Notes: generated by a model from the sequence alone, not told the origin. A stretch of DNA of 64,000 nt from Synechococcales cyanobacterium VAR_4_metabat_354 (GCA_031414775.1 JANOQI010000042.1:32001-96000); one strand, 5' to 3'; shown: positions 1 through 64,000, numbered from the stretch's first letter. Numbers and translations are program-made.

Positions 1-1654
1 TGAACGGGGCATCTAAATAGGTCTTATTAGGGCTAATGCCACCAGCGATGGCCGTGGTATACAAAATTGGCTTAAAAGTCGATCCCGGTTGGCGATGGGC
101 TTGAGTGACTCGATTAAACTGATTTTTCTCCGAAAACTCTTTGCCACCGACCATCGCTCGAATCGCTCCACTGCGCGGATCGATCGATAGCATTGCCCCC
201 TGATTAAAAGAACGACTGTTGTTGCGCACTGTACTTTTAATTACGTCTTCGGCCGTTGTCTGCCATTGGGGATTGAGCGTAGTTTCAACAATTAAGCCAC
301 CAGCCTTCAAATCTTCCTTTTTCAGATATTTGCCAGTATCTAACTCTTGCTCAATATACTTAGTGAAATACCTAGCCTGCTGAAATCTTTGCTTGTGTTC
401 TTTGCGTTGCAAGGTCATCGGAGCTGCTTGGGCAGCTGTCATTTCGGCAGCGGTAATAAAACCAGCCTCCTTCATACGCGTTAACACTAAGTTTCTTCTA
501 TCTTTAGAAAATTTGGGGTTGACAAACGGTGAATACTTATTGGGAGAGGGCGGCATCGCTGCCAAAGTGGCCATTTGAGGCAATGTCAGCTGATTGACAT
601 TTTTGCCAAAATAGACCCAGGCTGCATCTGCTACTCCATAGGTGCCTTCTCCCAGGTAAACTAAGTTGAGATAACGCTCCAGGATTTGATCTTTACCTAG
701 CTCTTTTTCAATTTTTTGCGCTAATCTGACTTCCTTGATCTTGCGCAAAAAATTCTTATCTTGGTCGAGGTAGACCATCCGAGCAACCTGTTGGGTGATG
801 CTACTAGCTCCCTCTGTTAACCCACGGGTACTAATGTTCGAGACGATTGCGCGGGTTACTCCTTTATAATCCACCCCATCATGTTCGTAAAAGCGCCGAT
901 CTTCGATCGCAATAAAGGCTTTTTTTAGCTTGTCAGGAAACTGCCAAAGTTTAAGATTTTCGCTGGTATCCGAACCCAACTGAAGGAGATTAGTCCCATC
1001 CATTGCTTTGACGGTCAGCGTACCCGGTCTGGCAAAGTGCAACGGGCCTTTCATTGAATACTTGGCAACGCTTTGATCAACTACCAACCACAGCAAAGCT
1101 AGTGAACCCATCCCCAGTCCAGCGAGTAACGACACCCAAAATAGTGGCCGCTTTTGCAATGGACGATGGCCTTTAAAAGGCTTAGCGGCCACTTTGCCCG
1201 CCTGACCCGCCGTTGCTACTAGACCAGTGCCAGCGACAGCCGCCGCCGCCGAGGTTGCAGCAGCTATCTGGGCAAATTTTGTTTTTAGTGTTGTCGCAGT
1301 TGGTACTGGTGGGAGACTAACTTTTGCTTGATTTGGGGCACCCGGTGGGTGTTGGCTACCGATGTTCACTTCATCGCCCTGCTCAAAAGTTCCCCAGGGA
1401 TCTAGAGGAGTACTAGGCGGGTTTTGGCCACCGATGTTCACTTCATCGCCCTGCTCAAAAGTTCCCCAGGGATCTAGAGAACCACTAGGTGAGGGTGGCA
1501 CAAAGAGAGACGGCGTACCAGGGGGCTGTGAACTCTCTTCTGAGGGCAATGGCGGCGTGGACATTTGTTCTAAAGTATCTAAGTCAGAGATAATGTTCTT
1601 TTCTGATTCAGACAGTTTTGGGGATATGTTTTTAAACCTGTCGAATATATTCAA
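1..1654 (-). CDS. Class A penicillin-binding protein (PBP1A, transglycosylase/transpeptidase), 3' end outside window
   Basis: Translated by hand (absent from ORF track because there is no stop in the window): EDRRFYEHDGVD, GASSITQQVAR, RKIKE, YLNLVYLG (GT51 motifs) and RQPGSTFK (SxxK). Probable TTG start at 1654 with GAGGAG upstream. Long Pro-rich N-terminus precedes the TM helix. Confidence 0.92.
   Translation of the reverse strand, partial: MNIFDRFKNISPKLSESEKNIISDLDTLEQMSTPPLPSEESSQPPGTPSLFVPPSPSGSLDPWGTFEQGDEVNIGGQNPPSTPLDPWGTFEQGDEVNIGSQHPPGAPNQAKVSLPPVPTATTLKTKFAQIAAATSAAAAVAGTGLVATAGQAGKVAAKPFKGHRPLQKRPLFWVSLLAGLGMGSLALLWLVVDQSVAKYSMKGPLHFARPGTLTVKAMDGTNLLQLGSDTSENLKLWQFPDKLKKAFIAIEDRRFYEHDGVDYKGVTRAIVSNISTRGLTEGASSITQQVARMVYLDQDKNFLRKIKEVRLAQKIEKELGKDQILERYLNLVYLGEGTYGVADAAWVYFGKNVNQLTLPQMATLAAMPPSPNKYSPFVNPKFSKDRRNLVLTRMKEAGFITAAEMTAAQAAPMTLQRKEHKQRFQQARYFTKYIEQELDTGKYLKKEDLKAGGLIVETTLNPQWQTTAEDVIKSTVRNNSRSFNQGAMLSIDPRSGAIRAMVGGKEFSEKNQFNRVTQAHRQPGSTFKPILYTTAIAGGISPNKTYLDAPF
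1358..1479. repeat. Two identical 50-bp copies at 72-bp period inside the PBP1A N-terminus
   Basis: accgatgttcacttcatcgccctgctcaaaagttccccagggatctagag at 1358-1407 and 1430-1479; encodes LDPWGTFEQGDEVNIG twice. Confidence 0.95.
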
Positions 1655-1862
1655 GACACTAATCTCCTCTGTATCGACTCAAACCAATATTGGTGCAATT
1701 GTACATCTAACCCGATCCTCTTATCCAGTCCCAAAAATTCTCTGAACTCCTTTGCTCCATAACTGTATTAATATTTAACTATCACTTAAGTCTATAGTGA
1801 TTAATGGGGTCTCGACTACATACCCTTTTTTATAGATCATCTCTCAATTTTGCCAAGATGCT

Positions 1863-3149
1863 ATGAATGAAGATTCTACCGATGTCACTTCTGATCAACT
1901 AGGGCAACTTAAACATCTAAGCGAAGTTAAGTTTACTGGGATGCTGACCATTCAAGCCTCGATTACCCAGTGGTCAATATTGTTTGATCAAGGCAAAATT
2001 GTGTGGGCGATCGACAATATTTCCCCCCATCGGTTTTGGCAACGGCAACTGCTCCGGCATTTACCCCACATCAGCCTCGATCAGTTAGCAAAAGTGCCCC
2101 AGAGTCTAAAGCCGGAAATCCAACCAGAAGTGAGTTGGCCTTATCTGGCGCTGGTACAACTGCATGTCGATGGTCAAATCGATAGTCAAAAATTGGGATC
2201 GCTGTTAGCTGATGGTGCCCAAGACGTCTTTTTCGATATTTTGCAAATTAGCCATACCGAAAAACTTACCTATCATCACAATAGCTGCCGCTGGTCTCAA
2301 GTACCACCAATCGTCATGACCTTGGATAAGTTGATAGTCACGCCTCTGCAAGAATGGCAAGAGTGGCAAAAATGGCAACTAACTGATATTTTTCCAGACC
2401 ATATTCCAATAATTGATTACCCGACTGATCTTCACCGACAAACCAGTACTGCTATTTACGATAGCCTGCAAAGAATTTTTGCACCTCCACCAGCGGCTCA
2501 GGGTATTGATGACCATTACTCCCTCCGCGAAATTGCTATTCGACAACAGCAAGATCTATTGCTGCTTGCCAGATCCTTGCGACCTCATCTCCAGCAAAAA
2601 ACAATTAGCTTGCACCCTCTGTTCCAGGATTTGCCTCAGCCTGTTCTTGCCGTACAAAAGCCTCTGGTGGCGGTAGAAGAATCCTTGGTTGAGAAAGAAG
2701 AAGTCACAATAGTAGGATCGATCGGATCTCCACCCGCTTTTCCAGCACCTGTTATTTTGCAGGGCGTAGTTGCCTATATTGATGACAATGCTCAAGCCAA
2801 TCAACATATGGCCGACATGATCACGGGCATTGGCTATCAATTTCTGGGAATTAAAGATCCCAGCGAGGCTATAGATATAATGCATCAGCAACAACCCAAT
2901 TTAATTATTATGGAAGCTGCCATGCCACTCACCAGCGGGCGGCAAATTTGTCAGCAAATCCGGCGGTCTGGCAACTTAGCAAAAGTACCAGTAATCCTGA
3001 TTGTCGATCAAGAAAATTTAGCCGAACGGATACTAGCTAAGTTAGCTGGAGCCGCCAGTACTATTACTCATCCTTTGGACTGCGATAAGGTAAGAAAGCT
3101 AATTCAGCGCTACCTAGATAATTCGCTAAGCATCAAACAGGTTAGCTAA
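1863..3149 (+). CDS. PatA-family response regulator (PATAN domain + degenerate C-terminal receiver)
   Basis: N-terminal FTGMLTI..QWSILFDQGKIVWA..HRFWQRQL (PATAN); C-terminal VAYIDD..PNLIIMEAAMP..G..IC..IR..PVI..AKLAGA receiver fold. Confidence 0.88.
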   Translation: MNEDSTDVTSDQLGQLKHLSEVKFTGMLTIQASITQWSILFDQGKIVWAIDNISPHRFWQRQLLRHLPHISLDQLAKVPQSLKPEIQPEVSWPYLALVQLHVDGQIDSQKLGSLLADGAQDVFFDILQISHTEKLTYHHNSCRWSQVPPIVMTLDKLIVTPLQEWQEWQKWQLTDIFPDHIPIIDYPTDLHRQTSTAIYDSLQRIFAPPPAAQGIDDHYSLREIAIRQQQDLLLLARSLRPHLQQKTISLHPLFQDLPQPVLAVQKPLVAVEESLVEKEEVTIVGSIGSPPAFPAPVILQGVVAYIDDNAQANQHMADMITGIGYQFLGIKDPSEAIDIMHQQQPNLIIMEAAMPLTSGRQICQQIRRSGNLAKVPVILIVDQENLAERILAKLAGAASTITHPLDCDKVRKLIQRYLDNSLSIKQVS

Positions 3150-3251
3150 TTAGTTTGTTTTTTAGTTAAGATGAATGTGGGGCAGATGCTAGCTGGAGAT
3201 CTTCAGACAGATTGTTATCTAACCTAAATAAATGTTTTAGGGATTGTGTAT

Positions 3252-3446
3252 ATGCTTTCTTTGCTTCCTTGGTTATTGCTAGTAGTGTATGGGGGCGTTG
3301 CCTGGAAATTTTGGCAGGGTTTTAACCGCACGCAATTTACCCGTAGTTTGGGAAGCCGTCTCAAATTTTCGCTTTTATGGCCAGTCTTTTTGGCGATTAG
3401 CGGCAGCTATCGGCAAAACTTTCGGCGCGCTCTGAAAGGAAATTAA
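3252..3446 (+). CDS. Small membrane protein, conserved-type cyanobacterial hypothetical
   Basis: Two hydrophobic segments; YGGVAWKFWQGFNRTQF..LLWP..SYRQNFRRALKG pattern. ATG at 3252 preferred over GTG at 3246. Confidence 0.75.
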   Translation: MLSLLPWLLLVVYGGVAWKFWQGFNRTQFTRSLGSRLKFSLLWPVFLAISGSYRQNFRRALKGN

Positions 3447-3448
3447 AC

Positions 3449-3877
3449 TTAGTTTTCCCGGCGTTTCAGACGCTTCCGTACTGGTCGTGGTGTTTCGTCA
3501 ACGACCACTTTACGCCGTTTCATAGTTGAAGATAGTGGATTTGATGAATTCTTGACTTTGGCAGCTCTTAAGCCAGGAGTGGGAACTTCCACCAACGGGA
3601 AGGTGGGAGTGTTTTGCACAGGCGTGGGTGAGCTAGTAGCTGCAGGCGTAGTCCCCGGAAATATTGGCAGAGATACACCAGGCAAAAAGGGCGATGGGCT
3701 GGGTTTTTTGATCGAGCTGGGACTTGTGGGTCTGGCTTTTTCAGTGTTGGATTGCTTAGCAAGCAACTGGGTGGTGTTGTTCGGGGCTGCTATACAACCG
3801 CTTCCCCATCCACATAACAAAAACACGATTACGCTCAGAATTGGCGAGTTTCTCATAGATAAAAGTTGAATTGGCAC
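3449..3877 (-). CDS. Hypothetical exported or lipoprotein-like protein, Pro/Ser/Thr-rich with basic tail
   Basis: Hydrophobic N-region ending GWGSGC, then low-complexity sequence. True start may be the internal ATG (MRNSPIL). Confidence 0.5.
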   Translation of the reverse strand: MPIQLLSMRNSPILSVIVFLLCGWGSGCIAAPNNTTQLLAKQSNTEKARPTSPSSIKKPSPSPFLPGVSLPIFPGTTPAATSSPTPVQNTPTFPLVEVPTPGLRAAKVKNSSNPLSSTMKRRKVVVDETPRPVRKRLKRREN

Positions 3878-4031
3878 AAACGCTGACTCACTATGTTATC
3901 ACTAGCACTGAGGTGATTTATTCTTCAGCGAATTTTTTTAATGTTTGGTGATAGCTAGAAGAGAGGGGAGTCCTATTTCTAGAAATATCGGCTTACAATT
4001 AAGAAGATAGTCTTACGGTTGTCTAAAACCT

Positions 4032-5204
4032 ATGTCTAATTCTGATAAACCAAAAATTTTGGTGCGGCCTCTTCAGTACCGAGATCTGGAAAGCCTTAAC
4101 TTGTTTGAGGATGGAGCTTGGGATGAACACCCGCAGCTGAAGCAAGCATTGCACCAAATAGATCGGTGGTATGGGGCGATCGAATTAGTCCGCAGTATTC
4201 CCCATCCTTATCACTACCGGCATGGCTTTTTGGTGGCTGAAGTGGATCGACAGATTCAAGGAATTATGCAGGTTGCTCCCTTCAACTGCACTCGGAGTAC
4301 TTGGCAAGTTAAACATGTTTGGGTGAATAGACAGATTAAGGTCGCAGAGAACTTAGAGGATACGACCGTTTTGACGGCGATGGATTGTGGGTCCCAGCTG
4401 CTGCGGTACTGCTTTGAAAAAATTGTGGAAGCCAGTAATTGGTTGCTGGAAGTAGATGTTAATGATAAAGCGGCGCTGGGACTATATCGGCATAATGGTT
4501 TCCAGCCCCTGGCTCAGCTGACCTATTGGGAAGTTGCGCCGGAGATTTTGCAAGAACTGAGTGTGAATGTCCCCGATTTGCCCAACCTGTTGCCAGTCCG
4601 CAATAATGATGCCCAATTGTTGTATCAATTGGATACGGTGGCGATGCCGCCCTTGCTACGGCAGGTGTTCGATCGACAGATCCACGATTTTAAAATTGAT
4701 GTCATCCAAAAAGTCGTCACAGGTGTGCGTACTTACTTTAATCACTGTCGTGAAGCCCGCCAGTATGTTTTTGAGAGTCAGCGCAAGGCCGCGATCGGTT
4801 ACTATCATCTGAATTTGAGCTTAGAGGCCGCAGTGCATACGGCTGAACTTACCGTCCATCCAGCCTATACTTGGCTATATCCAGAGTTGATGGCACAAAT
4901 GGCTCAGGTTTGCCAAGCCAGCAGTCCACAGCGAGCATTGCAACTAGTCTCTGCCGACTATCAACCGGAGCGGGAAGAATACTTGCAACGGATTGGCGCG
5001 CAACGGACAAAGCACAGTTTGTTAATGTCCCGGTCAGTCTGGCACAAAGTGCGTGAAGCCAAACATATATCATTAGAAGGACTCCAGCTTTCCGATGTGC
5101 TGTCTGGATTACAGCCGGTGCGTAATCCGATTCCCAGTCGCTGGGAGAGTTCGACCGGGAAGGACAAATTTGTTCTTCCCTGCGATGGTGGTGCCGAAGA
5201 TTAA
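4032..5204 (+). CDS. GNAT-family N-acetyltransferase (two GNAT-like domains)
   Basis: VRPLQYRDL, GSQLLRYCFE, LEVDVND..ALGLYRHNGFQPLA motifs. Confidence 0.85.
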   Translation: MSNSDKPKILVRPLQYRDLESLNLFEDGAWDEHPQLKQALHQIDRWYGAIELVRSIPHPYHYRHGFLVAEVDRQIQGIMQVAPFNCTRSTWQVKHVWVNRQIKVAENLEDTTVLTAMDCGSQLLRYCFEKIVEASNWLLEVDVNDKAALGLYRHNGFQPLAQLTYWEVAPEILQELSVNVPDLPNLLPVRNNDAQLLYQLDTVAMPPLLRQVFDRQIHDFKIDVIQKVVTGVRTYFNHCREARQYVFESQRKAAIGYYHLNLSLEAAVHTAELTVHPAYTWLYPELMAQMAQVCQASSPQRALQLVSADYQPEREEYLQRIGAQRTKHSLLMSRSVWHKVREAKHISLEGLQLSDVLSGLQPVRNPIPSRWESSTGKDKFVLPCDGGAED

Positions 5205-6409
5205 GGATTTTCCTCTTCACCTCTGAGACTAAAGGCCGTTGGTCGTACCACCACCCCCACTTCTTTCTGATTGCGGCGAACTTGTAGCGGTAGTTCTGAA
5301 CCGACTCGCGCTGTTTCCACGGCGCTTTGTACGTCACCGGCACTAATCACTTTTTGATTATTGACGGAGATGATAATATCACCAGCTTTAATGCCTGCTT
5401 GGGCTGCGGGTGAATTTTTGATTACTCTCGCGATCAATACGCCCTGATTGATATCGATCGATAGCTCGGCGTTCGACTCGGCATTGATCTGCTTGCGCAG
5501 TTGTTCCGTGAGCGTGACCATTTGCACACCCAAGAAAGGATGCTCTACTTTACCCTGGGTGGCTAACTGGTTAGCAATCCGCTGCACCTGATTAATCGGA
5601 ATCGCAAATCCCAAACCTTGGGCATTTTTGAGAATGGCGGTGTTCATGCCAATGACTTGGCCACCCGCATTTAAGAGTGGTCCACCAGAGTTACCAGGAT
5701 TAATCGCCGCGTCGGTTTGAATATAATTGACCCGTTTTTGGGGATCCCCCACCTGGCTACTGGAACGACCAGTGGCACTGACGATGCCAGCTGTCACCGT
5801 ATTGTCTAAGCCCAAGGGATTACCGATCGCAATCGCCCATTCCCCTGGCTTAATCTGTTCCGAGTTCCCCAATTTGACCGTGGGTAAATTCTTGCTATTA
5901 ACTTTGACAACTGCTACATCAGTAATGGTGTCAATGCCCATCACCTTGCCTTCTAATATCCGGTTATCTTTGAGGGTCACACTCACTTTATCGGCACCCT
6001 TTACCACATGGGCATTAGTAATAATTAGCCCATCAGCATTAATGATGAACCCTGAGCCAGTGCCCTGTTGAACTTCTCGATCGCCTCCTTCTGGGTTCTC
6101 CCCCAAAAAGCGCTGAAAGTCTCGGAATTCATCTGGAATGCGGCTCAATTTAGCAGTTCTGGACGTATTGATGCGCACCACTGCTGGCCCTACTTTATCC
6201 ACAACGGCGGTAATAAAATTACTATTGGCCGAGGAATTACCCACTGGTGGAGCCGCGCTGGCATTGAGCATGGGCGCGTCTTGCTTAGCTGCCAAGTAAC
6301 CGATCGAAGAACTGGCTAAGGCACTTAGTAATAGCAGCGACCAGTAGTTACGCCGCTTGAGTGGGGTTGCTGACACATCAGCATCTAATTTATTTTGGGG
6401 CTTTAGCAT
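5201..6409 (-). CDS. HtrA/DegP-family serine protease (HhoA/HhoB type) with one PDZ domain
   Basis: TNAHVV, DVAVVK, QTDAAINPGNSGGPL catalytic triad; PDZ SPAAQAGIKAGDII. ATG at 6409 preferred over the ORF-track start at 6475. Confidence 0.95.
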   Translation of the reverse strand: MLKPQNKLDADVSATPLKRRNYWSLLLLSALASSSIGYLAAKQDAPMLNASAAPPVGNSSANSNFITAVVDKVGPAVVRINTSRTAKLSRIPDEFRDFQRFLGENPEGGDREVQQGTGSGFIINADGLIITNAHVVKGADKVSVTLKDNRILEGKVMGIDTITDVAVVKVNSKNLPTVKLGNSEQIKPGEWAIAIGNPLGLDNTVTAGIVSATGRSSSQVGDPQKRVNYIQTDAAINPGNSGGPLLNAGGQVIGMNTAILKNAQGLGFAIPINQVQRIANQLATQGKVEHPFLGVQMVTLTEQLRKQINAESNAELSIDINQGVLIARVIKNSPAAQAGIKAGDIIISVNNQKVISAGDVQSAVETARVGSELPLQVRRNQKEVGVVVRPTAFSLRGEEENP

Positions 6410-6581
6410 AAACGTTGTCCTCAAGACCGGCAATAACAATAATGTGCTCAACAATGTTTGAAAATTGCGCAGCACCCAGTAATAGATGCTTACGCGACAA
6501 TCACTAAATCTATTCTCGATAAGTTCCTTTGACGGTCAGACCTGATTTTTTGTTGCTGACCACCGCTAAACTACCGCTGTT

Positions 6582-6590
6582 TGTTATAAT
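6582..6590 (+). promoter_or_regulatory. Extended -10 promoter element for tRNA-Ser
   Basis: TGtTATAAT ending 12 nt before the tRNA 5' end. Confidence 0.6.
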
Positions 6591-6602
6591 CAACATCGAA
6601 CT

Positions 6603-6689
6603 GGAGAAGTGGCAGAGCGGTTGAATGCGGCTGACTCGAAATCAGCTTTAGGGTCACACCTAACGGAGGTTCGAATCCTCTCTTCTCCG
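6603..6689 (+). tRNA. trnS: tRNA-Ser(CGA)
   Basis: Acceptor stem GGAGAAG/CTTCTCC with discriminator G; anticodon arm GCTGA-CT-CGA-AA-TCAGC; long variable arm; GGTTCGAATCC T-arm; CCA not encoded. Confidence 0.96.
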
Positions 6690-6692
6690 TAC

Positions 6693-6869
6693 CTATTTGG
6701 TAATACCCCGAATCACGTAACCAGCGACCAGACCGATTGTCGCTGCACCAGCTTGCCCAGACTTCATGAAATTCTCAAAAGCCTGTTGGATATTGGCCAA
6801 TATGTCGGTTTTCAGATATTCGGGAGCTACTTGCATCAACATCGAGTTTAAGTAAACATTGAGCCACAT
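6693..6869 (-). CDS. 58-aa small membrane protein (not in ORF track)
   Basis: MWLNVYLNSMLMQVAPEYLKTDILANIQQAFENFMKSGQAGAATIGLVAGYVIRGITK. The D.L..I..A..NF..SGQ..A..IG...GY..R pattern resembles a small cyanobacterial protein family. Confidence 0.75.
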   Translation of the reverse strand: MWLNVYLNSMLMQVAPEYLKTDILANIQQAFENFMKSGQAGAATIGLVAGYVIRGITK

Positions 6870-6949
6870 ATATAGTTACCTCATTATATAAAGCTAGCTT
6901 CCTTATAGTTCCCCAAACTAACTGTAGTTCAACTATCAATTAACAATTA

Positions 6950-7867
6950 ATGATGAATTGGGAAAAAGACAACTGGTTCAGGATCGCCCTGAAAGCCAAA
7001 GGATCGGTGATTCCATCGATCGCTGGGCGAGTTTTGGGTTGCGCTCTATTTGGAGTCTTGGTCTCGATCCTGTTTTATTACCGGCTGCCGGTCTATCACA
7101 AATCTTTAGCTAACACCATTCCCGCTGTCGTATTAGGCTTGTTGCTAGTTTTTAGGACTAACACCGCCTATGACCGCTTTTGGGAAGGTCGGAAGGCTTG
7201 GGGTGCCATTAATAACAATGTGCGGAACCTAGCTCGTTCCCTGTGGTTGGCCGTAGAAGAAAAACATCCCCATGACTACCCGCGCAAAGTTGCGGTGTTG
7301 CGGTTGTTACCAGCCTTTGCGATCGCCACTAAATTACATTTGCGTTCCCAAGACCTGAATTCAGAATTAGCCGCTGAGTTATCGTCAGAGCAGTTTGCTC
7401 AGCTGGAGAAAGTCCAACATCCGGCGCTTCAAATCGCCTTTTGGTTGAGTGATTACCTGCAATCAGAACAACGACGGGGACATCTGAATATCTTTCAAAT
7501 GAACGAGCTGCAAAAATCAATCAATAATTTGGTGGATATGCTGGGTACTTGTGAACGGATTTTGCGCACTCCGATGCCGCTGGCTTATTCTATTCATTTG
7601 AAGCAGCTCTTACTCATTTATTGTCTGTTGATGCCTTTTCAATTTGTGGGGGAGTTGGGTTGGTGGACAGGCTTTATTGTGGGGTTAGTCAGCTTTACGC
7701 TGTTGGGCATTGAAGCAATCGGCGTAGAAATTGAAAATCCTTTTGGCAACGACCCTAACGATCTGCCCCTCGACAATATTTGTATCAATATCCAGCAGAT
7801 GGTCGAAGATGTAGTTAGCTATGCTGGTCATCCCAGTGCTATTGAGCTGGATTTAGATGTGAATTAG
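6950..7867 (+). CDS. Bestrophin-family anion channel (YneE/RFP-TM)
   Basis: LLLVFRTNTAYDRFWEGRKAWG, CERILRTPMPLAY, EIENPFGNDPNDLPLD. Confidence 0.93.
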   Translation: MMNWEKDNWFRIALKAKGSVIPSIAGRVLGCALFGVLVSILFYYRLPVYHKSLANTIPAVVLGLLLVFRTNTAYDRFWEGRKAWGAINNNVRNLARSLWLAVEEKHPHDYPRKVAVLRLLPAFAIATKLHLRSQDLNSELAAELSSEQFAQLEKVQHPALQIAFWLSDYLQSEQRRGHLNIFQMNELQKSINNLVDMLGTCERILRTPMPLAYSIHLKQLLLIYCLLMPFQFVGELGWWTGFIVGLVSFTLLGIEAIGVEIENPFGNDPNDLPLDNICINIQQMVEDVVSYAGHPSAIELDLDVN

Positions 7868-7972
7868 CAGTAAATTCAATCAGTCCCATTAAAAAATTGA
7901 ATATATGTCTGGGTCTAAGCATATGGTAGGTTTATCTTGGGATCAGAATTTTGAGGACTGGAGAACAACCCT

Positions 7973-8614
7973 TTGGGAATAGAATTGCGTAGTTTTGTCT
8001 TTTTAGACAATCTGCAACCACAGCACGCCGCATATATGGGAACTGTTGCCCAAGGATTTTTGCCTTTGCCTGGGGATAGCTCACTCTGGATTGAGATTTC
8101 ACCAGGGATTGAGATCAATAAAATTACCGATATTGCACTCAAATCTGCTTCGGTCAAGCCCGGAGTCCAGATTGTGGAGCGGTTGTATGGATTGCTAGAA
8201 ATTCACTCCAGCTCTCAGGGCGAAACTAAGGCCGCCGGGCGGGCAATTTTGGATTATTTAGGCGTTAAAAAAAACGAAGGAATTAAGCCTCGGGTGGTTT
8301 CCAGTCAGATTATCCGGAATATTGATGCCTATCAAACCCAATTGATTAATCGGATGCGGCGTGGTCATATGCTATTGGCTGGGCAAACGCTCTATGTTTT
8401 AGAGGTAGAGCCAGCTGCTTACGCCGCGTTAGCTGCCAACGAAGCTGAAAAATCAGCGTCCATTAATATCCTAGAAGTGCAGGCGGTGGGAAGTTTTGGT
8501 CGCTTATATTTAGGTGGCTATGAACGAGATATTTTGGCGGGAGCCGCTGGGGCTTTAGCGGCGATCGAAGGGGTAGCTGGCCGGGACAAATCTCGGCATC
8601 AGCGCTTGGAGTAA
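7973..8614 (+). CDS. ccmP: Carboxysome tandem-BMC shell protein CcmP
   Basis: [83 protein letters not shown]; 213 aa; TTG start. Confidence 0.92.
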
Positions 8615-8619
8615 AGTAA

Positions 8620-9222
8620 ATGATTGATGCTGCGGCTTTTGCGGGTAAAGATTTACGCGATCGAGATTTCGCCTTGGCCGATTTGTCAGGAGTGGTGTTC
8701 GATCGATCGGATTTAAGCGGCGTTAATTTAGTGGGAGCCAATCTGCGCGGAGCCAGTTTCCAGGGCGCTGCGCTCACTGGTGCCAATTTGGTGGGAGCAG
8801 ATCTGAACGGGGCTAATTTGCACCAGGCCGATCTAGGGGACGCTCATCTGCACCGGGCTAATCTCTGTTTTGCAAACCTGCGAGCTACTAATTTAATTGG
8901 AGCGGACTTGAATATGGCCAAGCTGTTTGAAGCTGAAGCCCAAGGAGCCTATTGCTACTGTGCCGATTTGAGCTACGCTGACCTGACCCAAGCGCATTTA
9001 GCTGGAGCTTATTTGGTTCGATCGAACCTTAGTTATGCCAATCTCCAAAATGCTGATTTACGCTGGTCTAATCTGCATAATGCCAACTTAGCTGCCGCCA
9101 ATGTGCGGCAGACGCAGTTTAACTATGCCCAGTACCTTCAGCAGTCTCAGCTGGCAGCGGCACAATATTGGCAAGAGGCCAGCTACGATTTATTTAATAT
9201 GGGCGCAAGCAGTTCAGCTTAA
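8620..9222 (+). CDS. Pentapeptide-repeat protein
   Basis: Continuous A(D/N)Lxx repeats; starts 5 nt after ccmP. Confidence 0.93.
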   Translation: MIDAAAFAGKDLRDRDFALADLSGVVFDRSDLSGVNLVGANLRGASFQGAALTGANLVGADLNGANLHQADLGDAHLHRANLCFANLRATNLIGADLNMAKLFEAEAQGAYCYCADLSYADLTQAHLAGAYLVRSNLSYANLQNADLRWSNLHNANLAAANVRQTQFNYAQYLQQSQLAAAQYWQEASYDLFNMGASSSA

Positions 9223-9223
9223 T

Positions 9224-10066
9224 CTAGCCATGCTTGCGCAAAAAGCTCTTGATATCAGTAGTAAAGACATTAAAATTCTGAAAATCTGTATTTTTAGGTT
9301 TTAGTGCCGAAGGATCGATCGCGACGGGCAAGCTCTGAAAATCTGGAACCACTTCTTTGACCAAATCAGTCATCATCAGCCGCAGTCCAATTTGTTGAAC
9401 AGTTAGGATTGGTAAGTCAATCTCCTCGGAAATCTTGGCAATGCTGGTGTAGCCATTCGCTAATTCCCATACCTGTATTTCTTGAGTATCTAGTTTAAAA
9501 GCAGGTAAATCAGACCGTAGCTTTTTTAGAGCTTTGTTTGTTGCTGGTAGCTGATTTGTAAAGGGATTCCAATTTCTTAAAACCCTTAATCCGAGTAGAA
9601 TAGCTTCGGCGGCAGCAATACTCATTCCAGTCATTTCTGACCAGACCAAAGGTGTTTTCTCATCAAAATGAAATTCTCCCTGATCAGTTTTAAACAAGGT
9701 GCAAATTGGTTGAATAATTTGAGCCTGAAATAATAACCTTAATTGTTCAGTGTCTAAAGCATTATTTTCATGTAAATATAATCCTAGGGGCTGCTCTAGC
9801 GAATTTAGTTGACAGTGCTCCGTAAATATATCTGCGGGCGACATTAATTTACGTTTTTTAATCATTCCTAGTAATCCAGTATGTTCTAAATCTCTGGCCA
9901 CTGCCATAATTCGGCCACTTTGGAACCAAACATAGTAAGGAGCTACCGAAATTTCCATTTTGTTATTCACAGCAGTTAATGATAGCAAACCAGTTCTAAA
10001 ACCGCGCTGAATAAATTGAAATATTTTAGCTAATGAATGTTCTGATAAATATCCCTGAAAAGCCAT
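9224..10066 (-). CDS. DUF4388 (PATAN-like) protein with C-terminal winged helix, copy c (most diverged)
   Basis: MAFQGYLSEHSLAKIFQFIQRGFRTGLL..YVWFQSGRI; C-terminal LDTQEIQVWELANG..SIAKI..VQQIGLRLMMTDLVKEV. Confidence 0.88.
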   Translation of the reverse strand: MAFQGYLSEHSLAKIFQFIQRGFRTGLLSLTAVNNKMEISVAPYYVWFQSGRIMAVARDLEHTGLLGMIKKRKLMSPADIFTEHCQLNSLEQPLGLYLHENNALDTEQLRLLFQAQIIQPICTLFKTDQGEFHFDEKTPLVWSEMTGMSIAAAEAILLGLRVLRNWNPFTNQLPATNKALKKLRSDLPAFKLDTQEIQVWELANGYTSIAKISEEIDLPILTVQQIGLRLMMTDLVKEVVPDFQSLPVAIDPSALKPKNTDFQNFNVFTTDIKSFLRKHG

Positions 10067-10156
10067 GGAAAAATCCGGTATGGAGCACTATTAAAAATGT
10101 GCCAATTACAACAGACTAATAAAATCAGAGATTTTGAGGTGTTAAATTGGCGATAT

Positions 10157-10253
10157 CTCATTTATACAATAGCTATTCATCTAAATCATTCAGTAAGATT
10201 ACTCATATTTAGAACAGTTGTTTTTCCATCTAAAAAAGCTCAGTAATTACACG
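10157..10253 (-). promoter_or_regulatory. Putative promoter and operator of DUF4388 copy c
   Basis: CTCATTTATAC (10157-10167; minus strand GTATAAATGAG, -10-like) and TCAGTAATTACACG (10240-10253). Both recur exactly, with the same 83-bp offset, at 12895 and 12978. Confidence 0.6.
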
Positions 10254-10322
10254 AAATATCGCCCTGTCAACACGAGGTTAACAGAGCTATTCACCAGTAT
10301 TAATCACTCGTTATCGCAAATA

Positions 10323-10874
10323 TTAAACTAGTTGGCCGAGAAGTTTTTCAGCCATACACTGCTCTAGTAGAACCGTAATGGCTTCAGCCACTGAATCTTG
10401 TTTATTAGCATCGACTAGCATGATCGGTGGTCGGGGCATATCTGGCAAATAACCCAGTGCTAAGGTCACATTTTCTGGAGACCAAGCACCAGCGCAATCA
10501 TTGTGAGTTACCCCAATCATCATCGGAATTGTCATCCGTTGATTCATGAAGTTCAAAATGCGGCGAGCTTGGTGAAATTCACTGGGTCGATGAGCAGCCA
10601 CCAGCAAAATATAGGCATGAGCCTTGCTAATTAAAATATCCCACATGAAATTAAAGCGGGCCTGACCGGGAGTTCCATAAATATGCAAAGCCATTTCGGG
10701 ACTAAAAGTTAGTTTGCCAAAGTCCATGGAAACAGTAGTATTTTGCTTGATTTCGGTAACTTCATCAGTAGCCTGCCGATCGGTATCTACTACTTCAATT
10801 TCACTGATCGATCGAATAAAAGTAGTTTTACCAGCACCTACACAACCAGTGACAACTAAACGCATAACTTCCAT
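10323..10874 (-). CDS. Small GTPase, MglA/CvnD-like ATP/GTP-binding protein, copy 1
   Basis: G1 GCVGAGKTT, G2 TTVSMDFG, G3 YGTPGQARF, G4-position THND. Confidence 0.92.
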   Translation of the reverse strand: MEVMRLVVTGCVGAGKTTFIRSISEIEVVDTDRQATDEVTEIKQNTTVSMDFGKLTFSPEMALHIYGTPGQARFNFMWDILISKAHAYILLVAAHRPSEFHQARRILNFMNQRMTIPMMIGVTHNDCAGAWSPENVTLALGYLPDMPRPPIMLVDANKQDSVAEAITVLLEQCMAEKLLGQLV

Positions 10875-10878
10875 ATTT

Positions 10879-11736
10879 CTATACTCGCTTCTTCAAGAAG
10901 CCCACTAAATTACTCATGAATGACTTAGATAAAGCCGATTTGCTAGCTCCAGTTTTGGTAGGAAGAGCATCTGTAGCGATTGCCAGTTTTGCTGGTGATG
11001 GTAAAACTAGATCTAAGACAATTTCTTTCACCAATCCGACTGCAACCAACCGATAACTAATTTGTTGTACTTTTTCTAATGCTATATTTATTTTCTGTGC
11101 AATTTGAGTAATACTAATGTCAGCATTAGCTAGTTCCCACACCTGAATTTCTTGAGTATCTAGTTTAAAAGAGGGCTTTTCAGGATAGAGTCTTTGTAGA
11201 CCAAAATCGGGAGCAGGCAACTTGTGTTCAATCAAGCTCCAGTCCCGCAAAACTCTTAAACCTAGTAAACTTGCCTCGTTAGCATTCATACTAATTCCGG
11301 TCATTTCAGGATAAGCTAGCGGTGATTGTTCATCAAAAGAAAATTTAGCATCAGTAATTTTAAAGAGTCCGCATACCGGTTGCAAAACTTGCGAATGAAA
11401 CAGTAGGCGGAGTTGTTCAGTATCCAGACCACCCGTAGATTTAAGATACAAACCCAAAGGTTGATTGGTTGATTTCAACTCTTGACGTAAAGCAGCTAAA
11501 TTATCAACATCAACCCATGCGCGCTGAGCAATCATCGAAAGTAATCCTAGCTTGCTTAAGTCTCTGGCATGAGCCGTAAGCCGACCATTTTGGAACCAAA
11601 TATAGCTAGGATTGATGAATGTTTGAACAGAGTCGTTATCTGGATTAATCGATAACAAACCAGTCTTGTAACCTTGCTGAATAAATTGAAATATTTCTGC
11701 TAGTGAGTATTCGGATAGAGATCCTGCAAGAGCCAT
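10879..11736 (-). CDS. DUF4388 (PATAN-like) protein with C-terminal winged helix, copy a
   Basis: MALAGSLSEYSLAEIFQFIQQGYKTGLL..YIWFQNGR; wHTH-like C-terminal region; tail SKSFMSNLVGFLKKRV. Confidence 0.9.
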   Translation of the reverse strand: MALAGSLSEYSLAEIFQFIQQGYKTGLLSINPDNDSVQTFINPSYIWFQNGRLTAHARDLSKLGLLSMIAQRAWVDVDNLAALRQELKSTNQPLGLYLKSTGGLDTEQLRLLFHSQVLQPVCGLFKITDAKFSFDEQSPLAYPEMTGISMNANEASLLGLRVLRDWSLIEHKLPAPDFGLQRLYPEKPSFKLDTQEIQVWELANADISITQIAQKINIALEKVQQISYRLVAVGLVKEIVLDLVLPSPAKLAIATDALPTKTGASKSALSKSFMSNLVGFLKKRV

Positions 11737-11830
11737 GATGGTCTCCAGTGAAGAAAATAATTAATAATAGTTAAAGAACAATAGATATTTATCTACAAAG
11801 ACTAAATGAAGAGTTATTTGAAACAATATA

Positions 11831-11874
11831 AAGAACCAATTCCTGTATTTTGTCAATTATAGGAACTGGCTCTT
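11831..11874 (-). terminator. Stem-loop between roadblock copy 1 and DUF4388 copy a
   Basis: Minus strand AAGAGCCAGUUCCU...AGGAAUUGGUUCUU, 14-bp stem with two G-U pairs, followed by a U-rich tract. Confidence 0.65.
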
Positions 11875-11890
11875 ATTAAGCCCCAATAGA

Positions 11891-12253
11891 CTAGTTTAAT
11901 TCTGCTTTGATCGCTACAACAGCTTTTTTGATATCGAGCATTAATAGACCTTGTTTAGCCGATTGACTAGCCAAAACTAGCAATACAGCGTCTACGCCAC
12001 AACCAGTCAAAATACCGTAGCCAGTGTCGCCTTCTACCATGATGCGATCGACAGTGCCCCGGGATAGCTCTATCCCAATTCGCTCACCCAAGGAGAGCAT
12101 CGCTGCCGACATCGCCGAAGTCCGATCTTCGTCCATACCAGTAGGCAGAGAAGAGGCCAAAGGTAATCCATCTGGGGACACTAAGGCAGCACCTTGAACA
12201 TCGGATGTGCCCGAGACGAATTCTTGTAAAATAGTTCCAATTTTTCCGGACAT
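11891..12253 (-). CDS. Roadblock/LC7 (MglB/CvnB-like) protein, copy 1
   Basis: VQGAALVSPDGLPLAS..DEDRTSAMSAAMLSLGER..IMVEGDTGY..VLLVLA..KQGLLMLDIK. Confidence 0.93.
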   Translation of the reverse strand: MSGKIGTILQEFVSGTSDVQGAALVSPDGLPLASSLPTGMDEDRTSAMSAAMLSLGERIGIELSRGTVDRIMVEGDTGYGILTGCGVDAVLLVLASQSAKQGLLMLDIKKAVVAIKAELN

Positions 12254-12306
12254 GATTTCCTCAATTTAGGTAGTTAGTTTTTTAGTGAAAGTAGTCGTTA
12301 GTGAAG

Positions 12307-12777
12307 TTAGCCTAAAGCTTTGAATTCAAATATGTCATAAGCACTGCCGCGCAAAACAGACTCAGTGTGAGAACCTTGCAAGCGATGACCAGTTACTGCT
12401 TCTAAAGCTCCCCAAACGGCACCCAAGGTGAAGGTACATTTGCGGCTAGAACCCATTTCTTCCCCAGCCGAACAAACAGTTTCAGTGCAATAAACTTTGA
12501 TATTGTCGCCGTCTTGCTCAGCCTTATTAATAGCAGTCAAACGAGTACCGTTTTGGCCAACAGCAGCATCCAATTTAGCGGCAATCTCAGCGATCGGCAG
12601 ATTGGAACCAGCTAAACCGAGGCTCGTAGCTAAAGCCTTGCCCCGAGCGCGGCCAGCCGCAATCAAAGAGATCGCAGTAGCTTTTTCACCGAGAGCATCT
12701 TCCATACCAGTAATTACAGACTTGAAGCAAACAATGCTGCTGAAGTCGCCAAGATTTTCGCGAATAGCGATAGGCAT
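12307..12777 (-). CDS. Stand-alone V4R-domain (small-ligand binding) protein
   Basis: MEDALGEKATAISLIAAGRARGK..VYCTETVCSAGE..CTFTLGAVWGALEAVTG..HTESVLRG..FEF. Confidence 0.8.
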   Translation of the reverse strand: MPIAIRENLGDFSSIVCFKSVITGMEDALGEKATAISLIAAGRARGKALATSLGLAGSNLPIAEIAAKLDAAVGQNGTRLTAINKAEQDGDNIKVYCTETVCSAGEEMGSSRKCTFTLGAVWGALEAVTGHRLQGSHTESVLRGSAYDIFEFKALG

Positions 12778-12894
12778 AATTGATTTTCCTTGATTTATAA
12801 ATCGGGGTTGGTAGTCAGAGCTGATTCGTTAGCACTGGAGACCGATAAAATTTTTGCAAACGGCTCTCTGTAATTGATATCAGCGTTGCTACTC

Positions 12895-12991
12895 CTCATT
12901 TATACGATACGTCTACCAGTGATAAATCCGTGAGACCACCAATGTTTGAGGTGGGAATATTCAGATCACCGCAAAATTCAGTAATTACACG
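12895..12991 (-). promoter_or_regulatory. Putative promoter and operator of the V4R-roadblock-DUF4388-GTPase unit
   Basis: CTCATTTATAC at 12895-12905 and TCAGTAATTACACG at 12978-12991, identical in sequence and spacing to 10157/10240. Confidence 0.6.
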
Positions 12992-13118
12992 TATTAAGGC
13001 ACTTGAACCAGATTATTGATAGTAGTAGATTAGTTGAAATCCTGAAAAGCTCGGTAATCATTACGCGCGATTACCTAGAAGGCGATATTTAGAGTGAATA
13101 AGTGCATAGCAAAAACAA

Positions 13119-13667
13119 CTACATGGTAGCCACTGATTCTTCTGGCATACACTGCTCTAACAACACCATCACTGCCGCAGCCACGGATTCTTGTTCATTA
13201 GCATCTACTTGCACGATCGGTGGTCGATACATATCTGGCAAATAGCCTAGGGCTAATGCGACATTTTCTGGAGTCCAAGCACCATCACAATCATTATGAG
13301 TCATTCCGATGATCATCGGAATGGCCATCCGTTGATTCATAAAGTTCAAAATGCGGCGAGCTTGGTGAAACTCACTGGGACGGTGAGCAGCAACTAGCAA
13401 AATATAGGCATGAGCCTTGCTAATTAAAATATCCCACATGAAATTAAAACGTGCTTGACCGGGAGTCCCATAGATGTGCAAAGACATTTCGGGGCTAAAA
13501 GTTAGTTTGCCAAAGTCCATGGAAACAGTAGTCGTTTGTTTCATATCAGCAACTTCGTCAGTAGCTTGTCGATCGGTGTTTACTACTTCAATTTCACTGA
13601 TCGATCGAATAAAAGTAGTTTTACCAGCACCCACGCAACCAGTGACCACCAAACGCATAATTTCCAT
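13119..13667 (-). CDS. Small GTPase, MglA/CvnD-like, copy 2
   Basis: Same G1-G4 motifs; near-identical to 10323-10874 over most of its length. Confidence 0.92.
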   Translation of the reverse strand: MEIMRLVVTGCVGAGKTTFIRSISEIEVVNTDRQATDEVADMKQTTTVSMDFGKLTFSPEMSLHIYGTPGQARFNFMWDILISKAHAYILLVAAHRPSEFHQARRILNFMNQRMAIPMIIGMTHNDCDGAWTPENVALALGYLPDMYRPPIVQVDANEQESVAAAVMVLLEQCMPEESVATM

Positions 13668-13671
13668 ATTT

Positions 13672-14526
13672 CTATACTTTCTTCTTTAAGAAGCTCATTA
13701 AATTACTCATGAATGACTTAGACAAAGCTGGTTTGCTAACTTCGTTTCTAGCTAGGGATTGATCGGCAGGCGCGCTCTTTTTTAATACTGGCGGAGCCAG
13801 TTCTAGAGCAATTTCTTTGACTAAGCCCACTGCGGCTAGCCGATAACTAATTTGTTGCACTGTGGTTAGGGCTAGCTCCGTTTTTTTAGCAATTTGAGCA
13901 AGGCTAATATTACCACTGGCTAATTCCCAAACCTGCATTTCTTGCGTATCGAGTTTAAGAGCTGTTAATTCAGGGGAAAGTTTTTTCAGGCCAAAGTCAG
14001 CAGTTGGTAGCTTATCTGCCAGCAAGCTCCAGTCGCGCAACACTCTTAAACCTAGCAAACTCGCTTCCCCCGCCGTCATACTCAGCCCCGTCATTTCTGA
14101 ATAGGCGAGGGGCAGCTTTTCATCGAAAGCAAACCGGGCATTGGCTAACTTGAAAAGTCCGCATACTGGCTGCAAAACCTGCGAACGAAACAACATCCGT
14201 AGTTGCTCGGTGTCTAGAATCCCTCTAGACTTAAGATACAAACCTAGCGGCTCATTCATTATTTCAAATTTTTGCTGTAGATAAGATAAATCTTTATCCA
14301 CTGCCCAGCCCCGTTGATCAATCATCATTAGCAGTCCTAGGTGGCTTCGGTCTCGGGCATGAGATACAATCCGCCCATTGCGAAACCAAATATAGCTAGG
14401 AAATATGTTTGATTGAATAGAATAATGATCAGGTTCAATTAATAACAAACCGGTTTTATATCCTTGCTGAACAAATTGAAATATTTCTACTAGTGAGTAT
14501 TCAGACAGAGATCCGGTAAGAGCCAT
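13672..14526 (-). CDS. DUF4388 (PATAN-like) protein with C-terminal winged helix, copy b
   Basis: Paralog of 10879-11736. Start set at ATG 14526 (MALTGSLSEY) with GGAG RBS, as in copy a. Confidence 0.9.
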   Translation of the reverse strand: MALTGSLSEYSLVEIFQFVQQGYKTGLLLIEPDHYSIQSNIFPSYIWFRNGRIVSHARDRSHLGLLMMIDQRGWAVDKDLSYLQQKFEIMNEPLGLYLKSRGILDTEQLRMLFRSQVLQPVCGLFKLANARFAFDEKLPLAYSEMTGLSMTAGEASLLGLRVLRDWSLLADKLPTADFGLKKLSPELTALKLDTQEMQVWELASGNISLAQIAKKTELALTTVQQISYRLAAVGLVKEIALELAPPVLKKSAPADQSLARNEVSKPALSKSFMSNLMSFLKKKV

Positions 14527-14623
14527 GATGGTCTCCAGTAAAGAAAAAATTAAAAGTAGATATGGTAGAGAAAATAAAAGATGCCTGATTGAAAAGAATA
14601 TATGGAGAGCCGCTAGCAACAAC

Positions 14624-14677
14624 AGAAGAACTAGTTCCCGTATTTTATGAACAGTAGGAAACAGTTCTAGTTCTCCT
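14624..14677 (-). terminator. Stem-loop between roadblock copy 2 and DUF4388 copy b
   Basis: Minus strand AGGAGAACUAG...CUAGUUCUUCU outer stem with inner UUCCU/GGGAA; same position as the hairpin at 11831. Confidence 0.6.
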
Positions 14678-14691
14678 TCAACTACACTAAC

Positions 14692-15048
14692 TCAACTCAA
14701 CTCTGCTTTGATGGCAATGACAGCTTTTTTGATATCTAGCATCAATAAACCTTGCTTAGCAGCTTTGCTGGCCAAAACGAGAAACATTGCATCTTCGCCA
14801 CAGCCGATCAAAATGCCATAACCAGTATCGCCTTCTACCATGATGCGATCGACATTACCGCGAGCTAGTTCTTTACCAATGCGTTCACCCAAGGACAGCA
14901 TCGCTGCCGACATCGCCGAAGTGCGGTCTTCATCCATACCCACCGGCAAAGAAGAAGCCAAAGGTAATCCATCTGGAGATACTAAAGCTGCACCTTGGAC
15001 ATCAGCAGTACCCGAAACGAATTCTTGTAAAATGTTTCCAATTGACAT
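14692..15048 (-). CDS. Roadblock/LC7 (MglB/CvnB-like) protein, copy 2
   Basis: Close paralog of 11891-12253; GAGG RBS. Confidence 0.93.
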   Translation of the reverse strand: MSIGNILQEFVSGTADVQGAALVSPDGLPLASSLPVGMDEDRTSAMSAAMLSLGERIGKELARGNVDRIMVEGDTGYGILIGCGEDAMFLVLASKAAKQGLLMLDIKKAVIAIKAELS

Positions 15049-15248
15049 GATTTCCTCAATTTAGTTGTTTTGTGTTGATGGTGATTGATTTACATGATTA
15101 GCACCAGCCAAACCGAAGCTCTTAGCTAAGGACTTAGGTAATTTGGATTTCAGAATATTTATACATAAAGCTCCCAATGTATAATAATATCAGCATCACT
15201 ACCATCCATTTGATTAGCTAAGACAACAAAAAATCATTAGTATTGCAT

Positions 15249-15674
15249 TTATTGATTGCAAAAAAGTAGTTCGATCGGCAAGTTATCGGGATCGGTAATA
15301 AAAGCTACTTCGTACGTCTTGTTGCCAATTTGTTGCTGATGCGGGGCGAGTAAGATTTGGGGTTCGATCGAGAATTCTTGTTGTTCCGATAGTCGTGATT
15401 TCCAGTTGACTAGCCAGCTAGTAAGATTAGCAGCTTGATTTGTGATGTCTAAGGCTAGATGGTAGTAGCCCACATAATGTTCATTATGAAAAGAATCTGG
15501 GGCCGGGTGAGGTTCAGGAATCTGAATCAGTTCCAGGCGGGACTGCTGACCCGTGAGCCAACAGGCCAAGGTATAGCCTGTGGTGAACCGCTCACTGATC
15601 TCAAAGCCGAGAGAGGAGTAGAAAGTGATCGATCGATGAATATTGGCCGTCCGAATAGAAATATGGTGTAACAT
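15249..15674 (-). CDS. VOC/glyoxalase-family protein
   Basis: MLHHISIRTANIHRSITFY..GYYHLAL..FITDPDNLPIEL. Start set at ATG 15674. Confidence 0.9.
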   Translation of the reverse strand: MLHHISIRTANIHRSITFYSSLGFEISERFTTGYTLACWLTGQQSRLELIQIPEPHPAPDSFHNEHYVGYYHLALDITNQAANLTSWLVNWKSRLSEQQEFSIEPQILLAPHQQQIGNKTYEVAFITDPDNLPIELLFCNQ

Positions 15675-15691
15675 TGCTCTCCAACCTCGGT

Positions 15692-16189
15692 CTAAATCCG
15701 AAAATAAGGATATTGAAGAGGAATACCTGGCTTGGCATCTAAATCGAAATTGATTACTGCCCAACAAGGTTCATCAGCAGCCTCTGGACTAAAAAACACC
15801 GGCAGATTATACAGCAGCGGCAAATTAGATTCACTGATCAGCCCAGGCATTCCTTTCTCCAAATAGCTGCTAATTAACTCCTGATAGCGATGAGCAATAA
15901 TCACCCGGGTTGCTTGGTAGCCCTTGATATAGAGCTTATCGAGAGCATCATGAATCTCGAAACGGATGCCATCAGGATGAGTATGCTGCCGGTACCACTC
16001 ACTTTCCCATAGCTGCCAATGGCGGCCAGATTGGAGGTGGATGATTTCACGAGTATCGGGATCAGACTCAAAAGCCCCATGCCGAGGGCACAGGTAAGTG
16101 TCAGTCAGAGTCAAGGCTGGAATGACTTGGTGACAGTGAGGACAGGTGATTTCCGCCCCGAATATTGGATATTGGAAGGCTAAATTCAT
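15692..16189 (-). CDS. TIGR02652/DUF2396-family cyanobacterial protein
   Basis: QYPIFG..CPHC.Q.IPALTLTDTYLCPRHGAFE..HLQSGRHW..WYRQHTHPDGIRFEIH. Confidence 0.88.
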   Translation of the reverse strand: MNLAFQYPIFGAEITCPHCHQVIPALTLTDTYLCPRHGAFESDPDTREIIHLQSGRHWQLWESEWYRQHTHPDGIRFEIHDALDKLYIKGYQATRVIIAHRYQELISSYLEKGMPGLISESNLPLLYNLPVFFSPEAADEPCWAVINFDLDAKPGIPLQYPYFRI

Positions 16190-16693
16190 ATGAGATAATC
16201 AGTCAGATGGCTAATAGTAAGAACCCAATTTACTCCTAAAATGTTCTCTTGATGCCACTATCCTACACCCATTAATTCAGTCTAGAGCAGGAGTTAGTAC
16301 TTAATCATTATCTGCCACTTACTAAAATCTAACATGCTATCTTTTACAATTTTTTGGGCATCTTGAGCATAGTCGAGGAATATAACTTCACCGACTCGTC
16401 CTCAATTTGCGATGGGTTCTGGCTCTACCACCTCCATCAATTACTGATGTGCAGGGTAAAGGCGATAGCTTTGCTTCTTCTTTACGCACCAAGCTCTGAT
16501 TTTATCGCAGCGTAGCAGGAGGCGATAGTCTCCAAAAGTTAAATATTTTTATAGTTGCCATAAAATGATTTTACAAAAATAGTTGTTATGTTAGTTCTGT
16601 AATTTTAGTCAGGGTCAGAAAAAATTCAGTTGATCTTGCTGCCTAGTCAGCAAATGTCCTGATCGTCATTATCAGTATTTTAGGAGTAGAACA

Positions 16694-17701
16694 ATGGACG
16701 ATAACAAACAGCAAATAGTTCACTATTTTATTGAGGAAGCCCAAGAACATTTGGATGTTGTGGAACAGGGTTTGCTAGATTTGGGCGAAGTTATTAAAGA
16801 TGCCGATCGAGTCAATGAAATGTTTCGGGCCGCGCACTCCGTCAAAGGCGGTGCCGCCATGCTGGGCTTTGAGAGTATCCAAAAAACTGCTCACGAACTA
16901 GAAGACTGCTTTAAGGTGATGCGTGATCACTCAGTACCTGTCGATCAGCAATTAGAAACTATGTTCCTGAAAGGCTACGATACCTTAAAAGAGTTAGTCG
17001 GTGAGCTGGCCAATTCACCCACTCTCACCCTCCGCCCCGAAATCGTTGATCCCATTGTGCAGGGTTCCCGCGCCAACTTTATTGAACTCAAAGAGTATTT
17101 GAACGACTTACTGAGTATGGCTACAGTTAGTCCTGATTCTATGCCAGCCTTCCAACCAGCGGCGGCTGTTGCTACGGTTGTCAGTAGTGCTCCCACCGCT
17201 GTCATCGCTCCACCTGTCAACATCACAGCGAAGGTCATGGAAAATCTCCGCGCGATGTTGGGAGCTTTTAAACAGGGTGAAGCCAATGCTCCCCGCCACC
17301 AAATTTGTAGCTACAGCCAAAATTTATCGGCTTTTGGTCAAGATACAGCTAGCTGGCAAAATGTTTTAAGGATTGCCAATCAAGCTATCAACAATGCGAC
17401 CAACACTTATGAATCACTAGCTCCAGTCGTCATCAAAGACCTCAAACTGGCTGGCGATTTGTTGGCTGTCGGGCGAGGATCTGAAATATTGCCAAGTCCG
17501 GCACTTCAAGAATTAGCTTTGGCCTCAGCGCCAGTCGTAAAAACAGTCGTGCCCTCTCCACCAGCGGCACCAGCTCAAATCTCGATTCCTTTAGATTCAC
17601 GGGCGGCTGCTCAAGCAATTCTCCGCAGCTTCAACCGTCAGCAAGTCACTGAATTGGTTGTGCTATTACACCGTGCTATTAATATTCCTAAGCAAAACTA
17701 G
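16694..17701 (+). CDS. Stand-alone Hpt (CheA P1-like) phosphotransfer protein
   Basis: [33 protein letters not shown]; no HATPase or CheW domain follows. Confidence 0.88.
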
Positions 17702-18458
17702 AGGAACTAGGTGGAACATCTTGCCACCGACCAGGCCCAACTGCTTGCAAAGCATCAGTGAGAGTTATGGCACTGGTATAAAGGGCTTTGCCTACAATTA
17801 CTCCCGTGACTCCATCCGATTCAAGTACCAACAAGTTTAGTAAATCACGTAGACAGCCTACTCCTCCAGAAGCAATGACTGGCACGGTAGTGCTGGCTGC
17901 TACGGCTTTTAGCGCCTCTAGGTTTGGTCCGATCAATGTACCATCCCGCTGGATATCTGTATAAATGATTGCTGCTGCGCCCCAATCTGCCATTTGTTGT
18001 GCCAGGTCAGTGGCGGCAATTTTGGAAGTTTCTAGCCATCCTCTGGTGGCTATTTGGCCATCCCGCGCATCCATGCCGATCACAATTTGACCGGGATATT
18101 GCTGGCAGAGTTCTTGTACTAATTGGGGCTGTTCGATCGCAATGGTGCCCACAATCGCACGTTCTACTCCCAAATCTAGTAATGCCTTGATCGCGTCGCC
18201 ATGCCGTAGACCACCACCCACTTGGATGCTCATCTGGCTGACGGCTCTGACAATTTGGCTAATCACTGCCAAGTTCTCCGGCTGACCCGATTTAGCCCCG
18301 TCTAGATCGACTAGATGTAGTTTGGTCGCACCTTGTTCTTGCCATTTTTGAGCAACGGCTACCGGATTCTCATCGAAGATTTGAGACTGGTCATAGTCAC
18401 CTTGATAGAGCCGAACACAGTTACCACCGAGGAGATCGATCGCTGGAAAAATATCCAT
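17688..18458 (-). CDS. hisA: ProFAR isomerase HisA
   Basis: [49 protein letters not shown]. Confidence 0.97.
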
Positions 18459-18512
18459 AGCATCAGGGGAGAAATTACCTTGCTATTTTATGCTTAATGA
18501 GTCTGTGGATTT

Positions 18513-18974
18513 TCACTTTTTGGAATCACTGCTAGCTTCTTTCAGTAAACGATTGATATGACGAGCACTCACCGCAATACCTAGTTCGGACTCCAGATGT
18601 TTCCGTAATAATTCACCGGTCCAGTGAGGAAAGTCATAGCCAAACTGCTGAGGAGCAGTAGCCGCAACCTCTATTAATCGCTGTAGATATTGGTTGTTGA
18701 CAGTTTTAGGTCTGCCGATCGGCTGCTCTTGCCAAAGATGAGATTGGTTGGTTTTCAGCATCATCATCCAATGTCTAGCTGTTAGTGGTGAGCAACCAAT
18801 TAGACGACAGATTTGAGTTTGAGTATGCCCCAGATCTGCTAACAGCATAATGTCAATCCGCTGCCGGTATTCTGGAGATAAGCTTTCCTCTAAGCTTTCT
18901 TCTAATAGCTGACGTTGGAGAGTATTTAGATACTGACTTGGTGGTGGGGTGGAAAGCTGCTGTTTGATTGTCAT
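18513..18974 (-). CDS. Helix-turn-helix protein resembling the IS630 transposase DNA-binding region; no catalytic domain
   Basis: RQRIDIMLLADLG..QICRLIGCSPLTARHW..GRPK..WTGELLRKHL..LGI.VS..HINRLL; stops before any DDE domain. Confidence 0.8.
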   Translation of the reverse strand: MTIKQQLSTPPPSQYLNTLQRQLLEESLEESLSPEYRQRIDIMLLADLGHTQTQICRLIGCSPLTARHWMMMLKTNQSHLWQEQPIGRPKTVNNQYLQRLIEVAATAPQQFGYDFPHWTGELLRKHLESELGIAVSARHINRLLKEASSDSKK

Positions 18975-19266
18975 AAAAAACCTTTTGAATTGCCAAAGTT
19001 ATTGCTTAAATTAAAATCTCATCTAGATAGAAAATCACATATGATCGAAGTCTTGATTTCTTGAGACTTCATTCCCCAAAGTAGCCACCTACTAAGAATT
19101 CTGACTCAATGACCAAGCATTAGAGATCCGCTAAATGTATGATCTTCATCAGTCAATTGAATGATTCATACTACAAAAAACATTTTCAGCTACTCTAAAT
19201 AGTGTTTCTACTGATGTGATTTATTTAATTTACTTGAGGAAATGATCAGTGGATGCTCGTTGATAA

Positions 19267-19458
19267 TAGCTAATAACTATTAAATTGAAAAATCTTTTTA
19301 AGTATAAACTTCAGTATAAAAATAATTTATTTCATGCCTAATAAAGATTGTAAATAGTCGAAATTTAGAAGATTGTGAGAGTCTTCAAATAGTGCTAACT
19401 GCTGCCTTTAAAATAACCTTTGACTGTCATAATTATAGAGTCTGTAGCTAATAACTAT
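19267..19458. repeat. 14-bp direct repeat TAGCTAATAACTAT (imperfect palindrome) upstream of the HTH gene
   Basis: Exact copies at 19267-19280 and 19445-19458. Confidence 0.7.
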
Positions 19459-19525
19459 CTATCGAAAAAATTAAATAATTTAAAATCACAATTGTTTGCA
19501 AAGCAGCTTTGTATTTAAAAACAAA

Positions 19526-19564
19526 ACAGTCAACAGTGGTATACGTACTTTCCCTGTTGACTGT
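19526..19564 (-). terminator. Intrinsic terminator after ilvE and the lpxB-like gene
   Basis: 11-bp arms ACAGTCAACAG / CTGTTGACTGT followed on the minus strand by TTTGTTTTT. Confidence 0.75.
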
Positions 19565-19615
19565 CTTGTATATGTTCGTAGTGGTGATTATAAAGTGCGG
19601 CGGTGGCCGAGAAAC

Positions 19616-20842
19616 TCATAACATTTGTTGAACAATGGTAACAATTTTGGCTGCTGCTCCAGTTGTCCCCCGTGTTTGGGCTAAATCTGTTTGAATTTGG
19701 GCTAATTTTTCGGGATGCTCTAATAAGTCAATCACTAGTGTGGCTACTTCTGACACGGTAATTTTTCCCACTAACTCCGGCACAATTTCCCGACCAGCCC
19801 AAATATTTGGCCAAGCAAACTTGCGGCCATTGAGCTGCTGAAAAGTGATCCAGTTAATTAATTTACTAACGGGAGTACCAATTCCTGGTAATCGTGCCAC
19901 TATTCCTGGTAATCCATCCCAACTGCGCATCGCATCTAGTTGGTAGGTAGGCAGTAATACAATCATGGGAATGCCCAAAGCGGCTAACTCTGCTGTATTA
20001 GCACCGATTGTTGTTAGACATAGAGTACATTGACTAAGGATGTTGTAAGCCGGGAATTCTTGATGGAGAGCAACTGTGAGACCCTGCGCGGTCTGGAGAT
20101 AGGGCTGCTCACTGGCAACTAAGGTCGCGGTAGTTCCTTGCACCACTTCGACCACCGGATTTTTGGACAAGTCGGCAAACTGGGCTAGGTATTCGATCGA
20201 GATGGCCGGAGCTACTGGAATAATAAATTCGGTATCTGGTCGGGCTTGTTTGACGGCTTCAGCGATCGCCAGACAAAATGGCAATCCCATTTGCAGTTTT
20301 TGGGCTTTAGAACCAGGTAATAAACCGATAAGCGTATTGGGACGGGGCGATAATGCTGTTAAGGTTTGCCCAGTCTCTAGCATTAAATCACCGACCACTG
20401 TGGCTTTGTGTTGATAGTCGGTGGGAATTGTGGCTAATACCTGATCGTTCATCACTGCAAACCGATCGACATATTTTGGCCAGCGGGCAGCTAATTCGCC
20501 ATAGATCAGAGTTTTATAACCCAGCCTTTTGCCAATCAAAACTGGAAATATCTGATCGCCACCCAAAAAAATCACGATTCCTTGCTGCTGCCAATCCCAG
20601 GCATCGGCAGTTTTGCCCCACAGCAAAAAATTCCAGAAATGCTCGGCAGATTGAGACCGATCAACACCAGGATAAGACAGCGCAATTTCGGCCTCTCGTC
20701 CACCAGCATTCGCATCAGGCGATAAAACCACCGAGATGCGGGCAGCATTCGCATCAAACTTAGCCCGCAGAGCTTCTACCACCGGACGTACCCAGGTGGC
20801 AATCTCACCGGGGGCATTGGAAAGAATCAGAATATCGAGCAT
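19616..20842 (-). CDS. Lipid-A-disaccharide synthase-like glycosyltransferase (cyanobacterial LpxB type)
   Basis: DILILSNAPGE..WVRP, FLGGDQ, VGDLM, GLLPGSK, GANTAELAALG.PM, AWPNIWAG.EIVPEL. Confidence 0.85.
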   Translation of the reverse strand: MLDILILSNAPGEIATWVRPVVEALRAKFDANAARISVVLSPDANAGGREAEIALSYPGVDRSQSAEHFWNFLLWGKTADAWDWQQQGIVIFLGGDQIFPVLIGKRLGYKTLIYGELAARWPKYVDRFAVMNDQVLATIPTDYQHKATVVGDLMLETGQTLTALSPRPNTLIGLLPGSKAQKLQMGLPFCLAIAEAVKQARPDTEFIIPVAPAISIEYLAQFADLSKNPVVEVVQGTTATLVASEQPYLQTAQGLTVALHQEFPAYNILSQCTLCLTTIGANTAELAALGIPMIVLLPTYQLDAMRSWDGLPGIVARLPGIGTPVSKLINWITFQQLNGRKFAWPNIWAGREIVPELVGKITVSEVATLVIDLLEHPEKLAQIQTDLAQTRGTTGAAAKIVTIVQQML

Positions 20843-20857
20843 GAAGGCCGGATGGGA

Positions 20858-21775
20858 TTAGAGATCGATCGGATACACCCAATCTTGGTATTCTTGATGC
20901 TGGCCTTGAGTAATGGCGACCAACTCCTGCTGAAGCTTTTTGGTAATTGGGCCGGGAGACTGAGGCACTGTATAGTTTTCGATCCGGCTCACTGGCGAAA
21001 TTTTAGCCGCCGTCCCGCACAAGAAAATTTCATCGGCAATGAACAGCTCCGACTTATCGATCGGTCTTTCGACTACTTCAATACCCAGCTGCTTGGCCAC
21101 GACCATGATGCTATCGCGGGTAATACCTTCCAGGATGTCTTGATCGGCACCAGGGGTAAAGAGCTTACCATTGCGTACCATGAAAATATTCATCCCGGTC
21201 GCCTCGGCGACTTTGCCCTGGGAATTTAACAAGATAGCTTCATCAAACCCCGAGGCATAGGCTTCGGTCTTAGCCAAAGAAGATGTGATGTAAGCGCCGC
21301 TGATTTTGCCGCGCAGTGGCAAACTAATATCTTCTTGACGATGCCAAGAACTCATTCGACAACTGATGCCACCGGGTTTGGCTAAGTATTCGCCCAGCGC
21401 TAGGCCATAGATAAAGAAATTTTGGGCAATATCGTGGAGGCGCGGGGCAATGCCCAGTCCCGATGAATAGATAAAAGGCCGAATATAGAAAGGCTTGCTG
21501 GGCTTATTGTGTTTTACAAACTCGGTAATATTAGCCTGAATTTTATCTGCTGGCAGATCGTAATGCATATATCTAGCGCTATTACTAAGCCGCTGACAGT
21601 GTCGATCGAGCCGAAACAAAATGGCTTTATGGGGGTTGGCTTCATCTACATAACCACGTAGACCACCAAAGGCTCCTGTACCATAATGCAGTGCATGGGT
21701 GGCGATCGAAACGTTGGCTTCTTTAAAAGGTATAAATTTGCCTTCAAAATAGGCGATCGGTAAAAATTCTTCCAT
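20858..21775 (-). CDS. ilvE: Branched-chain amino acid aminotransferase
   Basis: THALHYGTGAFGGLR, KISGAY, GFDEA, E.TGMNIF, ILEGITR, EIFLCGTAA. Confidence 0.95.
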   Translation of the reverse strand: MEEFLPIAYFEGKFIPFKEANVSIATHALHYGTGAFGGLRGYVDEANPHKAILFRLDRHCQRLSNSARYMHYDLPADKIQANITEFVKHNKPSKPFYIRPFIYSSGLGIAPRLHDIAQNFFIYGLALGEYLAKPGGISCRMSSWHRQEDISLPLRGKISGAYITSSLAKTEAYASGFDEAILLNSQGKVAEATGMNIFMVRNGKLFTPGADQDILEGITRDSIMVVAKQLGIEVVERPIDKSELFIADEIFLCGTAAKISPVSRIENYTVPQSPGPITKKLQQELVAITQGQHQEYQDWVYPIDL

Positions 21776-21877
21776 AGGTCTGTAGTGAAATAAAACAGTT
21801 TGCCATCCCAGAGGCTACATCTTAGCAGAAAAACCGAAGTGGTTTTGGCGTAAATAGCCGGGCGATCGAAACTATAT

Positions 21878-23023
21878 TCACTTTGTTTCCACTAAGATAA
21901 CAGCTGGCAATTGGCATTCGGCGATTGATTCGAGCTTGGCTCTTTGATGAAATGATTCAATAGACATCAGACTATTTGAGGCGGCATCCCACAAGATAAA
22001 CTTAGAACATCGTAGGATATCCCCGATTCGCAATGTCTTTACTTGGGAGAGCAAGTGGATATTTTGATGGTGACAGGCTGCCAGATGATAATTAGGAATT
22101 CTTTCTGATAGATGGTGAATATTGTGGTAACCAATATCGGCAGCAAACCATTGAAAAATAGCTGGTAGCTCTAGATAACTACTACCTTCAATAGCGCCCT
22201 TGAGATAATCCCACCCTGCTGTTTGATGCGCGTATGATCCTTCAAAATTATGCTGTACAAAAAAGACCAGAATAAAGATAGCTGCTGAAAAAGTCAGAGT
22301 AATGGAGTAAATACTCAAGAAAAATCCTGCTCCTAGCAAATGGCTAAAAAAGATCCAGCTGCCAATTACGCAAATATTGTTGAAAAGTAAATCCCAAAAC
22401 TCCGCCTTCGTATACCAATTTCGAGACTTGTAAGAAGAGAAGATTTCTGAAAAACTCATTCCAGAATCTTTTTTTAAGCAAGTGAAGGCATGGCCAATTA
22501 AACCATATGTTCCCATGAGCAGAGCCAACCTGGGCTTGATTGCTAGATAGAAAAATCCGCCCGGAATAGACATAAAGGGGTGCCGTAGTAATTCATAATG
22601 CTTTTGACTAGCGGGACTAAGTTTGGCGAATTCCGCAGTAGAAGACAATCCCGATGGCCCACGATACTGCTCCCAATCACCATTGGTTTTGTGATGATAA
22701 GCATGGCCTCGTGACCAGGGATATTGCGGAATGGCATTGATCACACCTAGTAGAAAACCAAAGATTCGGTTGACTTTTTTGGAGCTGAAAAGTGAATAGT
22801 GTCCGCAATCATGCATCAAAGAAAAACAACGTACCGAAAAGAGAGTCATCAGTACCATAATGGGCGGTAGCAACCAAAGAGAAATAGAAACTGATTTAAC
22901 TGCTAAAAACCATAGTAGTAAATAAGGAATAACCGTATTTAGGATTTGATAAGTTGCTTGGAAGTCGTTGCTCTTCATGTAGGGCTTGAGCACAAAGTCC
23001 GACTTTTTAATCACATTTTCCAT
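21878..23023 (-). CDS. Membrane fatty acid desaturase
   Basis: Three His boxes HDCGH, HAYHH and HNIHH, plus FFVQH and IPNY.L. Confidence 0.92.
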   Translation of the reverse strand: MENVIKKSDFVLKPYMKSNDFQATYQILNTVIPYLLLWFLAVKSVSISLWLLPPIMVLMTLFSVRCFSLMHDCGHYSLFSSKKVNRIFGFLLGVINAIPQYPWSRGHAYHHKTNGDWEQYRGPSGLSSTAEFAKLSPASQKHYELLRHPFMSIPGGFFYLAIKPRLALLMGTYGLIGHAFTCLKKDSGMSFSEIFSSYKSRNWYTKAEFWDLLFNNICVIGSWIFFSHLLGAGFFLSIYSITLTFSAAIFILVFFVQHNFEGSYAHQTAGWDYLKGAIEGSSYLELPAIFQWFAADIGYHNIHHLSERIPNYHLAACHHQNIHLLSQVKTLRIGDILRCSKFILWDAASNSLMSIESFHQRAKLESIAECQLPAVILVETK

Positions 23024-23126
23024 TCAGTAAAACACTCTGGTAAACAACTGTATTGGGATATGGTCTAGCTAGGGAGCAACTGTCGATTGTCGATCGACAG
23101 CATTCCAGGTCATTAATTTACTTAAT

Positions 23127-23591
23127 TTACAAATTAATATTCCCCATTTTTTGTCCAAAGCAAGTGTTGGGCATAAATTCATCCCATCGATCGCACACTT
23201 GTTGGTAGCATTCCGGCGGTGTAATTGCTAAGTTCTGGAGCCAAAGCACTTCCACTGACTGGCCAGATTGCATTAGCAGCATCATCTCTCGCTGAGGATG
23301 ATATTGGGCAATGGTTTCTACCAGTTGTGAACTTTCCATAGCCGATATTCCTAAGGACTGGAGACGGGCTAAGAGAGATTGCCCGCGTATAAACTGAGTG
23401 GTGAATTTCCAGGAATGGAACCGGAGTTCAGTATCTTGAGCTGGTGGTTCAATCTGACACAATAGTAAGCCCCAGCCTTGATGCTCGAATCCTGACCAAG
23501 CAAAATATCCGAGCACGGGAAAGTTGTCACGGATAAATGCGGCTGGCCAAGGCGTGAAATTTTTCAACTGCGGCTGGTCACGAGGAAACAT
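23127..23591 (-). CDS. Hypothetical cyanobacterial protein
   Basis: Strong CAGGAGG RBS; AWSGF...GWGLL.C and PPECYQQVCDRWDEF motifs. Confidence 0.75.
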   Translation of the reverse strand: MFPRDQPQLKNFTPWPAAFIRDNFPVLGYFAWSGFEHQGWGLLLCQIEPPAQDTELRFHSWKFTTQFIRGQSLLARLQSLGISAMESSQLVETIAQYHPQREMMLLMQSGQSVEVLWLQNLAITPPECYQQVCDRWDEFMPNTCFGQKMGNINL

Positions 23592-24206
23592 GTTGCGCCT
23601 CCTGAAGCCAAACTTTTGCGACTACCTGACTTTTGCTAATTCGGAGATGTCCCAAGATTTGGATGGCAATAGACATTAGTATTGATCGTCACTTCTTGCT
23701 GTAGGTCTGGTCGTTAACGAGAGAAAATGCTTGCTGGACAAATGGTCAATTTCATAAAACTGTCATAGCGATCTGTACCAACTAGAACTTCCCGATATGC
23801 ACATGACAATATCGATCATTTAGTTAATCCGTTCAATCAACTTAATCATTAATAAGAATGTTGATCCAAATTGAGAGTTCCCCATTCTGGAAAGATTTTT
23901 GGGAGCCTGATCATGACATTGCCCACCAAGAAATTAACCAGCTGGATATTTTAAATCGAAAAAACTTTACTCTAAACACAATCTGTACCTCGCAGATATG
24001 GAAGTGTAATTAAATTGGCTGATCGGCGGGCATTCTGACTTAGAGGTATATACCTCATCACAGTTGCGGGACAGCGGCAGACTGGTACTGCTCTTTCCCC
24101 ATTACTTTTAACGGCTGAATTTCGTTAAAACCGATCTGGCGATTAACAATAGCATGATTTTGGACTAAGTACCTAAAAATCTAAGTTGCTACTTGCTCGA
24201 TCGGCC

Positions 24207-25163
24207 TTACCAAAAATCATTCATAATAGTGCCTTTTTCATCTAGCTTATTAAAGCAAAATGCTAAAACTCGACCATTCCAAGGGGGCTTCGGATTAGGC
24301 TTATAAACAACTATTTCTCCCGTACCTTTAGCTTTGGCCATATAGGTTTTGACTAAAGCTTTGCACTGCTCTCGAGAAATATTGGAATCGTCGGTTTCAA
24401 TCACAATGCGCGAGCCATTTGCCATTGGTTCGCTACTAACCCGATGGCTAGGAGATCCCGATTTAGAATTAGTGGCCATGACTTTAGAAGGCGGTTTTAA
24501 GATTTGGGTAATGGCTGTTGACGGCTGGGGCGATTTTGGCCGTGGCGGAGCAATGGAAATCTGTGGCTTATTGTTGGCACCAAGTCGAGGGGACTGGGCT
24601 GTAGTAACAGAATTAGTTGGTGGTTCTAACGAAGAGGGTAAAATTTGTGGTGAATTAGGGGAAGACGCTGAAGCCTGGGGACTGGGCATCCTCGCCAGAA
24701 TGGCGGCCAGCGAAGAAGACGGTTGTGGGGTAGGGAAATCACTCTGGATTGCGGAAGGAACCAGCGGGGGTAAAATGAAGGCGGGAGCGCCACTCACGGT
24801 TACTGGTGGTGGAGACATATTCCCACGAGCCATCATCGTTGACTTTGGGGTGGAGCGGGGTGCTGTTTCTGCTGCAAAAGGATTACCGACTCGCTGATAA
24901 AGAGATAAATCTTTTTTGGAAATCCAGGGTGCCAGAAAAGCCGGAATTAATAGTAATAGACCCAATCGGGATAGGATATTCCAGGTCGAGCCGTCGGCTT
25001 CCCATTTTCGAGTTATTTTATACAGTGGTGGTAAACACAATATTCCCCATAAAATGAGCACAAGTACCAGCCCCATCGATCGATTAGCTTGAAACAGTGC
25101 TAAAGCTCCGACAAATAGTAGCGAGGACAACCCCCATCCTAGAAAGGTTAAGATATTAGACAT
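24207..25163 (-). CDS. Hypothetical membrane protein with Pro/Ser-rich linker and small C-terminal Cys-pair domain
   Basis: Three hydrophobic segments, low-complexity middle, C-terminal domain with two Cys. Confidence 0.75.
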   Translation of the reverse strand: MSNILTFLGWGLSSLLFVGALALFQANRSMGLVLVLILWGILCLPPLYKITRKWEADGSTWNILSRLGLLLLIPAFLAPWISKKDLSLYQRVGNPFAAETAPRSTPKSTMMARGNMSPPPVTVSGAPAFILPPLVPSAIQSDFPTPQPSSSLAAILARMPSPQASASSPNSPQILPSSLEPPTNSVTTAQSPRLGANNKPQISIAPPRPKSPQPSTAITQILKPPSKVMATNSKSGSPSHRVSSEPMANGSRIVIETDDSNISREQCKALVKTYMAKAKGTGEIVVYKPNPKPPWNGRVLAFCFNKLDEKGTIMNDFW

Positions 25164-25342
25164 AAAAAATATTTTTGATGGTATTTTTAAACTGATTCAT
25201 TATAAAAAATTTTAATTGGCAATTATTTAAGAACTTTTCTGATCTCTAAGCCAAAATTTTTCATAAATAAAGTTAACCACAACTGTGTCGATCGAACAAC
25301 GCTCAGTCAGTCTGATGGCGTAGTTTTAGCGAATTTTCGGCA

Positions 25343-26713
25343 TCAAATAACTGGGACAAAATTTTTAACTGTAGAGACTATTTCGGTCACGTTCACATCT
25401 AATTGCTCTCTGGTTGCCAAAACCTTGACTTGGCATCTACCAGCAGCCTGCTCTGTGGCACCTTGAATAATAGCGATCAATATCCCCATTTTTTCGGCTT
25501 TTTTGAGTTGGTCACCGAGCTTACTCGCTTCAAAGTTGGTAACAGTGGCAATTCCGGCCTGACGCAATTGTTGAGAAATTTGCAGATAGCCAGGCATCAG
25601 CGACCTGTCGAGATTGAGCACCACCACCTGGGCGGGGGTCGGCGCAAGGGGCTGTACTAATTTTTCTTTGAGTAAATTTTTGATGAGGCGGGTGAGTCCG
25701 ATCGAGATACCCACGCCGGGTAATTCCTCTCCAGCAAACAGTCCGACTAACTCGGCATAACGACCACCCGAACAAATGCTGCCCAGACTTTCGTAACCCA
25801 GCAGAGTTGTTTCATAAACAGTACCGGTGTAATAGCCTAAGCCTCTAGCGATCGATAGGTCAATACAAAATTGATCGATCGGCACTTGCAGATCGCGAAC
25901 TCCTTGGATCACCTCTTGTAATTCGGTGATGCCAGTGGCCAGCTCTTCGGTATTACTGAGTCCGGCAGCCATTGTCGTTAGTTTAGTGAGGATCTCGTCG
26001 GGACTGCCTTTAATCTGGGTAAAATCAATCACGGCCTGAGCTTGAGTAGCAGTGACTCCGATCTTTTCTAGCTCGGCTTGGACTTTGGTAATGCCGATTT
26101 TATCCAGCTCATCCACAATATTGATGCAAGCTTTGGCTAACTCCGGTGCAATGCCCGTCGCCAGTAAAAACCCCGTCAAGACCTTTCGGTTATTAATCCG
26201 GATCAGAAACTTGCCAATGTTTAACTGGGTAAAGATCTCGGCGATGATCGCAGGCATCTGGGCATCGTAGAGCAAATCGAGCTTACCTCTGCCCACCACA
26301 TCAATATCACACTGCCGAAACTGACGATAGCGACCAGCCTTAGCTCGTTCGCCCCGAAATACCATATCCATTTGGTAGCGGGCAAAGGGAAAGGTTAAGT
26401 CGTTAAGATGACGGGCAATATAGGCGGCTAGTGGTAGGGTTTGGTCAAACTTCAGACCTCGATCGATATCCCCTTCGTCAATATTGGCCACTAACGGACT
26501 AATGCCATAGATGATGTTGTCACCCTGCGCACCTTTGGCCTGCAATACAGCCAGCCGTTCCACTGCCGGGGTCTCGATTGGGGTAAAGCCATAGCGCTCA
26601 AATACACCGCGAATGGTGTCCAGAAACTGCTGTTCTAGACGCTTTTCCCCTGGTAAGAACTCAATATCGAAACCACTGGGGAGAGTATAGTTAAGTTTTT
26701 CGGATTTACTCAT
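25343..26713 (-). CDS. hisS: Histidine--tRNA ligase (FDxTxP class)
   Basis: GFTPIETPAVE, GLKFDQTLPLA, VFRGERAKAGRYRQFRQCDID, IARGLGYYTG, CSGGRY, GISIGLTR, anticodon-binding domain. Confidence 0.93.
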   Translation of the reverse strand: MSKSEKLNYTLPSGFDIEFLPGEKRLEQQFLDTIRGVFERYGFTPIETPAVERLAVLQAKGAQGDNIIYGISPLVANIDEGDIDRGLKFDQTLPLAAYIARHLNDLTFPFARYQMDMVFRGERAKAGRYRQFRQCDIDVVGRGKLDLLYDAQMPAIIAEIFTQLNIGKFLIRINNRKVLTGFLLATGIAPELAKACINIVDELDKIGITKVQAELEKIGVTATQAQAVIDFTQIKGSPDEILTKLTTMAAGLSNTEELATGITELQEVIQGVRDLQVPIDQFCIDLSIARGLGYYTGTVYETTLLGYESLGSICSGGRYAELVGLFAGEELPGVGISIGLTRLIKNLLKEKLVQPLAPTPAQVVVLNLDRSLMPGYLQISQQLRQAGIATVTNFEASKLGDQLKKAEKMGILIAIIQGATEQAAGRCQVKVLATREQLDVNVTEIVSTVKNFVPVI

Positions 26714-27747
26714 TTTTTATTTTCGAGGACGGCGGCCAGCTGCTTGCTATGGCGAGATTCCGAGCCAAATATATAGTTAGGTGCAAAAACGGTAATATCG
26801 GTACCGCCAGTTTGACGTAAGTGATTGACGGCTTCACGCCAGCTAGCTTGATGCACAACGATGGTCACGGCATACCAATTAGGCTCTAGAACAGAGTAAA
26901 CCTTGGCAATGGTGGGGCCGCGCATCCCGGTCAATTCAGCTAGCTCTGAACTTTTGAGCAGCCGTTTGCCCAATTCATCGGCACTTTCGCCCTGAATATT
27001 GGCCGTAATAGAGGTGAATTTTTTTGCTTCCAGCTGGGCTTCGATCGAATCCAAAATCAGCTTGGTCACTTCCTGCTTGCGGCGATCGTTTTGCAGCAGC
27101 CGCTTGTTGGCAATAATACAGGCTTGGGATTTGAGCATCGGATCGCCGGTAATCGGCTTCAGGCGATTTTCGCGTAAGGTGGTGCCGGTACTACTCACAT
27201 CGGCAATCATATCGGCATAGCCCATCTTGGGGGCAGCTTCTAAGGCTCCGTTGGCTTCTACTAGCGAGAAGTGGACAATCTGGTGTTTCTTCAGCCATTC
27301 ACGGGTCAGGTTGGGATATTTGGTAACAATGCGCAGGTTGCGACCTTTATTTTCCCGGAAATCCATGGTTAGATCAGCCAGATCGGCCATCGAGACAATA
27401 TCAATCCAGCTATCGGGTACGGCCAGTACCAACTCACAGCGGCCAAACCCCAACTCAGGATAAATATCTACTACATGGTTGTAGCCAGCGCTTTCTTCGG
27501 CATAAATATCGTAGCCAGTGATGCCTAGGTCTACGCTACCTTCTTGCACTTTAGTGAAAATATCAGCGGCTCGTTGAAAGATTACTTCCACATCGGGCAG
27601 CGCCGAGATGGTTCCGACATATTGTCGGTCGTTAGGCCGGGATACTTTGAGACCGGCGGCGGCCAATAGCTCTGAGGTCGATCGCTCTAGGGCACCTTTA
27701 CTGGGAATCGCCAGCCGCAGTTTTTGATCGTCACGTTTTTGGTTCAT
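26710..27747 (-). CDS. hisG: ATP phosphoribosyltransferase, long form with C-terminal regulatory domain
   Basis: LAIPSKG, DLGITGYD, GFGRCEL, TKYPNLT, GALEAAP..GYAD.IAD..STGTTL.EN.L; C-terminal GMRGPTI domain. ATGA overlaps with both neighbours. Confidence 0.95.
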   Translation of the reverse strand: MNQKRDDQKLRLAIPSKGALERSTSELLAAAGLKVSRPNDRQYVGTISALPDVEVIFQRAADIFTKVQEGSVDLGITGYDIYAEESAGYNHVVDIYPELGFGRCELVLAVPDSWIDIVSMADLADLTMDFRENKGRNLRIVTKYPNLTREWLKKHQIVHFSLVEANGALEAAPKMGYADMIADVSSTGTTLRENRLKPITGDPMLKSQACIIANKRLLQNDRRKQEVTKLILDSIEAQLEAKKFTSITANIQGESADELGKRLLKSSELAELTGMRGPTIAKVYSVLEPNWYAVTIVVHQASWREAVNHLRQTGGTDITVFAPNYIFGSESRHSKQLAAVLENKK

Positions 27748-29294
27748 TGTTCGATGTTCTCGGCTAGGGTCTCGGAGTTCTTTAGATTCTCGGGCTGAAT
27801 CTGCTGAATCGCTTCTTCGATTGTGAGTAACTGTTGATCGGTGCTGGCCATGTTTTTGAGTTGGACTTTTTGCACTTGTTGTTCTTCGGAACCAACAATA
27901 ATCACGAAGGGAATACCCTGTTTGTTGGCCTGTTGGAGATTGTGAGGCACCCGTTTGTGACGGATATCTAGCTCAGCGCTAATGGCGGCTTGGCGCAGTT
28001 GGGTGGTAATGGCGATCGCATAACCGGCATCATCTGGAGTCACGGGCACTACTAATACTTGAGTGAGCATCGCCTCTGGCTCTAATTTGCCTTCTTGTTC
28101 TAAAGCTAAGCGCAGCCGTTCTAAACCAAAAGAACAGCCAGTGGCTGGTGTTGGCTCACCGCCCAAATTAGCGACAAGTTCATCGTAGCGACCACCGCCG
28201 CATAGTTGGCGACCATCACCTAAAGCGCTGTGATGTACCTCAAACACCATGCCGGTGTAATATTGCAATCCTCTGCTTAAGCCTAGATCGATCGTAATCT
28301 TGTTGTTGTTGAGCTGGTGGAACTCCAACAGTCCCGAAATTTCTTGCAGGGCATTCAGGGCAGAGCTATCACAGCCATGTTTAGTCAGCAAAACGGTGGC
28401 AGCGGCAAAAACCTGTAAAGGACTGCCTTGAATTTGACCGAGTTCTTTCATGAAATCCAGTGCTTGCTGAATCTGCTTGGTTTGGTCTTGGCGTTTAAAC
28501 TTGGTTAACAGTCGATCGGCAATTTCGGCTTCACTGCGATTGCCACTCAGTTCGATATTCAGGTTGTCGAGCAACTCTAGAATGGTTTGCTTGGCTTCTT
28601 CTTCATCTTGCCCCCGAAAGAGCTGGCCGAGATTGCCAGTTGGTCGATCCGTTGCGTCATCAAACCCTGGATAGATATCCCGCAGCAGACCATGCACATG
28701 CTCCCGACCTTCCTCTGTCCGCATTTTGGCCATATTGGTCAGTAGCAACGTCCGCAGACGGCTTTCTAAGCCCAACGATTCTAAAAACTTGGCCAAGATG
28801 CCCATATGGCCAACTACCACCTGATAGTCGGTAATTCCCAACTTTTCGAGGCAATGACAAGCAGCGGCAATGACTTCGGCATCGGCCATCGCGCCCGCCG
28901 CTCCAATCAGCTCGATACCCACCTGGGTAAACTGCCGATAACGGGCATATTGGGGTCGTTCGTACCGAAAAACTGCGCCATTGTATTGCAAGCGTACTGG
29001 CAAAGACATCGATTGTTGGCTATCGACATAGGCCCGCGCCACGGAAGCGGTGATTTCTGGCCGCAAGCATAGGTGACGGTTTTGATAGACAAAATCGTAC
29101 ATCTTGGTGATGATTTCTTCGCCAGATTTGCGCAGATAGAGATCTTCATGCTCTAAGATGGGCAGCTCGATCGATCGATATCCAAAGGATTGGAAGCACT
29201 GCTGGATTTTGGTGGCGATCTGTTGCTGATGAACGCTTTCGATCGGCGATACATCGTTAGTGCCACGCACTCGTTCTACTTTGCTAGGTTGCAT
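27744..29294 (-). CDS. HisRS/HisZ-family protein with enlarged insertion domain and retained anticodon-binding domain
   Basis: LRPEITASVAR, FRYERPQ..RYRQFTQVG.E, SRGLQYYTG, CGGGRYD, SFGLERL; insertion containing GNRSEAEIADRLLTK; C-terminal HGTP-type anticodon domain. Confidence 0.88.
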   Translation of the reverse strand: MQPSKVERVRGTNDVSPIESVHQQQIATKIQQCFQSFGYRSIELPILEHEDLYLRKSGEEIITKMYDFVYQNRHLCLRPEITASVARAYVDSQQSMSLPVRLQYNGAVFRYERPQYARYRQFTQVGIELIGAAGAMADAEVIAAACHCLEKLGITDYQVVVGHMGILAKFLESLGLESRLRTLLLTNMAKMRTEEGREHVHGLLRDIYPGFDDATDRPTGNLGQLFRGQDEEEAKQTILELLDNLNIELSGNRSEAEIADRLLTKFKRQDQTKQIQQALDFMKELGQIQGSPLQVFAAATVLLTKHGCDSSALNALQEISGLLEFHQLNNNKITIDLGLSRGLQYYTGMVFEVHHSALGDGRQLCGGGRYDELVANLGGEPTPATGCSFGLERLRLALEQEGKLEPEAMLTQVLVVPVTPDDAGYAIAITTQLRQAAISAELDIRHKRVPHNLQQANKQGIPFVIIVGSEEQQVQKVQLKNMASTDQQLLTIEEAIQQIQPENLKNSETLAENIEQ

Positions 29295-29431
29295 TGCTGC
29301 CTTGGGTCAACTGCTGTCGGAATTTCTCTCCAGTCTAGGATACCTTGCAGCGCGATCTATTTCAGACCGACCATCGGAACTCTTTGTATAATTAAGGTAT
29401 GCAGCTAAATTTACAAATTGAGGTGAACAAG

Positions 29432-29584
29432 ATGCGCCCGATGATTTGGCATCCAGAAGCAAAAGACCAGCGAGTCAATCAATCTCTAGACAAGATCAAC
29501 CGCGCTCCGTACTTTGCATTGACACTCGGTATCTTAGGTGCCTTTTGTCTGTTTACGACAGCAGTGCTGTTAGGGATTTTTTGA
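29432..29584 (+). CDS. 50-aa single-TM small protein
   Basis: TATAAT at 29387-29392 and GAGGTG before ATG 29432 favour this start over 29399; hydrophobic C-terminus. Confidence 0.55.
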   Translation: MRPMIWHPEAKDQRVNQSLDKINRAPYFALTLGILGAFCLFTTAVLLGIF

Positions 29585-29611
29585 TTGAGTTGAAATATCA
29601 CTACATTTACT

Positions 29612-30535
29612 ATGGAAATTACCAGCCATGCCACCACAGCTGAACTCTTGAACGAATCACTCACCGTCGCAGACTTTGCTGGGCAGATAATTGAAAAATT
29701 TGTCCACAAAGTCGGGCATCACAAAGCACTGGTTTTACAGGATACTGAACCAGAGCCACTGCACAAGATGCGGGTGGGGTTGCGGCGATTACGCACCGTT
29801 GTACAAGTCTTAGAACCCCTGATTATTTTGCCTGATACTTTTACGAGTAAGGCAATTGGTCGGTTAGCAAATGTGCTGGGAGCAGTCCGGGATTTGGACG
29901 TGATGGGAGAGTTTTTGCGGGAAATAGAGCAAGGACTTCCTGATCGAGAGCAGCACATTTTAAATAAGGTCGCTAATTCCTTGACTCGTCGCCGCCACCA
30001 ATCATTTGATCGCCTGGAGAGGCATTTGGCCAAGGACTATCGGGTGTTGGTGATGGCTGGCCAAAAGTGGGTCTGTCAACCTCAATATCGTTATCCAGCT
30101 GTCGCTACCCAACCAATGGCTGATGTTTTACCGGACTTGCTGCTGCCGATCATTAGCAGTTTTTTCTTACATGGCGGCTGGTGGATCACGGCCACAGATT
30201 TTAGTGATAATCAAGCTATCCTCCACGACTTACGTAAATGTACTAAACGGGTTCGCTATCAAATTGAGTGCTTTTCACCATGTTTGAATGCTGAATTCAC
30301 TCAGCTTTTGTTGCCGCTAGAGGCTAGTCAGGAGTGTTTGGGTCAAATGCAGGATGTGGCGGTTTTGAGTGATTTTATCCGGCAAGAAGTTGGTGAAAAT
30401 CTTGCTAAGAAGCTACCAGTTTTGTTCGATCGACTACACCAAAAAACTGAGCAAGCATGGCAAGATTGGCAACCAATTAGGGTTCAGTTGTGCGATCGAG
30501 ACTGGCGACAATCTTTACGTAAGGCTGTTCTCTAA
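29612..30535 (+). CDS. CHAD-domain (polyphosphate-binding) protein
   Basis: LHKMRVGLRRLR, LGAVRDLDV, LHDLRK..KRVRY..E, QECLGQMQD. Confidence 0.92.
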   Translation: MEITSHATTAELLNESLTVADFAGQIIEKFVHKVGHHKALVLQDTEPEPLHKMRVGLRRLRTVVQVLEPLIILPDTFTSKAIGRLANVLGAVRDLDVMGEFLREIEQGLPDREQHILNKVANSLTRRRHQSFDRLERHLAKDYRVLVMAGQKWVCQPQYRYPAVATQPMADVLPDLLLPIISSFFLHGGWWITATDFSDNQAILHDLRKCTKRVRYQIECFSPCLNAEFTQLLLPLEASQECLGQMQDVAVLSDFIRQEVGENLAKKLPVLFDRLHQKTEQAWQDWQPIRVQLCDRDWRQSLRKAVL

Positions 30536-32104
30536 GTCGCCTGAATTTACATGTTGTCGTAAGATTTCTAGATTCCGACGAGTTATCTGAGCGCTGGGGT
30601 GATTGATGCCCAAGATGCATTCCGAGATGGCGATTGATCGAACATATAAAGGCTCCGCTTCTGTATATCTACCCATAGATTTATACAACAATGCCAAATT
30701 ATTCAGGCTTTGGGCAGTAGATGGATGGTTCTCACCTAATTGTTTTTCATTGATATCCAATGCTCGAACGTATAAAGGCTCTGCTTCTTGGTATCTTCCT
30801 ATATCTTTATACAATCCTGCTAAATTATTCAGGCTAATAGCAGTAGATGGATGGTTTGCACCTAGTTGTTCTTCACTGATAGCCAGTGCTCGAACGTATA
30901 AAGGCTCTGCTTCTTGGTACCTTCCTACCGATTCATACAAGAATGCTAAATTATTCAGGCTTTGGGCGGTATCTGGATGGTTCGCACCTAGTTGTTCCTC
31001 TCTGATAGCCAGCGCTCGAAGATATAAAGGCTCTGCTTCCTGGTACCTCCCTATATCTTTATACAATCCTGCCAGATTATTCAGACTGGTGGAAGTATTG
31101 GGATGGTTTGTACTTAGTTCTTCTTCAGTTATAGCAAGTGCTTCAACATACAAAAGCTCTGCTTCTTGGTACCTTCCTATATCTTTATACAATCCTGCTA
31201 AATTATTCATGCTTGCAGCAATATCTGAATGATTTGAACCCAACTGTTTTTTAGCTATAGCCAGTGCTCGAACATATAAAGGCTCTGCTTCTGCATATCT
31301 ACCTTGCTCTTGGTAAAGCCTTGCAATTCGAGTCAAAGCTATAACTAAATGTCGAGAAATTGGAATTTGTAGTTGTCCCAGAATTCCCTCAAATTGCAAC
31401 GATAAATCGCGCAAATCTTTTTGCGCTCCCACCTCCGCCAGTGCCTCCAAAGCTGGCAATAGAAAAGTTTCTAGTAACTCATTATCATCAACTCCCGCTT
31501 CTTTGGCGATCTGCAAACGCTGTAATAAATTCTGAGCACGGCGACGGGCATCATCAATATTGGCATAGCTCCCCCCAGCACTCATTACTTCAGTTAACGG
31601 CTGCATTCCATGATCGATCGGCTGATGCTCGGTCAACTGCAACTTAGCAATAAACCAACTAGTAATATCCGGCATCGCAAATAACGACGTATGGGCAAAA
31701 ACCGGAGTCATCCACCAAATTTGGCAGAGAGAATTAGCCACCAACTTATCGCGATTAAAATTCAAAACCCTCATCGCGTCTGGCAAAGGGATTTTATTAC
31801 TAAAAGCATTAGCAAAACCCGTGACTGACAACACTCCCGCTGGTAAACTTTGGGTTTGCGCCAATATCGCCTTCACTACTTCCACTGGTTCCTGTTGAGC
31901 AGGCAGCGCCAATTCATGAAAAGGAATAGATCGATCGCTCAAAGTAACTCTCATCTCTTCAATCACCTGCTGTCGAGAAAACTCTGAAGCATACTCTGCC
32001 CTAATCAAAGAACCAATCGGACGACTAGCCCACAAAAGCAATCGATCGCGCGTATTGGCGATACTACCAATTTGATTATTACTATTCGGTTCCACCTGGC
32101 ACAC
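30515..32104 (-). CDS. TPR protein (42-aa kinesin-light-chain-type repeats) with degenerate NTPase-like N-terminus
   Basis: About six SLNNLA.LY...GRY.EAEPLY.RAL.I.E.QLG..HP repeats; N-terminal LNFNRD..WW..PDITSW. Confidence 0.9.
   Translation of the reverse strand: MCQVEPNSNNQIGSIANTRDRLLLWASRPIGSLIRAEYASEFSRQQVIEEMRVTLSDRSIPFHELALPAQQEPVEVVKAILAQTQSLPAGVLSVTGFANAFSNKIPLPDAMRVLNFNRDKLVANSLCQIWWMTPVFAHTSLFAMPDITSWFIAKLQLTEHQPIDHGMQPLTEVMSAGGSYANIDDARRRAQNLLQRLQIAKEAGVDDNELLETFLLPALEALAEVGAQKDLRDLSLQFEGILGQLQIPISRHLVIALTRIARLYQEQGRYAEAEPLYVRALAIAKKQLGSNHSDIAASMNNLAGLYKDIGRYQEAELLYVEALAITEEELSTNHPNTSTSLNNLAGLYKDIGRYQEAEPLYLRALAIREEQLGANHPDTAQSLNNLAFLYESVGRYQEAEPLYVRALAISEEQLGANHPSTAISLNNLAGLYKDIGRYQEAEPLYVRALDINEKQLGENHPSTAQSLNNLALLYKSMGRYTEAEPLYVRSIAISECILGINHPSAQITRRNLEILRQHVNSGDLENSLT
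30600..31320. repeat. 126-bp tandem coding repeats (TPR units)
   Basis: tataaaggctctgcttc recurs at 30771, 30897 and 31023, with further diverged copies in register. Confidence 0.9.
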
Positions 32105-33497
32105 CCCCTGTTTCTGATCTAGGAATTTCCTTTTGCTTGACCAAAATATCTACCACTAGCGGATGTACCCCAAACCATTTTTGACCATTGAACTCTTGTA
32201 CGGCCTTAGCTTCTAGTAAGGAATACATGACGGCATCGGTCATTTGGGCTTTTTCATTACCATTGTAAATAGTTAGTAATTTTTTAGCTTTATCTTCATA
32301 GGTTACTGTCTCGGCATCATAGGGACTTTGGCCTAATCTGCGTTGATAATTACTGCGCAAATTAATAATCGCAGCTGCTGCATCACTAGCACCAATGGTG
32401 CTCACTCCCCGTAAATCAGCAGTATCGGCTGCATCATTCACTAATGAAAACAAGTCGCGTAAATTACCACCAGAGGCAATAATCAAACACTTCATTTGGT
32501 CTTGATCAAATAAGTCTAGTGACATCCGGGCTGCCAATACATCTACTAATGCTGCACGGCCTGTTGGATTGATGGTGTGGTCTTGATTAAATACAGGCGT
32601 ATCTGGTAAAACAAAGCTGTGATCGGTAGTGAAAGGCAACGCAGTAGCTTTACTTGAATAAAATAGATTCAGTGGCAATGTGAAAATCATGTGACTACGC
32701 AGTTCACGGAAAATATTGGCATAGTTAATAAATAAATCTTCGATTAAATGTCTGGGAATCCCTGGTTTATCAAAATCTTCACCAATAAAGAGCCATTCGT
32801 GGCCAGTGGTCTCGCGCAGGATCTGATTACAGTCATCCAGTAAACGATTGGCAATTTTTATTAAGGATGGCAATCGATTCAGTTGATACTCGATTATTTC
32901 CTTTTTACGATTTCCGGCAAACTTAATATTGCCTTTTAATTGCACAAATAGACCCAAAACTTTCCCTAACACAGATCCTTCTTTAACTCCGGCTCCACCT
33001 TCAATTGTTAAGGCGGTAGCAATTTCTTGCTCATAAATATTTTTTTCGGTATTAAACCAATCCCATATTTCTTGTAACCTTGCTTCGGATGGAGTTTTGC
33101 CAGTGCCGCCCTCTTGAACTGACAGGCTCATTCTTTCCGTAATATCGATCATCATGGTTAGCACTAAGTCCAAGGATCTAAAATTGCCTGAATCTAGATT
33201 ATCGATTGCGCTAAACCGAATGACTCGAAACTTGCTAGCCATTTGGACACTCAGCCGACTCAGCTCTGTAGACTTGCCAACACCCTGGTGCCCCATGAAA
33301 AAAGCTTTGAAATAGGTGATGCCGTGAGCCTGATTCAAACCCTTGGCTAAACGCTGCACTTTGTCTCCACCCCGGACAGCATTCATCTCTTGCCGATAAA
33401 AAGCTGCCAGTTCCGCCTCGGTGGTTAAAGGATCGGATCTGAGGGTAAGGTAAACTTCTGAAATGGATTGTGCTGGAGTGGTGCGTGGCGTGTTCAT
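32082..33497 (-). CDS. P-loop AAA/STAND-like ATPase
   Basis: Walker A GHQGVGKSTEL, Walker B LFIGEDFDK, ASGGNLRDL, C-terminal WFGVHPLV. ATG 33497 preferred over 33548. Confidence 0.88.
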   Translation of the reverse strand: MNTPRTTPAQSISEVYLTLRSDPLTTEAELAAFYRQEMNAVRGGDKVQRLAKGLNQAHGITYFKAFFMGHQGVGKSTELSRLSVQMASKFRVIRFSAIDNLDSGNFRSLDLVLTMMIDITERMSLSVQEGGTGKTPSEARLQEIWDWFNTEKNIYEQEIATALTIEGGAGVKEGSVLGKVLGLFVQLKGNIKFAGNRKKEIIEYQLNRLPSLIKIANRLLDDCNQILRETTGHEWLFIGEDFDKPGIPRHLIEDLFINYANIFRELRSHMIFTLPLNLFYSSKATALPFTTDHSFVLPDTPVFNQDHTINPTGRAALVDVLAARMSLDLFDQDQMKCLIIASGGNLRDLFSLVNDAADTADLRGVSTIGASDAAAAIINLRSNYQRRLGQSPYDAETVTYEDKAKKLLTIYNGNEKAQMTDAVMYSLLEAKAVQEFNGQKWFGVHPLVVDILVKQKEIPRSETGGVPGGTE

Positions 33498-33622
33498 AGG
33501 CTTGCTCTGCCGGATCTGAGAACATTTTAGCCTAATCTTATTGGGCAATCTGGATTAGTCTTCGATCGAACCATCCAACTGCTTCCAACTACTTTAATTA
33601 AAAATTCATCTGCGGCGCAAAT

Positions 33623-34003
33623 ATGATCACTTTTAATCTCAAGTACTTCTCCATTGCTATCTTGCTTTTTCTCGTAGAAGTCTTTATCGGGGTCTTCGTC
33701 AAAGATGGCTTTATCCGGCCTTTTGTTGGTGATGTCTTAGTCGTTATTTTGATTTATTGCTTAATCAAATCCTTTTGGAAAGTCCCAGCGGCTAAAACAG
33801 CCCTAGCCGTGTTTGGTTTTGCTTGTTTCGTGGAAGGATTACAGTACCTGAAAATTGCCGATCGATTAGGGTTGCGCAGAGATGAGTTATTGGCGATCAT
33901 TATTGGCACAAGTTTTGCCTGGGAAGATATTCTGGCTTATGCCGTCGGCTGTGCGATTGCTCTTTGGGGAGATACTAAATTCAGTAGAGGAAAGCTGCTC
34001 TAA
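33623..34003 (+). CDS. DUF2809-family membrane protein
   Basis: FIRPFVGDVLVVILIYC..VEGLQY..IIGTSFAWEDILAY..G. Confidence 0.85.
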   Translation: MITFNLKYFSIAILLFLVEVFIGVFVKDGFIRPFVGDVLVVILIYCLIKSFWKVPAAKTALAVFGFACFVEGLQYLKIADRLGLRRDELLAIIIGTSFAWEDILAYAVGCAIALWGDTKFSRGKLL

Positions 34004-34045
34004 CTTTCTGCTAGCTTCCCTCTTGGGGGTCGTTATTACTCAGTT

Positions 34046-35239
34046 CTAAGCTGATTCAGAGCGTTCATCGTCAAAGTTAAACATTTGAATCATCGCTCGG
34101 GCTTCGAGGGGTGACATATTGCTGATCGTAGATACCGGCTGGCGGGTGTCGGTAATTAGCCAATCGAGAGCTGCTGCTTGGAGATCGATCGTCTCACCAT
34201 TTTTATCAACACAGTAACGACCAAAAACCAGTCGATCAGTTAAGCAAACTTCTTCACCAATCCGTGAATATTCAAAGACGACACTATTGTCAATCCGAGC
34301 ACCAGCACAAATATGGCAGTTGCGACCAATCATTGCCGGACCAATGATGGTAGCCCCATCTTCAATTTTAGTCATAGCTCCAATATAGACTGGACCTTGA
34401 ATATTAATTTTGTCCCAGTTCGCGGACACGTTGATACCAGTGTAAATACCTGGCCGCACTTGATTACCAGGAATTGGGACATTTTTTACTTCGCCTAATA
34501 AAACACTGCGGATGGCTTGCCAATAGTCTGGTACTTTGCCAATGTCCACCCACTGGAAGTCCATGGAAATACCGTAGAAAGGGGCACCCATTTCTACTAG
34601 TTTGGGGAAAAGCTGACTGCCAATATCATATTCTTCGTTGGCTGGAATGTAATTGAAAATTTCGGGTTCAAAGATATAAATCCCGGTGTTGATATCGGTA
34701 CTGAGGGCCTCCTCGATCGCAGGCTTTTCCTGAAAAGCTTTAATGCGTCCATCTTCGTCAGTGACGACTACGCCGTAGCTGGGAACTTCCGCCCTGGGAA
34801 TTGACTTCATTACTACTGTGGCCAATGAGCCTTTCTCTCGGTGCCATTTGACCGCAGCCGTCAAGTCTAAGTCAATCAGAGCATCTCCGCAGAGCACGAC
34901 AAAGGTATCGTCAAAAAATGGCGCAAATTCTTGAATGCGCTTCATGCCACCCGCTGAACCCATGGCCTTGCCGACTAAATCCCCTTGCTCGCTAATCGAA
35001 CCTTCAAAGGAGTAACCAATTTCTACGCCAAATCTCTGACCATCATGGAAATAGCTCTCAATTTCTTGAGCCAAATGGCTGACATTAACCATGATCTCAT
35101 TGAATCCATGCTCTCGTAGCAAATCAACGAGAAACTCCATCACTGGCTTTTGCAGAATTGGGATGAGGGGCTTAGGGATCGTGTAAGTAATTGGTTGAAC
35201 GCGAGTGCCCTTACCCGCAGCCAAAATCATAGCTTTCAT
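34046..35239 (-). CDS. cugP: NDP-sugar pyrophosphorylase (cyanobacterial UDP-glucose pyrophosphorylase CugP type)
   Basis: MKAMILAAGKGTRVQPIT..IPKP..PILQKPVMEFL; GYSFEG; C-terminal left-handed beta-helix; LDWLITD.R. Confidence 0.88.
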   Translation of the reverse strand: MKAMILAAGKGTRVQPITYTIPKPLIPILQKPVMEFLVDLLREHGFNEIMVNVSHLAQEIESYFHDGQRFGVEIGYSFEGSISEQGDLVGKAMGSAGGMKRIQEFAPFFDDTFVVLCGDALIDLDLTAAVKWHREKGSLATVVMKSIPRAEVPSYGVVVTDEDGRIKAFQEKPAIEEALSTDINTGIYIFEPEIFNYIPANEEYDIGSQLFPKLVEMGAPFYGISMDFQWVDIGKVPDYWQAIRSVLLGEVKNVPIPGNQVRPGIYTGINVSANWDKINIQGPVYIGAMTKIEDGATIIGPAMIGRNCHICAGARIDNSVVFEYSRIGEEVCLTDRLVFGRYCVDKNGETIDLQAAALDWLITDTRQPVSTISNMSPLEARAMIQMFNFDDERSESA

Positions 35240-35756
35240 AGAAGTAGGTTGCTTAGTTTTCCCGATGGGTCTACTGTAACCTATTATTACTTATTCACAA
35301 AGTTATATATATTCAGTTTAAAAGATTGTGATACTTAAATACCAAATGATTTTAGTAGCTTGATTACACTTCGTTACACCAAAATGATATTGACTACGTA
35401 AGTTCTGGTAGTAGAGCATTTTTCGGATTTATCTTGTCTTTTCAATGATGTGGTGGAGGATGCATAAAAGTTTGATGTCCAATCAAAAAACTAAGGTATT
35501 CAAATACTTTGATTTAGAAAAATTAGTTGTAATTATTATTTCTATCTTGAGATTGTTGATTGAATCTTGATTCTATGAACTTAATTAGTTACATGATACT
35601 TTTAGTGAATTCTATAAATGCAGCTAACTGTATTACATTTTCTGTTGCTGAATTGTCGAAATTGAATTAGATTAGGCTCCTGCGAACCCGGTGAAGAGTG
35701 GCAAAGCTAAGGTAATCGAGCATAATGAACTATGACTGTCCAAAAAATTTTGACCA

Positions 35757-36611
35757 ATGAGTGCGGAAGCTGAAAAAAACGTTGAAACTATTGAAGATCA
35801 AAGCATCGAGCTTTGGCAGCCAGCGGTGGTCGCCGATCCGATCGATGACTTAACTGACCCCATCTATTCCGATGAAGTTGTGGAGCTAGTTGATCCCGAG
35901 GAAGAGCTACCCAGCGAAGTGGAGATGACCTTCTTTGACCATCTAGAGGAGCTGCGTACCCGCATTTTCTATATTTTGATGGCGGTGGTGGTTGGTGCGG
36001 CTGGATGCTTCACTGTGGTTAAACAGTTGGTGAGTCTGTTGGAAGTTCCGGCTCATGGGGTGAAATTCTTGCAGTTGACTCCGGGCGAATACTTCTTTGT
36101 TTCGATTAAGGTGGCTGGTTATGGTGGCATTTTAGCTGCTACTCCAGTGATTATTTATCAGATAATTCAATTTGTGTTGCCCGGTCTAACCCGTCGGGAG
36201 CGGCGACTGGTTTTGCCGGTGGTTTTAGGTTCGAGTGTGCTGTTTGTGGGTGGGTTGTTTTTTGCTTACTATTTGCTAATCCCGGCAGCTCTGAATTTTT
36301 TGGTTAGTTATGGCGCTGACGTGGTGGAGCAGTTGTGGTCGATCGAACGCTATTTTGAATTTATTCTGGTGTTATTGCTGGCCACCGGATTATTGTTTCA
36401 ATTACCAGTAGTGCAAATTTTGTTGGCTCTGTTGGGCATTGTCACCTCGGCTCAAATGCTCAAAAGTTGGCGGGCGGTGGTGATGGCCGCCCTGATTGTG
36501 GGAGCGGTCGTTACCCCTTCTACCGACCCGATCACCCAAAGCTTGTTAGCTGGCGCTGTCCTGGGTTTGTATTTTGGCGGCGTGGGCTGCGTCAAAATAT
36601 TGGGTAAATAG
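35757..36611 (+). CDS. tatC: Twin-arginine translocase subunit TatC
   Basis: EM..FDHLEELR.RI, PGEYFFV, QF.LPGL...ERR, TPSTDP.TQ. Confidence 0.96.
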   Translation: MSAEAEKNVETIEDQSIELWQPAVVADPIDDLTDPIYSDEVVELVDPEEELPSEVEMTFFDHLEELRTRIFYILMAVVVGAAGCFTVVKQLVSLLEVPAHGVKFLQLTPGEYFFVSIKVAGYGGILAATPVIIYQIIQFVLPGLTRRERRLVLPVVLGSSVLFVGGLFFAYYLLIPAALNFLVSYGADVVEQLWSIERYFEFILVLLLATGLLFQLPVVQILLALLGIVTSAQMLKSWRAVVMAALIVGAVVTPSTDPITQSLLAGAVLGLYFGGVGCVKILGK

Positions 36612-36685
36612 ACATAATTGTTTCTTGGCTAGCTAAAACTGGGTATTAATAAAGCAACTGTCATCTTCCGGCTAATCTTTTAATA

Positions 36686-38392
36686 ATGCAAGTTTGGCAA
36701 AATAACCAAGAAATTAAAAATGGTAGGTTTCTGATCCAGAAGGTTTTAGGAGCTGGTGGATTTGGGATTACCTACCTGGTGGTGGAGCAACAGACTCATA
36801 AACCATACGTCATTAAAACTCTTAATCATCTCCAACAAAATCGGGCAGACTTCATCGATCGACAAGAAAAATTCGTAAATGAAGCGCTGATTTTGAAAGA
36901 ATGCCGACATCCCCATATTGTGCAGGTATATGAGCTGATCCAAGAAGATGGTTTGTGGGGGATTGTGATGGAGTATGTCGAGGGTGAAGAACTAGCCCAC
37001 TATACCGACGAAAAAGGTCAGTTGGCCGAATCGGAAGCCTTGATCTATATCGATCAAATGAGTCAGGCTTTGGCTTATGTGCATCAACGGGGCTTTTTGC
37101 ATCGAGATATCAAGCCCCACAATATTTTGCTTCACAAAAATACCCAGCAAGCGATATTAATTGACTTTGGGCTGGCGCGGGAGGTGGTATCTGGTCGTCA
37201 GGCCAGCATGACTAATTCTACTACTGCCGGTTATGCGCCGATCGAACAATATCATCAGTCTAGTCCGGCTGGTCCTTATTCGGATGTTTATGCTTTAGCC
37301 GCGACCCTCTATCACTTGTTGACGGCACAAGTGCCGATGCCCTCTACGTTTCGCAGTTATGCGCCCCTGCCGCCACCCCAGCATTTCAACTCCCAGATTA
37401 GCGATCGAGTAAATGCCGCGATTGTCCAGGCATTGCACCAAGAGCATCAGCACCGGCCCCAGACGATGGCTGAGTTTCGGGAGTGTTTGGGGCTAGCCGT
37501 GATCACCCCAGCTCTGGGTAGCGCCCCCCCATCCACTTTGAAGACTCCAGTCGTAGACAGTTTGGATGTGGCCAGTTGGCAGCAGACGTTGGTGGCGGCT
37601 AGCAATCAGGCTGGTTTGAACGTTGCCGCCCAGCCAGTGGCCACCTCCCGAAAAACCGTTTTGCGTTCGGGTAGTTTTTGGCGGGGTAAAAATGTAGAGC
37701 TAGAGATGCTGTACATTCCAGACGGTGAGTTTCTGATGGGTGCACCAAGTGATGAAGTGGGCAGCTTGGCCAGCGAGAGACCCCAGCATCGGGTGCAGAT
37801 GCTATCTTTCCACATGAGTAAGTTCCCGATTACTCAGGAGCAATACTTGGCGGTGATAGGTAGAAATCCTGCCAAATTCATTGGTGAGCGCCGCCCGGTA
37901 GAAAGAGTTTCCTGGCATGATGCGACCGAGTTTTGCGAGCGCCTATCCAGCCAATCTGATCGGTTATATCGATTGCCCACCGAAGCGGAGTGGGAATATG
38001 CCTGTCGTGCTCAAACGACTACCGTCTTTTCCTGCGGCAAAAGTATTTATGCCAATTTGGCTAACTATAATCACAGCAACCATACCGGTAAGTTTGAATC
38101 CAATTTGGTGCGGCGAAAAACTAGTGCCGTCGATATTTTTCCGGCTAATAACTTTGGATTACATGATCTGCATGGCAATGTTTGGGAATGGTGTGCCGAT
38201 AATTATCATGCTAATTATGAGGGCGCGCCTGCAGATGGCGATGTTTGGTCAGCAGAGATCGAGCGAGAGCGTCGGATGCTCCGAGGCGGAGCGTGGGGGT
38301 GTCGTGCCCAGGAATGTCGATCGGCTGCTCGGCATTGGGAATTAGCCGTGAATCGCAGTAACAAAATTGGTTTCCGAGTGGTATGTAATTAA
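36686..38392 (+). CDS. Ser/Thr protein kinase fused to FGE-sulfatase (SUMF1) domain
   Basis: GAGGFG, HRDIKPHN, DFG, GYAPIE; C-terminal RLPTEAEWEYACRA, NNFGLHDLHGNVWEW, GFRVV. Confidence 0.94.
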   Translation: MQVWQNNQEIKNGRFLIQKVLGAGGFGITYLVVEQQTHKPYVIKTLNHLQQNRADFIDRQEKFVNEALILKECRHPHIVQVYELIQEDGLWGIVMEYVEGEELAHYTDEKGQLAESEALIYIDQMSQALAYVHQRGFLHRDIKPHNILLHKNTQQAILIDFGLAREVVSGRQASMTNSTTAGYAPIEQYHQSSPAGPYSDVYALAATLYHLLTAQVPMPSTFRSYAPLPPPQHFNSQISDRVNAAIVQALHQEHQHRPQTMAEFRECLGLAVITPALGSAPPSTLKTPVVDSLDVASWQQTLVAASNQAGLNVAAQPVATSRKTVLRSGSFWRGKNVELEMLYIPDGEFLMGAPSDEVGSLASERPQHRVQMLSFHMSKFPITQEQYLAVIGRNPAKFIGERRPVERVSWHDATEFCERLSSQSDRLYRLPTEAEWEYACRAQTTTVFSCGKSIYANLANYNHSNHTGKFESNLVRRKTSAVDIFPANNFGLHDLHGNVWEWCADNYHANYEGAPADGDVWSAEIERERRMLRGGAWGCRAQECRSAARHWELAVNRSNKIGFRVVCN

Positions 38393-38404
38393 AGAGTCCA
38401 GACT

Positions 38405-39718
38405 ATGACAGCCACAGTTTCTCTGGTTATTACTCAAGGTAAGTTGAGCGGTAAGCGCTATATTTATGACGCTCCGGCCACTTGTATTATTGGTCGGCAG
38501 GCAGACTGCGACATCCGTTTACCCAGTGATGCTGATCATGCTCAAGTTTCTCGCTATCACTGTTCGCTAAATATCAATCCACCTCATATCCAAGTATCAG
38601 ACTTGGGTAGTGGTAATGGCACCTTCGTCAATGGCCAAAAAATTGGGCAACTAGCTCCGACGGCCTCGGTCGATCATCTCAGTGGATATGAGCTGAAGCA
38701 TGGCGATCGACTTCAGCTGGGCTACACAGTTTTTACGGTAGCCATTGAGAGCGACTTAGCTGCGGCTGCTAGCGAGTCAGCACCGCTACCAGCGATCAGT
38801 CATCACCATCTTGGCAGTATTCCGGGCTATCAAGTGCTGAAGCCTTTGGGCAATGGTAAATGTGGGGCTGTCTATTTGGCACAGCAAGAGCAAACTGGTG
38901 AGCTAGTGGCTCTGAAGGTGATGCCGCCCCAAGCCGCCGTGAACGAGCGGGCGGTGAAAATGTTCATCCGCGAAATGTCTAATACCAAAGCCCTCAATCA
39001 TCCCAATGTGGTGAAGCTGTTGGACTATGGCGAAATTAAGGGACTGTTATTTTTTACGATGGAATGCTGCCATGAGGGGAACGTGGCCGACTTTATCACT
39101 AACCAGGGTGGCAAACTACCGCTGAAGATCGCAGTCTCCATTACGCTCCAGATTCTGTCGGGGCTAGACTATACCCACAACGCCGTCTTACCGGCAGTGC
39201 GCCTATCCGATGGCTCGATCGGGGAGGGGCAGGGATTGGTGCATCGCGATTTGAAGCCTGCCAATATTTTTCTCAGTCGCGCTGGCAAAAAAACTGTAGC
39301 TAAATTAGGAGATTACGGATTATCTAAAGCTTTTGAGTTGGCTGGTTTGAGTGGTCATACGGTGACTGGTCAGCCTGGGGCGATGGGTACCCCTGGCTTT
39401 ATGTGCCGCCAGCAACTCTTGAATACCAAATATGTACAACCTGCTGTGGATGTGTGGGCAGCGGCGGCCTGTTTGTATACGATGCTAACGGGCGAGTCAC
39501 CGCGCCGCTTTGGTGGTGGTGATTCGCCCTTGCGAGTTATTTTGCAAGAGCCAGCTGTGCCGATTTTAGAAAGAGACCCTACATTGCCACCGGCTTTAGC
39601 AGCGGTGATCGATCGAGCTTTGTGGGAAGACCCCGATCATCACAATGAAATTTTCTATAAACGAGCGATCGATTTCCGACAAGCTTTATTGGAAGCAGCC
39701 GCCGTACTTGTTACTTAA
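38405..39718 (+). CDS. FHA domain + Ser/Thr protein kinase
   Basis: FHA IGR..VSRYHC..DLGSGNGTFVNG; kinase ALK, HRDLKPAN, DYG, GTPGFM. Confidence 0.93.
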   Translation: MTATVSLVITQGKLSGKRYIYDAPATCIIGRQADCDIRLPSDADHAQVSRYHCSLNINPPHIQVSDLGSGNGTFVNGQKIGQLAPTASVDHLSGYELKHGDRLQLGYTVFTVAIESDLAAAASESAPLPAISHHHLGSIPGYQVLKPLGNGKCGAVYLAQQEQTGELVALKVMPPQAAVNERAVKMFIREMSNTKALNHPNVVKLLDYGEIKGLLFFTMECCHEGNVADFITNQGGKLPLKIAVSITLQILSGLDYTHNAVLPAVRLSDGSIGEGQGLVHRDLKPANIFLSRAGKKTVAKLGDYGLSKAFELAGLSGHTVTGQPGAMGTPGFMCRQQLLNTKYVQPAVDVWAAAACLYTMLTGESPRRFGGGDSPLRVILQEPAVPILERDPTLPPALAAVIDRALWEDPDHHNEIFYKRAIDFRQALLEAAAVLVT

Positions 39719-39762
39719 TGCTAATTCGAGTGAAGGCGGAACCGGAATAGGCAACCATCACG

Positions 39763-39829
39763 GCACTTAGCTGCACGCCAGAGGCTCACCTTACTGAGCC
39801 TCTCTGATTATTACATGCACTTAGTTGTA
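39763..39829. repeat. 8-bp perfect hairpin flanked by 13-bp imperfect direct repeats, downstream of rep
   Basis: GAGGCTCA-CCTTAC-TGAGCCTC at 39781-39802; GCACTTAGCTGCA (39763) and GCACTTAGTTGTA (39817). Confidence 0.6.
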
Positions 39830-39911
39830 GATAGTCCGAGGTTTTGTCTCTTTTCATGAGACGGCGTGGCCTTAGTAGCTTGGGTTTCATCGAGAAAACA
39901 ATAGGTAAATC

Positions 39912-40082
39912 ATGAAAACACATCGAAAAAATAGACACCGTTACTACGTACTTAAAGTACTGGAATTGACACTCCGCATAGTATTAGTGCTGATCAGCCA
40001 ACCGACAATTACCCCTAACACTTCAAGAAGCTCATTTGGTATGCAGATGGAAACTGCTTTAGAGTTTGCCATGACAGTGTAA
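39912..40082 (+). CDS. Putative 56-aa peptide, basic N-terminus then hydrophobic helix (not in ORF track)
   Basis: MKTHRKNRHRYYVLKVLELTLRIVLVLISQPTITPNTSRSSFGMQMETALEFAMTV; AGGT upstream; stop lies 7 nt from the rep stop. Confidence 0.4.
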   Translation: MKTHRKNRHRYYVLKVLELTLRIVLVLISQPTITPNTSRSSFGMQMETALEFAMTV

Positions 40083-40089
40083 GACAATC

Positions 40090-41013
40090 TTATTCAACTA
40101 TCTGGTATTTCTTTGTTCTAGGTTTCCACCCAAAAAACAACCGACCAAAATCCTCAACTGTTTCATCTCCATCAGTGCCAATCAAATCCTCTGGCTCCTC
40201 CTCCAGCTCCCGGAGATAATGCTTCAAAACTCCACCAGTGGCAATCGCTCGCATGTTATGGAGTTGGGTGGTCAGTTCTAGGAACCACTCCCGATTAGCC
40301 ACCATATCGCTTTCCTTCGTACAATACTTCAATAGCTCTGGCACTAAAATTGCAGGGTTGCTATCTTTTCTAATGGCCTGGACATCAATAATCGGGCTAT
40401 AGTCCACCCGCAGTGATTCCTGCCACAACTCCACCCACTTAGACTGTTTTATATATCCATGTGTAAAGTAGCTAGACGGAACCATGAGTAGGCAATGAAA
40501 GTGGGGGTGCGCATTCCCATCCTTACCCCTAGTTACTTCGGTCGATCGAAGCCAGCCAATCGCAGGAAAAGCTTTTCTCTCGACCAGGCGCTTAAAGCTC
40601 TTATTCATCTCAGTTAGAGTGCGCCGCAATTCTGAAATTGGCACATTCTTCTGTGTAAACGTCACAAATAACCACCGATGAGATGGGTATTTTTCAACTA
40701 TTTTCGGTAGAACCTGATAAGCTTTTGCCTTCCACTTTAGCGATCGTCGCCATTGACACACGGGACAGTGCCTCACTCTACAAAATCTACTATTCCTGAG
40801 CTTCAGCTTTAAGGTATCATCGTCGGCTGGATGTATCCCAAATTCTAATAATTGGCTACAAAAGCTAATCCTCTCGGAGTAACGCTCAAACTTAGACCCT
40901 GCATAGTGAGACTGTACAGTATCAGCAAACGCCCGATGCTTTTCCCACGGCTTATCCCGGGGCGAAATCTCAGATAGTAATAATTTTGTACTATTGGAGC
41001 TGCTAGTACTCAC
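40090..41013 (-). CDS. rep: Rolling-circle replication initiator, Rep_1 (pC194/pUB110-like) HUH endonuclease
   Basis: C..CRVRHCPVC, motif I FVTFT, motif II HPHFHCLL, motif III LLKYCTKESD; uninterrupted 307 aa. Confidence 0.93.
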   Translation of the reverse strand: MSTSSSNSTKLLLSEISPRDKPWEKHRAFADTVQSHYAGSKFERYSERISFCSQLLEFGIHPADDDTLKLKLRNSRFCRVRHCPVCQWRRSLKWKAKAYQVLPKIVEKYPSHRWLFVTFTQKNVPISELRRTLTEMNKSFKRLVERKAFPAIGWLRSTEVTRGKDGNAHPHFHCLLMVPSSYFTHGYIKQSKWVELWQESLRVDYSPIIDVQAIRKDSNPAILVPELLKYCTKESDMVANREWFLELTTQLHNMRAIATGGVLKHYLRELEEEPEDLIGTDGDETVEDFGRLFFGWKPRTKKYQIVE

Positions 41014-41018
41014 GTTAA

Positions 41019-42635
41019 TTACTTCAGGCCATAGGGACGGGGATAGGGTTTGAGCATTGGTCTGGCTTCATAGACCTGCCAGATTTGGGTGACAATGCCG
41101 CCACGATGCAGGGGAATGGTCGCGACTTTCTTAATCTCCTGAAAATATTTGCCCAAGGGTTCATAACCAGGTGTTTGGTGGTTGAGAGGACCTTTAATAT
41201 CAGCGGTGACTTCAAAGGTTTCGGTGCCGATATAGACAGCGCTTTTGCCGACCCAATCACTGGGTTTTGACCAGTAGGCAAAGCCGCGCAAATCAATATC
41301 AAAGCAAGTAAGGGGTTTGGTGGTGATGGAATGCAGTGCCATGGCTAGTTGTCCGGTGGGGAAATAGCGATTAGTGAAAATAAAATCACTGCGATCGATC
41401 GCCTGCATCACCAACGTCGAGTTTTTCAAAGCCTGTTGCAGTTCATCCACATCAATCATTTGAATGGAGTTGTCCTGTTTGAGGGTCAGTAAGCCGCCCG
41501 CGATCGCGTTCTGGCTAGGTTTTTGGAAGGTACCCCAGGCAATGTGCGAGAGGGCAATCACAAACAGTATCTGAATAATGACCCCGGAGATCTTCAGCCA
41601 ATTCCAGAAGCGGTCTGGATACTTGTGCCGCCATTGATTCGCCCATTCTGCTAATAGCATGGTAGCCGTCATGTATGCGGCCATGGGCCAACTGGGTAAG
41701 ACCTGTTGATAGCCAGCAATAATCATAAATCCCAAAATAATCGGCACTGACATCCACAGCACAAAGCGCTGACGAAGATCGGTACCCCGATGCTGCACCT
41801 GATTGACGATGGCACGACCGATCGACCACACCAGCGGCGGCCCAAAAGCTGGAAACAAGTACACCATATGGACTAGAAAGGTGACAAAGAAAGTTTCCCA
41901 GTTATAGCTGGCGTTGGGAACAGCCCGGCTGGATTGAAACCGGAAGGAAGCCCATTCATGGATCGAGTTCCAGTACAGCAATGGTGAAATAGTGCCCACA
42001 AATAGGATGACCGAGAGGACGATCCAGGGTGAAGATAATACTCGCCGATGCTTAGAGCTAGTCAGGCAAAAGCCCACCAGGCAAGCCCCTAGCAAAAAAC
42101 CATGATATTTACCCAGACAAGCCAAGCCCAGCAATAGGCCAATTAGGGCTACGCGATAAGTTGGCCGGTAGGTTTCCCGCCCAAAAAACTCGACGGTGGC
42201 TAACCACAAGGTGGCCATCCAAAAGAACAGCAACGGCGTATCAGGCATGTTCAAGATGCCAAAGGCGATGCTAAAAACGGGTACTAGTGAAACAATACCC
42301 AGGGTGAGCAGCGCAACTTGTCGATCGAACAACCGAGCAGCGGTTTTATAAAGAAAAATCAAAGAGCCGGTATAGATCAGTAGAGTGGCAATCCGGACGG
42401 TAAAAGGATTAACTGCCTTGGTTAGCCAAGGGCCAAAGCCCGTAGTGAAAGCTACCAGCAGCGGATGGTCAAAGTAGCTCCAGTCTAAGTGCTGAGAATA
42501 GATATAGTAATAGGCTTCATCAAATCCGATCGGTAGCCAGATGGCGACGATTGCGCGGGCTAGCAAACCCGCTGCCAAAGTACCGACTACCCAGCGATGA
42601 TGTTCATCGTTCAACCATTTAGCAGGATTTAACAT
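41019..42635 (-). CDS. Membrane glycosyltransferase family 39 (ArnT/PMT-like)
   Basis: DEAYY..YSQHLDWSYFDHP.L, PDTP, GLACLGKY; many TM helices. ATG 42635 preferred over 42716. Confidence 0.9.
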   Translation of the reverse strand: MLNPAKWLNDEHHRWVVGTLAAGLLARAIVAIWLPIGFDEAYYYIYSQHLDWSYFDHPLLVAFTTGFGPWLTKAVNPFTVRIATLLIYTGSLIFLYKTAARLFDRQVALLTLGIVSLVPVFSIAFGILNMPDTPLLFFWMATLWLATVEFFGRETYRPTYRVALIGLLLGLACLGKYHGFLLGACLVGFCLTSSKHRRVLSSPWIVLSVILFVGTISPLLYWNSIHEWASFRFQSSRAVPNASYNWETFFVTFLVHMVYLFPAFGPPLVWSIGRAIVNQVQHRGTDLRQRFVLWMSVPIILGFMIIAGYQQVLPSWPMAAYMTATMLLAEWANQWRHKYPDRFWNWLKISGVIIQILFVIALSHIAWGTFQKPSQNAIAGGLLTLKQDNSIQMIDVDELQQALKNSTLVMQAIDRSDFIFTNRYFPTGQLAMALHSITTKPLTCFDIDLRGFAYWSKPSDWVGKSAVYIGTETFEVTADIKGPLNHQTPGYEPLGKYFQEIKKVATIPLHRGGIVTQIWQVYEARPMLKPYPRPYGLK

Positions 42636-42742
42636 TGGCCAGAATCCCAACGAAGTGATTACAGAAGTCTTCAATATTCTAAGAGGCGGTGGGTATTTTG
42701 AAAAAGTAAGCATCAATTGCTCCCCGCTCCCCGGAAAACGCT

Positions 42743-43870
42743 GTGGTTAATCACTGGATAAATTGGCTAGAACAAAAATGGGTGGCCCCTGCCTATGCGG
42801 GTGGGGTGCTGATGGCGGTCTCGATTTGCTTTTTCGGGGCGGCCACTAATACTATGACCGGCTGGTTATATGTACTGAGTGCGGTGGGTATAGTATTGCT
42901 GATTCTCGCTGCTATCTTACCCATTAAATCTTTGCAGGCATTATCGATCGAACATTTGCCGATTTTCCCTATTACCCAGGGCGAAGATTTACAAATTTCC
43001 CTGCGGTTGCATAATCGCAGTAAACAGCCGCAGCGGTTACTTCAGGTGTTCGATCGAACACCGGCCAGTTGGGGCGAAATTAAACCCCTAGCGATCGAGC
43101 AAGTGCCCGCCCAAGGCAGCTATACCACCACCGTCACCTATACTCCACCCCAACGCGGCATCTACAGCTGGGACAAAATAGAACTGCGCAGTGGTCAGCC
43201 TCTGGGCTTGTTCTGGTGTCGGCGGGTGCGCCGTTCGCCAGCGCAGGTCTCTGTGTATCCGGCTTACCTGCGCCTGTCTCACTGTCCGCTGATCGATCAT
43301 TGGCAGCAGTCGGTACCAGCTAGTACCGAAACATCCTTAAATCGACCGCAGCTATCCACCATGGGTATCACCCGCAGTCTTCGTCCTTACCGCACTGGCG
43401 ACCCTCTGCGGCTCATTCACTGGCGATCGAGTGCCCGTTACGATCGGTTTCAGGTGCGCGAACTAGAAATAGCCAATCATGCTCATACCATTACGATTTG
43501 TTTAAATGCCAGCAGTGATTGGCTAGCCGCTGATTTTGAGCAAGCGGTGATTGCTACTTGTTCGCTGTACTATTACGCCCGCCAGCGCCAACTAGATGTG
43601 CAGCTCTGGACTTCCAGTCACGGTGTCCTGACCAGCCAGCTCGCTGTGCTGCAAGCCTTGGCTGCCATCCAAGTGACCACCATGAGTGTGGCACCACCAG
43701 ATGGAGCCGTCCTGTGGATCAGTAATCAGGGTGAAACCAAGCTGGCGGCGGGGAGTCGTTCTCTACTTTGGACATCCGCAAGGGGGCTAGGTCTTCATCC
43801 GGGTGTCAGTGTTGATGCTAATCAACCGTTATTTCCACAACTGCAAAAATCCGTTAACACCTTTGGGTAA
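42743..43870 (+). CDS. DUF58-domain protein
   Basis: RGIY.W..ELRS..PLGLF..R, LRPYR.GDP.R.IHWRSSAR...VRELE. Confidence 0.9.
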   Translation: MVNHWINWLEQKWVAPAYAGGVLMAVSICFFGAATNTMTGWLYVLSAVGIVLLILAAILPIKSLQALSIEHLPIFPITQGEDLQISLRLHNRSKQPQRLLQVFDRTPASWGEIKPLAIEQVPAQGSYTTTVTYTPPQRGIYSWDKIELRSGQPLGLFWCRRVRRSPAQVSVYPAYLRLSHCPLIDHWQQSVPASTETSLNRPQLSTMGITRSLRPYRTGDPLRLIHWRSSARYDRFQVRELEIANHAHTITICLNASSDWLAADFEQAVIATCSLYYYARQRQLDVQLWTSSHGVLTSQLAVLQALAAIQVTTMSVAPPDGAVLWISNQGETKLAAGSRSLLWTSARGLGLHPGVSVDANQPLFPQLQKSVNTFG

Positions 43871-43961
43871 GGCGGTCAGCCACTGGTTGAACATCGAACT
43901 AGGCATTGATTAAGCGAGCTTTGCGCTAAAATGCTAAAGCACCTGATTTGTAGTAGCAACC

Positions 43962-44312
43962 ATGAACCCGGCAGAAACGAAAGATCCCAGCGACAAAATG
44001 TTGGAAGCCATGCGCAAATTCTCGGAGACTTACGCCAAGAATACTGGCACCTATTTCTGTGCTGATCCTTCTGTCACCGCAGTGGTTATCAAAGGTTTAG
44101 CTCGCAACAAAGAAGAATTGGGAGCGCCCCTTTGTCCTTGTCGCCATTATGAAGACCCGGCAGCAGAAGTGAAAGCGGCTTTTTGGAACTGTCCTTGTGT
44201 GCCGATGCGAGAGCGCAAAGAGTGCCACTGTATGTTGTTCCTGACTCCTGAACAGGATTTTGTGGGTGACAAGCAAGAAATTTCGATGGCCGAAGTAAAA
44301 GAAACCATCTAA
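43962..44312 (+). CDS. ftrC: Ferredoxin-thioredoxin reductase catalytic subunit
   Basis: CPCRHY, CPCVPMRERKECHCMLF. Confidence 0.97.
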   Translation: MNPAETKDPSDKMLEAMRKFSETYAKNTGTYFCADPSVTAVVIKGLARNKEELGAPLCPCRHYEDPAAEVKAAFWNCPCVPMRERKECHCMLFLTPEQDFVGDKQEISMAEVKETI

Positions 44313-44317
44313 GAAAC

Positions 44318-44707
44318 ATGGCTGAATTTCCATCATCTGACTTGGCTTCAGCCATTGCCCAATTCAATCAGCAAGATTTTTATGCTTGTCACGATACCCT
44401 AGAAGCGATCTGGGTAGAAGCGCCTACCGATGAAAAAAAGTTTTATCAGGGGCTGCTGCAAGTGGCGGTAGCTTATTACCATTTGGGTAACAGTAATTGG
44501 CGAGGGGCAGTGGTTTTGTTAGGAGAAGGTCGGTTCCGGCTGTTGGCCTACGCCCCCAGCTATGCGGGGATTGATGTGGGTCAACTGCGCCAAGATACTG
44601 AGGTTCTATTCAATGATTTACAAGCCATCGCACCAGAACAGATTGATACCTTAGTGGCAGAATTAGCCAGTCAGCAGCGTCCTTATCCCCAAATTCACTG
44701 GATCTAA
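44318..44707 (+). CDS. DUF309-domain protein
   Basis: FN...FYACHDTLEAIW..FYQGLLQVAVA.YH..N.RGA. Confidence 0.92.
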   Translation: MAEFPSSDLASAIAQFNQQDFYACHDTLEAIWVEAPTDEKKFYQGLLQVAVAYYHLGNSNWRGAVVLLGEGRFRLLAYAPSYAGIDVGQLRQDTEVLFNDLQAIAPEQIDTLVAELASQQRPYPQIHWI

Positions 44708-44833
44708 CCCTGTATTCCAATATTTGCAATGTATTTAAACTGCTGAAACTTCCGTAAATTTGGCTCGTCATTGGATATTGAGAAATATTTTTGACGAGAT
44801 AACGAGTAAGTTATCAGCATTCACCGAGGCTTT

Positions 44834-45532
44834 ATGTCATTTGTCCGATCGACTACTATTCAATGTGTTTTAGCACTGTCTTTATGGGGTAGTTGTTTGG
44901 TGGCCGGGGTGCCAGCCCAGAGTGCTGATCAAGGAATTCGGATCAAGGCAGTCCGCCAAGCCGCTAATTCTAAAACACAGGTAGTGACGGCCAATGATAA
45001 CGTCCAAATTTCTTATCCTGCTCGGCAGCTGCGGGCGCGGGCAGATGTGGCGCAGTACTATATTAAAGAGCAGCGTTTGGTGATGACTGGTAATGTTTTT
45101 GTAACGCAGCAGGGCAATAGTTTGCAAGGAGAAACTATTACTTACTCGATTCGTAGCGGTCAATTTTTGGTGGTGCCCAAACCGGGCAAGTTGGTAGAAT
45201 CTGTCTATAATGTGGCGGAAAGTGGCAAGGGACGGCAGGATGTGATCATTCGATCGGATCGCCAAGAAGCCAATTCCAAAACGCAGGTAGTCATTGCTCG
45301 CGACAATGTGCAAATTTCTTATCCAGCGCAGCGGCTCCGCGCCAAAGCGCGACTTGCTCAGTTCTATGCCAAAGAGCAAAAACTGGTTTTGAGCGGTAAT
45401 GTGGTAGCGATTCAGCAAGGCAATAGTATTCAAGGGGAAGTGTTAACTTACTCCATTAAGCAGGGGCAATTTGTTGCCCGACCCAAGAGTGGTGGCGTGG
45501 TTGACTCTATTTACGTTGTCCCAGAAAAATAA
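44834..45532 (+). CDS. lptA: LptA/OstA-family periplasmic LPS transport protein with two tandem OstA repeats
   Basis: Signal peptide, then two ANSKTQVV.A.DNVQISYPA..GNV...QQGNS.QGE..TY units; lies upstream of lptB. Confidence 0.85.
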   Translation: MSFVRSTTIQCVLALSLWGSCLVAGVPAQSADQGIRIKAVRQAANSKTQVVTANDNVQISYPARQLRARADVAQYYIKEQRLVMTGNVFVTQQGNSLQGETITYSIRSGQFLVVPKPGKLVESVYNVAESGKGRQDVIIRSDRQEANSKTQVVIARDNVQISYPAQRLRAKARLAQFYAKEQKLVLSGNVVAIQQGNSIQGEVLTYSIKQGQFVARPKSGGVVDSIYVVPEK

Positions 45533-45543
45533 CTGAGATTGTA

Positions 45544-46272
45544 GTGAAAATAGTCCTAGATAATGTCCAAAAAACCTACGGTAAAAGGCAGGTAGTCAAA
45601 AGAGCCAGTTTGTCGGTCAGTCAAGGTGAAGTTGTTGGTTTGCTAGGACCCAATGGTGCTGGTAAAACTACAACTTTTTATATGGCCGTCGGCTTAGAAA
45701 AGCCTACTAACGGGACAGTATGGTTAGACGATCGAGATGTTACCAAGCTTTCGATTCATGAACGTGCCCGGTTGGGAATTGGGTACTTGGCACAAGAAGC
45801 CAGTATTTTCCGGCAGCTGACCGTGGCCGATAATATTTTGCTGGTGATGGAGCAAACCGGGATTCCCCGGCGGGAATGGCGGCAGCGTCTGACTAAATTG
45901 ATCGATGAATTTCGGCTCCAGCAAGTGGCTCACACCCTGGGTGGCCAGGTCTCTGGGGGGGAGCGGCGGCGGACGGAGCTAGCACGGGCATTGGCTGCTG
46001 GCCGTGATGGCCCTAAATTTCTGCTGTTGGATGAACCCTTTGCCGGAGTCGATCCGATCGCCGTGGCTGAGATTCAAAAAATTATTGGCGGTTTAACCAA
46101 GCGTAATATGGGCATTCTAATCACGGATCACAATGTGCGGGAAACTCTGGCGATTACCGACCGGGCTTATATCATGCGTGATGGCGAAGTATTGGCTTCG
46201 GGCACCACTGAAGAAATGTATAGCAATCCATTGGTACGAAAATATTATCTGGGCAATGAGTTCCAGCTGTGA
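45544..46272 (+). CDS. lptB: LPS export ABC transporter ATPase
   Basis: GPNGAGKTT, YLAQEASIFR.LTV, SGGERRR.E.ARAL, LLDEPFAGVDPI, ITDHNVRETL. Confidence 0.96.
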   Translation: MKIVLDNVQKTYGKRQVVKRASLSVSQGEVVGLLGPNGAGKTTTFYMAVGLEKPTNGTVWLDDRDVTKLSIHERARLGIGYLAQEASIFRQLTVADNILLVMEQTGIPRREWRQRLTKLIDEFRLQQVAHTLGGQVSGGERRRTELARALAAGRDGPKFLLLDEPFAGVDPIAVAEIQKIIGGLTKRNMGILITDHNVRETLAITDRAYIMRDGEVLASGTTEEMYSNPLVRKYYLGNEFQL

Positions 46273-47438
46273 TTATGGTCAAGAAATTTAATTTATTTAA
46301 TTCATTGTTCCTAAATGTGTCGGTCATGGACCGCTATATTTTTATCCAGCTGTTGTTGCCATTTCTCTTTGGGGTGGGGGCATTTTCTTCGATCGCCACT
46401 TCGATCGGCAGTGTTTTTGATCTGATTCGGCAAGTCACCCAATTTGGTCTGCCCCTAGCCACCGCTGTCAAAGTGCTGCTGTTGACGATGCCCGAATTTC
46501 TGGTCTATTCTTTTCCGATGTCGATGTTACTCGCCACCATGATGACCTTTGGACGGTTGTCTGGAGACAGTGAAATTATTGCGATGCGCAGTGCCGGGGT
46601 GAGTGTCTATCGACTGATTGTGCCCGCGATCGCCCTCAGCTTTATGATCACAGGACTGACCTTTTTGCTGCAAGAATCCCTAGTCCCAGCGGCCAAAGTT
46701 GAGGCGGCAGCTACTTTAGCTCAGGCATTGAAACAAGATAAACCAGCTTTTAAACAAGAAAATATTATTTATCCAGATTATGCCGATGAAACTGGTGCCG
46801 ATGGCCAGAAAACCCGGAACTTGGTGCGGCTGTTCTACGCCCGGCAGTTTAATGGCAAAGAAATGACGGATGTCATGGTGATTGACCGGTCGCGTAGTGA
46901 TGTCAGTCAAATTATTAATGCCAAGTCTGGTCAAATGAATTTGGGCGAAAAAACTTGGGACTTTGCTAACGGCACCATCTATGTAGTCGATCCGAAGTCG
47001 GCGAACTCGACGAAGAGCCAGTTCGAACACTTGAATGTTTATTTAGGTAAAACCCCCCTGGATTTGGCGGCACCCGATCGCAAGCCGGAGGATATGAATA
47101 TTGCCGAAAAGATTAAGTATCTAGATGTCTTGCGATCGAAAGCCGACTGGAAAGCCTTGAATACTTTCCAAATCAATATTCAGCAAAAGCTAGCCCTGCC
47201 ATTTGTTTGTTTAATTTTTGCTCTAATTGGTTCAGCAGTGGGTATCAGGCCGCAGCGCGGTGGCAAAGCGACTAGCTTTGGGGTGAGCTTACTCCTGATT
47301 TTTGGTTATTACCTAATTCTGACGGTGATGGGGGGGATGGGAGAGGCTGGTTATTTATCGCCCTTTTTTGCTGGCTGGATACCCAACATCCTGGGAGTTG
47401 GGGTTGGTATTTATCTGCTAACGAAAACGGCTCGCTAA
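46269..47438 (+). CDS. LptF/LptG (YjgP/YjgQ) permease
   Basis: MDRYI, RLSGDSEIIAMRSAGVS..R, WIPN; 6-TM layout. Confidence 0.92.
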   Translation: MIMVKKFNLFNSLFLNVSVMDRYIFIQLLLPFLFGVGAFSSIATSIGSVFDLIRQVTQFGLPLATAVKVLLLTMPEFLVYSFPMSMLLATMMTFGRLSGDSEIIAMRSAGVSVYRLIVPAIALSFMITGLTFLLQESLVPAAKVEAAATLAQALKQDKPAFKQENIIYPDYADETGADGQKTRNLVRLFYARQFNGKEMTDVMVIDRSRSDVSQIINAKSGQMNLGEKTWDFANGTIYVVDPKSANSTKSQFEHLNVYLGKTPLDLAAPDRKPEDMNIAEKIKYLDVLRSKADWKALNTFQINIQQKLALPFVCLIFALIGSAVGIRPQRGGKATSFGVSLLLIFGYYLILTVMGGMGEAGYLSPFFAGWIPNILGVGVGIYLLTKTAR

Positions 47439-47486
47439 AACGTCCGAGGGCTATTTTGTACTACATTAACTATAAGTACTATTAAA

Positions 47487-48464
47487 TCACAGATCTATTT
47501 CAGTACTTTTTACTATATTCATACCCGCTGCGGCGAACCTGTCGTAAGCGGCATTGGCTGCTTCTGTATAGTCCACCACGCCTGCTACTACCACCGGAGA
47601 GGTGCAGTCTGATAGCAAATAAACCTTGCTGGCTAGACTAGGATCAATTTTTTGAATGGCAATGAGTAAATCTGCCACTGTCCAGGCCACACAGTGGCTC
47701 TGGGCTTGTCCCGCAATTAAAAGTTTATCGAATTTTAAGAGGCATTCGATTAATTCATCATTCTGGCGACCAATTACTTGACCTTTCAGATCTGTAGTGA
47801 CTTCGGGGGCGATGGCCGAATAGTTTTCGGTAAGTGGAGAGTCGCCCTTGGTAATAATTTGGGGCTGGGCACTCCGGGCGATCGAATGGAAAAAAATGGC
47901 TGCTTCGACTGCGGGTACCAAGGCATGACCAATGCCACCCAACATGGCGTGATATGGCCAAATGGTCAGGGGATATTTGCCGGCCAGTGCCAGCTGTTGC
48001 ACATAATATAAGGCGTAGGCTGACAGCTGTGGCTGACTCGGTAGCCACTCACCAGTTTGCACTGCCGCTGGTTGAATAATGGTCAGCGGAGCCGGGTGCT
48101 CCCCAGCCGGATTAATCCAAAATAGGGGATGGAAAATCTGCATGGCCTGGTGGGTGTCCAGAGTTGCGATGATCTGGGTGAGGTTGCCCAGCTGTCGGTA
48201 AATAAATTCACAGAGCCGAATGTTGTCATCGATCGATCCTCGCCCACTACGACCACCCACAAATAGCTCGAAATCTGGCTGACAAAAAGTATTTTGGACA
48301 TCAATCAACAGCAATGCTACCTGCTGCTGATCTTGAACGGTAGCAGTGATCTGATGTTGCTGTGCCCACTGGCTGGCGGTCTGAGCTAATTCTTGATAAG
48401 GCACTCGCCAGATACGGCTCACACTATCAGCCGTGAAATGTTGGGGTAAGGGTAAGGTGGCCAT
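47487..48464 (-). CDS. Isochorismatase/nicotinamidase-like cysteine hydrolase
   Basis: LIDVQNTF (Asp), TLDTH, WPYH, TKG (Lys), AQSHCV (Cys). Confidence 0.88.
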   Translation of the reverse strand: MATLPLPQHFTADSVSRIWRVPYQELAQTASQWAQQHQITATVQDQQQVALLLIDVQNTFCQPDFELFVGGRSGRGSIDDNIRLCEFIYRQLGNLTQIIATLDTHQAMQIFHPLFWINPAGEHPAPLTIIQPAAVQTGEWLPSQPQLSAYALYYVQQLALAGKYPLTIWPYHAMLGGIGHALVPAVEAAIFFHSIARSAQPQIITKGDSPLTENYSAIAPEVTTDLKGQVIGRQNDELIECLLKFDKLLIAGQAQSHCVAWTVADLLIAIQKIDPSLASKVYLLSDCTSPVVVAGVVDYTEAANAAYDRFAAAGMNIVKSTEIDL

Positions 48465-48518
48465 TTTGGTCTAATATCGAGTAAGTGGCTCTTTAATTAT
48501 AGTTTTATTTACCATAAT

Positions 48519-48572
48519 TGCAATTGTTTACTAAAAATACGGCTCTGAAAAGCTTTTTAGTAAACAATTGCA
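48519..48572. repeat. Perfect 19-bp inverted repeat in a divergent intergenic region
   Basis: TGCAATTGTTTACTAAAAA (48519-48537), 16-nt spacer, TTTTTAGTAAACAATTGCA (48554-48572). Confidence 0.9.
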
Positions 48573-48781
48573 GTTGAGTACTACGCTATTTTGCTGATCT
48601 CTGGTTACAATTAGACAAGGCAACAGTGAAAACAATGCTCCATCTTGTAGTGCAATATTATTAGGGTTTGGATAAACTGCTGCTACTTTGAACTTCTGAG
48701 CGTATGCAATGCTAACAATTTGGGTGTGTTAGACAGGCATAAGTCTTTCATAATCAAATAGATTTAGGTGCTAGAGGAAGT

Positions 48782-50113
48782 ATGACAATGACCAAAAATC
48801 GCAATTTAGCCCTGGGAGCCAGCCTCATACTGCTCGCTGGTGCTGCATTGGCTATTAGTGGCAACCATCTGTCAAAGAGCATGACATTGTTGTCAACTAA
48901 TCCTAAGGAAGTGGTGGAAGAAGTTTGGCAAATCGTTAACTACAGCTATGTCGATGGCACTTTCAATAAAAAAGATTGGAATGCGATCCGTAAGAAATAT
49001 GTAATTAATGCCAATTACAAAACTGATACGGAAGCTCACCAAGCTGTGCGGCAGATGCTGCAAGAGCTAGACGATCCATACACGCGGTTTATGGATAAAA
49101 AAGACTTTACTGAAATGCAGTCGGACAACTCTGGCAAGCTGTTAGGAGTGGGCCTTCAGCTGACTCAGGATGAAAAGACTAAGCAAATTGTGGTAGTCGC
49201 TCCGATCGATGATACTCCTGCCGCTAAGGCTGGCATTATTGCCAAAGATGTGATCATTAAAATTGATGGCAAAAGTACTCAAGGTCTGGATTTAAATCAA
49301 GCTGTTCAGTTGATGCGAGGTGAAGAAGGGACTGTGGTATCACTAACAGTTCAGCATGGCGATCAGATCGTTGAACACAAGCTACGACGACAGCAAATTG
49401 AGCTGCACCGTGTCAAGGCCGAATATCGACCCCATGAGCTGGGTGGTGTGGGCTATATTCGCCTTAACCAGTTCAGTGCCAATGCGACCGAAGAGATGCG
49501 GACAGCCATCAAACAGATGGAATCCCAGAAAGTCAGCGGCTATGTGCTAGATTTGCGATCGAACCCTGGTGGTTTGCTGTATGGTGCGATCGACATTGCC
49601 AAAATGTGGCTGAATAAAGGTACGATCGTCTCCACCCGCAATCGCATTGGTGGTTGCGATGATCGCAGTACCGATTGCAAACAAAGTGCTGATGGCACCG
49701 CGCTTACCAACAAGCCGTTAGTTGTCTTAGTGGATGGCGGTTCCGCTAGTGCTAGCGAAATTTTATCGGGAGCCTTGCAAGATAACAAACGAGCACAACT
49801 AATTGGGAGCAAGACTTTTGGTAAAGGCTTAGTCCAGTCGGTACGCCCGCTCCATGATGGTTCGGGCTTGGCCGTTACCACGGCTAAATACTTTACCCCC
49901 AGCGGCAAAGATATTAACAAGCAAGGTATTAAGCCGGATGTAGATATTGATCTGAGTAAAGAGGATATTCGATTGCTGATGCAAGAGCGGCAGCGAGTCG
50001 CGACCAAAGATGATCCGCAGTATGCCCAGGCTTTGATCACTCTGCAAAGTCAGATTGCGGCTCAAAATGCTGCTCCAACAGCGATCGCGAAACCTACTAC
50101 TACTATTAATTAG
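48782..50113 (+). CDS. C-terminal processing protease (S41, CtpB/CtpC-like), copy 1
   Basis: LDDPYTRF, PDZ, GYIRL.QF, LDLRSNPGG, SASASEI..GALQD, TFGKG.VQ. Confidence 0.95.
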   Translation: MTMTKNRNLALGASLILLAGAALAISGNHLSKSMTLLSTNPKEVVEEVWQIVNYSYVDGTFNKKDWNAIRKKYVINANYKTDTEAHQAVRQMLQELDDPYTRFMDKKDFTEMQSDNSGKLLGVGLQLTQDEKTKQIVVVAPIDDTPAAKAGIIAKDVIIKIDGKSTQGLDLNQAVQLMRGEEGTVVSLTVQHGDQIVEHKLRRQQIELHRVKAEYRPHELGGVGYIRLNQFSANATEEMRTAIKQMESQKVSGYVLDLRSNPGGLLYGAIDIAKMWLNKGTIVSTRNRIGGCDDRSTDCKQSADGTALTNKPLVVLVDGGSASASEILSGALQDNKRAQLIGSKTFGKGLVQSVRPLHDGSGLAVTTAKYFTPSGKDINKQGIKPDVDIDLSKEDIRLLMQERQRVATKDDPQYAQALITLQSQIAAQNAAPTAIAKPTTTIN

Positions 50114-50310
50114 CTGGATGGCGGTGCGCAGCTTTTGCTGAATATTGGCAGAGTTTGGCTATGAGATGGCACTTTTGTGGGAAAACTTGGTCATAATATT
50201 AATTACAACTTGATTTCAAGACCGGCAAGAACTACTCATGACCTAATTTGAGTATGTTAATCTGGGCGTAGGCTTTCGCGACTAACTTACATTTGGGTAA
50301 TAGAAAAAGC

Positions 50311-51687
50311 ATGATGACGATCAACAAGCGTAACTTAGCCATTGGTGCAACTACCATGCTCCTCGCTGCTACTGCCGTACTAGTTAGTGGTAGCCACTTG
50401 TCTAAAAGTGTGGCCTTGCTGAAAGCAAACCCCAAAGAAGTGGTCGAAGAAGTTTGGCAAATCGTAAATTTCAGCTATGTTGATGGTACTTTCAATAAAA
50501 AAGATTGGAATGCGATCCGCAAGAAGTATGTAACTAAAGCTAATTACAAAACTGATGCTGAGGCTTATAAAGGTGTGCGGGAAATGCTCAAAAATCTGGG
50601 CGATCCCTATACGCAGTTCTTAGATAAGAAAGAATATAAAGACATGCAGCTAGACACGGCTGGCAATCTGATTGGTGTTGGGATCCAGCTGACTCAAGAT
50701 CCCAAGACGAAACAATTAGTGGTGGTTTCGCCGATCGAAGATACCCCGGCGGCTAAGGCTGGCATTATTTCTAAAGATGTGATCATCAAGATTGATGATA
50801 AAAGTACCAAGGGCATGGATGTGAATAAGGCGGTCTCGCTGATTCGGGGGCCGGAGAACACCTCCGTGGTTTTGACCATTAAACAAGGTAATCAGACGAT
50901 TCGGCATAAATTGCTCCGCCAAAAAATTGAAATTCATCCAGTGAAGGCTGAGTACCGACCCAATGATTTGGGCGGTGTTGGTTATATTCGGCTCAACCAG
51001 TTTAGTGCTAATGCTTCTGATGAGATGAGTGCTGCAATTAGGAAGATGGAAGCCAAGAAGGTTAATGGCTATGTCCTGGACTTGCGAGGTAATCCGGGTG
51101 GATTGTTGTATGGGGCGATCGATATTGCGAAGATGTGGCTGAATGAAGGTACGATCGTCTCCACCCGTAATCGCAGTGGTGGTTGTGATGGTCGGACTGC
51201 TAATTGTAAGCAAGTAGCCGATGGTTCAGCGCTAACTGATAAACCGTTGGTGGTGTTGGTGGATGGTGGTTCCGCTAGTGCTAGCGAAATTTTATCGGGG
51301 GCCTTGCAAGATAACAAGCGCGCCCAGTTAGTTGGGAGCAAAACCTTTGGTAAAGGCTTGGTTCAGGCTGTCCGGCCACTGCGTGATGGTTCCGGTTTGA
51401 AGGTGACGATCGCTAAGTACTTTACACCAAGCGGTAAAGATATTAATAAACTCGGTATTAAACCGGATGTGAATGTCCCCCTCAGCAAGAAAGATATTAA
51501 AGCATTGATGCAAGACCGTAAGCGGTTAGCGACTAAACAGGATCCGCAGTATGCCAAAGCGCTAGTGGCGTTGCAAGGTCAAATTGCTAATCGGGTGGCC
51601 AAGCCCACTGCTGTGGTACCTGAGCCTCAATCTACTGCTGCGGTGTCTCAGCCCCAAGCGACGGTTGTTGTGCCTGCGGTTCAATAG
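50311..51687 (+). CDS. C-terminal processing protease (S41), tandem copy 2
   Basis: Close paralog of copy 1. ATG 50311 preferred over TTG 50293 by alignment with copy 1. Confidence 0.95.
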   Translation: MMTINKRNLAIGATTMLLAATAVLVSGSHLSKSVALLKANPKEVVEEVWQIVNFSYVDGTFNKKDWNAIRKKYVTKANYKTDAEAYKGVREMLKNLGDPYTQFLDKKEYKDMQLDTAGNLIGVGIQLTQDPKTKQLVVVSPIEDTPAAKAGIISKDVIIKIDDKSTKGMDVNKAVSLIRGPENTSVVLTIKQGNQTIRHKLLRQKIEIHPVKAEYRPNDLGGVGYIRLNQFSANASDEMSAAIRKMEAKKVNGYVLDLRGNPGGLLYGAIDIAKMWLNEGTIVSTRNRSGGCDGRTANCKQVADGSALTDKPLVVLVDGGSASASEILSGALQDNKRAQLVGSKTFGKGLVQAVRPLRDGSGLKVTIAKYFTPSGKDINKLGIKPDVNVPLSKKDIKALMQDRKRLATKQDPQYAKALVALQGQIANRVAKPTAVVPEPQSTAAVSQPQATVVVPAVQ

Positions 51688-51880
51688 CTGCTCGATACTA
51701 GTTTCTGTTTTCAGTAGTCGATGGTGATGTTGTATTCCTCTGTTGGTGATTTTACTAATAGGGGACTTTGTCAGAAATGAATTTATTAGAGGCGCAGCAG
51801 CTTTTTGTAATTCTCTTTGTAGGGAGGAATTATAATAGCTGAGAGCGCTGGTCTACCAAATTCATCCAGATATCAACAAA

Positions 51881-52675
51881 ATGATAGAACTATACCAATT
51901 TGAACTTTCGCAGTTTTCGGAAAAAGTGCGACTGATCCTAGATTTCAAAGGCTTAGAGTACAAGAAAATTGAAGTGGTACCCGGAGTTGGCCAACTAGAA
52001 ATCTTTGGGTTATCTGGTCAAAGGCAGGTGCCGGTCATTAAAGATGGCAATATGGTGGTGGCTGATTCCACTGCAATCGCCATGTACCTAGAAAAAACCT
52101 ATCCCGATCGCCATTTGATTCCCACGAATGCTCAGTCTAAAGCTCTGTGTATGATTATTGAAGAATGGGCGGATGAGTCGATCGGAACCAAAGGCCGGAA
52201 GTCTTTGTTTGGAGCCTTAAAGAATCATAATCTGCGCTCTTCGATGTTACCCAATGGCACACCAGAACTGTTTCGTAGTTTGGTGAATGGGATTCCTAAT
52301 GAGCTGATTGATGCGGTAGGATTCGGAGTGGGGTTGAATCCTACTGTACTGAAAGAAGTTCAGGATTCTTTGCATCGAGATTTGGAGTCAATTTGTTTAC
52401 TGTTACAGCAGCATCCTTACCTATTGGGGGATAAGCCGACTTTAGCTGATTTGACGGTGGCGGCGCTGAGTCTGGTGATCAAAATTCCGGATGGACCTTA
52501 TCTGAATATTCCGAGCAATTTAAAGGGCAAGGGCATTCCGGGTTTTGCGGATAATCCGGCCTATGAGATATTTTTTGCTTGGCGCGATCGGCTTTATGCT
52601 GAATATCGTAAGCCGCATGTGGATAACAATTTTCCACCGACGGCTAGTGCCCCGACTACTATTGCGATCGATTAG
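51881..52675 (+). CDS. Glutathione S-transferase family protein
   Basis: LYQFELSQFSEKVRL.L..KGL, QVPV..D, DST.I..YL, PTLADL. Confidence 0.92.
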   Translation: MIELYQFELSQFSEKVRLILDFKGLEYKKIEVVPGVGQLEIFGLSGQRQVPVIKDGNMVVADSTAIAMYLEKTYPDRHLIPTNAQSKALCMIIEEWADESIGTKGRKSLFGALKNHNLRSSMLPNGTPELFRSLVNGIPNELIDAVGFGVGLNPTVLKEVQDSLHRDLESICLLLQQHPYLLGDKPTLADLTVAALSLVIKIPDGPYLNIPSNLKGKGIPGFADNPAYEIFFAWRDRLYAEYRKPHVDNNFPPTASAPTTIAID

Positions 52676-52702
52676 ACCATAATTGTGAGTTTCTGGAATT
52701 AT

Positions 52703-52722
52703 TAGGGTGGGCACTGCCCACC
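52703..52722. repeat. Short palindromic dispersed repeat (REP/SDR-like)
   Basis: TAG-GGTGGGCA-C-TGCCCACC, a palindrome type common in cyanobacterial intergenic DNA. Confidence 0.75.
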
Positions 52723-52746
52723 ATCTAGTTTTTAGGGGATTCTTAT

Positions 52747-53238
52747 ATGGATTACACTGTGCGAACTTTGACCGTTGCCGATGAGCTGATCGTCTGGACA
52801 ATGTTGATGCACGCTGCCCATGAAACCTCGCTGGAATCTGTTCAAAATCAGTCTCTCCTTTCCCGCTACGCTGATGGTTGGGGTAGAGCCGGTGATATTG
52901 GTTGGGGAGCTTTTGCTGGTAAAGTGTCGATCGGAGCTGCTTGGTTGCGGTTATGGTCGGGCGACCACCAAGGATTTGGCTATATTGACCCCACAATTCC
53001 AGAACTCGCGATCGCAGTATTGCCGGAGTATCGCGGTCATGGGGTGGGGAGTGCTCTACTCGTAAAGATTTTGGCGACTGCTCCGAGTTTATTTCCGGCA
53101 GTGTCTTTGAGTGTGCGGTCTGATAATCCAGTTCTAGGGTTGTATCAGCGATTGGGGTTTATCAAGGTGACTGGCAGTGAAGTGGTGAATCGGGTTGGTA
53201 ACATTTCTTTTAGTATGCTGTGCGAGTTTAAAAATTGA
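52747..53238 (+). CDS. GNAT-family N-acetyltransferase
   Basis: GAAWLR, PELAIAVLPEYRGHGVGSALL, SLSV..DNP...LY.RLGF. Confidence 0.92.
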   Translation: MDYTVRTLTVADELIVWTMLMHAAHETSLESVQNQSLLSRYADGWGRAGDIGWGAFAGKVSIGAAWLRLWSGDHQGFGYIDPTIPELAIAVLPEYRGHGVGSALLVKILATAPSLFPAVSLSVRSDNPVLGLYQRLGFIKVTGSEVVNRVGNISFSMLCEFKN

Positions 53239-53270
53239 TTACTTGTTCGATCGCCATGCTAACTGAAAAG

Positions 53271-53426
53271 TTAATAATCACTGTCAGCAACACAAATCCC
53301 CTTACAACTAATCCCATTGGTTTTTGTGCGCTGGCAATGAGGGCATAAGATTTTTTCGGTTTCTGTTATTTGTTGATACATGATTTCTGGCAGCGGTTCT
53401 GGTTCGGTTTGGTGCTTTAAAGTCAT
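53271..53426 (-). CDS. 51-aa Cys-rich small protein (not in ORF track)
   Basis: MTLKHQTEPEPLPEIMYQQITETEKILCPHCQRTKTNGISCKGICVADSDY; CxxC-x9-CxxxC. Confidence 0.75.
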   Translation of the reverse strand: MTLKHQTEPEPLPEIMYQQITETEKILCPHCQRTKTNGISCKGICVADSDY

Positions 53427-53592
53427 AAAGGCGAAAAAATTGCTTGGGGCTTGTATTATGTATTTTACCTGTTTAACTCAGCGGGGATATGCTTAATCGA
53501 TCTCAGCATGATCAAGATGACCCAAGATTGCCTGTCGATTTGCTAGTCTTGGCTGGGTATGCTATCAGGCAGTAGTTAGGATAAAAATCACT

Positions 53593-55191
53593 GTGGCCAC
53601 CAGCGAAATTTCTCACGAGTTGATTACCGCCCACGCCAACTCTGAGCGCGAAACGCACTACCAAATCAAAAGCATTTTAGGCGAAGGTGGTAGTGGCATC
53701 ACTTACCACGCCCAAGTTATGGGCACCGACCGCTCAGTCGCCCTCAAAGAACTTTCCCTGCACCGAATGAATGATTGGAAAGCGATCGATCTATTCGAGC
53801 GGGAAGCTCAAGTTCTTGCCCAGCTTCAACATCCGGCTATTCCTAAATATATTGATTACTTTGCGATCGACACACCCGATAATCGCAGTTTTTACATTGT
53901 GCAGGAACTCGCTCCTGGCAGAACCTTAAGTGATTGGCTCCACGATGGCTGGCGCTGTCACGAGGCTGAGGTTAAAGACATCGCTGTTCAGATTTTAAAA
54001 ATTCTAATTTATCTGCAAAGGCTGCGCCCGCCAGTCATTCACCGGGACATTAAGCCCAGTAATATTTTACGCACGGCCACCGGCCACATCTCACTGGTAG
54101 ATTTTGGGGCGGTGCAGCAGACTTACCACGACACTTTTATGCGAGGTAGTACGGTGGTAGGTACCTATGGTTACATGGCTCCCGAACAATTTCGGGGGCA
54201 ATCTTTGTCTGCCACCGATCTGTACGGCTTGGGAGCGACCATCTTAACTTTGTTAACCAATCGATCGCCTGCCGAGTTGGCGCAAGAAAATTTGAAAATT
54301 AGCTTTCGGAGCAAGATTCAAGTTTCTGATAGCTTTGCTGATTGGCTAGAAAAAATGTTGGAACCCGATACTGCGGATCGGTTTACTTCTGCAACGGCGG
54401 CCTTAGCTGCGTTGAAGAATCCGCCTCGCCAGCGCTCTAAATCTATTTGGCAACAGATTGTAGCCGTCAGTTTATTGGGCATTGTGACAGTGGGACTCTT
54501 TGACTATTACAAGTATTATTTTCTGAGTATGTGGGGTTTTACGCCGCAGGCTGCTTTTACGGCAATTTGGCAAGAAGGGAATGTTAGCAAAGTTCGATCG
54601 TTGATCGATCGAGGCGTGAGTGCCAATGCCAAGGATGCCAAAGGTAGCTCTTTGCTACACTATGCCGTAACTAACAACCGGTTAGAGATTGCCCAAGTAT
54701 TGATTGATAAAGGCGCTGATATGAATGCTCGCTACGACGAAGATGGTCATACCGTTCTACACTTGGCCGTACTGCATCCAGACGGGGGCATGACTAAATT
54801 GTTATTAATGAATAAAGCCAATCCTAATGTGCGGGACAATCTGACCTACACGCCCTTGCACGTCTCAATCTTACGAGAACTCACTCCCTATACAGTCGAT
54901 CTTCGCTCTTACTATGGATTAGCAAATTCTTTAAGCGATCGACAGTCAATAAAATCGATGCAATATCTGTTGCAGTCTGGAGCGGATGTCAATGCCGTGA
55001 CGACTTTTTCACCACAGTTGAAAAAAGTTGTAGATCGAATTAAAGACCACAAACCCGGCGAGGAAAGATATTTTTACGGTACTCCCCGCGATATGACCAT
55101 GGAAGATCAGATTAGAGATACGCTACTCATTCAATATGGTGGCAAAACAGCTAGATGTCGGCACAAGACTTTGCACTGTAAACTTGGATGA
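53593..55191 (+). CDS. Ser/Thr kinase - TM helix - ankyrin repeats
   Basis: GEGGSG, ALKE, HRDIKPSN, DFG, GTYGYMAPE; TM; ankyrin LLHYAV, TVLHLAV, TPLH. Confidence 0.93.
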   Translation: MATSEISHELITAHANSERETHYQIKSILGEGGSGITYHAQVMGTDRSVALKELSLHRMNDWKAIDLFEREAQVLAQLQHPAIPKYIDYFAIDTPDNRSFYIVQELAPGRTLSDWLHDGWRCHEAEVKDIAVQILKILIYLQRLRPPVIHRDIKPSNILRTATGHISLVDFGAVQQTYHDTFMRGSTVVGTYGYMAPEQFRGQSLSATDLYGLGATILTLLTNRSPAELAQENLKISFRSKIQVSDSFADWLEKMLEPDTADRFTSATAALAALKNPPRQRSKSIWQQIVAVSLLGIVTVGLFDYYKYYFLSMWGFTPQAAFTAIWQEGNVSKVRSLIDRGVSANAKDAKGSSLLHYAVTNNRLEIAQVLIDKGADMNARYDEDGHTVLHLAVLHPDGGMTKLLLMNKANPNVRDNLTYTPLHVSILRELTPYTVDLRSYYGLANSLSDRQSIKSMQYLLQSGADVNAVTTFSPQLKKVVDRIKDHKPGEERYFYGTPRDMTMEDQIRDTLLIQYGGKTARCRHKTLHCKLG

Positions 55192-56552
55192 TCACCATGA
55201 CAAATAATGTTTTTCCATTGCCACAGAAGCTGGATAATGAACCTCCCGTGACACTCCAAGATCGATATCAAATTATTGAAATGCTTGGCCAAGGCGGTGT
55301 CGGGATTACCTATTGCGCTCAGGATTTGTCCAACAACAGTATTGTTGTGCTCAAAGCTTTGTCTTTAAGAAGAGCCGGAGACTGGAAAGCGATCGAACTA
55401 TTCGAGCGCGAAGCCAAGGTGCTATCGCAGTTAAATCATCCAGCTATTCCCCAATATATTGATTATTTCCAGGCAGATAGTGAGCGTGATCGACATTTTT
55501 ATATTGTCCAAACCTTAGCTGAAGGCGATTCCTTGGCAAATTTAGTGGAAAAAGGCTGGGAGCCAACTATTCCTGAAGTCCAAGACATCGCCGCTCAAGT
55601 ACTAGAGATTTTGATTTATCTGCATACCTTAATTCCAGCTGTTATCCACCGCGATATTAAACCGCAAAACCTGATCAGAAACTCCGCTGGTCGCATCTCA
55701 CTAGTGGATTTTGGGGCGGTGCAAGATACTTACCACACCGTAACTGGTGGCAGTACTGTCGTCGGTACTTATGGTTATATGGCTCCCGAACAGTTTCGTG
55801 GTCAAGCTTACTTCTCTACCGATCTCTATGGGCTAGGCACTACAGTAATCTATCTATTGACCAGGACAGATCCGGGGGTTTTGCCGCAGAAAAAATTAAA
55901 AATCGATTTCCGGGCTTATGTGAAAATTCCGCAGAAATTTGCCGATTGGATCGATCGATTACTTGAGCCAGAAGTGCAACGCCGGTTTGAAACCGCTGAT
56001 CGGGCTTTAGCTGTTCTGCAAGGTCGCCAAGAACTCCCGCTTCTCGCTGGCCAAAAACCAGCCAATAGCAAGGTTAAACTTACGAAATCTGCTCAACAGC
56101 TCCGGGTGAGCATTCCAGCCGCTGGTCTTAATTATTCCAGCAGTCGGCGTTTCAGCTTGTTGACCTTAAGTTGGAACGGTATCCTTTTTTTCCTATTGTT
56201 CTACTCTCTTACTCTGGGTTTAATCATGGATCCAGGCAAGCAAGCATTTTTTATTGTTTATGGCCTGGTGGGTGTATGGCTATTTTTGCAGTGGTGCTAT
56301 GGCGTGTTAGCGAAAGTGACGATCGATATTCAAGGTGACACAGTATTTATCACCAAAGCGTTGCCCAAAAGCCAAGGCATCCAGAAAGAATTTCCCCTCA
56401 CCGATAGCTCTTGGCGGCGGCAGCTAACCCTGCCTCGGTTTCCTTTCTATGGCTATCAATACCGGATTGCTTCCTTCCTCACGCCCGCTGAACGTTATTG
56501 GTTGCTGAGCGAGATTGATGCTTTTACCGATGGCTCATCCCGAGAAAACTAA
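55188..56552 (+). CDS. Ser/Thr kinase with C-terminal two-TM domain
   Basis: Kinase domain paralogous to the upstream gene (WKAIELFEREA, GSTVVGTYGYMAPEQFRG); 4-nt overlap. Confidence 0.93.
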   Translation: MITMTNNVFPLPQKLDNEPPVTLQDRYQIIEMLGQGGVGITYCAQDLSNNSIVVLKALSLRRAGDWKAIELFEREAKVLSQLNHPAIPQYIDYFQADSERDRHFYIVQTLAEGDSLANLVEKGWEPTIPEVQDIAAQVLEILIYLHTLIPAVIHRDIKPQNLIRNSAGRISLVDFGAVQDTYHTVTGGSTVVGTYGYMAPEQFRGQAYFSTDLYGLGTTVIYLLTRTDPGVLPQKKLKIDFRAYVKIPQKFADWIDRLLEPEVQRRFETADRALAVLQGRQELPLLAGQKPANSKVKLTKSAQQLRVSIPAAGLNYSSSRRFSLLTLSWNGILFFLLFYSLTLGLIMDPGKQAFFIVYGLVGVWLFLQWCYGVLAKVTIDIQGDTVFITKALPKSQGIQKEFPLTDSSWRRQLTLPRFPFYGYQYRIASFLTPAERYWLLSEIDAFTDGSSREN

Positions 56553-56560
56553 TCACAGCA

Positions 56561-56588
56561 AAGCCCCAAACATTAATGTTTGAGGCTT
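56561..56588 (-). terminator. Hairpin terminator after rpsN, between convergent genes
   Basis: Minus strand AAGCCUCAAACA-UUAA-UGUUUGGGGCUU. Confidence 0.7.
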
Positions 56589-56610
56589 CAGCAAATCTAG
56601 GTAGTTCAGT

Positions 56611-56910
56611 CTACCAACTGGATTTGACTACACCAGGCAACAAGCCTTGGTGTGCCCATTCCCGTAGGACGTTCCGGGATAAACCAAAATCACGGTAGTA
56701 ACCTCTAGGTCTACCTGTTACCCAACAACGATTGTGGAGACGAGTGGGTGCGCTATTGCGAGGTAGCTGTTGAATCTTACGATGAACAGTTAGTTTCTGA
56801 TGACTGGGAGCATTCTCAAATTCTTCAATTAAAGCGGCGCGTTTTGCTGCGTACTTTTCTACTAGACGTTCGCGGTTTTTCTCCCGCTCGATCATGCCTT
56901 TCTTTGCCAT
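56611..56910 (-). CDS. rpsN: 30S ribosomal protein S14
   Basis: [47 protein letters not shown]. Confidence 0.98.
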
Positions 56911-57015
56911 GGTTGTTATTGCTTCAGATGGTAAAACAGTCTCCTTGCATTAGATACAATTGGCGACCAGCTTCCCATCATAGCTCAAAAGCGGTCAACG
57001 AACAAGACTAATCGC

Positions 57016-57294
57016 TTAGACCGAGCGCTGAGTATGACCGTGCGTAGGGCAGGGCGGTGCTGAAACGGATTTATCTAGCCAGCCTGCGGCCTGTTGTAAA
57101 TAGGCCAGCGCATCTGCTGGTCGATCGCTCAACAACAATACCAAGGCAGCTGCGGTCTGTTCCTTAGATCGGATCTGTCGATTAGATTTCAACCGATGCC
57201 AATCACCTTCGGTAATGCGCAGTCGATCGGCGAGTAATTGCGCCAATTCCAAAGTAGTGAGCTGAGAAATATCTGATGCCATAGCAAGATTCAA
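57016..57294 (-). CDS. Conserved cyanobacterial protein (DUF6439-like)
   Basis: LAQ.LA.RL.I...DWHRLK.NR..R..EQ.AAAL..QA.GWL..S.SAPPCPTHG. Confidence 0.75.
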   Translation of the reverse strand: MNLAMASDISQLTTLELAQLLADRLRITEGDWHRLKSNRQIRSKEQTAAALVLLLSDRPADALAYLQQAAGWLDKSVSAPPCPTHGHTQRSV

Positions 57295-57351
57295 TGGTAG
57301 TTTGTGACGAGAATGGTGGAATATTTAGTTTATTGCTAGCTCAATTTCCTG

Positions 57352-57732
57352 ATGCCCATTTCTGCCACTTTGCCAGAAACCACTGATGTTTTCTGGAGCG
57401 ATGTCGCCGCCCTCGAAACCAAAATTGCTGATCTCAAACAGCACTATCAACAAGTTCAAGCCGACGACGCTGCTTGGACAGAACTACAAGCTCGGCAGCA
57501 GGTTGTGCAATCCCGAGGCCAGTCAATGGCTGTTCAGCAAGAACTGCAAGAAATTGCTGATTTAGAACAAGTCCTAGAAGGCCAGCTGCTGAACATCTTA
57601 GAGCAAGTGCTAGAAGGTCATCAGCTGTCTACTAGTTGGCACAACCTATTCCAAGATGTGTTTTGGAATGTGGTGCGTTTTGGTGGAGTTGGGCTACTCA
57701 TGGGCTGGAGCCTCAAAACCTGGCTAGGCTGA
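57352..57732 (+). CDS. Hypothetical coiled-coil protein with C-terminal membrane anchor
   Basis: Gln/Glu heptads; FWNVVRFGGVGLLMGW tail. Confidence 0.75.
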   Translation: MPISATLPETTDVFWSDVAALETKIADLKQHYQQVQADDAAWTELQARQQVVQSRGQSMAVQQELQEIADLEQVLEGQLLNILEQVLEGHQLSTSWHNLFQDVFWNVVRFGGVGLLMGWSLKTWLG

Positions 57733-58440
57733 AGCTTCTGATGGCGGAGTCTCCGATTGCTTAGCCGCTTTTTCCTGTTCCCGTTGCTCGCGCTTCTTGC
57801 GGCCAGCTTCTAGCACATCGGCCATCGCTGCTTCCATCTGAGCCAGCTTGCTTAAGTTGCTGCGGTAGCTATCTAGATCTTTGCCTAACTTGTCGGCGGG
57901 TAGGTGTAACGCTGAAGATAGCTGATCGATCGATTCCTTCCGACCTTCGGTGGTGGTCAACTTCTCGGGAGCAGCACCTTCAATCAGAGTAAACAAACCA
58001 ATGCCAAACAGGCGGCTGTATTTAAACTTAGGATTACCACTGACGGCTTTGATGTTCTGGCTGAGGGCATCAGTAGCATCGCCAGTGGCCATACTAGCCA
58101 GTTTTTCTAGAATATCTTGATCGCCCAGTTGGTCGCTAGTGATGGTCATCGTGCTAGCATCTTGGCGATACTTCTCCACCGAACTATCTACGGCTTGACA
58201 CAGAGCAGAAAAGATCGGTGCCTTGTCTTCCTCGGGGCGATAGTTGGCCATAAACCGATCAAAACTACTGACTACGCCTAGGGCGTAGATTGAGTCGTAG
58301 GTAAAGTCATCATTGACTAGTAGCAGGTGCATTTCCACAATTAATTCTTCTACCACTCGTCGGAAGATGGAATTGATCGGACGAGTGTAAGAATTATAAA
58401 ACTTACGTTTGGTATCAGAAACAGTACTCAGATTGCTCAC
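57724..58440 (-). CDS. psb29: Photosystem II biogenesis protein Psb29/Thf1
   Basis: TVSDTKR.F...TRPINSI.RRVVEEL.VEMHLL, FKYSRLF.IGL, KDLD.YRSNL.K. Confidence 0.96.
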   Translation of the reverse strand: MSNLSTVSDTKRKFYNSYTRPINSIFRRVVEELIVEMHLLLVNDDFTYDSIYALGVVSSFDRFMANYRPEEDKAPIFSALCQAVDSSVEKYRQDASTMTITSDQLGDQDILEKLASMATGDATDALSQNIKAVSGNPKFKYSRLFGIGLFTLIEGAAPEKLTTTEGRKESIDQLSSALHLPADKLGKDLDSYRSNLSKLAQMEAAMADVLEAGRKKREQREQEKAAKQSETPPSEASA

Positions 58441-58616
58441 CGGAACACATTTTTTAAAGTATCAACTCTTCATTATTGACTATTTTTTGATCCAAGGGAT
58501 CAATCAGATGCGATCGAATTTCTGGAAGGCAGTGTTGTAGCGATTTTGGGGTGTTTCAGCACCCTTCACCCAAACTCACGCTAATATTAAGTCTGTATTT
58601 TTTGGTTCAAGCCATC

Positions 58617-59819
58617 ATGAGTCGTGCGAAAAAAGTAGTATTAGCCTATTCTGGTGGGGTCGATACTTCGGTCTGTATCCCTTATCTCAAGCAAGAATGG
58701 GGTGTAGAAGAAGTTATTACCCTCGCGGCCGATTTAGGTCAGGGCGACGAGTTAGAACCAATCCGCCAAAAAGCGCTCACCTCCGGTGCCAGTGTTTCTT
58801 TAGTGGTAGATGGACGTGACGAATTTGTGCGCGACTACGCCTTCCCGGCTCTAATGGCTAACGCTCTCTACGAAAATCGTTATCCCCTCTCTACCGCTTT
58901 AGCCCGGCCGCTAATTGCCAAAATGCTGGTGGAAGCCGCTGAAAAGTATGGTGCTGATGCCGTCGCCCACGGTTGCACCGGCAAAGGCAATGATCAAGTG
59001 CGCTTTGATGTATCGATCGCCGCCCTCAATCCGCAATTAAAAGTTTTAGCCCCCGCCCGCGAATGGGGGATGAGCCGGGAGGAAACCATTGCTTATGGCG
59101 AAAAATGTGGCATTCCCTCGCCCGTGAAAAAGTCTTCACCCTTTAGCGTGGACTTGAATTTGTTGGGGCGCAGTGTAGAAGCCGGTGACTTAGAAAATCC
59201 TTGGCAGGAACCACCCGAAGAAGTATTTGCTTTAACGAAGGCGATCGAGCACACTCCTGACCAGCCCGAATATGTTGAAATTAGCTTTGATCAAGGCGTA
59301 CCAGTTAGTATTAACGGCCAAGCACTAGCTCCAGTAGATTTGATCGTCCAACTCAACCAAATCGTTGGTAATCATGGGATTGGCCGCATTGATATGGTCG
59401 AAAATCGCTTGGTGGGCATCAAGTCTCGGGAAATCTATGAAGTACCGGCTCTCTCTGTCTTGATTCAAGCCCATCGAGATTTGGAAAGCCTCACCCTCAC
59501 GGGCGATGTCAGCCAGTACAAGCGGGGCATTGAAGAAACCTACAGCAAGCTGGTCTATAACGGCTTGTGGTATAGCCCCCTCAAAGCTGCCCTCGATGCT
59601 TTTGTGAGTAATACTCAAGAACGGGTCAGCGGCACAGTGCGGCTGAAGTTGTTTAAAGGAAACGCCATCATTGTGGGTCGGAAGTCCGCTAACAGTCTTT
59701 ATTCCATGGATTTGGCCACCTACGGTGCCGAAGACCAATTCGATCACCGGGCAGCCGAGGGTTTTATCTATGTGTGGGGTCTACCCACCCGCGTCTGGTC
59801 AGAAAAAACCAGGGGCTAA
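58617..59819 (+). CDS. argG: Argininosuccinate synthase
   Basis: [38 protein letters not shown]. Start set at ATG 58617. Confidence 0.97.
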
Positions 59820-59917
59820 CTTGGGGGTTTTGGCGATGGGGGCACAGTGAATATGTTAATCGATCGAATCTCCGCTACTATTTGTAAAAGGCCGGGTCAA
59901 CTTTATCCACTGCTGTC

Positions 59918-60709
59918 ATGTCGCAAAATCCTCCCGATTCATCCACTGACAACAACTCCAAAGACATTCCCAAAGTCGTTGGCGATCATGCCGATCGGCT
60001 AATGGATAGTTTGTTTGCTGACATCGAAGAACTCCTAGGCGGAGATTCTCATTCACAACAGAAGTCTCCATCAACGGCGATCAAATCTGGTCAACAGCCA
60101 GCGCCATCTCCCCATTCCGAACTCCAGCCCGCCGCTCCAGGCTCCAGACCCCAGTATCAGCAACCGGCTCTGGAGTCTAATACGGCCATTAATAATCCAC
60201 CCCAACGGAGGAATTGGAAAAAGATTTTAATTGGATTAAGCTTGGCAGCAATTGCCGCTGGTGGGGGCATCTGGTGGCTAGCAAAAGAACGTAAAATTAA
60301 TATCGACGCCCTGCTGCCCAGTGATGCCAGTAAAGCTGATATCCAATTTGCCGATTACCTGCGCCGCTCTGTCGGCAAAATTGATAGCAGCCGCAATGAA
60401 CAGTCGCCCCCTGCTAACCAAGTCACGATGCCGAACTCACCCAGCGTTCCAGTAGCAACGCCATCCCTCGGCATGAAGCTAGCGACACCAGCCGCGCCAG
60501 TAGCGGCCAGCAGTTTTACTAAGGTAATTAAGAGCAGGCCGCCCACCGTGGAATTTGTGATTGATGGTCAGGTTCAGCAGCTGAACACTGGTGACAAAAT
60601 TGGTAAGAGCGGCTGGACGTTAGGCACCGTAGCGGGTGCCGCCGATAATGAAATTATCATTAAGCGGAATGGTGAACTACGGACACTGAAAGCTGGCCAG
60701 CAATTTTAG
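59918..60709 (+). CDS. Hypothetical single-TM protein with C-terminal PilP/GspC-like beta domain
   Basis: ADRLMD.LF motif, TM helix, F.DYLRRS..KI, F.IDG....GDKIG.SGWTL..V..IIKRNGE.R. Confidence 0.7.
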   Translation: MSQNPPDSSTDNNSKDIPKVVGDHADRLMDSLFADIEELLGGDSHSQQKSPSTAIKSGQQPAPSPHSELQPAAPGSRPQYQQPALESNTAINNPPQRRNWKKILIGLSLAAIAAGGGIWWLAKERKINIDALLPSDASKADIQFADYLRRSVGKIDSSRNEQSPPANQVTMPNSPSVPVATPSLGMKLATPAAPVAASSFTKVIKSRPPTVEFVIDGQVQQLNTGDKIGKSGWTLGTVAGAADNEIIIKRNGELRTLKAGQQF

Positions 60710-60730
60710 ATCGATCGCCGAGGACAGGTC

Positions 60731-61303
60731 ATGGGATTATTCGATGATATGAAGCGTTTTCTAGAGACCCAACTAGACGACTTCATGAGCAAAAATCCAC
60801 ACTTGCAAATTCAGGTGTTGGAAGAGCAGCTTCAGCAGCAAGAAGAAGATAGCCAGACTTTCTTGGTGGAGCTGCGCGGCCAGGAAAAACAGCTGCAAGC
60901 AGAAGTACTGAGCACAGCGCAAGACATCAAAAGCTGGCATGATCGAGTGATTAAGGCTCAGGCTGCTGGTCGCCAAGAATTAGCGACTGCCGCCCAAGAG
61001 CGGGTCGATACACTGCTGCGCCAGGGCAACCAGCTATGGGGCAAAATGCAGAGCATTAAAGATCGCACGACTCAAACCCATAAATTGATTGAAACCATTA
61101 AAGTGCGCCGTCAAGAACTAAAACAAAAAGCAGCAGAGGTGCAGGCAGCGGCTCAAACCACTTCTGCTGCTTGGGAAAGGCCAGTTGATTCCTGGCGATC
61201 GGAGACTAGTCGGAGTGATCCAAGCGATCCTTTAGAAGCTCAATTCTTGCGCTGGGAAGCGGAAGAAGAACTCCAGCAACTCAAAAAAAAATTGGGCAAG
61301 TAG
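60731..61303 (+). CDS. TIGR04376-family (PspA/IM30-like coiled-coil) protein
   Basis: MGLFDD..RFLE..LD.F...NPHL..LEEQL..LLRQGNQLWG..DPLE..F.RWE..EEL..LK. Confidence 0.85.
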   Translation: MGLFDDMKRFLETQLDDFMSKNPHLQIQVLEEQLQQQEEDSQTFLVELRGQEKQLQAEVLSTAQDIKSWHDRVIKAQAAGRQELATAAQERVDTLLRQGNQLWGKMQSIKDRTTQTHKLIETIKVRRQELKQKAAEVQAAAQTTSAAWERPVDSWRSETSRSDPSDPLEAQFLRWEAEEELQQLKKKLGK

Positions 61304-61322
61304 TCTGCAATTCTCCCTAAAT

Positions 61323-61736
61323 CTAAGGCATTCGGTAAGTGAAAAAGCGATCCAATATTCCGATCGTCTCAATCCGGCCAGCAAAATTTAGCTCCGCAAT
61401 GTCGATTTGAGTCGTGTACACGCTGGCAATGCCCAAATCATGCCTGGTGGTACGATCGCCAACCATAGGTCTTAACAACTTTTGAAAGTAGGGTCTACCG
61501 GCGGCCACTAAATTTCGACAGGTAATATTTGCCACTAACGTTCCGATCGTATTTTCACTGGCGCGGCTACACTCCTGTTGTGCCCGCCGCCTAATTTCTT
61601 CGACTAGATAATCTTCGTAAGCAGTGGGGGTCGGGTTGGTGAATATCAGACCGGCAATAATAGAGATCAGACCTAAACTGCTACTAACCAGTAATACTTG
61701 CCACTTTGCCATAAGTTTTGTTGTCGAACTCCGCAC
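61323..61736 (-). CDS. DUF4359-family protein
   Basis: TM then TNP....YE.Y, two Cys, T.R...GIASVY.T, TIGI...F. Confidence 0.8.
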   Translation of the reverse strand: MRSSTTKLMAKWQVLLVSSSLGLISIIAGLIFTNPTPTAYEDYLVEEIRRRAQQECSRASENTIGTLVANITCRNLVAAGRPYFQKLLRPMVGDRTTRHDLGIASVYTTQIDIAELNFAGRIETIGILDRFFTYRMP

Positions 61737-61828
61737 TGCTATATTCTACAGTTTGTTTCCGGCACGGGTGGAAAAACTTCCGTACCTATTGCCATTTTTA
61801 GCAAAGTTGCGTTATTATATTGCTTCGT

Positions 61829-61902
61829 GGCGAGTGTGGCCAAGTGGTTAAGGCAGTGGCTTGTGGTGCCACCATGCGCGGGTTCGAGTCCCGTCATTCG
61901 CC
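61829..61902 (+). tRNA. trnH: tRNA-His(GUG)
   Basis: Encoded G-1; acceptor GCGAGTG/CATTCGC with discriminator C; anticodon arm GTGGC-TT-GTG-GT-GCCAC; GGTTCGAGTCC. Confidence 0.96.
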
Positions 61903-61912
61903 CTCATAAACT

Positions 61913-61948
61913 CAAAAGACCTCTTTTTCTAGAAAAAGAGGTCTTTTG
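61913..61948. terminator. Perfect 36-bp palindrome, probable bidirectional terminator
   Basis: CAAAAGACCTCTTTTTCT-AGAAAAAGAGGTCTTTTG between the tRNA and the convergent che genes. Confidence 0.85.
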
Positions 61949-62132
61949 CTGTAGTTAAAATGGATGAATTACCAGGCGGCAGCCACTTGATCATTAGCCA
62001 GAAAGATTCCGGTAACTTAGAATTATTCAATCAGCGAAGTATCGGATACAGATTTGGGATCGACCAGCGATTCTGCTACCCTGGCGATAAATCTGCATCC
62101 CCAGAGCAATAGCTATATTTAGTTAGGTAGCT

Positions 62133-62546
62133 TTATTTTCTTTTTTTGCTAGCTAAGACTTTGATTTTAGTAACCAAAGCATCTTTGATCTTTTCGTAGT
62201 CTGTAGCAGAGCCACTGTTGGGTTTCGGGAAAAAGTCTAAAGCCCCAGCTTTCATTAGTTCATAGATGTTATCGACATCACTAGGACGGACGGCATTGCT
62301 AATCACTAATACTGGCAGAGGGTTTTGAGCCATCAGTCTTTTGGTGAATTCTAGGCCGTCCATGGTGGGCATTTGTAAATCAGTACAAATAACATCCGGA
62401 TTGGAGCGGGCAATGACGGTCAAAGCTTCGGCACCATCGCGAGCTGTACCAACCACATCTACATCAGGGGAAGAGTTGAGTAAGCGCTCCAAAACTTCCA
62501 AGGCTACTACGGAATCTTCTACTAAAACAACTTTAATGGGGGTCAT
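62133..62546 (-). CDS. Receiver-only response regulator of CheB/WspF N-terminal type
   Basis: VEDS..VVGTA.DG..PDVICTDLQMP.MDGLE..PLPVLVIS..AGALDFFPKP..LV.KIKVLA, then stop; no methylesterase domain. Confidence 0.85.
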   Translation of the reverse strand: MTPIKVVLVEDSVVALEVLERLLNSSPDVDVVGTARDGAEALTVIARSNPDVICTDLQMPTMDGLEFTKRLMAQNPLPVLVISNAVRPSDVDNIYELMKAGALDFFPKPNSGSATDYEKIKDALVTKIKVLASKKRK

Positions 62547-64000
62547 GATATAACTAAGCTCCTGAGGGTATTGATGAGTAATGATTGGTCAAAGTTGCCT
62601 TTGGTGAGGTAAGCATTTGCGCCAGCAGCTAGACCACGCTGTTGATCTTCTGGTTTGGACAGGGTTGTTACTAAAATCACCGGGAGATCGCCATATTCCG
62701 GGATTTCTCGCAAGCGACTGGTTAGCTCTAAGCCGGTCATGTTTGGCATTTCGACATCGGATACTACCGCCGCAAACTCATTGGTTTGCAGTTTATCGAA
62801 ACCATCCAGACCATCGATCGCCGTCGTGACAACATAACCCGCCCCTTCGAGAATACGCTTGACTTGTGTCCGAATCGGAATAGAGTCTTCCACCAGCAAA
62901 ATGTGCGGCGGTGCGATAGTATCCATCGTTAACATGGCACTACGCTCGGTGCTCACCGAGCGTCCACCAGCGGCGCTAAAGAGATCTTGGGGGTTTAGCA
63001 CCATGCAGATTTCTCCGTTTCCCAAAATACTAGCTCCGGAGAGGTTTCGCACATTTTGGAGGAGTTGATTGAGGGCTTTCACCACAATCTGTTGTTGTTC
63101 AAGTAGCTCATCTACTAATATGCCCAAATACTCGCCATCTATTTTGATAAAGACGCAAGGGATCTTACCGGAAACTTGGTTCAGGGATAGGGTGGAGTCC
63201 GGTGAAATTAGCGGTAGCTCTAGTAGATCGGCTAGCCAAGCGACTGATACGCCGCGCTCTTGCCAATGCACGGTCAATTTGCCATCGAGGGTGAAAATAT
63301 CTTCCCGATCGATAAACTGCATGGTTTCGATCGCATCCAAGGCCAGGGCAAAAGGTTGACCATTAACCTGGATAATTAGAGCGTCAACGGTCGCCAAACT
63401 GTTGTTTAGTAAGATGCGGAAGGTACAGCCTTGGCCAGGTTGAGATTCAGTCCGAATGGAGCCTTTGAGCTTTTCGATATTGGCGCGCACTACGTCCATC
63501 CCGACTCCCCGACCCGATATTTCGGTGACAGCGGTGCGGGTCGAAAAACCAGCCACAAAAATCAGTGACTGAACTTGTTCGGGGTTCATCTGATCGAGTT
63601 CAGCAGAGGTATAGAGACCGCGCCGGATGGCAGTGGCACGGATTGCTTCGAGGTCTAAGCCCCGACCATCATCAGTGATGATAATTTCGATTTGATTACC
63701 GCGTTGCAAGCCTTTGAGGGTTAAGCGAGCGGTAGTTGATTTGTCTTGTCGATCGACTGCGGTTTCCAGGCCATGATCGATCGCATTACGCAGAATGTGG
63801 GTGAGGGGATCTTTCAGGGCTTCTAAGATTTGCTTGTCAGCCAAGACCTCCCCGCCTTCGATCATAAAGTCAATATCTTTACCTTGCTGCCGCGCCAAAT
63901 CTCTGACCATGCGCGGAAAGAGCGCAAAAACCGTTTGCAACGGCAACATCCGAATTTGGCGAATGCCATTTTCTAAATCGTTGGCCACTGATTCTAGCCG
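62543..64000 (-). CDS. cheA: Hybrid CheA/WspE-like kinase (HATPase + CheW + receiver), 5' end outside window
   Basis: RM.PL..F.RMVRDLA, HILRNAIDHG, DDGRG, GFST..SGRGVGMDVV, CheW-like P5, receiver VSDVEMP. Frame is open to the window edge. Confidence 0.95.
   Translation of the reverse strand, partial: RLESVANDLENGIRQIRMLPLQTVFALFPRMVRDLARQQGKDIDFMIEGGEVLADKQILEALKDPLTHILRNAIDHGLETAVDRQDKSTTARLTLKGLQRGNQIEIIITDDGRGLDLEAIRATAIRRGLYTSAELDQMNPEQVQSLIFVAGFSTRTAVTEISGRGVGMDVVRANIEKLKGSIRTESQPGQGCTFRILLNNSLATVDALIIQVNGQPFALALDAIETMQFIDREDIFTLDGKLTVHWQERGVSVAWLADLLELPLISPDSTLSLNQVSGKIPCVFIKIDGEYLGILVDELLEQQQIVVKALNQLLQNVRNLSGASILGNGEICMVLNPQDLFSAAGGRSVSTERSAMLTMDTIAPPHILLVEDSIPIRTQVKRILEGAGYVVTTAIDGLDGFDKLQTNEFAAVVSDVEMPNMTGLELTSRLREIPEYGDLPVILVTTLSKPEDQQRGLAAGANAYLTKGNFDQSLLINTLRSLVIS

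Follow-up and report, generated by a model that had tools for sequence, protein, structure and literature searches.

Within the MglA family of small GTPases, Groups 2 to 5 lack an arginine finger. Group 5 genes with MglB and PATAN neighbours have been described at tlr1990, CYA_2865, CYB_1482, Cyan7425_5249, Cyan7425_2399, aq_1844, and DR_2180 (Wuichet and Sogaard-Andersen 2014, PMC4316618). The same work already tabulated three PATAN copies at CYA_2865 and two operons in Cyanothece 7425, and the available part of its table shows no Group 5 gene in the Nostoc or Anabaena rows (PMC4316618). PATAN corresponds to DUF4388 and binds PilB1/PilC in Synechocystis (bioRxiv 10.1101/2021.06.11.447907). 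For the Mfp system, the accessible part of one report describes Roadblock as the GAP and CvnC as the likely GEF (PMC13343842), while in Asgard MK-D1, the TRAPPC3, roadblock, and GTPase genes generally lie outside operons (PMC10933270). In the literature searched, we found no study of the input, catalysis, or output of Group 5. A preliminary description of the locus reported here had named no functional study of such a module, and none turned up in our search, though the operon type was catalogued in 2014 (PMC4316618). Thus, the cyanobacterial neighbourhood of Group 5 and PATAN is already known, and what appears to be new is a slot for a sensor.

Results

The window, which is the whole stretch of 64,000 nucleotides analysed here (Synechococcales cyanobacterium VAR_4_metabat_354, GCA_031414775.1 JANOQI010000042.1:32001-96000), carries eight ORFs at 9224-15048, all open and all on the minus strand, in agreement with the eight intact genes described earlier. 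Copy 1 consists of a Roadblock/MglB-like protein of 118 amino acids (14692..15048; PF03259, E 1e-16), a 284-amino acid DUF4388 (PATAN) protein with a winged helix and a C-terminal amphipathic helix (13672..14526; PF14332, E 1e-23, alignment, and tail analysis), and an MglA-family, Group 5–like small GTPase of 182 amino acids (13119..13667; PF03029, E 2.5e-14, motifs, and tree). The start of this first DUF4388 gene is most likely the ATG at 14526, which had been overlooked. Copy 2 is headed by a stand-alone V4R/Bet3-fold protein of 156 amino acids, the candidate sensor (12307..12777; AF2 model and fold matches). It continues with a Roadblock/MglB-like protein of 120 amino acids (11891..12253; PF03259, E 2e-16, 88% identity to copy 1), a DUF4388 (PATAN) protein of 285 amino acids with the same winged helix and amphipathic helix (10879..11736; PF14332, E 5e-25, AF2), and an MglA-family small GTPase of 183 amino acids (10323..10874; PF03029, E 5e-13, 85% identity to copy 1). 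A third, more divergent DUF4388-wHTH protein of 280 amino acids has a degenerate C-terminal motif (9224..10066; PF14332, E 2e-24). The gap between the DUF4388 and GTPase genes is 4 nt in both copies, as described before. The proposed HMM checks matched Robl_LC7 in both proteins of 118-120 amino acids (E 1e-16), DUF4388 in the three proteins of 280-285 amino acids (residues 4-167, E 1e-23 to 5e-25), and ATP_bind_1/Ras-like in both GTPases. Scans of the locus for promoters (13 sites versus 15.8 expected) and terminators (3 versus 5.3 expected, including a hairpin at 10261-10287) were uninformative. Our leading, still tentative, reading is that the locus encodes a cytoplasmic, sensor-gated MglA Group 5 GTPase switch in duplicated form, working by the steps given in the Discussion.

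On sequence grounds, the GTPases appear to belong with MglA Group 5 and not with the conservons. Judged by the motif criteria of PMC4316618 in an alignment of 54 relatives, both copies are single-domain proteins with a P-loop, Thr instead of Arg beside the G2 Thr, and GTPGQ in G3, while the Group 1 marks (intrinsic arginine finger in G2 and TVPGQ in G3) are absent. As in Group 5, the roadblock gene is coupled and a PATAN neighbour is frequent. In the tree, where congeners stand in for the proteins of the 2014 table, both GTPases form a clade with those of Thermosynechococcus and thermophilic Synechococcus (support 100/98), apart from CvnD (100/99) and from the proteobacterial rows (100/99). 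The G4 motif is Thr-His-x-Asp in both copies and does not match [NT]KxD, in which Lys is canonical; the His is nearly invariant across 52 cyanobacterial rows. We regard it as a deviation within the clade that gives no grounds for exclusion from Group 5, and guanine specificity is putative. Sequence searches of the PDB with the GTPase or V4R gave nothing useful, and the GTPase profile retrieved only Arf/Ras (E about 1e-7).

The earlier view of an MglA/MglB-type switch is supported; the likening of the locus to conservons had to be given up. A profile search found no DUF742 match in the genome, only 1 of 53 DUF4388 proteins matched DUF742 (E 0.069), and comparison of DUF4388 with two DUF742 proteins by hhalign gave probabilities of 0.3% and 1.0%. 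The lack of a histidine-kinase–like CvnA, described for the locus, extended to the genome: Two Streptomyces CvnA-position queries yielded only one weak match, which lay in a 1424-aa frame (25% identity, E 8e-5), and the genome itself had none. A search for NIT gave no match, nor did its positive control. The conservon pairing of an Actinomycetota host with a GTPase in the CvnD clade was not found either. Because neither CvnA nor CvnC homologues were found and the GTPases fall outside the CvnD clade, conservon membership was rejected. The neighbourhood survey showed that the association of roadblock, DUF4388, and GTPase is conserved among relatives but their order is shuffled; therefore, the agreement with cvnB-cvnC-cvnD is coincidental and confined to this locus.

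The AF2 model of the copy 2 DUF4388 protein (pLDDT 87.7) places a winged helix at about 178-245, a disordered stretch at 247-267, and a helix at 271-284. It bears out the C-terminal winged helix proposed earlier, and alignment and tail analysis showed that the C-terminal amphipathic helix is conserved throughout the family. Among the structural matches listed, which were filled by the winged helix, none covered the PATAN part. Homology of the winged helix to GATOR1/SEA was not accepted, although a GATOR1 chain (Z 10.8, rmsd 1.8, 72 aligned) and the SEA complex (Z 10.2) ranked at the top, because scores of 9.7 for a peptidase and 8.8 for a methyltransferase were also obtained; HTH_NPRL3 was matched by 1 of 53 DUF4388 members (E 0.0066). 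A predicted winged helix raises the alternative of a transcriptional output, in which the DUF4388 protein would bind DNA and the GTPase switch would control gene expression. Many mid-rank structural matches are indeed transcription factors (Z about 6), a transcriptional role has been proposed for MglA Group 3 (Wuichet 2014, PMC4316618), and conservon mutants alter transcription, by indirect control according to the part of the report available (PMC13343842). However, the top matches (GATOR1, SEA, and peptidase) are winged helices of proteins other than transcription factors, no HTH family passed the Pfam cut-off in the window proteins, and work in Synechocystis argues against DNA binding by PatA-type regulators (bioRxiv 10.1101/2021.06.11.447907). 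We consider a DNA-binding output rather unlikely and retain the sensor-gated switch.

We surveyed co-occurrence in 301 genomes of the phylum, with linkage defined as lying within 3 kb of the GTPase gene and neighbours and linkage tallied by eye; as these genomes include kin, the counts are not independent. The GTPase was found in 36 of 301 genomes (about 12%), leaving out one weak match in a 656-aa frame (G079), V4R in 25, and protoglobin in 30. Among the 36 GTPase genomes, protoglobin was linked in 26, V4R in 19, and one or both in 33. V4R was linked in 7 of the 10 GTPase genomes without any protoglobin match, and 23 of the 25 V4R genomes contained the GTPase; V4R was unlinked in 4 genomes and broken in 3. 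V4R directly adjoined roadblock in 29 of 34 loci with both, a count dominated by two families, and protoglobin in only 14 of 25. Neither sensor lay within 4 kb in 16 of the 54 named loci, many of which are at contig ends. The same exchange of one sensor for the other is seen in Deinococcota: A Thermus thermophilus plasmid carries DUF4388, GTPase, roadblock, and protoglobin, and on a Deinococcus gobiensis plasmid, GTPase and roadblock are followed by a protein 54% identical to the window V4R. No protoglobin was found in the host genome, which is 99.96% complete.

Thus, the module can no longer be called sensor-less, as relatives appear to fill the slot with V4R and/or protoglobin. The pattern suggests that Roadblock receives its input from a small soluble sensor, which would be V4R here and, in many relatives, a haem globin. 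Our search for such a slot in print, which covered mainly open literature, found none. A NarL-type kinase/regulator pair upstream in 8 loci was rejected as a part of the module, since shared gene order among related genomes seems to account for it. Pilus or taxis genes were not found as recurrent neighbours of the operon. Because the module occurs in only ~12% of the genomes sampled and the available Nostoc and Anabaena rows lack Group 5, a role as a general core of pilus polarity can be excluded.

The window V4R protein had no PF02830 match above the Pfam cut-off; the family was matched by 5 of its 52 aligned homologues (best E 1.3e-11). Its AF2 model (pLDDT 91.7) resembled the sensor domain of PoxR (Z 15.9, rmsd 3.1, 141 aligned), DmpR (Z 15.1), MJ1460 (Z 14.2), and Thorarchaeota TRAPPC3 (Z 13.1; Bet3/TRAPPC3 range, Z 12.7-13.1), while H-NOX reached only Z 6-8, well below the V4R matches. 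In the alignment, G42/G46 and G119/G123 are invariant or nearly so, corresponding to the paired-glycine helices described for V4R/Bet3 (PMC2253512). Structure prediction thus assigns the V4R/Bet3 fold to the head protein, which upholds the V4R label and favours the proposed role of a soluble V4R as the likely input. In complex modelling, which had been suggested as a check, V4R on the roadblock dimer scored 0.43 versus 0.01 for the best control, with runs agreeing in at least 80% of contacts and partner pLDDT of at least 87. Of 157 solved complexes, 116 reached the mark set for this score, as did 2 of 215 mismatches; 18 of the 157 and both mismatches did so at 0.60 or under. The score distinguishes the pair from its control, but at 0.43 it lies where the tool is more often wrong than right and lends weak support; it may reflect likeness to solved Bet3-longin complexes.

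Alternatively, V4R might be a structural or exchange-factor subunit that forms a TRAPP-like platform with the roadblock dimer, on which the GTPase would be loaded or held; the signal would then have another source (in relatives, protoglobin). The proximity of its predicted fold to Bet3/TRAPPC3 points in this direction, as do the joint presence of V4R and protoglobin in 16 of 54 named loci, hence no strict alternatives, and the replacement, in the alignment of the window V4R subfamily, of what we take to be the canonical C-terminal zinc cysteines. According to the available part of PMC3747258, exchange in TRAPP takes place on a platform formed by a longin dimer and is driven by a Bet3 tail. In contrast, the best fold matches are the ligand-sensing domains of PoxR/DmpR/MopR, V4R seems dispensable since it is not linked in 17 of 36 GTPase genomes, and its model has no C-terminal extension past the last strand. 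We therefore judge a TRAPP-like subunit to be unlikely and regard V4R as the candidate sensor.

Sequence comparison shows that the locus arose by tandem duplication of an operon of four genes (V4R, roadblock, DUF4388/PATAN-wHTH, and MglA-family GTPase) and has a third PATAN gene in addition. Within the genus, 9 of the 11 other genomes have the operon as a single copy, and no further copies of its genes exist elsewhere in the host genome. The duplication is not an assembly artefact, because the copies are only 77.6% identical over 1.9 kb and a public contig (run X1, possibly from the source sample) spans the inter-copy junction without differences (10820-13425). The PATAN proteins of the two copies are 66% identical. 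The third shares 45-48% identity with them and sits on a long branch within the genus group (dN about 0.45-0.50, dS over 2). In all paralogue pairs, dN/dS is about 0.06-0.2, which shows that both copies are under purifying selection.

Ahead of the copy 1 roadblock gene lies a 40-nt stretch, overlooked earlier, that is what is left of a deleted V4R gene (15096..15135, minus strand). It is 82.5% identical to 12600-12639, inside the intact V4R gene of the window, which is its best non-self match genome-wide (E 3e-4; next, 0.54), and 35 nt of it match the intact V4R gene that G007, the closest relative, carries at the syntenic position (85.7% identity). Further upstream, a non-coding stretch that is the probable promoter region of copy 1 (15169..15225, minus strand) is homologous to the region upstream of the G007 V4R gene (80.7% over 57 nt, E 4e-8; score reached by 0 of 2000 shuffles), and the copy 1 roadblock is sister to that of G007 (support 94/87). 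The upstream regions of the two copies showed no significant homology to each other (241 of 2000 shuffles reached the score). Copy 1 has thus lost its own V4R gene. The arrangement with V4R at the head of one copy only is as described but not a matter of design, because the V4R gene of the other copy decayed.

That the second copy and the third DUF4388 gene are redundant leftovers, with copy 1 being lost after its V4R, would fit the finding of two copies in a single genome out of the 12 of the genus, the broken copies in relatives G319, G053, and L030, and the V4R already gone from copy 1, but it is highly unlikely given that the six duplicated genes are all intact with dN far below dS, the copies are old (dS 0.6-1.3), several lineages gained additional DUF4388 genes independently, and a diverged strain from a second study (run X7) covers both copies, in pieces. 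The duplication by itself is ordinary and of little weight. Because the roadblocks and GTPases of the two copies are near-identical, with GTPase residues 63-114 fully so, cross-talk seems likelier than insulation, which argues against two parallel channels, and the single remaining V4R probably serves both pairs. The main effect of the duplication may be the diversified PATAN adaptors.

Discussion

The likeliest chain, each step of which we infer, runs from sensor to roadblock, GTPase, and PATAN adaptor. V4R would bind a small hydrophobic or redox/metal-linked ligand and dock on the roadblock dimer, while in relatives, a haem protoglobin would feed a gas signal into the same roadblock/GTPase module. 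Whether the GTPase is loaded with GTP or GDP would be set by the roadblock dimer, acting as the GAP platform. The PATAN-wHTH protein, whose gene lies 4 nt ahead of the GTPase gene, may bind the GTPase as an effector or exchange factor, and its conserved C-terminal amphipathic helix would anchor it at the membrane or to a partner. Its PATAN domain would relay the signal, with the motor of the type IV pilus as the most plausible target. A broader possibility, to which we give only a modest chance, is an ancient modular G-protein receptor system shared by Cyanobacteria and Deinococcota, in which V4R and/or protoglobin on a roadblock dimer gate an MglA-type GTPase with PATAN-wHTH output to the pilus motor.

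The locus and its relatives name candidate inputs (V4R and protoglobin), a candidate docking site (the roadblock dimer), and a candidate output (PATAN to pilus motor). The system comprises four soluble proteins of small size, and homologues occur in culturable strains of Thermosynechococcus, Anabaena, Fischerella, Thermus, and Deinococcus; thus, both the role of stand-alone bacterial protoglobins and the action of a Bet3 fold on a bacterial roadblock-GTPase platform are testable. If true, a shared receptor system would be a bacterial, operon-encoded counterpart of the TRAPP Bet3-longin-Rab arrangement, orphan bacterial protoglobins (Thermosynechococcus and Thermus) would gain a pathway, and cyanobacterial motility would have a kinase-free gas or chemical input.

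The locus resembles Group 5 of PMC4316618 in lacking the G2 arginine finger, in the GTPGQ of G3, and in its adjacent roadblock and PATAN genes. It differs in the G4 His in place of Lys, against the statement of that paper, and in the tandem duplication and V4R decay, which are local. No sensor gene is indicated in the Group 5 table, where neighbours that were not recognised are given as dashes and neither V4R nor protoglobin is named. With the Group 1 MglA/MglB of Myxococcus xanthus and Thermus thermophilus, it shares a small GTPase and a roadblock dimer regulator; unlike these, it has neither an intrinsic arginine finger nor the MglB C-terminal extension, its partners are PATAN-wHTH and V4R, and a polarity role is only putative. 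Like the conservons CvnA-D and the Mfp system (Group 2), as far as covered by the accessible part of PMC13343842, it encodes a winged-helix protein and a GTPase together with a sensor and a roadblock protein in a single operon and has G2/G3 motifs in common. In contrast to them, it lacks a histidine-kinase–like CvnA, its winged-helix protein is PATAN-wHTH and not DUF742, and its GTPases are 31-36% identical to the Streptomyces matches and form a separate clade. Compared to PixE/LsiR, the PatA-type proteins of Synechocystis that bind PilB1 and PilC (bioRxiv 10.1101/2021.06.11.447907), the PATAN/DUF4388 domain is shared but only distantly similar; pilus-motor binding is putative here, and where those proteins have a receiver domain, the proteins described here carry a winged helix and an amphipathic tail after PATAN. 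Last, the V4R/Bet3 protein, the roadblock/longin-type dimer platform, and the small GTPase recall the TRAPP core and the Asgard TRAPPC3-roadblock-GTPase set, as presented in the available parts of PMC10933270, PMC2253512, and PMC3747258. V4R shares 10-17% sequence identity with Bet3, and exchange activity is only putative here; unlike TRAPP and its Asgard counterpart, the parts lie in one bacterial operon with a PATAN protein and an MglA-type GTPase.

The eight-gene locus

The locus comprises eight ORFs on the minus strand of the window (9224-15048). Copy 1 contains a roadblock (14692-15048), a DUF4388 (13672-14526), and a GTPase gene (13119-13667); copy 2 contains a V4R (12307-12777), a roadblock (11891-12253), a DUF4388 (10879-11736), and a GTPase gene (10323-10874), and a third DUF4388 gene (9224-10066) follows. 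The intergenic gaps in transcription order are 162-165, 4, 341, 53, 154, 4, and 256 nt, and the ORF coordinates thus bear out the 4-nt DUF4388-GTPase gap noted for both copies in the preliminary description. Its domain assignments held above the Pfam cut-offs for Robl_LC7, DUF4388, and ATP_bind_1, but the V4R protein of the window had no Pfam V4R match.

The paralogous roadblocks share 88% identity, the GTPases 85%, and the DUF4388 proteins of copies 1 and 2 66%, while the third DUF4388 protein is 45-48% identical to these. We found no further copies of the operon genes in the 3.56-Mb genome. The two copies share 77.6% DNA identity, and their junction is spanned with zero differences by one public contig that may derive from the source sample (run X1). 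A diverged strain from a different study (run X7) covers both copies in pieces; a one-base gap is listed for it at window position 13772, which falls in the linker-coding part of the first DUF4388 gene. A perfect 22-nt palindrome within the first GTPase gene (13302-13323) is probably due to chance. On the opposite strand, ccmP and a pentapeptide-repeat gene (7973-9222, +) reach to within 1 nt of where the third DUF4388 gene stops.

V4R, protoglobin, or both beside the GTPase: a possible sensor slot

By its predicted fold (pLDDT 91.7), the 156-aa protein is a V4R protein. The best structural match of the model was the PoxR sensor domain (Z 15.9, rmsd 3.1, 141 aligned residues), followed by DmpR (Z 15.1), MJ1460 (14.2), Thorarchaeota TRAPPC3 (13.1), and Bet3 (12.7), while H-NOX domains reached a Z of just 6-8; Foldseek agreed with these matches. 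Pfam V4R was matched by 5 of 52 aligned homologues, and many homologues are annotated at source as "predicted hydrocarbon binding protein." By our reading of the alignment, the two distal cysteines of the usual V4R zinc motif are swapped for serine and a nearly invariant aspartate. The family also keeps both glycine pairs, which PMC2253512 describes as typical of V4R/Bet3. Further conserved residues are Cys114, His137, and Asp148.

We sampled 301 genomes of the phylum, counting related genomes separately though they are not independent, and found the GTPase in 36 (37 with one weak match, which was dropped), V4R in 25, and protoglobin in 30. The sole recurrent extra neighbor was a stand-alone 184-aa protoglobin (PF11563), present at 12 of 42 loci examined; a conserved histidine occupies the position of the proximal heme ligand. 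As read by eye from the tables, protoglobin lay within 3 kb of the GTPase gene in 26 of the 36 GTPase genomes, V4R was linked in 19, and one or both were present in 33; among the 10 of these without a protoglobin match, which include the present one, 7 had a linked V4R. V4R directly adjoined roadblock at 29 of 34 loci with both, in many gene orders, and protoglobin did so at 14 of 25. Among 54 named, mostly cyanobacterial loci from the best 79 of more than 600 matches, 27 carried V4R, 27 protoglobin, 16 both, and 16 neither, within 4-kb flanks often shortened by contig ends.

Beyond the phylum, the arrangement extends to plasmids of Thermus thermophilus (DUF4388, GTPase, roadblock, and protoglobin) and Deinococcus gobiensis (GTPase, roadblock, and a "hypothetical" protein with 54% identity to the window V4R). 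Within the same best 79 matches, protoglobin-like genes also adjoin roadblock and GTPase genes in an unclassified bacterium and in one genome each of Chloroflexia and Thiohalomonadales (loci L169, L171, and L191). At eight loci of related genomes (L033, L069, L071, L073, L077, L078, L079, and L082), a NarL-type kinase and a LuxR regulator lie upstream of the operon, in many cases together with an LTXXQ protein. PMC1457004 lists protoglobins in Thermosynechococcus and Thermus and describes their function as little known.

A possible route from V4R to the pilus

We tentatively favor, at somewhat less than even odds, a chain leading from V4R through the roadblock GAP, the GTPase, and the PATAN (DUF4388)-winged helix (wHTH) protein to the pilus motor, every step of which is inferred. 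Ligand-bound V4R would dock on the roadblock dimer and adjust how that dimer acts as a GAP for the GTPase, whose state the PATAN-wHTH protein would read or reset before relaying the signal to the pilus motor. Because the roadblocks and GTPases are near-identical between copies, a single V4R probably serves both, with variety residing in the adaptors. A core role in motility is disfavored by the module's presence in about 12% of the genomes sampled and by the lack of any recurrent pilus gene beside the operon at the loci examined.

The DUF4388 model (pLDDT 87.7) comprises a PATAN domain, a winged helix (residues ~178-245), a disordered linker, and a terminal helix (271-284). The helix, which follows a variable linker, is kept across the family; it is amphipathic, with a moment of 0.49-0.66, and in most cases basic, and the third DUF4388 protein has a degenerate version. 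By analogy with the membrane helix of MinD, it may serve as an anchor; alternatively, it may contact a partner. DUF4388 corresponds to PATAN, which binds PilB1 and PilC in Synechocystis (bioRxiv 10.1101/2021.06.11.447907). In the related Mfp system, GAP activity belongs to roadblock, and the CvnC homologue, a winged-helix protein, is a likely GEF (PMC13343842), so the PATAN-wHTH protein could be either an effector or an exchange factor. A transcriptional output, in which the winged helix would bind DNA, is unlikely. The top structural matches of the winged helix of copy 2 (10879-11736, residues ~157-241) were the Rag GTPase regulators GATOR1 (Z 10.8) and the SEA complex (Z 10.2), at values barely above those of unrelated proteins. 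The genome contains four more DUF4388 matches, in 410-437-aa frames; one is a PatA-type regulator (DUF4388 plus receiver; 1863-3149, +) 6 kb from the locus.

Structure prediction of V4R with the roadblock dimer, proposed in the preliminary description, scored 0.43 (runs 0.43, 0.44, and 0.37) against 0.01 for the best of three controls; the runs shared at least 80% of contacts, with partner pLDDT of at least 87. On benchmark counts that hold only roughly, 116 of 157 solved complexes reached the mark, as did 2 of 215 mismatches; scores at 0.60 or under account for no more than 18 of the 157 but for both of those mismatches. The model weakly supports docking of V4R on the dimer, and it may have passed because it resembles Bet3-longin complexes of known structure. 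The TRAPPC3 and Bet3 matches would also suit V4R as a TRAPP-like structural or exchange subunit, a reading we consider rather improbable, the PoxR sensor domain being the closer match.

Copy 1 has lost its V4R gene

The preliminary description placed V4R at the head of one copy only. An intact gene is indeed confined to copy 2, but the sequence evidence indicates that copy 1 once had V4R and lost it: a 40-nt remnant (15096-15135) retains 82.5% identity to the V4R gene. No other non-self stretch of the genome matches as well (E 3e-4, against 0.54 for the runner-up), and of 3000 random genome windows the only two to reach its score overlap the V4R gene. The closest relative, G007, shares the upstream genes DUF2396 and glyoxalase, followed by intact V4R, roadblock, DUF4388, and GTPase genes. 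The trees pair copy 1 with G007 as sisters (support: GTPase 95/91, roadblock 94/87, DUF4388 100/99) and place copy 2 outside this pair but within the genus. Together, the remnant, the intact V4R of G007, and the tree placement indicate that the unit comprises four genes. The copies would stem either from an old duplication, with the second copy lost in G007, or from tandem acquisition from a sister lineage. The downstream flank of the operon is unlike that of G007.

Purifying selection acts on every paralogue pair (dN 0.06-0.22 versus dS 0.6-1.3), which makes a redundant leftover very unlikely. dS rises from the GTPases (0.57) through the roadblocks (1.0) to DUF4388 (1.25), and residues 63-114 are identical between the GTPase copies (13122-13667 and 10326-10874); gene conversion between the two GTPases is possible. 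Of the 11 other genomes in the genus, 9 carry a single GTPase and 2 lack it; only the present genome carries two. Repeated operons and extra DUF4388 genes arose separately in other lineages, and the duplication itself is ordinary. Among relatives, the operon or its V4R is broken in G319, G053, and G122, and DUF4388 is split in G017 (loci L089, L091, L092, and L030).

Other features of the window

A 335-aa protein (16694-17701, +) has an N-terminal CheA-like Hpt domain without a kinase domain, and its gene overlaps the start of the next. At 25343-29294 (-), hisG lies between two HisRS-like genes that each pass the hisS cut-off; one of them, encoding a 516-aa protein, additionally passes that for hisZ, yet retains an anticodon-binding domain. 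A Rep_1 plasmid-type replication protein (40090-41013, -) is encoded amid housekeeping genes. Tandem pairs at 36686-39718, 48782-51687, and 53593-56552 encode Ser/Thr kinases (twice) and S41 peptidases. The end of a chemosensory cluster, cut by the window edge (62133-63988, -), encodes a CheA-like C terminus (HATPase, CheW, and receiver) and a receiver protein.

Relation to known GTPase systems

A literature search found no paper joining protoglobin, cyanobacteria, and roadblock, and none with DUF4388, roadblock, and GTPase together; the related work consisted only of the 2014 survey of the MglA family (PMC4316618), Myxococcus/Thermus studies, globin surveys, and an Asgard TRAPPC3 paper.

Both GTPases have an intact P-loop, carry threonine where G2 would have the arginine finger, and show GTPGQ in G3, which the survey gives as the signature of MglA Groups 2-5. 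They group (100/98) with proteins of Thermosynechococcus and thermophilic Synechococcus, and histidine replaces lysine in the G4 motif across the cyanobacterial clade; the nearest named row belongs to a Chamaesiphon genome. The clade adjoins Thermus/Deinococcus and is separate from CvnD in the tree, and the conservon features tested were not found, so the conservon likeness proposed in the preliminary description was not borne out. In the supplement of the survey, the Group 5 operons of cyanobacteria combine MglB with one to three PATAN genes, and the roadblock-PATAN-GTPase core is therefore already catalogued there. Operons of this kind are catalogued but, in the literature searched, unstudied, and what deserves testing is the proposed interchangeable V4R/protoglobin input.
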